Below are positions 1 through 64,000 of a stretch of DNA of 64,000 nt, piece after piece (the first letter of the stretch is position 1; each line of letters opens with the position of its first letter). The position numbers and the translations under genes are program-made. The notes beneath the pieces are model-generated. The model was not told the origin of the DNA, made no database searches, and saw only the letters and a program-made list of their open reading frames with translations. The stretch is from Mustelus asterias (Eukaryota): assembly GCF_964213995.1 (NCBI RefSeq), contig NW_027590144.1, positions 1,054,001 through 1,118,000 on the forward strand, given 5' to 3'.

Positions 1-680
1 CCCAAGCTTCAGCCTTCATCAAAGTTCAGAAGTGGGATTTTCACTGATGATTGCACAAAGTTCCGCACCAGTTGCGACTCCTCAGTTACTGACACAGTCT
101 GTGCCCATATGCAGTAAGACTTAGAAAACATTCAGTCTTTGGATAATGAATGACAAGAAACATTCATGCACCACAAGTGGCAGGCAATGACAGTCTCCGA
201 TGAGGGAGATTCCAAACCACTCCCCATGACATTAAATGGCATTACCCATCGCTGAATTCGCCCATTATCAACATCCTGGGAATTATAATTCGTGAAAATC
301 TGAACGAAGAGACGTTTAAATCATGTGGCCACAGGAGCAGATCAGACGCTCGGAGTTCTGCTGTGAACAACGCACCTCCTGAATTCCAAACTCCTATCCA
401 TCATCTACAAGGCAAAAGGCTGGAGTATGAACAAATATCACAGAACAGTCAAGCACAGGAACAGGCTCTTCGGCCCACCAAATATGTGCCGACACAGATG
501 ATTGAATATTCCCTACTTGCCTGACTTGTGCCACTCAAAAGCTCAATGTCATTCTGGAGAAAGTAGCTGGCTCGAAGAACACCCCACCCACCAGCTTCCC
601 AAAGCCTGCCGCCATATTCTCAAAGGAATTCATGGTTTGACAACAAAAGCTGACTTTCCCAGTGACATCAAAATCACATG
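1..680 (+). mobile_element. Old CR1-clade LINE 3' fragment (RT C-terminus and tail)
   Basis: Decayed RT end (ttcactgatgattgcaca = FTDDCT-like); paralogous to 16490-17400. Confidence 0.7.
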
Positions 681-2400
681 AAACAATTTTAAACATACCA
701 TATCTCTGCCTATATTCAGCTAGCTTCTGCGTCTGTCTATATTACAGTAGGCTGCGCCTGGATCACATTCCAGGAGGTCATGTCTAAGCTTTTTCCTGCA
801 CTTGGTTCACTATCAGGTGTTCGTATATGAGACACAGGCCCTGTTTATATTATAATTTCTAAGTTATGGCTGTACTGAGCCATGCTTCTGCTGATCCGAC
901 AAGAGGCCGTGTCTCAATTCTTACTGCCTCAGAACATTAGCCACTGCATACTAAACTGGAGCAACTGCTTCATACATGACACATGTATCTGTCACAGTTA
1001 TTATGCTAATAGTTCGTTAGATTTTGAGAAACTCGATCCTGTTTGCGTTAATGCTGCACCAGTCCATGCATTTATTTATTTAAGACTATATCACGTCTGA
1101 GCTATAATTGCATTTTGCAATACCTCCTAATTGCTGCATTGTCCGTATCTCAGTGTGTATCAGTCTAGGCCCTGTACCAGTAATTATTACAAATAAACTG
1201 GGCTCTGTCTCAGTTTACATCGGTCTAGGTGCTGTATCAGTAATCATTACTAATACACTGGACTCTGTCTCAGTTTACATCTGTCACTGTCCTGTATCTA
1301 TTAGTAATTATTACTAATGCACTTGACTCCGTCTCACTCTAAAGAAATTTAGGTCCTGTATCATTAATTACTGGGCTCTGTCTCAGTTTATATGTATAAG
1401 CTCCTATGTCCAGTAAAACTGCACTAGACACTGTCTCAGTTTTATTTTCCTCGACGTTGTCATATATATTTGTAATGTTTGTTTCATGGGATGTGGGTGT
1501 CACTGAAAAGATCAGCATTTGGCCTTTGACCGTCCCCACATGGCACTCGGAAAGAAACCCATTTCTATTTTGCTGGATCAGGACCCAGTTTACGTTAAAT
1601 TAGAGTCTGTCTCTGTTAATACACTGCTAGACTTGAAATCAGCTTATATTACACTAGCCATACTCTCTGGTTAAGTCATATTTGATCCTGACCCTGTACA
1701 TATTTCACTAGACTGTGTTAGTGTTATGCCTGCACTTAACGTTGCCTCTATTTGAATGATGTCTGCATTTCTCCGCGGTTCTACGAGAAGAAGAGATATT
1801 ATGTTGGATGAAAAACAGTGGTCTCTGGCAGGATTCTGAAACAGGCAGTATTGGATCGACAGTATTTGGTCGGTGCGGGCTTCCAGTGCCGACGGGCCTG
1901 TTCCACAGCAGTAACTTTTCTTGTTCTTTGTTCTGTGTTGACAGTGCATGCTATACAGGTCTTAGTAACCATTTTCAATGCAGTCAGCAGAAGTAGATTT
2001 CAGATAACACTGCTTCTTTTCCTTGTTTAAGAGGATGCAGAGAATTGTGTCCCCCTAAACACTTTCCTCATTACTGGCATTGTCCAGTGCAGTAAAAACT
2101 GAGACCATTTCCAATGCAATATAAACGTGGATAGGGTCAAGTGCAGAAATAAGACTCCATCTAGTTTAATACAAACAGACAGGTCTAAATTAATACAAAC
2201 CGATACAGCGTCTAGTTTGATATAAACTGAAACATGTTGATGCATAATATAAACAGGGACAAGGTCTAATTTAGTATAATCAGAGAAAGCATCTCGTTTA
2301 TTATGTGTAGAGATAGGGTCGAGTGCAACATAAACCGAGGCATGACCTTATATAATAGAAGCTGGCACAGGGTAAATTTACTGTCTAATAAAGAGACTGG
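680..2400. repeat. Degenerate ~28-bp tandem repeat (consensus ~CCTGTCTCTGTTTATATTACACTAGAC), forward ~680-1770 and inverted ~2060-2400
   Basis: Recurring ctgtctcagttta.. units, with a 60-bp higher-order unit at 1141-1320; reverse-complement units gtctagt..aatataaacagagacagg after 2060. Confidence 0.7.
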
Positions 2401-3070
2401 TTCAATCCCCATGAAATCTGGAGAGACGGCCTACTGCCCCATCAAACATTCACAGGACAGGAGTAACATGGGGTTAGCTGTAAAGTTCCCCCATGCATTG
2501 CCAAATTTAACACTCCCAAGTCAGGAATAGCATGATTTAGATACAAAGTGAACCTCCCTCTCACTATCAAAATAAAACATTCCTGGAAAAGGGAGACTGT
2601 CTAGAAAGAGAGTGAAACTCCCTCTACAAAGTCTGCTCAAACACAATGAAGGCATACAGACCAGGGACTCTCTTCTAGGTAAAACCACTTCTGCATTTTT
2701 CCTTCAGAGAATCGGGAGGCAAGTTTCAATTGGTGTTCGGTAGAGGGGGAAGATCCCTCGACACAGTCCCATAAAATACACCCAGGTCAGGTACATCAGA
2801 GATTAGATCCGGATTAAATCTCCCTTTACAAGTAATATCAAATATTCAAAGGGCAGGTACGTGAGTTTAGATGCAGAGTAAATATTCCTCTACACTGTCC
2901 AGTCAAACAGTCCAAGGGCAGGGATAAATACAGGGAAAATTTCTTTGGTACTGCCACATCGAATCCTTGTTACGAGGTACAACACAGGTTAGATACAGAG
3001 GAAAATGTATAAAATATCCCAAGATCATAGAATGCTCAAGAGATCTTTTAGATTAAATCTCTCTCATGGA
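2400..3070 (+). repeat. Degenerate ~65-bp shark-type tandem repeat (..gggttagatacagagtaaagctccctctacactgtccccatcaaacactcccagg..)
   Basis: Repeated ttagatacagag / ctctacactgtcc / caaacactccca motifs; paralogue at ~19825-20100. Confidence 0.65.
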
Positions 3071-3381
3071 TTCCAATTCATTGCGTTGCATTCCTTGCAA
3101 CTCTGGCTGAGAGAATACATTAGGCAACATTGAATTCAGGTTGTGGAGGGAAGACGATGAACTATCGTGAAGAGACAAGACACAGAACCAGAAGGAGAAA
3201 GACAGAGAGACAGAGATGAAACACAGGGAATTTCCACGAACACATTTGCCGTGTTATCACATTTCGGGATCAGATGGATTATTTCCTAATTCTGAACATA
3301 GATATTGTCATGATTTTTTCCCTCATATAATCGATGAATAACTAAAGTATAAAAACAATCATTTCTGGAATCCGTTGATCG

Positions 3382-3580
3382 ATTTGCATGTTTGTCTCTA
3401 TTTCTGTGCTGTGTTGGTGGGGAAATATTTGTTTTGTTTTCGTCAGTCAACAATCTAATCTGGGATTTCTATTTCTGTGTTTATTTACATAAACACCTCA
3501 CTGTTTACAATGAAATGTTCATGGCAGCAAAAACAGATAAACCGTCACTTATTCATTCGTTTCAACTCAAAATAGCGGTT
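3382..3580. promoter_or_regulatory. Conserved non-coding block with octamer (candidate Ig-type enhancer), copy 1
   Basis: ATTTGCAT 3382-3389; FOX-like TGTTTAT/ATAAACA/TGTTTAC; AGATAA; 13 differences in ~200 bp versus 20421-20620 while the flanks are much more diverged. Confidence 0.5.
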
Positions 3581-3894
3581 ATTTTAAGAATATTAACAGT
3601 TGGTTCAAAATGAATAGAAATCTTTTTTAACATACATTACACCAGATGCTATTTAATTAAATGAATAAATACATTCTATTTCAGAATTTGTTCTGAAAGT
3701 TCTGATGTTACAATAAATAAAGTATCTGTGAGCAGGCTGGTATTCCACTGAATGTTAATTTGATTGATGATCTAAATTGCTTCAACTCGACAAGTTAAAA
3801 CAAAGAGAACTGATGTTTGAAATATTCCTGTCATAATTAGTGATCAGACTCACACGAGGGGAGAATAAAAAATCCAGTGTGGTTATCACTAAGT

Positions 3895-4380
3895 GATACA
3901 AGTAGCATTGCCTCCTCACAGTGACAGGGAAGCGGGTTCGATTCCAAACTTGGGTGACTGTGTGTGGTTTTTAACATTCGACCATGTCCATGTGAGTTTC
4001 CTCCGGTGCTCCGGTTTCCTTCCAGAGTCCAAGGATGTACGGGCTAGGTGGATTGGTATGATAAATTGCTCCTTTGAGTCCAAGGATGAGCAACGGAGAA
4101 TCACAGAATCCCTACAGTGCAGAAGGAGACCATTCGCTTCATCAAGTCTGCACCAGCTGTCCAGCAGGGCATCATTCCCAGGCCCAAGGTGGATTGGCGA
4201 TTCTAAATTGCCCCTTAGTGTCCAACGATGTGTCGGTTAGAGACATTAGCCTCTGAATATGTGAGGTTGTCGGGAAACGGTGAAGGCTGGGCCTGGATAG
4301 GATGCTCTGCTGGAGAGCAGCTGCAGACTTGATGGACCGAATGGCCTCCTACTGCACTGCACTGGATTCTATGATTCTAT
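3895..4380 (+). mobile_element. HE1-like V-SINE (fragmented, with an internal inverted piece)
   Basis: tRNA-like head, V-domain gtttcctccggtgctccggtttcct, CR1-like tail ggattctatgattcta. Confidence 0.75.
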
Positions 4381-4469
4381 GCTGCTATGATCAGCAGAGG
4401 AATGAATATATTCGCATTAATCTCTCAGCACTTCCAACGTATTACAACTTTCATTTTGGTAGAGCTTAC

Positions 4470-4735
4470 ATTTATAAAACGCTTTACCGGACTTCATGTA
4501 GTCCCAAAGTTCTTAAAACTCACTAATGTACCTTTGCTGAATTTAGTCACTGCTATCATATTGCAAATACACCAGGTAATGTACGTACAACAAACTCCCA
4601 CAAACCGAGATGTGATAAATTGCCAGTAAATTTGTGATTTTGTTTGAAGAATCAGTATTAAGGTAGGATATTGGGGAGAACAGCCTTGCTCTTTAGAATT
4701 ATATCAATGAGATTTTGCACCCTGGCATCGATTTT
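4470..4735 (-). mobile_element. Ancient Deu-domain SINE (SacSINE1/AmnSINE-like) fragment
   Basis: tagtcactgct..ctcccacaaac..gatgtgataa resembles the Deu domain; paralogue at ~20810-21075. Confidence 0.5.
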
Positions 4736-5076
4736 AAATGTGAATCTGGTTCTCTATCTGCTTATGCACACTGACCTGCTCAGTCGCATTTGTGTTGCTT
4801 TAGTTTTAGATTTCCAGAATCGGCAGCACTTGACACTGTTGTTATTGATCCTCTGGATGTGAGCATCACTGACAAAGCCAACATTTAGTTGTCCCTGCTG
4901 AGAAGGCGGGTGTGAACCACCTGGTTGAAACCTGCCCTCTGGATGATTTTATTATTTGTTTTTCCATAGCAGCTTTGATACAACTGACTGGCCTGACCGG
5001 CAATTTCAGTAGTGGCTAAGAGTAATTTTCATCATAGTGGAATTGGAGTCTATGCAGAACAGACAGGGTAAAGATA

Positions 5077-5577
5077 GGAATCTTCTGTTTTCAGTTATTT
5101 CCAAAGAGACGATGTCGTTTAAAGTATAAAAGCAAATTACTACGGATGCTGGAATTGAAACCAAAAGAGAAAATGTTGGAAAATCTCAGCAGGCCTGGCA
5201 ATATCTGAGGAGAGAAAATAGCTGACATTTCGAATGTTTTGACAAAGGGTCATCTGGAATCGAAAAGTCAGTTATTCTCTCTACTTACAGATGCTGCCAG
5301 ACTTGCTGAGGTTTTCCAGCATTTTCTCTTTCCGTTGTTTGAAGTGTCTTTGGTTGGGTAAATTGATTCTGAATCCCTGGGGCGGAGGAATTGTAGGTTG
5401 ACCCAAGACTATCGTACTGAAGAAGACACTGTAAACACTGTTCAGGGACCTGTCGGACCCAGACCATCCAGTCACTGCCAACATTGAATGCGTTGGCTTT
5501 GCAGGTCAGTCTCAAAGAGTTTCAGGGGCGCCCAGTTTCTGCCTCTCGCTGACTCAACGCAACCTCCGATTCGACAC
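5077..5577 (-). pseudogene. IGHV: Immunoglobulin heavy-chain V (IgM-type VH) pseudogene
   Basis: Minus-strand translation VESEVALSQREAETGRP*NSLRLTCKANAFNVGSDWMVWVRQVPEQCLQCLLQYDSLGSTYNSSAPGIQNQFT/TKDTSNN, resuming after the 5126-5333 insertion as IVSLEI/LKTEDS; Cys23 (5501-5503) and Trp41 (5459-5461) present; stop at 5522-5524; frameshifts; acceptor AG mutated to AA; YYC and RSS missing. Confidence 0.9.
5126..5333. mobile_element. Palindromic (foldback) Penelope-like short insertion with ~12-bp TSD
   Basis: gagaaaatgttggaaaatctcagcagg... vs ...cttgctgaggttttccagcattttctc inverted arms; TSD gtcgtttaaagt (5114-5125) / gttgtttgaagt (5334-5345). Confidence 0.7.
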
Positions 5578-5619
5578 TTGTAAAAATATCTAAAATCCTA
5601 TGAAAATAAAACGCCACGC

Positions 5620-5885
5620 ACTTCGGACATACTCTCTCACCTTTTCCCATCGGGAACAAGGTACAAAAGTCTGAGGACATGTATAAACCGACTCAAAAAC
5701 AATTTATTTCCTGCTGCTATCAGACGTTTGAATGGACCTCCGCCGCATTAAGTTCATCTTTCTCTACACCCCAGCTATGACTGCAAAATTTACATTATTC
5801 ACTCTCTCCCTTCCTTCCCTATATACGTTATGCTCTGACTGTATAGTGCGCAAGAAACAATAATTTACACTGTGTACTAATTAAG
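5620..5885 (+). mobile_element. Rex1/Babar-like LINE 3' end
   Basis: tacaaaagtctgaggacat..ccgactcaaaaac..ttcctgctgctatcagac..gcgcaagaaacaata; the same tail occurs reversed at ~58375-58725. Confidence 0.6.
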
Positions 5886-5953
5886 TGTCTTTATTTCTGC
5901 ACCTCTTCACAAGGGAATGGACATAAACAGATGACATTACCTTATCAGGGTAA

Positions 5954-5974
5954 AGACGTCAGTCTGATTTGCAA
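5954..5974 (-). promoter_or_regulatory. CRE-like and octamer-like motifs upstream of the VH pseudogene (putative promoter relic)
   Basis: TGACGTCT (minus strand, 5954-5961) and ATTTGCAA (5967-5974) about 380 bp upstream of the V exon. Confidence 0.3.
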
Positions 5975-6114
5975 TAATTCTGTGTCTCTAACACATTACA
6001 GCGAAATATAATTCATTGGAAGAATTATTATCGAATTATGTAACTTAATGCTGGGATGATTGTGTTTCAGGTGTGGATAGCTATCACTGTAATTTGGGAC
6101 TGGATATAAGAAGA

Positions 6115-6450
6115 AGAGAAGCAGTGGCCTCGTGTTATTATCGCTAGACAATTAATCCACAAACTCAACTAATGTTCTCAGGACCCGGCTTCGAATCCCG
6201 CCACGGCAGATGATGGAATTTAAATTCAGTAAAAACATCTGGAATTAAGAATCTACTTATGACCATGATATCATTGTCGATTGTGTAAAAACCTATCTTG
6301 TTCATTAATGTCCTTGAGAGCAGGAAATATGCCGTCCTTACCTCATCTAACCTACATGTGATTGCAGAGCCACAGCAATGTATTTAGCTCTCAACTGCCC
6401 TCGACAATGGGTGGGCAATAAATGCTGATCAGCCAGCGGCACCCATGTCC
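6115..6450 (+). mobile_element. tRNA-derived SINE with CR1-type tail
   Basis: Box A/B-like head (gcagtggcc..ggcttcgaatccc); tail gggcaataaatgctg..cccatgtcc shared with the old LINE family. Confidence 0.65.
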
Positions 6451-6748
6451 ATAGAATCCCTGCAGAGCAGAAGGAGCATATCGGGCCCGCAGCGACAACG
6501 CTCCCACCCAGGCCCTATTCCCATCCCTGCTAATTCATATATTCCCTGCTAATTCACTTGATTCTATGGGACAATTCATCATCGGCAATCAACCGAATCG
6601 GCATATCTTTGGACCATGGGAGTAAACAGGCAGACAATTGGAGAATGTGCAGACTACACACAGACAGTGACCCATTCCGGGAATTGAACCACGGTCCCTG
6701 ATGCTGTGAAGCAGCAATGGTAACCACTATGCCACCTTGCCGCCCACG
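6450..6748 (-). mobile_element. HE1-like V-SINE
   Basis: Reverse complement of gggcggcaaggtggcatagtggtta.. Confidence 0.75.
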
Positions 6749-6840
6749 AATAAATTAACAAAATAAACTCCTTATCTGATACAATGTTACACCTTATATT
6801 TTCCCAACAGCTCCTTAACCCTGTGAAAATTAACGGTGAA

Positions 6841-7950
6841 AGGAAACTTCTTGACTTACAATTAAGCATTGAGTTGACAGAGAAACATAAAATTGACATT
6901 GACTTTTGACAAAGAAGCTTTTGAATTAGAACGGACACGGCAATCAGGAAAGTTCTCCTTCAGCATCCAAGTCATGACAGTTCATTTTATAGGCCAGCAG
7001 CTGGTATTGGGAACACAGGACATCAGGACTTTGCGGCATAATGCATAATATCACAAGAATAAATATTTTATCTTTCACTGAACCAGGTTATGAACTGGTC
7101 ATTTCTTCACTCATTGGCAGTTATGAGAGGGACTGTTAAATAATCGAAACCAGATTATGCTGGACAACAGAACACGTTGTACATCAGGCATAAGTTTTTA
7201 ATGAGGAGCAGAACATTGAGAATTTTCCAGAAATCCCCGCTGTTCAAGGTAGATATATGATTTTCTTTTACTTTTAATTATTTTCATTTTTGTGCCTTTA
7301 CACTGACCTCATTGGACTGAGGGATTGGGGACATCAACATATTTTTCCTGCACTTCATGAAGTTGTTCATAAAGAGGCTTTAATTGTTGGAAGGACATTT
7401 CTTTGGAGGCTATACAAATGAAATAGCATCAAGTCAATTGACTAGTTTCCGATACTTTTTAATCACATAATGAAAAGTGCATTCATTTAAAATATTTGCT
7501 TAGAAGAAAAGCCATTTAAAATGTGCCTTCCTTTTGGGAATAAAACATTTATTGTGTAACTGACGAAGTCCCATGTTATCCTTACAGATTCACGTTAATC
7601 TGTCCTACGCAGTATTTGGCAACAGTCCAGCCTGCTGCCAAATACCCAAAAACATTTACAGGAAGCATCTGAGGGTGTTTGTTCAGTAAATCAAAAACCT
7701 GTTTCCTCAGTACTGAACACTTGGCTGCAAGCCAACTTCAAACTCTCAGCATTGTCAATGGGGCCTATTTATAAACAAATCTACCCAGCAACAGTACTGG
7801 AGGCAATTTAATTATTTTTAAGTTGCAAACATCTATGAATGTTTGCCATTTCTTCGGAAAAGAAAGTATTCAGCTCCTCTGGCACCTTGTTAGCAACAAT
7901 GATGATCTCTCCAACACAACAAAACATTGATGGATGGATATTAAAAAAAT
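6841..7950 (+). mobile_element. Fossil hAT transposase fragment
   Basis: KLLDLQLSIELTEKHKIDID..AIRKVLLQH at the 5' end; QYWRQFNYF*VANIYECLP / SEKKVFSSSGTLL..NIDGWILKK (7792-7950) resembles the hAT dimerisation domain (WW..P.LA..YL..PATS..SER.FS.AG). Confidence 0.55.
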
Positions 7951-8029
7951 ACCGGCAGATTATGAGAGTTGATTCAGAGAGGTGATATATTTTATACTAG
8001 AAAAACATGTATGCTTGTGTTTTATTTCA

Positions 8030-8385
8030 CTTTACCCTTCCATGGGACGTCAGAATCTCTGGAAAGGCCAACATTTATTCCCTTTGCCTAATTTCTCTTG
8101 AACTGAGTGGTATGCTAGGGCATCTCAGAAGGCATTGCCCAGTTAGTTATATTGCTGTCCGTCTGCAGTCACATCCTGATGAGACCAGGTAGGGATGGCA
8201 GATTTCCTTCATTGGGGAATCAGAGAGGTTTATCTGGTCGCTGTCAGTATGTATTCCAGATTTATTGATTGAATTCAAATTCCACCAGCTGCCAGGGTCG
8301 GATTTAATCTCGTGTCTCCACGTCATTGGCCTGGGCTTCTGGATTACTGGTACACTGGCATTAAGATTACGCCACCATCTACCCA
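8030..8385 (-). mobile_element. tRNA-derived SINE (same family as 6115-6450)
   Basis: Reverse-complement head/tail similarity. Confidence 0.55.
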
Positions 8386-8579
8386 ACAATAAAGGAATGT
8401 TTGCGTTGATGCAGGGATGAACGATAGTTGGATGCCTGAATGTTTTGATTGAGGAATCAGTGAGTGGATGAATGGATGTGACGATAGCTTGTCCTAAAAT
8501 TTGCTGTTCTACATGCACATATTTGTGATTTACTACTTCAAAAATCGAAGCAGGTCCTTTATTCCAAGTGTGTCAGTAT

Positions 8580-10590
8580 ATAAGACCATAAGTCCATAAA
8601 ACATAAGACATAGGAGCAGAATGAGGCCACTCGGTCCATCGAGCCTGCTCCGCCATTCAATCATGGCTGACATTGTTCTCATCCACATTCTCTTGCCGTT
8701 TCCCCATAAGCACTGATCCTCTTATTACTCACAAACCCCTCTATCTTTGTCTTAAAAACACCCAATGACCTCGCCTCCACAGCCTTCTGCGGCAAGAGAT
8801 CCACAAATTTACCACACTCTGGCTGAAGAAATTCCTCCTCATCTCTGTTTTAAAGGATCGTCCCTTTAGTCTGAGGTAATGCCCTCTGGTTCTACTTTTT
8901 CCTACGAGTGGAAACATCCTCTCCACGCCCACTCTATCCAGGCCTCGCAGTAGCCTGAAAGTTTCAATAAGATCTCCCCTCATCCTTCAAAACTCCAACG
9001 AGTACAGATCCAGAGGACTCAACCATTCCTCATACAGCAAGCGCTTCATTCCAGGAATCATTCTTGTGAAACTCCACTGGACCCTTTCCATGGCCAGCAC
9101 ATCCTTCCTTAGATATGGGGCTCAAGACTCACAATACTCCAATTGGGTCTGACCAGAGCCTTGTACAGCCTCAGAAGTACATCCCTGCTCTTGTATTCTA
9201 GCCCTCTCGACATGAATGCAAACATTGCATTTGCCTTCCTGAACCTGCACTTTAACCTTAAGAGAATCTTGAACAATGACTCCCAAGTCCCTTCGTATTT
9301 TTGATTTCCTCAGCATTTTCCCATTTAGAAAATAGTCTATGCCTCCATTCCTCCTTCCAAGCGCGTAACCTCACACTTTTCCAAATTGAATTCCAGCTGC
9401 CACAACTTTGCCGACTCTGCTAACCTGTCCAAGCCCTTCTGCAGCCCCCCTGCTTCCTCAATACTACCTGTCCCTCTACATATCGTTGTATCATCTGCAA
9501 CCTTAGCAACAGTGCCTTCAGTTCCTTCCTCCAAATCGTTAATGCATACTGTGAAAGGTTGTGGTCCAGGCACTGACCCCTGAGGCACACCACTAGTCAC
9601 CGGCTGCCATCCTGAGAAAGACCCCTTTACTCCCACTCTCTGCCTTCTGCTAATCAACCAATCCTCTATCCATGAAAGGATCTTACCCTTAACACCATGT
9701 GCACTTAACTTATTTAACAGTCTCTTTTTCGGCACCTTGTCAAAGGCCTTCTGGAAATCTAAATAAATCATGTCCACTGGCTCTCATTTATCTAACTTCC
9801 TTGCTACCTCCTCAAATAACTCTAACAGATTTGTCAGATATTACCTCCCCTTCAGAAAACTGTGCTGACTCAGTCCTTCTTTATCATGCACTTCCATGCA
9901 CTCTGCGATCTCATCTTTAATAATGGAATTTAAAGTCTTGCCAATGAACGAAGCCAGGCTAACCGGCCTATAATTTCTCGTGTACTGCCTCCCTCCCATC
10001 TTAAACAGTGGTGTTGCATTCGCTACTTTCCAGTCCTCTGGTACATTCCCTGCCTCCAGTGATTTCTGAAAGACCACCACCGATGCTTCCACAATTTCCT
10101 CAGTTATCTCTTTTAGAAACCTGTGGTGTAGTCCTTCCGGTCCAGGTGAATTATCCACCTTCAGACCTTTCAATTTCCCCAGAACCTTCTCCTTAGTGAT
10201 GGCCACTGCAGTTACCTGTGCCCCCGGACTCTCTTGGAGCTCTGGCATTCCACTGGTGTTTTCCACCGTGAAGACTGATGCAAAGTAACTATTCAGGTCC
10301 TCTGCCATTGCTTTGTTTCCTATTATTAGTTCTCCAGTCTAATTTTCCAGTGGTCCAATGTCAATGTTTGCGTCTTTCTTACCTTTTTTTATATTGAAAA
10401 GAACTCTCCCTGTCTTATTTGATATTACTAGCTAGCTTACACTCATATTTCATCTTCTCCCCTCTTATTGCTTTTTTAGTTGTCCTCTGCTCGCTTTTAA
10501 AGACGTCCCAATCCTCTGGCTTCCCACTAATCTTTGCCGCTTTGTATGCTTTAACTTTTGCTTTAATGCTGTGCTTGACCTTTATGCTGT
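8580..10590 (-). mobile_element. 5'-truncated CR1 LINE (ORF2 fragments)
   Basis: ORFs with [46 protein letters not shown]; (cataaga)n tail at ~8580. Confidence 0.95.
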
Positions 10591-10702
10591 GCGACAACCT
10601 TTAGTCCTTCCAGATTTTCTCGGTGAATCCAATCCCCGAGATATCGGGAACAAATGAACTAAGAGCAGTCTGACTTTTTTTCCATCTGCTGATGGTGACT
10701 CG

Positions 10703-11275
10703 AGTCATAGAGTCATAAAGGTTGAGAGCATGGACACAAGCATTTCGGCCCTACTTGTCCATACCGCCCTTTTTATTAACCGTTAAGCTTGTCCCAATTT
10801 CCCGCGTTTGACCCATAACGCTCTGTACTCATCCTACCCATGTAACTGTCTAAACCCTTTTTAAAAGACAAAATTGTACCCGCCTCTACCACTACCTCTG
10901 GCAGCCTGTTCCAGACACTTGCCACACTCTGTGTGAAACAATATCCCCTCTGAACCATTTTGTATCTCTCCACTCTCATCTTAAACCTATGCCCTCTCGT
11001 TTTAGACTCCTCTATCATTGGGAAAATATATTGAATATCGAGCTGATCTATGCACCTCATTATTTTATAGACTTCTATAAGATCCCCCCAAGCCTCCTAC
11101 GCTCCGGAGAAAAAGTCCCAGTCTATCCAGCCTCTCCCTACAATTCAAACCACCAAGGTCTCGTAGCGTTCTAGTAAAACTTTTCTGCATTCTTTCTAGT
11201 TTAATAATATCCGTTCTATTATAGGGTGACCAGAACTGTACACAGCATTCCAAGTGTAGCCTCACCGATGTCTTC
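10703..11275 (-). mobile_element. CR1 3' fragment
   Basis: HLECCVQFWSP, WNRLPEVVVEA; agtcatag tail repeat. Confidence 0.9.
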
Positions 11276-11497
11276 AAAATCTTCAAATCCAAGATGGAAA
11301 GAGGGATTAGGTTGAGGGGGGAGGATTGTAATATTTGGAACATATGGCCCTTTCTAGTGCAACAAATCACTCAACATATCATCACCTAAATTAGCGAAGG
11401 TAACAGGCTAAAAAAATAATGAGGCAATTGAAATGTTGTGAAACTCACTGGACAGATCCAAGTGGTAAATGACTTTCCAATACTGTGTAAGTGTGCA

Positions 11498-11825
11498 AGG
11501 GCGGCACGGTGTCATATTGGTTAGCCCTGCTGCCTCACAACGCCAGGGACCCGGGTTCAATTCCGTCCTCAGGTCACTGTCTTTGTGGAGTTTGCAGTTT
11601 CTCTCCTTGTCTGTGTGGATTTCCTCCGGGTACTCTGGTATCCTCCTGCAGTCCGAACATGTGCAGCTCAGGTTGATTGGCCATGCTGAATTAACCCTTG
11701 TGTCAGGGGCATTAGTGGGGTTAATATGAGGGGTCACGGGAATAGGGCCTGGTTAGGATTGAGGTCGCTCCAGACTCGATGGGCTCAATGGTCTCACTCT
11801 GCACTGTAGATTCTTTGTTCCATGA
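11498..11825 (+). mobile_element. HE1-like V-SINE, full length
   Basis: gggcggcacggt..gggacccgggttcaattcc..V-domain..CR1-type tail. Confidence 0.85.
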
Positions 11826-12239
11826 ATAATTAATCTGGATCTTAAGATTCTATACCGTCACATTAGACATTTTACATTATATATAACATTAGATACACGT
11901 CCTTTCAGTTGTACAGTCACTTTAAAAATGGTTACACACTCCAGTTATATATCAGGGATTTATGTGTGATGATGAGGTGATTACGTGTCAATAAAGCGCA
12001 GAGGCTGCTGGGTAGCTGCTCATTATCCTCGGTGTGATTTAATTCAACTTCCCAGTGAATTCTGGGACAGATTTGATTCTTTGGTGACAGAAAGGCCAAA
12101 GTGACCTCAATAAATTTGAATCTCAATAAACTACAATAAATAAACTGCAATTATATTTGTACCAAATAAAATGCTGAAAATAATTTGTGAAATATTTATT
12201 TGTTCTTGTGATTTGGAGATTATTAGTAATATGAGCGCC

Positions 12240-13190
12240 AGGAAATGACCATCTCCAAAAAGAGAGAATCTACCCATTGCTCCTTGTCATTCAATTATAT
12301 TACGATACTGAATCACCCACTATAAACATCGTCGGGGTTACCATTGGCTAATCGCTGAACTAACTCGATATATAAATGCTCCGGCTGGAATATCAGGTCA
12401 GCTTGCTGTGAGTAACTCACCTTCTGACTCCCCAAACCTGTCCACCACCTATAAAACTACAACTCAGGAGTGTAATAGAGTTCTTTCCACTTGCTTGAAT
12501 GAGTGCAGCTCAAACAACATTCAAAAAGCTTTATAGCATTCAGGAAAACGCAGGCGGCTTGACTAGCATAGCATTTGCAAATGCTCACTCCCTCCACCAC
12601 CGACAAACAACAGCAGCATTATACACCATCTACGGTTTCCTCCGGGTGCTCCGGTTTCCTCCCACAGTCCAAAGATGTGCGGGTTAAGTTGATTGGCCAT
12701 GCTAAAAATTGCCCTTAGTGTCCCGGGATGCGTAGGTTAGAGGGATTAGTGAGTAAATATGGAGGGATATGGGGGTAGGGCCTGGGTGGGATTGTGGTCG
12801 GTGCAGACTCGATGGGCCGAATGGCCTCTTTCTGTGCTGTAGGGTTTCTAGGTTTCTAAGTTTCTAAGTATCTACAAGTTTCACTTCAGGAACTCATTAG
12901 GCAACACCTTCCAACCACAGGACTGTTACCAGTTGGAAGGACAGGGGTAAGAGTTACCTGGGAATATCACCTGTAAATTCCACTCCAAGTCAGTCATAGA
13001 GCTGACTTCGAAAAATATCGCCCTTCCTTCACTGTCGCTCGATTGAAATCCTGGAACACCCTCTGTAACAGCACTGTGTGAGTACATACACCACAGGCTT
13101 CACAGCAATTCACGAAGGTAGCTCACCACCAGCTTACTAAGAGCAATTAGGGATCGGCAACAACTTTTGACCTAGCCAGCAACGATCACA
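12240..13190 (+). mobile_element. Old CR1-clade LINE 3' fragment with a young 5'-truncated HE1 SINE inserted (~12632-12870)
   Basis: Homologous to 16670-17400 and 52547-53200; SINE V-domain and (tttctaag)n tail. Confidence 0.75.
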
Positions 13191-13330
13191 TCACTTAAAT
13201 TAAAACGTAAATATATTAATGTCTATGAATGGTTGGTAACTGGCGTACAAAATTATGCAACTTTGTGAATGGATGGCAATTGGTGAAAATAAATACCAAT
13301 TCTGTGAATATTTATGATCTTCTCTTTCTT

Positions 13331-13845
13331 AATGGAAGATAGGATGCACTCCACAGGAGATGCTTGATTCAAAAGCACAACACTACCCGGAAAAAAAGCC
13401 GCCAGAGGACACTGCAACAACTACAGATATATATACATCATTGCCAGTGACACATCTGAAAACATTCATCTGTTTGAAGATCCGGATTATCCTGAAGCAC
13501 AATGTTGTGTTTTTAATGGAAGATTGACTCTGGAAAATATCTGCTTCATATTCCCAATGTACCTATCTTTACCTTCATCAATCTCATCAAGACATTCAAC
13601 ACCGGTAGGAGAGCAGGGACTACCATACTTGGGAAAAAGTCGCACTCCATCAGGACTCCTCGGTCTCATTCATGACACAGAAAACGACAACATAAAACCA
13701 CAATTGGTAGCTTCATGGGCAGCATTTGTAACAGAGCCAACCTCTCAAAAATTGTCCTTCTCAGTCATCAACAAAGGTGACATTTGAAAAAGAAACCACT
13801 CTGAAATTGATGTGTTTACTCTGTGTCTATTTTTTATTTTAAATG
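13331..13845 (+). mobile_element. Fossil hAT transposase fragment
   Basis: RMHST/EMLDS resembles TRWNST..ML; YLGKSRTPSGLLGLIHDTENDNIKPQLVASWAAFVTEPTSQKLSFS..*KRNHS..LFFILN keeps hAT dimerisation-domain spacing (YL..R.P..L..EN..P.L..P.S..FS..KRN). Confidence 0.5.
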
Positions 13846-14434
13846 GAAGGACGCCGGTTATCATTGTGAAATTGATTTGTAAACAATATGACGTTTTTCA
13901 GACAACGCACACACACACACGCACACACACACACATTTTCCTGCAACTTAAGACTCCATCTTTGCTTCCTGGGGGGCTTAAGAGACAATTACCCCAACTA
14001 TCTTTCAGATGGAATGAAGAACAAATACATTTTCCCCAGCACCATGTTTGCTGAACTGAACATTAAAGGTCCCATTGTCTCCAACAGCGCCCTGGTCAGC
14101 ATTCCTCCTTCTAACCAAAATGAACAAACATACATTACCATGGATTGAGGCATTATGCTTCGATGCTGACCTGGCATCATAGGAACATAGGAGCAGAAGT
14201 TCCCCTCCAAGCCACTCACCATCCTGACTTGGAAATATATCGCCGTTCCTTCACAATCGCTCAGTCAAAATCCTTAAATTTCCTCCCTAACGGCATTGTG
14301 GGTCTACCCACAGAACATGTACTGCAGCGATTCAAGAAGGCAACTCACCATAACCTTCTCAAGGGCAACTAGGTATGGGGAATAAATGTTGACCAGCCAG
14401 CGAAGCCCATGTCCCAAGAATGAATAAAAAAAGC

Positions 14435-15170
14435 AGACGCAGGCCATTCAGCCTCTCGAACTCGCCCGCCATTCATAAGATCATCGCTGATCTGTGGCCA
14501 AACCCTATGTACCTGCGCTTGGCCCATATCCCTTGATACCCCTGTTCAATAAAAAAATCGATCTCAGAGATAAATCTAACAATTGAACCAGCACCCACTT
14601 GCCTTTGCGGAAGAGAATTCCAAAAGTCCACCACTCTCTGTGCGTAGAAATACTTTCCATCAACTCTCCTGAACGGCTTGGCCCTGTTTTTTTAAAATTA
14701 TGGCCCTTTATTCTAGAGCCTGCAACTTATTGATCCGCCCGATCCTACCCGTAAATATTTTGTAGATTTTTGTCAGAACACCCCTCAACCTTCTGAATTC
14801 GAGAGGAAAAGTCCCAATTTGTCTAATTTCTCCTCGCAACTTTACCCCTAAAGGCCAGGTCTAATTCTTGTGAACGTGCGTTCAACTCCCTCCAGGACCA
14901 AAATCTTTGCAAAGGTGTGGTGCCCAAACCTGTGCACAGTACTCCAGGTGGGCTCTAACCAGGATTTTGCATAATTGCAGCATTTCATCTGCATCCCTAT
15001 ACTCCAGTCCTTTAGATACAAAGGCCAGAATTCTGTTGACCTGCTTGACTATTTTTTGCATCAGTTCGTGGCATTTTAAGAAGCTATTCACTTGAACACC
15101 CAAATCTCGCTGGGCATCCACTAAATTTTACTTTCTGCCTTCTAAAAACTACCTTGATCTATCATTTGGA
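14435..15170 (-). mobile_element. CR1 3' fragment
   Basis: QRDLGVQV, HLEYCAQVWAP. Confidence 0.85.
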
Positions 15171-15589
15171 TTATTTGACTTTTTGTGGCACTATCTAAGC
15201 CGTTATGAATATTGTAAATAATTGAGACCTCAAGACAGATTCCTGCGGGACACAACTTAACCTGTATTATTCAGCAACGTACATCTCATCTATAATTCGT
15301 TGCACCTTAAATTTGAGCACTTTCCGCAGAAGGAGATGTGATCTTACATTTATGAATGTGAATTCTTTGTATATTACTCGCATAAATCATACCTGACAGC
15401 GATATATTTACAGTAACTGTAATTGCAGAATTTTGCCAGCAGATGGAATTGGCACCTTGATGGTTTACATTACATGAAGAAGGCACTGCCTCAATAAATA
15501 CTACACTGGACCCTAACTTTGCAGTTCTGCCACATGCAGTCCTGAATGGTGATGGACATTTAAACAAGTAACTGCAGCAGGAGTCTCAA

Positions 15590-17400
15590 ATGAAAGCCCC
15601 ATTCTTAATGATGGGGGAGCTCTGCAAAAGGGAAAAGAAACAAGACTGAAACAATTGCTACCATCTTCACCCAGAAGATGTTCCATCTCGGCCTCTCCCT
15701 GATGCCCCGAACATCACAGATGCCAGTCTCCAAGGAGGTCAACTCATTCAGCATGATAACATGGAGGATAGGAATAGGAGTAGACCATTCAGCTCCTGGA
15801 GCCCGCTCCGCCATGCAATATGATCATGATTGATCTGTGGGCCTAACCCTGTGCTGAAAGCATTGGATACTGCAAAGATTATGGATCCTGACAATATTTC
15901 AGCAATAATAATAACGATTTGTGCTCTGGAGCTAGCTGAGCCTTAGCCAATCTATTCAAGTATAGCTACATCACGGTCACATACACAACAGTGTGAGAAT
16001 TGGCAGACATGACCTGTTTCAGAAGGTAGGACAAACCCAACCCGACCAACTACCGCCCAATGCGTCCTCACTCGATCAACGTAATGGGAACTATGAAGGA
16101 TCATCTAAAAAAGTAAGAATAATATAATAATAACAATGCTGCTACAACTACAAATTCTGCTCAATGAGGCTCTGTTTGGGTCCCACTCGGAGCACTCAGT
16201 TCCAGAACTCACTGAAGCTTAGCCCAAATATAGTGGAAATAGCTGCTTTAATGAGGTGAGGTGAGAGTGCCGGCCCTCGGCATCAACGCAGCACTTGACC
16301 GATTGTGGCATCAAGAAGCCCGAGCAAAGCTGCAGTCAATGGGGATCCGGGGAAAAAAAAACATTCCACTGGCTTCAGTCATACCGAGCACAGAGTAAGA
16401 TGGTTGTGGCTGTTGAAAGCCAATCATCTCAGTCACAGGGCATTTGCTGAAGGAACTCCTCAGGATAGTGCCCTCGGCCTAATATTCACGCTTCAATACA
16501 AGCTCAGAAGTGGGACGTTCACTGATGATTGCACGATGTTCAGCACATTTACAACTTCTCAGATACTGAAGCACTCCGTGTCCGTAAGCAGAAAGACTTA
16601 GAAAACATTCAGGTTTTGGCTGTGAAGTGGCATGTGAAATTCGCGCCACCCAAGTGACAGGCAATGACCCTTTCAGGTAAGGGAGATTGCAATCATCTCC
16701 GCTTGCCATTAATGGAATGACTACAGCCGAAACCCCACTATCATCATTCTGGGAATTGCCATTGATGGAAAATTGAACTGGGACAGCCATGTAAATAATA
16801 TTGCTACAAAAGCAGGTCAGATGCTGGGAATTGTGCGCTAAGTAACTCACCTCCAGATTTCCCAAACCTATCCATCATATAAAGGCAAAAGTCAGGATTG
16901 TGATTGAATATTCTCCACTTGCCTGGCGTATGGTCCTGAACCAACCCCCAAAAAGCTCGAAACCACCCAGTAAAAAGCAGGCGGCTGGATGGACACCCCA
17001 CCAACCACTTTAAACATTCACTCTCTGCATCACAGATGTACAACTCTAGTCGTGTGACCCATATACAACTTGTGTAGCAGCAACATAATCCTTTGGTAGC
17101 AACTTCCAAACACATTAACTCTGACACTAAAATGGCAAGGGCAGCAGATGCATGAGAACACAATCATCTGCAAATGCCCATAAAACCTCCACACCGTCTT
17201 GACTGGGATCTATATCACTATTTTTTCAGTGTCAATGGATGAAAATCTTGCAACTCCTTTCCTATCAGCACTGTATGTGTACTTACTCATATGGAATGCA
17301 ATGATTTAAGAAGAGGGCTCACCAGCACATTCTCAAAGGAAAAATTATAAGTGGCAACAAATCCTACTTTACCAGTGACACCAAAACCTCATGAAATGAT
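15590..17400 (+). mobile_element. Old CR1-clade LINE ORF2 fragment
   Basis: LKALDTAK..PDNI, NYRP, GTPQDSALG, FTDDCT motifs with stops and frameshifts. Confidence 0.8.
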
Positions 17401-17608
17401 TTTGAACATGTCATATCTCTGATTACGTTCAACTGGCCCCCACGTCTGTTTGTATTGCAACAGGCCATGTCCCAATCACATTACAGCATGTCCTGTCTCT
17501 GTTGTTTCTCTACTCGGCTCATTATCAGTTGTTCATAAGTGAAGCCAAGGCCTGTTTTAACGATGGTTTCTGAATTATGACTGTGCTGAAATATGTTTCA
17601 GTTAATCA

Positions 17609-17895
17609 GGGCGGCACGATGGCACAGTGCCAGGGACCCGGGTTCAATTCCCAACTTGGGTGACTGTCTGTGTGGAGTCGGCACGTTATCCTTGTGTCTG
17701 CGTGGGTTTCCTCCGGGTGCTCCGGTTCCCACTCACCGTCCGAAGGAGGTGCTGGTTTCGTGCATTTGGGCCATGATAAATTCTCCCTCAGTGTACTCAA
17801 ACAGGCGCCGGAGTGTGACCACTCGGGGTTCTTCACAGTAACTTCATTGCAGTGTGAATGTAAGCCTACTTATGACACCAATAAATAAGCTTTAA
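17609..17895 (+). mobile_element. HE1-like V-SINE with alternative tail
   Basis: V-domain plus ..cacagtaacttcattgcagtg..aataaataa tail; absent from duplicate copy 1. Confidence 0.8.
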
Positions 17896-19049
17896 ATCTT
17901 CAATCTGGGAAGAGACTGTGTCTCAATTCCGACTGCATCAGAACCTGTATCTGTCACTCCTATACTGGAGCAACATCCTTCTTGCGTTACACAAGTTTCG
18001 GTCACTGTCATTACTCTAATGGTTCATTAGATCTAATAAACTCGACACTGTTTTAGTTAATGCTGCACGAGTGCATGTATTTGTTTATTCAACACTGTGC
18101 CCTGCCTCTGTTATTATTGCATCATGTGATCCTTCTAATTTGCTGCATTGTCCATATCTCAGTGTATGCCAGTCTAGATCACATATTAATAATTATTACC
18201 AATGCACTATCCTTTTTCTGAGTTCATATCAGTCTAAATATCGTATCTCTAATCATTAACAACACAGTAAATTCTGTCTCAGTTTTTATCAGTCTAGGTA
18301 CTGCTTCAGTAATGACCATTAACACGCTGGCCTCTGTCTCAGTTTATGTCAGTCCAGAATCTGTATCAGTAATTACTGCTAATGCGCTAAGCTCTGCCTC
18401 AGTTAATATCGGTTCAGGCCTGTATCAGTAATTGACACGATGTGTCTCAGTTTATATCGCGCAAGTTCCTGCATTCGGTTAAATTGCACTAGACACCATC
18501 TCAGTTTTTCTTGTACTCGTTGATGTCATCCATATTTTTTAAATATTTCTTTCATGGGATGTGGGTGTCTCTGGAAAGGCCAGTATTTTGCCTTTAACTT
18601 CCCACAAAGCACTCGGCACGACCTCATTTCTATTTCACTGCATAAGGCCTCTGTTTATATTAAAATAGATCCTGTCTCTGTTAATACTCCGCTTGACCGG
18701 AGCTTAGTTTATGATGCACTAGACCCAATCCCTGTTTATATGACATTTGACCCTGACTCTGTCTATATTTCGCGAGACCAGGTCACTGTTGATACTGCAG
18801 TATAGTATGCCTCTGTCTGAACTATGGCTCCATTAACATTACTCCACGGTTCTGTGAGGTAGAGAGATAATATAATGCATAAATATGCTGGGCTAAAAAA
18901 TCTGAATTGAAACGGAAAGTATTGGATCGAGAGTGTATGCTGCGCAGGATTTGATATCGATTTTCAATGCAGTCAGTAGAATGAGCTTTCAAATATCACT
19001 TCTTCTTTTCCAGTTCCCAAGACTAGTCTCCATCCGTCAGAGTTGTACC

Positions 19050-19155
19050 CCCACTCACCTGAAGAAGGGGCTCAGAGCCTCGAAAGCTTGTGTGGCTTTT
19101 GCTACCAAATAAACCTGTTGGACTTTAACCTGGTGTTGTTAAACTTCTTACTATA
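19050..19155 (+). mobile_element. Penelope-like terminal fragment
   Basis: cacctgaagaagggg..cgaaagcttg..aataaacctgttggactttaacctggtgttg. Confidence 0.5.
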
Positions 19156-20420
19156 GGAGGATGCAGAGTATCATGTTCCCATAGCCACTTTTCACATTAT
19201 TGCGCATTATCCAGTACAGTAATAACTGAGTCCGTGCCCAATATAAAATGAACAAAGAACAACAAAGAACAAAGAACAATACAGCACAGGAACAGGCCCT
19301 TCAGCCCTCCAAGCCCGCGCCGCTCCCCGGTCCAGGATTGAATCCTGAATCCAGGATCCCCGCCCAATTTTCCAGCCTATCTACATACCAATATCCTATC
19401 CACCGAGCTGTCCCTCACAGCTACGATGCTTTGTTCATTACAACCTATTAACTCACCCCCACCCCCCCATTCCAGACCATGTGATCTCCAGGGAGAGGCG
19501 AAAACCCAGAGTGAAAAACCCCAGGGCCAATATGGTCAACATGAACATGAACATGGTCAAGTGCAGAACTAAGACCGCATCCAGTTTAGTACAGAGACAG
19601 GTCTACATTAATAAAAGCAGAGTCATTGTCGATCTCAATATGAACAGAGACATGGTGACGTGTAATATTAACAGAGACAGCATCTAGTTTATTATAAACA
19701 GAAAGTACGTCTAGTGTAATGTGAACAGAGACAAAATCTTCTTTAATATAAACCGAAACAGGGATTAGTTAATTTAACATCAGCAGAGACAGGTCACAGA
19801 TGAGTGCAATATAGAGACAGGGCCTAGAGTCCCATCAAACATTCCAAGGTCAGGTGTAGCATGTGGTTAGGCTCCGAATGTAAAGCTCCCTCCACAGTGC
19901 AACATTAAACACTCCCAAGCAGGTGTAGCGCGGGATAGATAAAAAGTGAAACTCCATCCACACTATCTCAATCAAGCATTTCCAGCAAATGAAGACTGTT
20001 TAGAAACAGTAAAAACCTCTCTACACTGTCCATTGAAACAATTGGACGCTGGGACAGAAAGGGTTAGATACAGGGAATGATCAGGAGAAAAGCTCCCTCT
20101 GTAGATTGAATTAAATCCATTTAGTTAGAGACCTGAAAATAGGCCTGAGAGAATACATTAGCTGGAGTTTGACTTGAAGTTGTTGAGTAAAAACAATGAC
20201 CCATCATGGAGAGACAAAACAAGACACAGAATCAGAGAGGAGAAAGACAAAGAGAGATAAAGCACATTAAATCGCCGCAAATATATTTGCCGTGTCCTTA
20301 TATTTTGTGATTAGAGGGAATCTTTCTTAATTTTGAACATAGATAATCATAGCTTGTTTTGCGTATATAACTGATGAAAAAATATGTCCAAAAACAATCA
20401 CGACTGAAATCCAATGATTG

Positions 20421-20620
20421 ATTTGCATGTTTGTCTCTATTTCTGTGCTGTGTTGATGGGGAAATATTTGTTGTGTTTTTGTCAATCAATAAATCTAATC
20501 TGGGATTTCTATTTCTGTGTTTATTAACATAAACACCTCACTGGTTACAATGAGATGTTCATGGCAGCAAAACCAGATAAACCGTCATTTATTCATTAGT
20601 TTCAATTCAAAATAGCGGTT
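20421..20620. promoter_or_regulatory. Conserved non-coding block with octamer, copy 2
   Basis: ATTTGCAT 20421-20428; ~93% identical to 3382-3580. Confidence 0.5.
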
Positions 20621-21741
20621 TCTTTAAAGTATATTGACAGCAGGTTCAAAATCAATAGAAGCTTCGTGAATACCCATTTGACCAGACGCTATTTAATTCA
20701 AATAAAAAAATTAGACATGTTAAAACATCAGGCAGAGGAGTGACGATAATCGCATTAATCGCAGATCTTTTAACATATCAATTCTTGCATTTTATAATAA
20801 CATTTGGAAAGGCCTTGCATTTTTATAACGCTTTACCTGACCTTAGGTCGTCCCAAACCATTTAAAACTCACTGATATATTTTGCTGAAGTTATTCACTG
20901 CTGTAATATTGGACAGACAGCAAGTATTTGGTGCACAGCAAGCTCCCACAAAGCGAGATGTGGTAAACGAACAGTCATTTTGTGATTTTAGTTGAGGAAT
21001 GAGTGGCCAGGATACTGGGCAGGACAGTCCTGTTATATTGAATTTTATCAATGAGATTTTACGTTCTGTCATCGGCCTGAAATAAGAATCTGTTTCACCC
21101 ACTGCTAATGCCCGCTGACCTGCCTTTTTTGTTGTTTTACTTTTAGATTTCCGGAATTCGCAGCAGTTTGCACTGTTCTATTCATTCTCTGGATATGGGC
21201 ATCACTGACAAAGCCAGCATTTATTGCCCATCCTGAGAAGGCGGTTGCGAACTACCGTTTTGAAATTATTGCCCTCTGGTCGGTTTTATTTGTGTTTGAC
21301 TTTCTGCAGCAGCTTTGAAACACCTGAATGGCTGTTTTGACAATTTCAGAGGCACGTAAGGGTCAGCTTCATCACTGTGGAACTGGAGTCACATGTAGGA
21401 CAGACAGGCTAAACATAGCTTTTTTTATTGATTCGTGGGCCTTGCACATTACTGGCTGGCCACCATTTGTTGCCCATCTCTAGTTGCCCGTGGAGGGCAG
21501 TTGAGAGTCAACCACATTGCTGTGACTCTGGAGTCACATGGAGGTCAAACAAGGTAAGAACGGCAGATGTCGTTCCCTAAAGAGGCATGAATAAACTAGA
21601 TGGGTTTTTACAACTATCAACAATGGTCTCATAGTCATCAATAGATTCTTAATTCCAGATAGTTTTAATTGATTTCAAGTTCCACCATCTGCCGTGGCGG
21701 GATTTGAACTCAGGTCCTCAGAACATTGACTGAACATTAGG

Positions 21742-24700
21742 TACATAGAAATTAGGAGCCGGAGGAGGCCAGTCGAGCCTGATCCACCAGTCTTCATGAT
21801 TATGGGTTATTTCCTATCTCAAGGCCACATTATTGGATTCTGCCCACACCCCCTGATACCATTAAGATCTAATCACAGATCGATTTATTTCTTGAATCTA
21901 TTCAGTGGCATGACATCCAAAGCCTTCAGTGCTACAGGACTCCGTATGTTCACTAGCCTCTGAAGTGAATAAATATTTCCCCATTTCTGTCCTAAATTGG
22001 CTACCCTATGTCTTGAGACTGCATCCCTGGTTTGAGACTACCTAACCAGCGAAAACGTCCTTCCTTCATCTTGCCTGCCCAGCCCTGTTAGAATTCGTTT
22101 AATTATTCATAACTTCATTTATTATTAATGCACAAGTAGACATACACTGCAATGAAGTTACTTTGAAAAGGCCCTATGGCCACACTCCAGCGCCTGTTCA
22201 GGTACGCTGAGGGAAAATTTAGCATGGCCAATGCACCGAATCAGCACGTCTTTCGGACTGTGGGAGGAAAACGGAGCACCCGAAGGAAACCCACGCAGAT
22301 AATGTGCAGTCTCTGCACAGACAGTGACCCAAGGTGGGAATCGAACCCAGGTCCCTGGCATTGTAAAGCAGCCATGCCAGCCACTGTGCCACTGCATCGC
22401 CCTCATTTTTTATGCTTTGAATGTTGCAATCACAATTTTATGTATTTCAATCAGATCTCCTCTCATCCTTCTAAACTCGAGTGAATACATGAGGTGGAGA
22501 TGCTCGCGTTGCACTTGGGTGTGCACAGTAAGAAGTCTCGCAACGCCAGGTTAAAGTCCAACAGGTTCATTTGGAATCACGAGCTTTCCAAGCGCTGCTC
22601 GTTCATCACGTCAGTCAAGTGAATACAGGTCCGGTCGATGCAAGTTCGCCTTATAGGACAGTCCCACCAATGCGTGTATCAGCTGCACTCGCCAGAGACC
22701 CTTTCTTAGGTCGGGAGATCAAATCTACACGCATTACTCCAGATGTGGTCTTCTGAAGACCAGGCATTACTTCAGTAAGACTTCACTAATTCCGAACTCA
22801 AATCTTCTTGCAACGAAGGCCTTCCAAATTGCTTGCTGTACATACCTCTCCGATTTCATTGGTTGGTGTACAAGGATACCCAGATCCATTTGTACATCAC
22901 ACTTCCAAATATATATTGTTTTGTTCTTTGCACACGCATATAACTGTACATTTAGCCACGTTGTATTGCATCTGCCACATGTTCACCCATTCACACAACT
23001 TGTCCAGATCACATTGAACACCCTTGCATCCTCCTCACAGCTCACAAGTCACTGCATCCTCCTCATTGCTCACAGTTATATATCGCCAGCCGCTTAGGAC
23101 ATGTTACATTTGATTTCCTTATCCAGATCCCACGGTGGCACGGGGTCGGGGACCGGGTTCGCTTCCCGGCTTGGGTCATTTTCTGTACGGAGTCTGCACG
23201 TTCTCCCCGTGCTTACATGGACTTCTTCTGGGTGCCCCGGTTTCCTCCAACAATCCGAAGGACGTGCAGCTCAGGGACATTGGCCATGCTGAACTTTCCC
23301 TCAGTGTACCCGAACAGGCGCTGGAGTGTGGTGACTCGAGGTTTTTCACAGTAACTTCATTGCAGTGTTACCGTAAGCCGACATGTGACTAATAAATAAA
23401 TAATATAAGTTGGGATCATGAAGTACCCCACCAGTCGCTGACTGCCACTCGGAAAAAGACCCATGTATTTCCATTCTCTGTTTCTTGTCTGTCAACGAAT
23501 TCTACACAAATGTCAATACATTATTCCCTATCCCACGTGCTTTAATTTGACCTACTAATATTTTACGAGGAACCGTCTCAAATGTCTTCTGAAAGTGCAA
23601 ATGCACCACGTACATGCACGCTGACATAGGTAGGAAGACGGAAGGTGTAATGAAAAGAGAATATAGGGAGTTAGGTAGACAGTTGGGAAGGAGGAACGCA
23701 AAGGTAGTAATCTCAGGATTGTTGCCTGTGCCACGGGAAAGTGAGAGCAGGAATGGAGTGAGGTGGAGGATGAATGCGTGGCTGAGGGACTGGAGCGGGG
23801 GGCAGGGATTCAGTTTCCTGGATTATTGGGACCTCTTTAGGGGAAGGTGTGACCTGTACAAAAAAGACGGGTGGCACTTGAATCCCAGGGGGACAAATAT
23901 CCTGGCAGGAAGGTTGGCTAAGGCTACTGGGGAGGCTTTAAACTAGAAAGGTTGGGGGGAGGGAATCGTGGTGAGGTGACTGAGAGCGAGGAGGCTAGCT
24001 CGCAAATAGAGAAGGATTGTACACAGTGTAAGAGGGAGAATAGACGGGTGATGGGGAAGGGGAGAGCTCAAACCAAAGGTTTGAGATATGTCTATTTTAA
24101 TGCCAGGAGTGTAGTGAATAAAGTGGATGAGCTTAGAGTGTGGATCGATGCTTGGAAGTGTGATGTGGTGGCCATTACGGAGACTTGGGGACAGGGACAG
24201 GACTGGATACTTCAGGTGCCGGGTTTCAGATGTTTCAGAAAGGACAGACAGGGAGGCAAAAGAGGGGGGTGGGGAGTGGCACTGCTGATCAGGAATAGTG
24301 TCAGAGCTGCAGAGAATGTGGAAGCCGTGGAGGGATTGTCTACGGAGTCTCTGTGGGTGGAAGTTCGGAGCGGGAAGGGGTCGATAACTTTGCTGGGTGT
24401 TTTGTACAGGCCGCCCAATAGTAACAGGGATGTTGAGGAGCAGATAGGAAACAGATCCTGGAGAGATGTAGGAATAACAGGGTTGTCGTGATGGGAGACT
24501 TTAATTTCCCAAACATCGATTGGAATATCCATAGAGTAAGGGGTTTGGATGGGGAGGGGGTTGTTAGGTGTGTTCAGGAGGGTTGCCTGACACAGCATGT
24601 GGATAAGCCTACAAGAGGAGAGGCTGTACTCGACCTGGTACTGGCTAATGAGCCAGTACCAGATGTCGGATCTCTCAGTGGGAGAGCATCTTGGGGATAG

Positions 24701-27700
24701 TGATCATTACTCTATCTCCTTTACGCAAGCATTGGAAAGAGATAGGATCAGGCAAGCTAGGAAAGTGTTTATCTGGAGTAAGGGGAAATATGAAGCCATC
24801 AGGCAGGAGATTAGATGTGTAAATTGGAAGGAGGCATTCTCGAGGAAAAGTACTGAAGTAAGGTGGCAGATTTTCAAGGAATGTTTGCCTCGAGTTCTGC
24901 ATGACAACGTTCCGATGAGAGAGGGAGGTGTTGGTAGGTTACGGGAACCATGGTGCACGAAAGGTGCGCTGAACCTAGTGAGAAAGAAAAGGAAAGCGTA
25001 CAAAAGCTTCAGAGCGCTAGGCGATGATAGGGATCTAGATGAGTAGACGGCTTGTCGGAACGAAAGAAATTAGGAGAGCCAGAAGGGGTCACGAGAAGGC
25101 CTTGGCAGGTAAGATTAAGGAGAACCCGAAGGCGTTCTATAAATATGTGAAGAGTAAAAGGATGAGATGTGATGGAATAGGAATTATAAAAGGTGTAGGT
25201 GAGATAGTCTGTACAGAACCGGAAGAAATAGCAGAGGTGCTTAATGAATATTTTACCTCGGTATTCACGGTGGAAAAAGACCTGGGTGGTTGTACTACAG
25301 GACTGAGGTGGGCTGAAAAGATTGAGTATGTGGACATTAAGAAAGAGGATGTGTTGGAAATTTTGAATAGCATCAAGATAGATAAGTCGCCGGGACCGGA
25401 TGGGATGTACCCCAGGTTACTGTGGGAGGTGAGGGAAGAGATTACAGAGCCTCTGGTGATGATCTTTGCGTCGTCGATGGAGACGGGAGAGGTTCTGGAG
25501 GATTGGAGGATTGCGGATGTGTTTCCTATATTCAAGGAAGGGAATAGGGATCGCCCAGGAAATTACCGACCGGTGAGTCTAACCTCAGTGGTTGGTAAGT
25601 TGATGGAGAAGATCCTGGGGGACAGGATTTATGAACATTTAGAGGAGTTTCGTATGCTCAAACGTAGTCAGCACGGCCTTGTCAAAGGCAAATCGTGCCT
25701 TACGAGACTGGTGGAGTTCTTTGAAAATGTGACTAAACACATTGATGAAGGAAAAGCGGTAGATGTGGTTTATATGGACTTCAGCAAGGCGTTCGATAAG
25801 GTACCCCATGCAAGACTTCTCAAGAAAATGAGAGGGCATGGGATGCAAGGGGCTGTTGCCTTGTGGATTCAGAAGTGGCTTGCCTGCAGAAGGCAGAGAG
25901 TGGTTGTAGACGGGTAATTTTCTGAACGGAGGTCGGTCACCAGTGGAGTGCCCCAGGGATCTGTTCTGGGACCCTTGCTGTCTGTCATTTTCATAAATGA
26001 CCTGGATGAGGAAGTGGAGGGAAGGGTTGGTAAGTTTGCCGACGACACGAAGGTTGGTGGTGTTGTGGATAGGTTGGACGCATGTCAGAAGCTGTAGTGT
26101 GACATTGATAGGATGCAAGACTGGGGAGAGAAGTGGCAGATGGACTTCAAACAGGATAAATGTGTAGTGGTCCATTTTGGCATGTCGAATGGGATGAAGG
26201 AGTATAATATCAAGTGTACGACTCTTAGCAGTGTAGAGGATCAGAAGGACCTTGGGGCCCAGGTCCATAGGACTCTTAAATCGGCCTCGCAGGTAGAGGG
26301 GGTGGTTAAGAAGGCGTATGGTGTGCTGACCTTCATCAATCGAGGGATTGAGTTTAGAAGTCAGGAGATAATAATGCAGCTTTATAAGACCCTCGTCAGA
26401 CCCCACTTGGAGTACTGTGCTCAGTTCTAGTCGCCTCATTACAGGAGTGATGTGGAAATGATTGAAAAGGTGCAGAGAAGATTTACAAGGCTGTTGCCTG
26501 GATTGGTTGGCATGCCTTATGAGGATAGGCTGAGGGAGCTCGGTCTTTTCTCCTTGGAGAGATGAAGGCTGAGAGGTGACCTGAAAGAGGTGTACAAGAT
26601 GTTGAGAGGTATAGATCGGGTGGATTCTCGGAGGCTTTTTTCCAGGGCTGAAATGGCTGCTACGAGAGGACACGTGTTTAAGGTGCTGGGGAGTAGGTAC
26701 AGAGGAGATGTCAGGGGTAGGTTTTTCACTCAGAGGGTGGTGGGCGAATGGAATCGGCTGCCATCAGTGGTGGTGGAGGCAAACTCGATAGGGTCTTTTA
26801 AGAGACTTCTGGATGAGTACATGGGACTTAACAGGATTGAGGGTTATAGATAAGCCTATATATAAGCCTAGGTAGGTAGCGGCATGACCGGCGCAACTTG
26901 TGGGCCGAAGGGCCTGTTTGTACTGTATTTATTTCTATGTTTCTATGTTCTATGTACCCTGGTTCCCTCCCCCCTCCCTCCATCCCCCCCCCCGCCCCCC
27001 CCCCCCCCCTCACTATTCTATTACTTACAGCCTCAGAAAACGCAAGTAGGTTTGTTAAGAATGACATATCTTCCTTAAGCCCATGCTGGCTTCATCAAAT
27101 TCCGTTAATGCTTTCCAAATATTTTGCTATCATGTCTTTGATAACAGTCTCTAACATCTTCGCTTATGCTAAAGTCAGGCTGTAATTCAACATTTTTACT
27201 CTCCCTTCCTTTGTACATATTGGGATTTCATTTGTCACCCTCCAATCTATAGGAACTGATCCAGAGTGTATAGAATTTTAGAGGATGACACCAATGCACC
27301 CAATATTTTCAGGGCCATTTTCATTCATACTCTGGGATGTAGATTCTCAGGCCTTAGTGATTTATCAGCATTTCACCCCATTAATTTCCCCAGCATGATT
27401 TTGCTACTAACACTGGTGTTCTTCAATGCCAACTAGCTCTTGGTTCCCTAACATTTCTGGGAGGATATTTGTGTCCCCTTTTGTGAAGATGGAGTCAAAC
27501 TTTGTGTTCTATTCATCCAACATTTCTTTGTTCCCCATTATAATTTCCCTGGATTGTGACTGGAAGCTACCTAATTTGTCTTAAATAATCTTTGTCTCTT
27601 CAGATATTCAGAGAAGCTTGTACAATTAGTTTCTCTGCTTCCTGCCATTATACTTTCATTCTCTCTTTCCCCCCTCGCACATTGTGTCTTCTTTTGTTGA

Positions 27701-27760
27701 ATTTTAAAACATTCCAAACCCTCAGGCTTGTTGCTTCTTCTGGCAATTTTATATGTCTTA
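21742..27760 (-). mobile_element. Old CR1 host element interrupted by SINEs (22120-22405, 23130-23405) and a younger CR1
   Basis: Minus-strand CR1 tail at 21742; RT pieces continue at 22410-23610 and 27020-27760 (e.g. LTNLLAFSEAV). Confidence 0.7.
23614..26953 (+). mobile_element. Near-full-length CR1: 3' part of ORF1 (SGNH esterase-like) plus disrupted ORF2 (APE endonuclease and RT)
   Basis: ORF1 VVISGLLP..DGWHLNPRG; EN YFNARS, AITETW, YRPP, GDFNFP, SDH; [26 protein letters not shown]; stops and frameshifts; GTAC at both ends (possible TSD). Confidence 0.95.
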
Positions 27761-27920
27761 CAAGTAAGAAGTAAAATTTCCTCTCCTAAAATACATCAGA
27801 GAAGAAGATGAACTTTGCCGAAATATGATTGTTATTAATTAGACAACGATGTTTGATTCAGCTTAATCAATTAATTGAATTGAAATTCCCCAGTTGCTGG
27901 GGTGGAATTTGAACCCTTGC

Positions 27921-29146
27921 GGTTGATGGAGGAGAACCGGTGGATGCGGTGTTTTTGGATTTCCAAAAGGCGTTTGATAAGGTGCCCCATAAAAGGCTGC
28001 TGAAGAAGATTAGGGCACACGGAGTTGGGGGTAGTGTGTTAAAGTGGATTGGGGACTGGCTATCCGACAGGAAGCAAAGAGTCGGAATAAATGGGTGTTT
28101 TTCCGGTTGGAGGAAGGTAACTAGTGGCGAGCCGCAGGGATCGGTACTTGGGCCGCAACTGTTTACCATTTATATAGATGATCTGGAGGAGGGGACGGAG
28201 TGTAGGGTAACGAAGTTTGCAGACGACACAAAGATAAGTGGAAACGTGAATCGTGTGGAGGACGGAGAAGATCTGCAGAGAGATTTGGACAGGCTGAGTG
28301 AGTGGGCGAGGATATGGCAAATGGAGTATAACGTTGATAAATGCGAGGTTATACACTTTGGAGGAAATAATAACAAATGGGATTACTATCTCAATGGAAA
28401 CAAATTAAAACATGCTACCGTGCAAAGGGACGTGGGGGTCCTTGTGCATGAGACGCAAAAGCCCAGTCTGCAGGTACAACAGGTGATCAAGAAGGCAAAT
28501 GGGATGTTGGCCTATATTGCGAGGGGGATAGAATATAAAAGCAGGGATGTCTTGATGCACCTGTACAGGGCATTGGTGAGGCCGCAGCTGGAATACTGTG
28601 TGCAGTATTGGTCCCCTTATATGAGGAAGGATATATTGGCATTGGAGGGAGTGCAGAGAAGGTTCACCAGGTTGATACCGGAGATGAGGGGTTTGGATTA
28701 TGAGGAGAGGCTGAGGAGATTGGGTTTGTACCCGTTGGAGTTTAGAAGGATGAGGGGGGATCTTATGGAGACTTATAAGATAATGCGGGGGCTGGACAGG
28801 GTGGAGGCGGAGAGATTCTTTCCACTTAGCAAGGAAGTTAAAACTAGAGGACACAGCCTCAAAATAAAGGGGGGGGGGTCGGTTTAAGACAGAGTTGAGG
28901 AGGAACTTCTTCTCCCAGAGGGTGGTGAATCTCTGGAATTCTCTGCCCACTGAGGTGGTGGAGGCTACCTCGCTGAATATGTTTAAAGCGCGGATGGATG
29001 GATTCCTGATCGGTAAGGGAATTAAGGGTTATGGGGATCAGGCGGGTAAGTGGTACTGATCCACGTCAGATCAGCCATGATCTTATTGAATGGCGGGGCA
29101 GGCTCGAGGGGCTAGATGGCCTACTCCTGCTCCTATTTCTTATGTT
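27921..29146 (+). mobile_element. Young 5'-truncated CR1 (RT C-terminal half)
   Basis: 315-aa open frame [20 protein letters not shown]..; cttgc flanks both ends. Confidence 0.95.
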
Positions 29147-31734
29147 CTTGCCCGCAGAGCATTACTTCAAGCTTCTGGAATACAAGCTTAATAATAATAT
29201 TGTATGCTACACCTTGGACTGAAATATCATCACATCCAATAATGGAACAACTGAACATTCAGCACTTTGTCACAGGTTGTATCATGAGCTCAGGTATCTG
29301 TTGTGGGAATTGAGCACATTAGCATTTGACTCAAAAATGATGTTGATTCCACTGGGATAAGACTGTTAACCGATCACAGTTCTGTGTTTTGACATAACAT
29401 TGAGCTCAGTGTGTCTAAACTCTGAGATCTGTGTCCAATATTTCACTGATGCATTTAATTGTCAGAAGCAAGTCTTTTCTTAGCCTTGAATCTTATTCTG
29501 ACACGATGCCATTGATTAATGAGAATCCATGTGAAAGTTCCATCAATTCCTAACATGACATCGGGAAACATGCGAGGCAGAAGGTGGTGTGGAGCTTGAC
29601 GTTCATCATGCATGAGCTACACTATCAGAACAGCTGAACGCGGAATTTCTTTCCTTTAGAACAGTGCCGTTTATGGGAGATTTAGTACAGAAGTTCAAAG
29701 TTATGAATGAGCATGTTTTGCTCATTAGGAAGAAAACGCTATCCATTGGCAATAGGGCCAGTATGTAGAAGACCCTGCTTTATTAGTTATTAATTAACTG
29801 AATCAATCCTCTGATTACATTACACTGGTCCATACTTCTATTTATGTTGTACCAGACCCAGTCTTTAATGATATGGTAGTGGACCCTGTCTCTCTTTATA
29901 CTACATTCGGTCGTTTTTCTCGTTATGCTACACTCAGCCATTTCTCTATTTATGCTACATCAGGTCCTTTCAATTAGTCCTACAGTGGACCACAGATCTG
30001 ATTATATTACGTCGGATCCCACCTCTTTTTATATTACACAGGATTTGTCTCTTTACATTACATCAGAGCCTGTCTCTGTTAATCCAACATGCGACCATGA
30101 ATATGTTGCCTGTCGAGATATTATCAATCATGATATATGTGGGTGTGCCTGTCCGATACCAATCATTCTTGTTTGAAACAGTCGGTTTATTTTTTGCTAA
30201 TATTTATAAGTAGCTGTGAGAAACGTCTAATCACTCTGCTATTGTGTGGGTAATATTTAGCGTGAACGTTATAACATTTTCTCAGTGATAAACTGGCATT
30301 GAGGGACAGGTCAATATGAACAATAGTGCAGTGCTCTTTGCAATATATTTAGGAATCTCTGTTATGATGCCTTTTATTCGTTGTAGATTGTGCTGCACTA
30401 TGTCAATTTGCTGCAGATTTTAGCGATAAAGATTGTTTCGCCTGTCGTATTTTATTAATAGCATTCAACTGATACACTGGCGGTATGAGACAGAATTTTG
30501 TACTCGCAATATCGCCAGATGGGCTCCCACAGGCCAATTTTCTAACCAATGGTTCATTGTTCATCTGTTTCAGAAAGAAATAAAACGAAATGGCCACAGA
30601 ACAAGTTATGTTTGAATAGAATTTAAATATATATATTTTCTGCAATTTCCATTCTTATCTTCAAAATTATTTTTCAGTTTGGGATGTGTTAATCTGCCCA
30701 GGCCCGAAGCTCTGTTATTCCCTCCCTAAATCTCCTTATCTCACTTTCCTCGTCTAAATCAAGGCATAAAACTGTCCCTGTATTGATCGTCCTTTTAGTA
30801 ATCTGTTCAAATATCTCCTTGCTCAAAAACAAGATACTGCGGATGCATGGGATCTGAAAAATGAACTGCCAGAAACACTCAGCAGATCATTCATCATAAA
30901 TGGAGTGATATTAGTGCACTTGTCCATCTGTCTCTCTCTCTCTCCTCCCTCAGTCAACACTGCAGTTCATCCTCCAGGATTCATAGCATTTTATTACTGA
31001 ATTAGGTTATGATTCCGAGGAACATATTAATGGCCATTTTTGTTCTATTGCTTACTATGGTACGACGATGTATCTGCTTAAATTTCACTATATATTGAGT
31101 TTAGTTTTATTACACTGCCCCTCCTTCTGTTATTACTGCATTTAACCATGTAATTTTTTTTATTGCACAGGAGTTGTCTCAGTCATGTCTGTACGCCACC
31201 ATATCTCGTTTTATCTTTCTTTCTGCACTATATAACGCAACCTGAAGTTTAATTTATTAACGGACTGGGCCTTGATCTATTAGGGCTACAATTAACCCTG
31301 TCTCAGTTAGTACTGTACTTGACGATGTTCGCTGCAATAACCCATTTGGTGCAGTCGTATACAGTAATGCACTAGGCCATGCCTCTTTATATACTGCATT
31401 TGATTCATTTGAATCATTATTGCAATAGACCTTGTATCTGTTTACATTACATTACGTACCGCTTCCTTTATATTACATGAAGACATGCCGTGATATATGC
31501 TACAATTAATCATTTCTGAGCTGTTGTTGCTCAGTCAATAGTCCACATATGTTACATTAGGTTCCATCTCAGATATTATTTTTGGTAGGTTGTATGTCAT
31601 GCACTACTGAGCACACCCGTACCTCACGTTGCATTACATTGGGTCCGAATAAAAAAGCAGGCACTGCCTCAGTTACTAATTTTCTATAAAATGCGTCTGA
31701 TGGATGGAAAAAGAGGAAGACCAAGCTAGCTGGA

Positions 31735-32020
31735 TGGCGCAGTGGTTAGCAGCGGTTAGCACTGCTGCCTCACAGTGCTGGGGACTCGAGTTCGATTCCT
31801 GGCTTGGTCACTATATGTGTGGAGTTTGTACGTTCTCCCTCTGTCTGTGTCGGTTTCCTTCCACATTCCAAAGCTGTGCTAGTTAGGTGCATTGGGAATG
31901 TCAAATTCTCCCTCAGTGTACCCGAACAGCTGCCAGAGTGTGGCGACTGGGGGATTCTCAGAGCCGCTTCATTGCAGTGCTAATGCAAGCCGACATGTGA
32001 CTAATAAATTAACTTTAAAT
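31735..32020 (+). mobile_element. HE1-like V-SINE with alternative tail
   Basis: tRNA head, partial V-domain, ..cttcattgcagtg.. tail. Confidence 0.75.
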
Positions 32021-33985
32021 AAATAGATACTAACTTAAGAAATGAAACGTATTCGTGTGGATGAAAGCGGTTGGAAGTATTCATTTCATCTTGTTAATAA
32101 ATATTCGGTGTTGCACATCATATCTAGTTGCTCACGTATTGTGTGCAATAATTTGTTGAAAGCATGGGATGAATCTTGTAACATCCTCTTGTTCAAAAGA
32201 AATTGAGGAATACAGTAAACGTATGCCACGTTGGACTGCAAATGGATTCTCAGGGACAATTCAGCATGACCACTCCTCCTAACCTGCACATCTTTGGACT
32301 GCAGGAGGAAAGCGGTAAACCTGGCGGAAACCCACGCACACAATTTGCAAAAACCAGACAGACAGTTACACAAGCCCGAAGTGGACCCTATGCCCATAAC
32401 AATGTGATGTACCAGTCATAAATCCTATGTAAATAATTGCAATTAGTTTTAAGAATTTTATGGTAATTTGTTCAGTATTTACTTGCACATTCTTTGCCTC
32501 AGTCAATTCCTAAAGTTAATGAACTGCTCTGGACGCTCTTGAATGTGATATACAGCTGGCCATTCCACTGCCAAGGCATTGCATCTTTCAAATGACTCAC
32601 TGAACTTCTCTCCTCTCTTTCTCTGTCTCAGACAAGACCTAAATCGGAAAACCTCTCTTCTCTCTCTCAATCTCCTTTAGCTCACTTACACAGGTACCCA
32701 TGAGCCGGATCTGGCTACTCGTTCAAAAATGTTTAACTTTCATGCTTAAGGCAACTTGTGACTGAAAAGATGAAACAGAACAATCTCAACAGAGGAAAAT
32801 TCAGTGCCGGAAACAGACCAGTTCACTCTTTTATACGCTCTCCTCGATTTCACTCACACAACACCTAACACACTTAAACTTTCTATTTTAGAACACCTGT
32901 GCGGGGAAAAATGTTGCTTTAATTTTCCATCTTTTCTCTCAGCGATAATTTTCAATCCATCTTCCTTTCAATTAACCTACCTAAACCCCAAATATGATCA
33001 TTTTCTTGATTCATTAACATGGCAATCGAAGTGAATGTAATGCTGCGACCGGCAGCAATTCTGTGACTGTTCTTGAAGCTTTCAGAGTGAGTTCACCCTC
33101 GCAGGCAGGAAGACTGTTCACGGTGATAACATTAAACTGGCCCCGTTTGTTTCATTCTCAGGTAATATAACTTCCTGATTCTTGTTGCCAGTTCCAAACC
33201 ACACATCTCACTTCTGAGCAGAAAATAAATCCAGGGGCCACAATCTGACGAGAACATCTGTCAGTGCGGCCTATATCTGTCCACAGAGCCAGGGCAGAGA
33301 CACACAGATCACATTGTGGTGACATTTACAAATGAGTCTGTTGTGATCTGTTCAGAGTTTCCATTCCAGGACATAACTGGATGGTCAGTGGATCAGTCAC
33401 TGAGCTCTCCCAGGTTTCGTGAAGAAAGGAAATGATAGCTGTTATCTTGCATTGTTCGATCATTTTCTCTCCATCTGCTATTTATTTTTTGTTCTTCAGC
33501 TTTTATCTGTCAGCACCCCGTTTTTCTTTCTCCTAACTCTCCCGGTGTCTCTCTCTCTCTATCTCCTTGCCAGTGTTTTGAACACTTTTATTCGTGTTCA
33601 AAATCATGACGTTTTGAGTGGGGTAATTAAAGAGAGGATATTTCAACTGGGAGGACGGTCAGCAACCAGTGGGCACAGATTTATTTTATTGAGCAGAGAG
33701 ACAGAAATGTGATTGTTTACTTTTACACAAAAGTTGTTGTGGACTGGAATGAACAGCTTCAGAGGGTGATCGAATCAGATTTCACAGTAACTTTGAAAAT
33801 AAATGAGATATATCCTTCATGGAGTAAAATGTGAAGGATTTTCGAGAACAGGTCCATTTTAATGGTTCTTATGCACCATTGTCCTAGCATCGTTTTTGAG
33901 TCTCCCCCTGTCCTTCATTGAGACTGAATAAGATGCAATATTTATACAGCTGTCGTCTTGTGCTAATCTTATCTTTTGGCAACAC

Positions 33986-34018
<33 letters not shown>

Positions 34019-34032
34019 TGCGTGTGTGTGCG
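33986..34032. repeat. (TG)n microsatellite
   Basis: Direct observation. Confidence 0.9.
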
Positions 34033-35469
34033 CGGTGGGGGAGGGGGGGATGGGAGGGTTGGTGGTGGACATTTGCCAGGAACGATGCCGAAATTTAATT
34101 ATTCAATTCTATTTACAAGCCATCACTTTGAACAAATTAGCATTGGATCGAACTTGTTTCGGAAAAGTGCAATAATCCTTAACAGTTACTGCACTATTCG
34201 TTTTGCCTCCGATGATATTTTCATACTTCGTCTTTTCAGTCTTCACATGTTCCAATTCTGACTGGAAATGTGGAACTGTTTGTAAGAATGAGAAGGAGCA
34301 TGTTATTTTCTGTTCCTCTAACAGATTCACCATTGTTACCTCAGATGACAGAATTTTTTGGAGTCCACCATGATTGATCCACCCCCCCCCCCCCCCCCCC
34401 CCATGGGAATAACAGCTCTTTGTCAGGTGGAGTCAGTCATTCTTGCGGCTGTCATCGGTTTCCAATCCGTGTTTGCCACACAAATCACTGCATCACTCGT
34501 CATGACAAGGAAACCTGCACAAGGCCCTCGAAAAGATATGCTTCCTTATATCAGGTCCCAGTCTGACTCCGGGCCCAGCTGTCTCTGTTAGTGAAACACT
34601 GGGGCCGGCCATTCAAATTATAATATTCTAATTCTCTATGATTATTTTTCGAAACCGTTACCCAATCAGTTGTGAATTGGAACCTATATCTGGTTTTGCT
34701 ACGTTTGACGCCTGCCAATTATTATTGGACAATTTACTTTTTTCTAGAATGATCACACGGAACAAACTGTTTATTTAAATGTTATATCATGTTCTGTCTC
34801 TCTTATTCTATATATCTAATGCATTAGCTTACATGACTCTCCCGGCCAGTTTATGTTATCATTGCGCCAGCATATCTGTCTATATTAGATTAGATTCTGT
34901 CTCTGTTGTTACTGCATAATTTCTAATCATTTATGGGATGTGGGCATCACTGGCATCTGTTGCCCTTCCCTAATTGCCCCTGACAAAGTGATGATGAGCT
35001 ACCATCTTGAACAGCTACTGTCCATGTTCACCAGGCAATATCACTGTTTGTATCACACAAGGTCTGGCCACCCTCATAATATACCTGATCCTGATTCGTC
35101 GTGTTACCGAGATTGTACAACCTTTCCACAGTAGAAAATACTTAGGATGGTTACCATGGAATTGGCGAATGTAACGGTTAAACAGATCTCTGGAGAACAG
35201 CAGATGTTTCAATCCTTTGCATTAATAGGAATAAGAAGTCTGAGAATTACAGATGTAATTATCTCCTGTCGGCTATATATCCACGGTCACTTCCGCCATC
35301 ATTTTCACAAATCAGCACATAATTGAGTCGAAAATCAGGAACTTTAGTGAGACACGAAGAAGATCAATTTCCAGTAATCTCCTCGTCATTCGAGATGCGA
35401 TTTATCCATTTTCCAACAGATTTTTAAAGACAGATAAGTCAATGTTGGCAGCAAAATAGTCAGATTGAA

Positions 35470-37965
35470 ACAGCAAGAAACACAAAGCTGTGATAGTAGG
35501 GGATTTTAATTTTCCACATATAGATTGGGACTCGCATACTGTTAAAGGTTTAGACGGGGTAAAGTTTGTAAAATGTGTTCAGGAGAATTTTCTACATCAG
35601 TATATAGAGGTGCCAACTAGAGAGGATGCGATACTGGATCTCCTATTGGGAAATGAGTTAGGGCAGGTGATGGATGTGAGTGCGAAGGAACACTTTGGAT
35701 CCAGTGATCATAATGCCATTAGTTTCAACCTGATCGTGGATAAGGATAGATCTGGTCCTCGGGTTGAAGTTCTGAACTGGAAAAAGGCCAATTTTGATGA
35801 AATGAGAAGGGATCTGGGAAGTGTGGATTGGCACAGGCTGTTCTCTGGTAAGGATGTAAATGGAAAGTGGGAGGCCTTCAAAGGAGAAATTTTGAGAGTG
35901 CAGAGTTTGTATGTTCCTGCCAGGATTAAAGGCAAAGTAAATAGGAATAAGGAACCTTGGGTCTCGAGGGAGATTGTAACACTGATTAAGAGGAAGAGAG
36001 AGTTGTACGAAATGTACAGGCAGCAAGGAACAGATCAGATGCTCGAGGAGTATAAAAAGTGCAAGAAGCTACTTAAGAGGGAAATCAGGAGGGCTAAAAA
36101 AAGACATGAGGGTTGCTTTGGCAGACAGAGTGAAGGCAAATCCATAGAGCTTCTATAGGTATGTTAGGAGCAAAAGGATAGTGAGGGATGAAATTGGTCC
36201 TCTTGAAGACCAGAGTGGTAGACTGTGTATGGAACCAAAAGAGATGGGGGAGATACTAAATGGTTTTTTTGCATCCGTATTTACTGAGGAAACGGGCATG
36301 GAGTCTACGGAAATAGGGCAAACTGGTAGGGAGGTCATGGAACCTTTACAGATTAAAGGGGAGGAGGTGCTCGCTGTCTTGAGGCAAATCGGAGTGGATA
36401 AATCCCCAGGACCGGACAGGGTATTCCCACAGACCTTGAGGGAAGCTAGTGTTGAACTTGCAGGGGCCCTGGCAGACATATTTAAAATGTCAGTATTTAC
36501 GGGGGAGGTGCCGGATGATTGGAGGGTGGCTCATGTTGTTCTGTTGTTTAAAAAAGGTTCCAAAAGAAATCCGGGAAATTATAGGCCAGTAATTTTGACG
36601 TCGGTGGTGGGCAAGTTATTGGAAGGTGTGATAAGGGATAGGATCTACAAATATCTGGATAGACAGGGACTTATTAGGGAGAGTCAACATGGCTTTGTGC
36701 GTGGTAGGTCATGTTTGACCAATCTATTAGAGTTTTTCGAGGAGGTTACCAGGAAAGTGGATGAAGGGAAGGCGGTGGATGTTGTCTCCCTGGATTTCAG
36801 CAAGGCTTTTGACAAGGTCCCTCATGGGAGGTTAGTTAGGAAGGTTCAGTCGCTAGGTATACATGGGGAGGTAGTAAATTGGATTAGACACTGGCTCAAT
36901 GGAAGAAGCCAGAGAGTGGTTGTGGAGGATTGCTTCTCTGAGTGGAGGCCTGTGACTAGTGGTGTGCCGCAGGGATCGGTGTTGGGTCCATTGTTGTTTG
37001 TCATCTATATCAATGATCTGGATGATAATGTGGTAAATTGGATCAGCAGTTTGCTGATGATACAAAGATTGGAGGTGTAGTGGACAGTGAGGAAGGTTTT
37101 CAAAGCCTGCGGAGGGATTTGGACCAACTAGAAAAATGGGCTGAAAAATGGCAAATGGAATTTAACGCAGACAAGTGTGAGATATTGCACTTTGGAAGGA
37201 CAAACCAAAGAATAACGTACAGGGTAAATGGTAGGACTCTGAAGAGTGCATTTGAACAGAGGGATCTGGGAATACAGGTACAGAAATCCCTAAAAGTGAC
37301 GTCACAGGTGGATAGGGTCGTAAAGAGTGCCTTTGGTACATTGGCCTTTATAAATCGGAGTATCGAGTATAAAAGTTGGAGTGTTATGGTAAGGTTATAT
37401 AAGGCATGGTGAGGCCGAATTTGGAGTATTGTGTACAGTTTTGGTCACCTAGTTACAGGAAGGATGTAAATAAGGTTGAAAGAGTGCAAAGAAGGTTCAC
37501 AAGGATGTTTCCGGGACTTGAGAAGCTGAGTTACAGAGAGAGATTGAATAGGTTTGGACTTTATTCCCTGGAGCGTAGAAGATTGAGGGGAGATTTGATA
37601 GAGGTGTATAAGATTTTGATGGGTATAGATAGAGTGAATGCAAGTAGGCTTTTTCCGCTGAGGCTCGGGGAGAAAAAAACCAGAGGGCATGGGTTAAGGG
37701 TGAAAGGAGAAAAGTTTAAAGGGAATATTAGGTGGGGCTTCTTCACGCAGAGAGTGGTGGGAGTGTGGAATGAGCTGCCGGATAAAGGGGTAAATGCTTT
37801 TAACATTTAAGAAAAACTTGGACGTGTTCATGGATGAGAGGGGTGTGGAGGGATATGGTCCAAGTGCAGGTCAGTGGGACTAGGCAAAAAATGGTTCGGC
37901 ACAGACAAGAAGGGCCAAAAGGCCTGTTTCTGAGCTGTAATTTTCTATGGTTCTATGGTTCTATG
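35470..37965 (+). mobile_element. 5'-truncated CR1 ORF2 (EN C-terminus and RT), frameshifted
   Basis: [43 protein letters not shown]; (ttctatgg)n tail. Confidence 0.95.
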
Positions 37966-38544
37966 GAAATCGTTTTGTGTGCAAGAGCACACAGCAGAAT
38001 GGTTGTCAATAAATAGTTGCATATTAAATGTTCTTCAGTTGAAATACAGGACTGTCTGGTGTTTTCATACACTCATGGAAGGCAGAGATGGACTGAAGGT
38101 TATCACTTGGAAAGCTGAAGGGAAATTGCTGAAAGAAATCATTTCTCCAAAGGGGGTAATCGGAAGAAAGAATATTTAAAAGAAATAAGCACTCGTATGT
38201 CTAAGCAAGGTATGATATGATAATTCTTAGACATCGAACTATAGAATCCCTGGAGTTCAGAAAAAGACCATCTGGCTCTCCGAGTTTGCATCCCACCCAG
38301 GCCCTCCCCTCTGCCCTATCCCCGTTAGCCCCACACATTTACCATGGCGAATCCACATACCCTATGGACAATAACGGGTAATTTTGCATAGCCAATCCAT
38401 CTAATACAATCTGTTCTATTATGAACGAAGGACGGGTTTTGTGCAGTAATACAGAGACAGTGTCGAGTGCACCAATTATTGATACAGCACTTGTACTAAT
38501 ATGAATGCAGACTGGGTCCAGTTCAATGATTACTGAGAGCGGGT

Positions 38545-39330
38545 ATGGAACAAAGAGAAATTACAGCACAGGCCATCCAAGCCTGCACCGACCATGCTGC
38601 CCGACTTAACTAAAACCCCCTACGCTTCCGAAGACCATATCCCTCTATTCCCATCTCATTCATGTACTTTCCTAGACGCCCCTTAAAAGTCACTACCGTG
38701 TCGGCTTCCATTACCTCCCCCGGCAACGAGTTCCAGGCACCCACCACTCTCTGTGTAAAAAATCTGCCTCGTACATCTCTTTTAAAATTTGCCCCTCGCA
38801 CCATGAACCTATGCCCCCCAGTAATTGACTCTTCCACCCTGGGAAAAAGCTTCTGACTATCCACTCTGTCCATGCCTCTTATAATCTTGTAGACTTCTAT
38901 CAGGTCTCCCCTCAACCTCCGTCGCTCCAGTGAGAACAAACCAAGTTTCTCCAACCTCTCCTCATAGCTAATGCCCTCCATACCAGGCAACATCCTGGTA
39001 AATCTTTTCTGTACCCTCTCCAGAGCCTCCACATCCTTCTGGTAGTGTGGCGACCAGAATTGACCATACATTCCAAGTGCGGCCTCACTAAGATTCTATA
39101 AAGCGTCAACATGACTTGCCAATTTTTAAACTCAATACACCGGCCGATAAAGGCAAGCATGCCGTATGCCTTCTTGACGACCTTCTCCACCTGCATTGAC
39201 ACTTTCAGTGACCTGTGTACCTGTACACCCAGATCCCTTTGCCTATCAATAGTCCTAAGGGTTCTGCCATTTACTGTAAATTTCCTATCTGTACGAGACC
39301 TTCCAAAATGCATTACCTCACATTTGTCCG
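38545..39330 (-). mobile_element. CR1 3' fragment
   Basis: QRDLGVQV, RLRGDLIEVYK, WNSLP. Confidence 0.92.
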
Positions 39331-40549
39331 GAATTTCTATAGCGTAGTACTAACCAGCGTGATGTTTTCTCAAATAGACAGAAACATGAATTACGCAACT
39401 GTAACAAAGTCAAGGTTCATTCCAATGTCAGCAGAGACAATGTGCACTATAATTTAAACTGAGACAGGTTCTAGTGTAATGTAGTCTCACATGGACGCTA
39501 TTAGAATATAGGGATATAATCTAGTGTGATATAAAGTGTGGCAATGCAGAGTAAAGCAATAACTGAGAGAGGATAATGTGTAAAATGAACAGTGGTATGG
39601 TTTGGCGCATTAATAAAGGACACAGCAGCTAGCGCAATAAAACTCCACCTGTTCAATCGGTTCAAGTACTGTTCAATCTGATTCTGGGCATTGTATGATA
39701 TAAACTGAGACAAAGCTGATGCAATAATTTCAAACTAAGGCTTCAGATTGATAAAAGATTTGACAGGGACATTAGAGCAATAAACGAGTCATGAAATAGA
39801 ACAATAATTAGAGACAGGATATTATTCGGTATAAACAGGGAGGTGGACTGGTGCAGCAGTGATTGAGGTATCGTCGAGGTTTCTTTACACGTTGCAGATT
39901 CCAGCAATGTAATATCAAATGAGGCTTGGTGCGGTATAGTGACAACTGGGATTTTGCTGAGTAGAGAATCAATTGAGAATTATTGTCACGTAATCAGAAA
40001 TATGATTTTGTGCCACATAAACTGGGTCTAGTTTAGGATGAATAAAGACTACATCGATTGCAGCAATAACTGAGACGTTCTGTTTCGCGTCGTGCCAAAG
40101 AGCACGGTTTCACTGCCATCTCCTGGACGTCCTTTGATATAGCAGATGTTGTGAAATGCTGATTTTCGTTGCTGTTTCTTATTCTTTCATGGGGTGTACA
40201 CACAGCTGGCAAGGCCAGCATAATTTGGCAATCGCGAGTACTCTGAATTGATTGGTTTCCTAGATCATCACAGAAGTCATGTAAACGCCAAACACGTGTG
40301 GGCCTTGAGTCAGCTATGGGCCAAACTGGGAAATGATGGATGGTTTCCTTTTCTGCTGGGCATTAGAGGATCTGTTATATTACTTGTATTGGCCGCAATT
40401 ACGGAACGAGGTTTAAATTCAAAATTGCAATTGCATTTTAAAACCCACGTTCTTTTGCAGTTAGATTTGAACATATACCTTGAGCAAACTGCCTCCCCTC
40501 AGAAATCCTCTCCCAGTGATATTACCACTTTGCCACTGACTTCATTTTC

Positions 40550-41790
40550 CACACTGATAGACTATTTACAGGAGAGAAGCAGGCCATTTTGAAGCATCAT
40601 GTATGTGCTGGTCCTCTAAAGGAGCAATTCATCCAATAACACTCTATAGCCCACAGTCCAGCATTTTTTTCAATTCCAGACAATAATCCAATCCCATTTT
40701 GAAACCATCAGTTGGCGCTCCCTGAACCGTACTCTGAAACAGCAGATTGCAGGTCTGAATCAGTCACTGTCCGAAAATGTTTTTCGTTATGACTCCATGC
40801 TTCTTTCACCAATTAACTTCAACCCGCGCCCTCTGTTACAAAATCCATCTGCTATTGAACAATTACTCTCTATCTACTCTGTCAAGACCCCTCAGGATTT
40901 TGAAGGCCTCAATGGGATCACATCAACAACTTCCTGTCAAGGAAATCAGTCGGAACCTCACCAATATATTTTCGGAACTGAAGTTTCTGATCTCTGGAAC
41001 TAATCTCGTATTTTCCCCCTGCATCCAGCCTATTGGCTTTACATTTCTCCTTACGTTTGGTGCCCAGAATTTGACGCAATTTTTCAGTTGACTATTTTCC
41101 AGTGCTTTTTACAAATTTAGCATAACTTCCTTGCTTCTGTATTCTTTTCCCCAACAAAGACTGTTAACTATTTTCTTTTCCGCTCTTTCAAACTATCTTC
41201 CACCATGAATGATCTATGCACATAGTCACTCAGGTCCCTCGGCGTCTTACCGCCACATTCATAGCGTTTTCATCATTTCCCTTTGTCTCTTCACATTCTG
41301 CTTAACAAAACTAATCATGTAACTTTACATGCAATCAATTAAATCTCCCAATTGCAGGACAATTCCACAAATTAGTTTTTTTTTCGTTCTGAAGTTCTGC
41401 TCGGTCTTCTGATGGTTGGCAATGTTTCCATGTTTTGCATCATACACAGATTTTGAAAGTCTGACCTCCATACCAAGCTCTCGGCCATTACTATGCCGGG
41501 AAGATCAAGAGTCATATAACCTGTTCCTGGCACCTTCACTGCAAACTTTGTTCCAGTCCGAAAAACAGCTAGGAGTTGTTTCCTGGCACTCAGCCAATTT
41601 CCTATCCGTGTTGCTCCTATCCATTTTATTCTCTGATCTCCACATTTACTCACAAGCTGTGATGTAGCACCATATCACATGACCTTTGGACGCCCATTAA
41701 GAGAAATACCCTCACAAACCATCTCTGTTGTTCAGCATTAAACTCAAGCAAGTTGACGAAAAACGATTTGATCTGAACAAATACATTCTG
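40550..41790 (-). mobile_element. Old decayed CR1 fragment
   Basis: IGNWLSARKQ and other decayed RT motifs. Confidence 0.6.
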
Positions 41791-42189
41791 GCTGAATTTG
41801 TCAAAAAGCATTAAAGTGGGATGATTTCTGCAGTGATGAAGGCAGTGAAGATATGGATGTTATATCTGCTGGCGACACAAGGATAGATCGTAAAATTGGG
41901 CATTGGCGAGGGCATTGGATATATATCAAATATTGTGCACACTACTTGTCTCCTTATCTTAAGAAATATGTTAATGCATGAGAAAAAGTTCAGAGGAGTT
42001 TTACGAAACCATCACCAGCTCTGAGCGGGTGATCTGATGAGGAAAGGATGTTGACGTCAGGTTTGTATCCACGGGAGTTCAGAAGAGTAAGAGGCAAATT
42101 GACTGAAAGCTTTAAAACGCGAAGGGGTGCCAACAGTGTGGATGTTGAGCGGATGATTCCTCTTGTCCAATGTTGTAGCTGCCCTGGAT

Positions 42190-42390
42190 ATGTCTCTGAG
42201 TGTACATTTGTGGGCTCTTGGTATTCCGTCTGTTTCCAATGCTGTTGTACTGTCCACGGAGGGCGCTCTCTGATCGCTTACCGAAAATCATGGCATCTTT
42301 TTGCAGAAAGTGAATATTTGCCGATATGCAAATGGGCGGAGAAAATAAATCCCATCCCATCACATTGTATCTTCCCGGTTCTTTTGATTC
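42190..42390 (+). promoter_or_regulatory. Orphan copy of the TCR V upstream/promoter region
   Basis: ctgtccacggagggcgctctctgatc identical at 42250-42275 and 50881-50906; octamer ATGCAAAT 42326-42333 and GC box; no V exon follows. Confidence 0.6.
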
Positions 42391-43094
42391 AACCTTTAAC
42401 TTCAATACATTTATTTAACACAAATGTCCTCATTCTGAATTGAATATCTCTGAAATAGACAACATTGAATTGCAAGCATGGCTAATCAACAAAAGAGCGC
42501 GAGTCACTGGGAAATACACATCCCATGGTACTTTTTGAAATTGACCACAGTCAGCTTTCAAACAAAAGCAAATATCTTTCAAGGGAAGAGATTTAAGAAT
42601 GATCTGTTAGTTATACGTGATCCTTCTTTATTCGGTGTGTGAAACATTCTGGCACTTAAATCTCTTTCATCGACAGGAGGCCCAGCAGTTCCGCTCTGAT
42701 CCTCGATTTCCTCATCTGTCTGAGTGGTTTTTCCGATTTCTTTATTCGGAAGAACAATTTTAAAAACAAGCTTCGAAGCAATGTGTGTCATTTCCTCTAG
42801 CTCAGTTACAGTTTTACTTGTGTCTGTCTTTATGAGCCCGCATTACTGGTCGACATGTTTCAGATGGTGATTAAATCTGTTAGTCTGCACCCGTAAACGC
42901 ATTAAATTTTGTTGCGGACTGAACGAGTTGCGAATATATGTACAAACAATACAAACATTTATTTCCTGCCATTGCATCCTAAATAACAGCATTTCTGATT
43001 TTCCTAAAGGCAATTGAATTAATGTAAGGTCCGATTTTCCGAAAAGCATTTGAGTTGATGTAACATCGAGATTCACATAATGGTGAGCAATGAT

Positions 43095-43405
43095 GGTGGC
43101 ACAGTGGGACGGTACAGTGGCACATTGGTTAGCACTGCGGCCTCACAGACACCTGGGTTCGACTCAAGGCTTGGGTCACTGTCTGTATTGAGTTTGCACG
43201 TTCTACCCGTGTTCCCCGGGTCCTGGTTTCCTCCCACAGTCCAAAGATGTGCAGGCGAGGTGGATAGGCCATGCTAAATTGCCCCTTAGTGCCAGGGGGC
43301 GAGGTAGGTAAATACATGGGGTCATGGGGATAGGGCCTGGGTGGGATTGTGTTCGGTGCAGTCTCGATGGGCCGAATGGCCTCCCTCTTCACTGCATGAT
43401 TCTAG
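43095..43405 (+). mobile_element. HE1-like V-SINE
   Basis: Head, V-domain and CR1-like tail. Confidence 0.8.
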
Positions 43406-43456
43406 GAAGTTAAACCATGCAGGCTTCGCACTCCCTTAATAAGAATGGTCCGAAAG

Positions 43457-43529
43457 TGCTTCTTCCGGGTTTTGATCCGGGGATCTTTCACGTGTGAGGC
43501 GAACGCGATAACCATGACATTACATGAAC
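43457..43529 (-). pseudogene. tRNA-Val(CAC) pseudogene
   Basis: Reverse complement GTTCATGTAATGTCATGGTTATCGCGTTCGCCTCACACGTGAAAGATCCCCGGATCAAAACCCGGAAGAAGCA; stem and B-box mutations. Confidence 0.85.
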
Positions 43530-44599
43530 AGCTGACAGCATATTTTAGCTAATCGGCCTGCCTGCAATGTCCAACTGCGCTGTGTTGCTCCAGGTTCCAA
43601 TGGATAGACTGAGAGCCCATGTCACTGAATTCAAGAAGAAAACCGGTACTTTTAACCTGATTTCAGAACTTATCTTGAACATCAAAATTTAAAAGCTTTC
43701 GTTTGGCAAATATCTAAGTGAGCATTGATTTCTGCCCATTCATTAATGCATCATTTTCATCTTCCTTCGAATAATCTCAACAAATTGTAATCAAAAAGTA
43801 AATTACTGCGGATGCTGGAATCGGAAACCAAAAGAGAAAATGCTGGAAAATCTCGCAATGTCTGACAGCTCCTGTTAGGAGAGAAAAGGGCTGACCTTTC
43901 GAGTCCAGATGACATTTTGTGAAAGCTCATTGAGCACTTGGACTCAGTATTTGTTTTATTATTCAATATTTAGTATCAATGCATTATTTAACACATATGT
44001 CTTCATTATGAATTGAATATCTCTGGAATTGAATATCACTGAAATTGCAAACATAACTGACCAACAGAACGAATCGAATCACCGGGTAATACAGATCGCA
44101 ATTTTGAGGTTGATCATAACCAGCTTTTAAACAAAGTCAACTACGTTTTAAATGGAAGTGATTCAAGAATTAACTGTTCGTGGCCTTTTTTTATTATGGG
44201 CGTGAAATATTCAGGCGCATAAATTCCGGCCATTTATAGGAAGGTCCAGAAGATCTGCACTGAGTCCCGATTCTCTCATTTGTTTGAGTGTTTTTTTTTC
44301 TATTTCTTTTTTGTGAAGAACGATTTTTTAAAAGAATCGTCTGGGAAATGAACGCCATTTCTGATAGATCACTTACAATATCACTTGTGTCAGTCTTCTG
44401 GAGCAGACACTACGATTAGAAACGTTTCATTCTTGTCAGTGCATCAAAAAAAAGTCAGCATTTCTTATTTTACAGAAAACATTGGAGGCTGATGTCAGAG
44501 CAACAATAATATGCCTGTAATATTGAGGTTCAGATAATGTTGAGAAACGAACTGAAATCATGCAATTTTCCTTCACGCGACATGAGAAAGCTTAATGAA

Positions 44600-44672
44600 T
44601 GTTTCTGCTCCGTTTCGAACCAGGATCTTTCCGCGTGTCAGACGAACATAATAACCACTACACTGGAGAAAC
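44600..44672 (-). pseudogene. tRNA-Val pseudogene (anticodon now GAC)
   Basis: 73-nt match to vertebrate tRNA-Val with many mismatches. Confidence 0.85.
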
Positions 44673-44889
44673 AGCTGGACGCAAACTGCAGCAAATCGGA
44701 CTGTCCGCAATGTTCAACAGCTGCAGGTTCCAATGGTCAGACTGAGAGCCCATGCTTCTTAATTCAGGAAGATAACCGTTGCTTTCAATCTGATTGCTCA
44801 ACTTATCTTGAACATCAAAATTTAAAAGCGTTCTTCTGGCAAATATCTAAGTGAACAATGATTTCTAGCCTTTCATTAATGCATCATTC

Positions 44890-45625
44890 TATAGCTATAC
44901 GATAAATGGCAGAACCATAAAGGGTGTAGATACGCAGAGGGACCTGGGTGTGCAAGTCCACAGATCCTTGAAGGTGACGTCACAGGTGGAGAAGGTAGTG
45001 AATAAGGCATATGGCATGCTTGCCTTTATAGGACGGGGCATAGAGTATAAGGTTGGGGTCTGATGTTGCAGATGTATAGAACGTTGGTTCGGCCGCATTT
45101 GGAATACTGCGTCCAGTTCTGGTCGCCACACTACCAGAAGGACGTGGAGGCTTTGGAGAGAGTACAGAGGAGGTTGACCTGGATGTTGTCTGGTATGGAG
45201 GGGCTTAGTTATGAGGAGAGATTGGGTAAACTGGGGTTGTTCTCCCTGGAAAGACGGAGGATGAGGGGAGACTTAATAGAGGTGTATAAAATTATGAAAG
45301 GCATAGATAGGATGAACGGTGGGAAGCTTTTCCCCAGGTCGGTGGTGACGTTCACGAGGGGTCATGGGTTCAAAGTGAACGGGGGGAGGTTTAACACAGA
45401 TATCAGAAGGACATATTTTACACAGAGGGTGGTGGGGGCCTGGAATGCGCTGCCAGGCAAGGTGGTGGAGGCGGACACACTGGGAACGTTTAAGACTTAT
45501 CTAGATAGGCACATGAACGGAGTTGGAATGGAGGGATACAAAAGAATGGTCTAGTTTGGACCAGGGAGCAGCACGGGCTTGGGCTAGTTCCTGTGCTGTA
45601 TTGTTCTTTGTTCTTTGTTCTTTAT
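44890..45625 (+). mobile_element. CR1 3' fragment
   Basis: RPHLEYCVQFWSP..RGDLIEVYK; (ttgttct)n tail. Confidence 0.92.
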
Positions 45626-46519
45626 TCTCATCTTCCTTCGAATAATCTCAACCAATTGTACTCAGCAATAAAAGCAAATTACTGCGGATACTGGAATCGG
45701 AAACCAAACGAAAAAATGCTGGAAAATCTCACAACGTCTGACAGCACCTGTAAGAAGAGAAAGGAGCTGACGTTTCGAGTCCAGATGACACTTCAACAAC
45801 GTTCATTGTACAATTGTACTCAGCATTTGTTTCAAAATTTAGTCTCAATGCATTATTTAACACATATGTCTTCATTATATCTCTGAAATTGAATATCATA
45901 GAATTGTAAATATAACTGACCAACAGGAATCGAGTCACCGGGGAATACAGAGCACAATTATGAGATTGACCAGAGCGAACTACATTAAAACAAAGTGAAC
46001 TACATTTAAATAGACGAGATTGAAGAATTATCTGTTATTGACACTTGAGTCTTTTCTTTTTTGGGTGTGAAACATTCAGGCGCATAAATTCCGGCCATTT
46101 AAATGAAAGTTCAGTAGATCCGCACTGAGTCTCGATTTCCTCATTTGTCTGATTGTTTTTTTTCCTATTTCTTTGTTTTGAAGAACGATTAAAAAAAAGA
46201 TTCTTCTGGGAAATATGCGCCATTTCCTAGAGTTCACTTACCGTATCACTTGTGTCAGTCCCCTGGAGCACATACTACTATTCAAAAAGTTCCAGATGGT
46301 GATTAGCTACGTTAATCTGCACCTATAAACTCTTTACATTCTGGTGTAGACTGAACGTGATGCGAATATACGCACAGTGTCAAAATCGAAAGGTTTCTTT
46401 CCTGTCAGTTCGTCAAAAAGCTATCAACATTCTTATTTTACAGAAATCATTTGAGGCCGAGGTCAGAGCAAAGATCATCTGGCTGCAATATCAAGATTCG
46501 GATAATGTTCAGCAACGAA

Positions 46520-47060
46520 GATCTAATACAGATAGGAAATATACAGTAAATGGCAGCACCCTTAAGAGTATTGATAGGCAAAGGGATCTGGGTGTACAGG
46601 TATACAGGTCACTGAAAGTGGCAATGCAGGCGGAGAAGGTAGTCAAGAAGGCATACGGCATGCTTGCCTTTATCGGCCGGGGCATTGAGTTTAAAAATTG
46701 GCAAGTCATGTTGCAACTTTATAGAACCTTAGTTAGGCCGCACTTGGAATATAATATTTAAATTTGTTCGCCACACTACCAGAAGGATGTGGAGGCTTTG
46801 GAGAGGGTAAAGAAAAGATTTACCAGGATGTTGCCTGGTATGGAGAGCATTTGCTACGAGGAGAGATTGGACAAACTTGGTTTGTTCTCACTGGAGGTTG
46901 AGGGGAGACCTGATCGAAGTCTACAAGATTGTGAAAGGCATGGACAGAGTGGATAGTCACAAGCTTTTTCCCAGGGCGGAAGAGTCAATTACTAGGGTAT
47001 ATCTGTTTAAGGTGCGTGGGGCAAGGTTTGAAGGAGATGTACGAGGCAGATTTTTTACGT
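46520..47060 (+). mobile_element. CR1 internal fragment lacking its tail
   Basis: QRDLGVQV..RGDLIEVYK..RGRFFT then an abrupt end. Confidence 0.9.
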
Positions 47061-47242
47061 AGAGACGTTTCTTTCCTGTCAGTGCGTCAAAAAGAAATCA
47101 GCATTTCTTATTCGCAGAAACCATTTGAGTTTGAGGTCAGAGCAAAGATAATATTGTTGTAATGTCGAGATTCGGATAATGTTCAGCAACGAACTGAAAT
47201 CATACAGGATTTCCCTCATCTTCCATGAGAAAGCTTAACGAA

Positions 47243-47315
47243 TGCTGCTTCCCTGTTTCGGACCGGGGACTTTTTGTGTTTTAGGCGAACGGGATAACCA
47301 CTCCACTGCAGAAAC
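47243..47315 (-). pseudogene. tRNA-Val pseudogene (AAC-derived)
   Basis: 73-nt match; anticodon loop mutated. Confidence 0.8.
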
Positions 47316-48831
47316 AAGTGATAGCATTGGGGCCTCAATGGGCCTGACTACAATGTTTAACTCCACTATGTTGCTGCAGGTTTGAATGGTATGATTGAGG
47401 GCCCATGTCACTTAATACAAGAGTTTTCAACCTGATATCTCAACTTATCTTGTTCTTCAAAATTAAAAAGAGTTCGTCCGGCAAATGTCTAAGAAAGCAT
47501 TGATTTGTGCTCAATCATCAATGCTTCATTCTTATCTTCCTGCAAATAATTTCAACCAACTGTACTCAGCATTTGTTTCATAGAATCATAGAATCAGTGC
47601 AGAAAAGGTATTCGATCGAACAAATCAGCAGCGACGCCAGAATATCATAACCAGGCCATTTCCCTCGTTTGCCCCGCAACGCTACTCCTTTCCCATGGCT
47701 ATTCAATCTAACCAAAGGGCAATTTAGCATGCCCAATCCACCTTGGATCTTCATTCAATTTTTAATATCAATACAGTTATTCAATATGTATGTCCAAATT
47801 CTGAATTTAATATCTCTGGAATATACAATCGGTCTGACTGCATTGTTCAACTCCGCTCTATTGCTGCAGATTCGAATGGTTGGAATGAGAGTCCATGTAC
47901 CTCAGTGCAAGCAGATAACCTTTACTTTCAACGTGATGTCTCAACTTGTCTCGAATTTCAAAATTTAAAAGCGCTCATCGGACAAATATGTAAGGGAGCA
48001 ATGATTTCCGCTCAATCATTGATGCATCATTCTCATGTACGATCGATTAACTTCAAACAGTTATATCGAGTATTTGTTCGGTAATCAACATTTAATATCA
48101 ATCCATTTATTTAACACAGATGTCTTCATTGCGGATTGAATATGTCTGAAATACATAGCATTGAATTGCAAACATTATTGACCAACAAAATAAATCGAGT
48201 CACGGGTAATACACATCCCATGGTGCTTGTTTGAGTTTGACCATGATCAGCTTTTAAACCAAATCAAATATCTTTAAAGGGAAGAGATTCAAGAATGATC
48301 TGTTAGTTATACTTGATCCCTCTTTATTCTGTGTGACAAACATTCTGGCCCCTAAATCTCGTTCATCTATAGGAGATCCAGAAGGTCCGCTTTGATTCTC
48401 GATTTCCTCTTCTGTCTGAGAGGTTTTCCCTATTTCGTTATTATGAAGAACAATTTTAAAAAGATGCTTCAGGAAAATGTGCTCCATTTCCTCTCGTTCA
48501 GTTACAGTATCACTTGTATCTGTATTTTTGAGCACACAATACTATTAGACATGTTTCAGTTGGTGATGAAGTATGTTAGTCTGCATTTATAAACCTATTA
48601 AATTCTGGTGTGGACTGAAAATATTGCTAATATGTGCACGGTTTTAAAATAGGAACATCTATTTCCTCTCATCGCGTCATGAAAATACAAGATTCCTGAT
48701 TTTGCTGAAAGCTTTTGAGGCCGAGGTGAGCGCAAATATAACATGGCTGTAACATCGAGTTTCGGATAATGTTCAGCTACAGTCTGAAATTATACAGACT
48801 TCCCTCAACCTTAATGAACACATTTCATTCA

Positions 48832-48904
48832 TGCTTCTGCTCGATTTCGAACGTGGGCCCTTGCGTGCGTGAAGCAAATGCAACCAGCACTACACCACGG
48901 AAAC
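48832..48904 (-). pseudogene. tRNA-Val(CAC) pseudogene
   Basis: GTTTCCGTGGTGTAGTG..TTCGAAATCGAGCAGAAGCA; heavily mutated. Confidence 0.75.
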
Positions 48905-50111
48905 TGTTAGCTGCTCTGTAGCCCAATGGGGCTGTCTTGAAATGTTCCAAAATTCATTGGGAATGCTGGAGACACATTAATCTAAGAATGATTGAAAATG
49001 GTTGACAATGGCACAGAACGAGGAGAGGCCCATCAATCCATCAGATCTTTGCGAATTATTTTATGAGGAGCTAAACAATTGAAATGACGTTGCGGGATTG
49101 GTGGGTCGATGGGCCTGTTCCTGTCCTGAGCTGGTCTTTGTTCCGATTTCAATTTCCTCCTCTAATTCCATGAAGTTGATGTTTCTCCCTTTGAAGTCAT
49201 TGCAAAATCCCCATTTGAAGAAGGAGTTTCTGCGGAATCCATGTACAATTTGCGTAAACAACCTTTCCCTTACCCAATGGCAGTAAGTATTGGATTTAGC
49301 TTCCCGATATAGTTTTCAATATAAACATATATTTATTTATGCAATTGATTTCATATCGATTTTAGAAAACGAATTTAAATCTGATGAGGCATCTCCTCAT
49401 TATTTCTGAATTATATCTAAAATAACTACATTTACTCCACAACCTTCCACAGAGTGTGGAATATAACCGACGAGAATGAATCACCTGCACCTGAAGCAGT
49501 CTTCTTGTGTGGTCCTCCTGTGTCCTGAACATCCGATCCGAGAACCTCGAGAATCGATGGAGAATCTGTCTTATTCTCACGGACTTCACATAGGGCAATA
49601 CAGTGGCACGGCGGTTAGCACTGCTGTTTCACAACACTCGGGACCCAGGTTCAATTGAAATTCCTCCTTAGTGTACACGAACAGGCGGCGGAATGTGGCG
49701 ACGAGAGGATTTTCACAGTAAGTTGAATTATTAATTGCAGTATTAATGTAAGCCTGGTTGTGACACTAGTAAATATGTTTTGGACACGGACACATCCAGA
49801 ATATGTTTGGCGTTAAAAATAAATGCATCCATTATTGCTTAGTCTGCAAAAGGGTCCACGTCGATTTGTCAATCAATGATCAGCATTGATGAGAAATAGA
49901 TTTCTGGCTGCTCCTGTTGTTAAAATGTCGTGTTCCATCGCAATGAATATCTAACACGATATTGCCGCAGTTACACCACACCAGGGAATTCCAGTTCAGG
50001 AAGTTTACTCTGGAGCTCGCACGCTTTTTACGTTGCCAATGAGTTCATTTCTCTTTTGTGTGTCAATGGCTGTGCTCATCTGCTTGGTTATCTTTCTTAG
50101 TGATTGTCCGT

Positions 50112-50328
50112 GTGTCTCGTGGAACAAGCTGCCAGAGGGAGTAGTAGAGGCCGTTACAAGTTTATCTTTTAAAAAGCATTTTGACAGTTACATGGGTACG
50201 ATGGATATAGAGGGATATGGGCCAAATGCGGGCAATTCGGATTAGCTTAGGGGTTTATAAAAAAGGGCGGCATGGACAATTTGGGCCGAAGGGCCTGTTT
50301 CCATTTGTAAACCTCTATGAATCTATGT
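50112..50328 (+). mobile_element. CR1 3' tail
   Basis: WNKLPEGVVEA..GYGPNAG; same subfamily as 10703-11275. Confidence 0.85.
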
Positions 50329-51080
50329 TTGAATCGATCGGTTTGGGAATCTATCACTTAGTTTACTGGTCTCTGTGTTGATTCTGTGCAGTATCCGAGG
50401 CTTCCAGTGAAACGGAGGTGGAGGTATTCATGCATTATCATCGTTAGCAACGCAAACTAGTAGGTGTCAGAAGTCTGCAGAATAATTCTGGGTTTATAAC
50501 GAGGGACGTTAGAATTGATGTCACTGTCTGGACATATATCTATATGGTTATATATCCTTATTCGTGTTGGTCTTTCCACGGGGCCGTGTGTGTATCTGTT
50601 CTCCGCATGTCTGCTGGGTTTCCTCGGATGCTGTGGTTTCCTCCCACAGTCCAAAGATGTGCGGATTAGGTGGATTGGTCATGATAAATTGACCCCTCGT
50701 GTCAGGGAGATTATGTGTGCGGTTACGGGAATAGGGCCTCGGTGGAATTGTGGTCGGTACAGAGTCGCTGGGCCGAATGGCCTCCTTCTGTTCTGTAGGG
50801 GTTCTATGATTCTATGATCTCCATAAGTGTCAGTCTTTGTAGGTTGCCGTGTGTGTACCTGTTTCCAATATGCGGCTCTGCTGTCCACGGGAGGGCGCTC
50901 TCTGATCACTTATGAAAGATCACGATCCCCTTCTGGAGGAAGCGACTGTTTGAAGATGTAAAGATGGGCGGAGAGATGGAGTCACCTTCGATCTCATAAC
51001 ATCCCCCTTACTGTTTCAACTACTCCAATTGCAGATTTGATGCAGACAGTGATCAGTCTCTCTGTTTCAGAACTCGAACC

Positions 51081-51557
51081 ATGGGGGTGAAACTCTGTCT
51101 CACTCTGGTTATTGTCCTGATTACAGGTCTGTCATTTTGAACGTCTGCGTGAAATCTGCCAGTCACCACATTCATTCCCCATTTCCATCTCGAGGGGATT
51201 ATTCCGTTGTTGTTACTCCTTCTAACCCACTGCGTGTCTGTTCCCTATTTTCAGACATGAGTAACGGTGACTCAGTGTCCCAGTCAGGACCAGGAGTTGA
51301 AGCAGCAGAGGGTGAAGAATCAGCAATACCCGGCAGTTACTCGGGACAGAGTTTAACTGTACAACATTACCTGTTCTGGTATCGCCAGTATACACACCGA
51401 GCTCCTCGTTAACTGCTCAGAGCCGCTAATGTACCGAAACGGCTCCAGGCTTTTTACACTGCAGCGGGAATCTCAACCTGAAACAAAGCACTTTTCACTT
51501 GCCCATGAAAGATTTGAAGGTGACAGACAGCGCCGTGTATTACTGTGCACTGAGAGC
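51081..51557 (+). pseudogene. T-cell receptor alpha/delta-type V pseudogene (leader exon 51081-51126; V exon 51255-51557)
   Basis: Leader MGVKLCLTLVIVLIT with phase-1 GT; acceptor ttttcag; DSVSQ..YLFWYRQY..AP..DLKVTDSAVYYCALRA; Cys23>Gly (51332-51334), stop 51410-51412, frameshift. Confidence 0.92.
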
Positions 51558-62245: not shown

Positions 62246-62560
62246 AGGCAGGCCGGGCAAGGCAGGCAGCAGCTCACCTCCCTCCTTCCTCCCCGCAGGG
62301 AGCGAAAAACAAACAAACCCAACAAAACAAAAACAAAAACCGGGCGTCTCCGTGAGCAAAAACGAGAGAAAAAAAAAAATAAAGGTACTCACAAAAAAAA
62401 GAAAAAAAAACAAACCCACAGTTTCCGCCCGGCTCCGACCCGGGCCCCCCGCTACTCGGGCGAACGTGAACTCACCCCACCCCGGAAACAAAGTGCAGGC
62501 GCTGCCCCAGAGGAGGCACGTTTCAGGCCGTCTGAAGCTCAATTCTCATTCAGAAAGACC

Positions 62561-64000
62561 TCTTTTTAGGTCAAACCAAGTAAACAAACTCAAATTAAAT
62601 CAGGACAAAGTAAAAGGGGCAGCTCCACAAAAAGGAGGGGGAACAGCCCGAACAGAAATCAAAATGCAAAGGAAACTTAAAAACATCAAATTAAAATGTG
62701 ATTATTAGGGTCAATAATGCACCCCAACCCCTGCGGTGCCCAGCGGGCGCGGAAAGCGTCAACCTCGCCCGTGGACACCGCATGCTCCCTCTCCAGGGAC
62801 ACCTGGCCGTGAACGTAGCCGCGGTAGAGGGGAAGACAGTCAGGATGGACAGCCCCCTCGATCGCCCGCTGCCTGGACCGGTAAATGGCGCGTTTCGCCA
62901 GGCCCAGGAGCAGGTTCACGAGGAGGTCGCCATCCCGACCCTCCCCTCTCCGCACCGGGTGTCCGTAGATCAGGAGCGTGGGACTGAAGTGCAAACAAAA
63001 CATCAATAAAAGGTTCTTCAGGAAAACATAAAGGGAGTGCAGCCTAAGACACTCAACATAGACATGGTCCACGGACTCCACAAGGCCACAGAAAGGGCAG
63101 TCTTCGGAGCCCGTGAACCAGTGAATCCTACGGTTGTGCGGAACTGCTGCATGCATCACCCTCCACCCCAGGTCCCCGACGTAATTGGGGGAGATCCCTC
63201 CGTAGAGGGACCTCCAGCGGGGACCTCCGCCGCCCGGCGGCAACAAGGCCCGCCAAGGTGTATCCGGGCGACAGGCGAGGAGGCGGTAGTGGAAGGTGTG
63301 CAGCAGCAGCCCGCACAGGAAACGCCTCCGCGCGGTAGAAAAAGGCACGGAGGGCATTTCCGCGAGGCGGCTCAGGCTGTGGGGCACCTCACCCAGGGGA
63401 GGGGGCTGAGGCTTTGGGCCAATGTGGAATTCCGCCCGAACAGGGGAACGCTCGGGCGGGATCCCACCGCACGCCTGTGCCGTCTCAAGTTTGCGTGCAG
63501 TTTCGGGGCCGAGCACGACCGTCCTAAGGTCTAGGATGGCTTTGGCCGCGCGCCGGACGGACGTCCCCGCGCGCTCAGCCAGCACGCGGGGACTCATCCA
63601 GCCCGCTCCTCCGCCATCGAGCACGTCCCCGATTCTGGTCACCCCGGCGTCCACAGCCCCCCTCTCCGCCAGCCACCTGAAGTTATACGGCTGGAGGAGC
63701 GGATTCCTGAGCAGCGGCTCTCGCACGAGAGCCGCTACTCCTGACGGGGGAGAGCTGCGTCGCGAGGCGACCTTGTTCCAGACAGTGAGGAGGTCCTGGT
63801 AAAAGACGGGCAACTCCTGCAGGGCGGTCGAAGCACGCCCCAGTTCGATATGCAGGAGCTGCACGTCATAATTGAGGCCGTGCCACTGGCGGAAGAAATA
63901 CGTCGCCATGGCACACCACTGTGGAGGGGGCTCAACGTAAAGGTACCTCTGCAGGGCCTGGAGGCGGAAGGTCGCTATCTGAGTGCGGAGGCACACCAGA
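62561..64000 (-). mobile_element. Tx1-clade element copy A: ORF2 3' end plus 3' UTR (runs off the window)
   Basis: ORF2 stop at 62686; T-rich 3' UTR ending ..gacctaaaaaga. Confidence 0.85.
62686..64000 (-). CDS. Tx1-clade ORF2 C-terminal region (post-RT, zinc finger), partial
   Basis: 436-aa uninterrupted frame with LREP-like LVREPLLRNP, DLGWRVMHAAV, CPFCGLVESVDHVYVEC, LLLGLAKRAIY. Confidence 0.9.
   Translation of the reverse strand, partial: LVCLRTQIATFRLQALQRYLYVEPPPQWCAMATYFFRQWHGLNYDVQLLHIELGRASTALQELPVFYQDLLTVWNKVASRRSSPPSGVAALVREPLLRNPLLQPYNFRWLAERGAVDAGVTRIGDVLDGGGAGWMSPRVLAERAGTSVRRAAKAILDLRTVVLGPETARKLETAQACGGIPPERSPVRAEFHIGPKPQPPPLGEVPHSLSRLAEMPSVPFSTARRRFLCGLLLHTFHYRLLACRPDTPWRALLPPGGGGPRWRSLYGGISPNYVGDLGWRVMHAAVPHNRRIHWFTGSEDCPFCGLVESVDHVYVECLRLHSLYVFLKNLLLMFCLHFSPTLLIYGHPVRRGEGRDGDLLVNLLLGLAKRAIYRSRQRAIEGAVHPDCLPLYRGYVHGQVSLEREHAVSTGEVDAFRARWAPQGLGCIIDPNNHILI

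What the first reader, a model, noticed from the sequence alone, without database searches (positions are those of the whole stretch)
3382..3580. ~200-bp block conserved at ~93% inside otherwise diverged duplicates: candidate Ig-type enhancer
There are only 13 differences between 3382-3580 and 20421-20620, while the flanks look roughly 70-80% identical by eye. The block starts with a perfect octamer ATTTGCAT and holds inverted FOX-like sites (gtgtttat..ataaacac), ACAATG and AGATAA. It sits ~1.5 kb downstream of the VH, where an intronic enhancer would be expected. Purifying selection or gene conversion could each explain the conservation.
Basis: partly seen in the sequence, partly recalled or inferred. 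Interest (0 to 1): 0.7.

Follow-up and report, generated by a model that had tools for sequence, protein, structure and literature searches.

The report
Octamer element upstream of shark IgM
A 200-base non-coding block lies 8-15 kb upstream of most antibody (IgM) heavy-chain genes checked in this shark genome, is far better preserved than the DNA around it, and is likely a distant switch that helps turn these genes on in B cells.

Summary
Observation confirmed: 3382-3580 and 20421-20620 differ by 12 substitutions and one gap, against about 27% in the flanks (P 1e-9). The position was misread. The VH 1.5 kb away is a truncated pseudogene left by tandem duplication of [5' flank + V]. The block belongs to the 5' flank of IgM VH and has no homolog in the J-C intron. 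An intact-octamer copy lies 8-15 kb 5' of 42 of 56 RSS-bearing IgM VH segments, always in one orientation, never 3'. It is the only non-repeat non-coding segment shared with the most divergent IgM cluster found (73% identity, like Cmu exons; V exon 60%), and the only unique part matched in one other coded organism; both keep the octamer. It evolves at 0.36 times the flank rate where the octamer is intact and 1.2 times where it is broken, mostly beside damaged, joined or orphan clusters. Ongoing gene conversion is not supported. It was not found 5' of two IgW or one IgNAR cluster. Best reading: an IgM-specific distal 5' enhancer (octamer plus forkhead sites) supplying the octamer that shark VH promoters lack. 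Constraint is shown; enhancer activity is untested, and one intact cluster lacks the block.

The parts
3382..3580 (.). Conserved block, copy A: the middle of three tandem copies 5' of the intact IgM cluster, 22.5 kb from its VH. The profile-HMM footprint runs 3361-3620.
3382..3389 (-). Consensus octamer; reads ATGCAAAT on the IgM sense (minus) strand, at the VH-proximal end of the block. ATTTGCATG is the longest invariant run among the five intact copy classes.
3477..3496 (.). Inverted pair of forkhead-type sites with a third site overlapping between them (TGTTTAT, TATTTAC, ATAAACA). The right half and the central site are kept in the most divergent cluster.
   Evidence: motif label recalled
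3497..3523 (.). Invariant runs CTCACTG, CAATG and TGTTCATG.
20421..20620 (.). Conserved block, copy B: outermost copy, octamer intact, no V remnant beyond it
5080..5588 (-). Pseudo-VH of IgM type: in-frame stop, repeat insertion at about 5126-5331, truncated before the YYC codons, no RSS, leader exon not found
4390..5077 (.). 5'-most part of the duplicated flank, homologous to 20727-21418 at 73%. Its end abuts the truncated pseudo-V and marks the tandem-duplication junction.
1..3381 (.). VH 5' flank between copy A and the next pseudo-VH (outside the window, at window-relative -8960); homologous to 16485-20420 and to the flank of the intact VH
5589..20420 (.). VH 5' flank of the outer tandem unit (pseudo-VH to copy B), interrupted by repeats

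Best explanation
The block is a conserved non-coding element in the 5' flank of shark IgM heavy-chain clusters, 6-15 kb upstream of VH, and it likely acts as a distal B-cell enhancer. Shown: its position, fixed orientation, copy number, constraint, loss of constraint where the octamer is broken, and absence from the IgW and IgNAR flanks scanned. Inferred: OCT1/OCT2 (with OCA-B) would bind the octamer and forkhead factors the clustered sites, and the complex would loop to the VH promoter, which has no octamer of its own. This would open one cluster at a time for germline transcription, V-D-D-J joining and expression. Tandem duplication of [flank + V] left up to three copies per cluster, which would work additively, like a small locus control region.
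For: Position: 42 of 56 RSS-bearing IgM VH sites, found without reference to the block, have an intact-octamer copy 8.1-14.9 kb 5' in one orientation and 0 of 56 within 20 kb 3'; 70 of 74 such copies have an IgM V-RSS or J within 32 kb. Deep footprint: over 41 kb compared with the most divergent IgM cluster, the non-repeat matches are Cmu1-4, the secretory and TM exons with UTRs, J, D and the block (73% over 252 columns, E 6e-33; Cmu1 74%, Cmu2 75%, V 60%), with a perfect octamer. Other organism: contigs of coded organism H lay at 80% or more only on about 3393-3630, apart from repeat-like bins, and their loose end carries ATTTGCAT (two runs of one sample). Rates: block/flank branch length is 0.36 on intact-octamer branches (P 4e-16) and 1.21 on broken-octamer branches. 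Motifs: 6 forkhead-type sites against 0.74 in shuffles, 0 of 2000 (motif chosen post hoc). The intact VH has no octamer, even at 1 mismatch, in 1 kb 5' of its ATG, as stated for shark IgH in PMC2435157 (passages). OCA-B orthologs exist in sharks (PMC13043367, passages).
Against: There are no functional, chromatin or expression data. One cluster with intact leader, V, D, D, J and Cmu1-4 (C158) has no block within 37 kb 5', so the block may be dispensable or that cluster silent; 7 of the 14 census misses were not read. Among closely related intact clusters (median identity 0.90) the block ranks only 24th of 256 windows. The outermost copy, 40 kb from the intact VH, is as constrained as the proximal ones, which also fits a boundary element. 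No E-box is present in copies A-D, and the GGAA and GATA sites are not kept across classes. The D-class stem is longer in the block than in the flank (0.041 vs 0.028). J sites with and without a V-RSS match did not differ significantly in carrying an intact copy (27 of 33 vs 13 of 21, P 0.12). The genomic context of the organism-H copies is unknown.
Confidence: 0.6

Rival explanations
1. The block is a boundary or lineage silencer. It would shield each IgM cluster from the TCR alpha/delta V genes that lie between clusters, or damp IgM rearrangement in thymocytes.
For: It lies on the side of the cluster facing interspersed TCR V segments (window 51.1-51.6 kb). It has a fixed orientation. The outermost copy stays constrained. 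Shark IgH genes do rearrange partly in thymus (PMC2435157, passages).
Against: No CTCF-like motif is visible by eye (consensus recalled, not scanned). The best-kept motif is an activator-type octamer. A germline-joined IgM cluster with a TCR V 28 kb upstream has no block.
Confidence: 0.15
2. The block is the promoter of a sterile transcript running toward VH, or a non-coding RNA exon kept for its structure.
For: The octamer reads ATGCAAAT on the sense strand at the VH-proximal end, the orientation of mammalian VH promoters (recalled). The sense strand of copy A folds at z -2.9.
Against: No Rfam family reaches its gathering score. The five-class consensus fold has 4 compensatory pairs of 52 and 13 broken cells. 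No TATA-like motif is kept beside the octamer (alignment). Indels of 1-15 nt exclude a coding exon.
Confidence: 0.1
3. There is no function: gene conversion or a mutational cold spot keeps the copies alike.
For: The tandem units are mosaics. Another window (window-relative -14399 to -14200) is 96% identical between C and A but about 75% between C and B, so sequence exchange has happened here.
Against: Same-cluster A/B pairs are no closer than cross-cluster pairs (0.065, n=18, vs 0.064, n=882). The block has 7 fixed A/B differences and 0 shared polymorphisms among 30 A and 30 B copies. A, B, C and D stay separate groups in the block tree. The same DNA mutates at the flank rate or faster in broken-octamer lineages. 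It survives in a very divergent cluster and in another organism.
Confidence: 0.05
4. The block is a J-C intronic enhancer like mammalian Emu.
For: It lies 1.5 kb 3' of a VH-like exon and carries an octamer.
Against: That VH is a truncated pseudogene at a duplication junction. No homolog was found in the J-C intron of the two clusters on this contig. 0 of 56 VH sites have a copy within 20 kb 3'.
Confidence: 0.02

Closest known systems
Channel catfish IgH enhancer Emu3' (PMC1800861; passages read)
   Same: An octamer-centred regulatory element serving a fish IgM gene from a distance.
   Different: Emu3' lies 3' of Cmu and has two variant octamers plus a muE5 site. This block lies 5' of VH, has one consensus octamer, no muE5 site and a forkhead cluster, and is repeated with each mini-cluster.
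Mammalian IgH intronic enhancer Emu (features recalled; position and single octamer also in passages of PMC1800861 and PMC13043367)
   Same: A roughly 200-bp compact element with one consensus octamer, tied to an IgM locus.
   Different: Not in the J-C intron. No E-boxes in copies A-D and no GGAA core kept across classes. No sequence homology is claimed.
Ig V-gene promoter octamer/decamer (PMC13043367, passages)
   Same: Perfect ATGCAAAT, with TNATTTGCAT in four of five classes, in the same strand sense as mammalian VH promoters (orientation recalled).
   Different: It is 6-15 kb from the VH start rather than adjacent to it. The shark VH promoter itself has no octamer (PMC2435157).
Shark antigen-receptor complex with IgM mini-clusters and interspersed TCR V (PMC12227049; parts 1-2 of 8 read plus term search)
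   Same: The same gene layout as around this window.
   Different: The words enhancer, regulatory, upstream and noncoding do not occur in its main text; it describes no such element.

Membership tests
Conserved non-coding element under purifying selection | Lower divergence than flanking homologous DNA | tested here: met
   94% vs about 73% between A and B; branch-length ratio 0.36
Conserved non-coding element under purifying selection | Not explained by conversion or low mutation rate | tested here: met
   No cis excess and 0 shared polymorphisms; ratio 1.21 when the octamer is broken. Ancient conversion cannot be fully excluded.
Conserved non-coding element under purifying selection | Non-coding and not a known RNA | tested here: met
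   Frame-shifting indels among copies; no Rfam family at its gathering score
Conserved non-coding element under purifying selection | Conserved in other species | tested here: inconclusive
   Only the block lays at 80% or more in coded organism H, with the octamer in the loose end. This is one sample, with unknown context and unknown evolutionary distance.
Mammalian IgH intronic enhancer (Emu) | Located in the J-Cmu intron | tested here: not met
Mammalian IgH intronic enhancer (Emu) | Contains a consensus octamer | tested here: met
Mammalian IgH intronic enhancer (Emu) | Core of E-boxes and ETS sites (recalled) | tested here: not met
   No CANNTG in copies A-D; the GGAA core is absent from the most divergent intact copy
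Teleost Emu3' enhancer | Located 3' of Cmu | tested here: not met
   The HMM finds only 5' copies in 264 kb spanning two clusters
Teleost Emu3' enhancer | Two variant octamers plus a muE5 site | tested here: not met
   One consensus octamer and no CAGGTG; variant octamers were not scanned; definition
Ig V promoter octamer | Adjacent to the TATA box and V start | tested here: not met
   8.7 kb from the intact leader ATG; 8.1-14.9 kb from the V RSS across 42 clusters
Distal B-cell enhancer (generic) | Clustered, conserved transcription-factor motifs | tested here: met
   Invariant octamer and forkhead runs across five classes
Distal B-cell enhancer (generic) | Open chromatin and orientation-independent activation in B cells | not testable with these tools
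   Needs ATAC-seq or ChIP-seq and reporter assays

The most novel reading that the evidence does not exclude
This is the ancestral IgM enhancer of cartilaginous fish: one octamer-forkhead module placed 5' of every working mini-cluster. Clusters compete for its limiting factors, which gives heavy-chain exclusion among dozens of loci, and its loss silences or retires a cluster. The IgH enhancer would then have sat upstream of V before the translocon layout moved control to the J-C intron or 3' of Cmu.
Probability: 0.3. Interest if true: 0.85.

Novelty: new variant of a known kind. Interest (0 to 1): 0.62.

Why it matters
Sharks carry dozens of self-contained IgM clusters yet activate only one or a few per B cell. 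PMC2435157 proposes limiting factors and rare promoter-enhancer complexes, and notes that shark IgH genes lack the usual upstream octamer; the passages read name no shark enhancer. A 200-bp, motif-defined element that travels with IgM clusters and decays where they break gives that model a concrete object to test. It comes with natural mutants in the same genome: clusters with no copy, broken copies, or up to three copies. It also bears on where IgH enhancers sat before the translocon layout.

Tried and rejected
Intronic position: rejected.
Known RNA: 9 weak Rfam matches, all far below gathering score.
Structured RNA: weak covariation.
Coding exon: an 86-codon stop-free frame spans 3353-3610, but indels among copies break it.
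Transposon part: 70 of 74 intact-octamer copies sit beside IgM segments, and the block was not masked by a repeat library of non-IgM DNA.
Cryptic RSS: CACAGCA, an 11-nt spacer and ACAAACATG occur on the minus strand, but the heptamer is lost in the divergent intact copy.
General IgH element: no HMM hit 5' of two IgW clusters (40 and 51 kb scanned), one IgNAR (35 kb) or one fully joined IgM (36 kb). The two IgL stretches (40 kb each) gave only an E 0.13 hit and did not cover a full 5' flank.
J-C intron octamer at window-relative -25105: perfect in 3 of 6 clusters with the homologous segment and not shared with the divergent cluster.
Link between germline joining and octamer loss: suggested by the clusters read, not significant in the census.
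Expression: no RNA holder listed, which says nothing either way.
IgW or IgNAR proteins were not returned by the Cmu4 protein search; these loci were found through the C1-set search instead.
The PDB search of the divergent V was uninformative.
Print: ten library searches listed no paper describing a shark IgH enhancer. Three papers asked for by id were not held, most subscription immunology papers are outside the library, and no supplements were read, so prior mention is not excluded.

Full report
Observation. Window 3382-3580 (copy A) and 20421-20620 (copy B) align over 200 columns with 12 mismatches and one gap. Their immediate flanks differ at 72 of 264 columns (Fisher P 1e-9, block chosen post hoc). 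Over 8,787 collinear columns it is the best 200-column window; 0 of 2000 column shuffles and 39 of 2000 block shuffles reach it, the latter because part of that alignment has a high background of about 87%. An octamer alone means little: there are 16 in the 264 kb examined against about 12 expected.

Setting. The window is G000:C112:1054001-1118000. Left of it lies an intact minus-strand IgM cluster: leader, V, two D, J, Cmu1-4 and TM exons with RSS. Its Cmu4 is 96% identical to a Triakis scyllium IgM heavy chain. The VH in the window (5588 to 5080) has a stop, a repeat insertion, no YYC and no RSS. Self-comparison shows tandem units of [5' flank + V]. A third copy (C) lies at window-relative -10415, 8.7 kb 5' of the intact leader; A lies 12 kb 5' of a second pseudo-V; B lies 15 kb 5' of the window's pseudo-V, and no V remnant was found beyond B. 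The block is therefore a 5'-flank element, and its place 1.5 kb 3' of a V is a duplication junction. A profile HMM over 264 kb finds four strong hits, all 5' of a VH and none in a J-C intron. TCR V segments lie between the clusters, as reported for other sharks (PMC12227049, parts 1-2 of 8 read).

Census. DNA searches returned 175 candidates, of which 40 were scored each time; a 20-mer gave 125 matches at up to one mismatch. Of 56 IgM VH sites found by their RSS pattern, 42 have an intact-octamer copy 8.1-14.9 kb 5' (median 9.8 kb), all in one orientation, and none has one within 20 kb 3'. Of 74 such copies, 70 have an IgM V-RSS or J within 32 kb. The octamer pattern covers A-, C- and D-type context, not B-type. 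Seven of the 14 misses were read: five are visibly damaged (altered J RSS, V with stops, J frameshift, lost leader, truncated V), one has only a distal broken copy, and one (C158) is intact with no block in 37 kb. Seven were not read. J sites with and without a V-RSS match did not differ significantly (27 of 33 vs 13 of 21, P 0.12); the 'without' group mixes joined clusters with pattern variants.

Clusters read. Of 25 IgM clusters whose V-J region and 5' flank were fetched, 10 have an intact-octamer copy and an open V. Eight have a broken-octamer copy (four germline-joined, two damaged, two atypical). Six have no copy in 27-37 kb (four damaged, one fully joined, one intact), and one ends at its contig edge. 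Seven of the 10 were chosen through block hits, so this is not an unbiased sample. Five further stretches carry decayed copies with no intact IgM segment in the DNA fetched (18-35 kb).

Constraint versus conversion. On a fixed tree of 29 copies (30 of 74 distinct copies picked by hand; one dropped for a replaced flank), block/flank branch length is 0.36 on intact-octamer branches (about 66 vs 265 substitutions, P 4e-16) and 1.21 on broken-octamer branches. Sorting by the octamer adds only one or two substitutions per lineage to the latter. The DNA is thus no cold spot. Among 30 A and 30 B copies (the best-scoring hits, so slightly biased toward conservation), diversity is 2-3 times lower in the block than in the flanks. 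There are 7 fixed differences and 0 shared polymorphisms, and same-cluster pairs are no closer than others. Against this: the units are mosaics, with a 96% window shared by C and A only; the D stem is longer in the block than in the flank; and among similar intact clusters the block ranks only 24th of 256 windows.

Deep footprint. A divergent, unjoined IgM cluster at C71:1.56-1.58 Mb (V 46% amino-acid identity, one D found, Cmu1-4) has the block 6.4 kb 5' of its V. Across 41 kb the non-repeat matches are the C and TM exons with UTRs, J, D and the block, at 73% over 252 columns. Cmu1 is at 74%, Cmu2 at 75% and V at 60%. No unique J-C intron segment is shared, apart from one short piece that hits three places. 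The longest invariant runs across the five intact classes are ATTTGCATG, ATTTCTGT, ACATAAAC and TGTTCATG; copy A has six forkhead-type sites against 0.74 in shuffles (motif names recalled). GATA, GGAA and Ikaros-like sites are not universal, and copies A-D have no E-box.

Other organisms. Twenty of 22 listed runs, under eight organism codes plus shark metagenomes and unlabelled runs, hold part of the stretch; eight runs were laid. Six cover block and flanks, as expected of close relatives. In organism H (two runs, one sample) cover at 80% or more is confined to about 3393-3630 plus repeat-like bins, with pieces near 81% identity and ATTTGCAT in the loose end at the expected place. The cut-off hides flanks just under 80%, and the context of these contigs is unknown.

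Specificity. There was no HMM hit 5' of two IgW-type clusters (40 and 51 kb), one IgNAR-type cluster (35 kb) or a fully joined IgM cluster (36 kb); these isotype labels are my reading of the exons. The intact VH has no octamer at up to one mismatch in 1 kb 5' of its ATG, matching the statement in PMC2435157 (passages).

Mechanism. Shown: a constrained, oriented, IgM-linked 5' element whose best-kept features are an octamer and forkhead-type sites. Inferred (0.6): a distal enhancer where OCT1/2 with OCA-B and forkhead factors assemble and contact the octamer-less VH promoter, so that limiting factors open few clusters per cell. OCT/OCA-B action at Ig enhancers and a shark OCA-B ortholog are from PMC13043367 (passages). 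Rivals are a boundary or silencer against the interspersed TCR V genes (0.15), a sterile-transcript promoter or RNA (0.1), neutral homogenisation (0.05) and an intronic enhancer (0.02). It would work like Emu or catfish Emu3' (PMC1800861, passages) but fails their position and motif tests, so it is filed as a new variant.

Print and earlier notes. Ten library searches listed no description of a shark IgH enhancer. A review of fish immunoglobulins has no occurrence of 'enhancer' or 'octamer' (PMC5192425, passages), and PMC9936319 mentions cartilaginous fish in one passage only. Three papers were not held and no supplements were read. An unreviewed note from another genome describes an octamer block 5.3 kb upstream of a shark VH.

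Verdict. Interest 0.62.

Noticed in passing
window 51083-51570 (+): TCR alpha/delta-type V pseudogene with leader, a stop and a frameshift, followed by a CACAGTA heptamer. An open-frame relative at 89% lies 20 kb 5' of an IgM cluster on C173. TCR V segments between IgH clusters are already reported (PMC12227049).
   Followed up: partly
G000:C71 about 1,563,600-1,577,100 (L232-L233): Unjoined cluster with leader, a V that by eye resembles the IgW-type V more than the IgM V (46% to the IgM V), one D found, J and Cmu1-4; possibly an old IgW-V/Cmu hybrid. Not tested with a tree.
   Followed up: partly
window 5080-5588 and window-relative -9129 to -8960: One or two degenerate pseudo-VH lie 5' of many intact IgM VH through tandem duplication of flank plus V. 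They are possible conversion donors, though truncated and only about 72% identical.
   Followed up: partly
G000:C112:1.19 Mb, C91:2.41 Mb, C597, C105:0.08 Mb, C667, C1179, C71:7.32 Mb, C71:4.72 Mb: Germline-joined IgM clusters in VD-D-J, VDD-J and full VDJ states.
   Followed up: partly
G000:C158 about 552,000-568,000: IgM cluster with intact leader, V, D, D, J and Cmu1-4 whose 5' homology stops about 4.9 kb upstream and which has no block in 37 kb; a natural enhancer-less test case.
   Followed up: partly
window-relative -14399 to -14200 (L069): A 200-column window 96% identical between units C and A but about 75% between C and B; the units are mosaics of exchanged segments.
   Followed up: no
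window-relative -25105 (L068): Perfect octamer in the J-Cmu intron, kept in 3 of 6 clusters with the homologous segment.
   Followed up: partly
window-relative -83400 and -82000 (L062): Two copies of one TCR V 5' half in inverted orientation, one broken by a repeat.
   Followed up: no
window 60076-63999 (-): Non-LTR retrotransposon frames (Tx1-like by recalled features) with a 28-bp minisatellite of 28 copies at 61490-62269.
   Followed up: no
window 31719-31811, 52157-52246, 55307-55380: Three ARAGORN tRNA-like hits (one with a stop anticodon), probably tRNA-derived SINE heads.
   Followed up: no
G000:C185 (70-107 kb and 378-396 kb), C71:2.92-2.93 Mb, C13:60-61 Mb, C8:50-51 Mb: IgW-type clusters, an IgNAR-type cluster and two arrays of light-chain C exons located by the C1-set search.
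   Followed up: partly
window 1148-1336 and 2117-2628: Degenerate 60-bp and 27-bp tandem repeats in the VH 5' flank, next to the block on the VH side.
   Followed up: no
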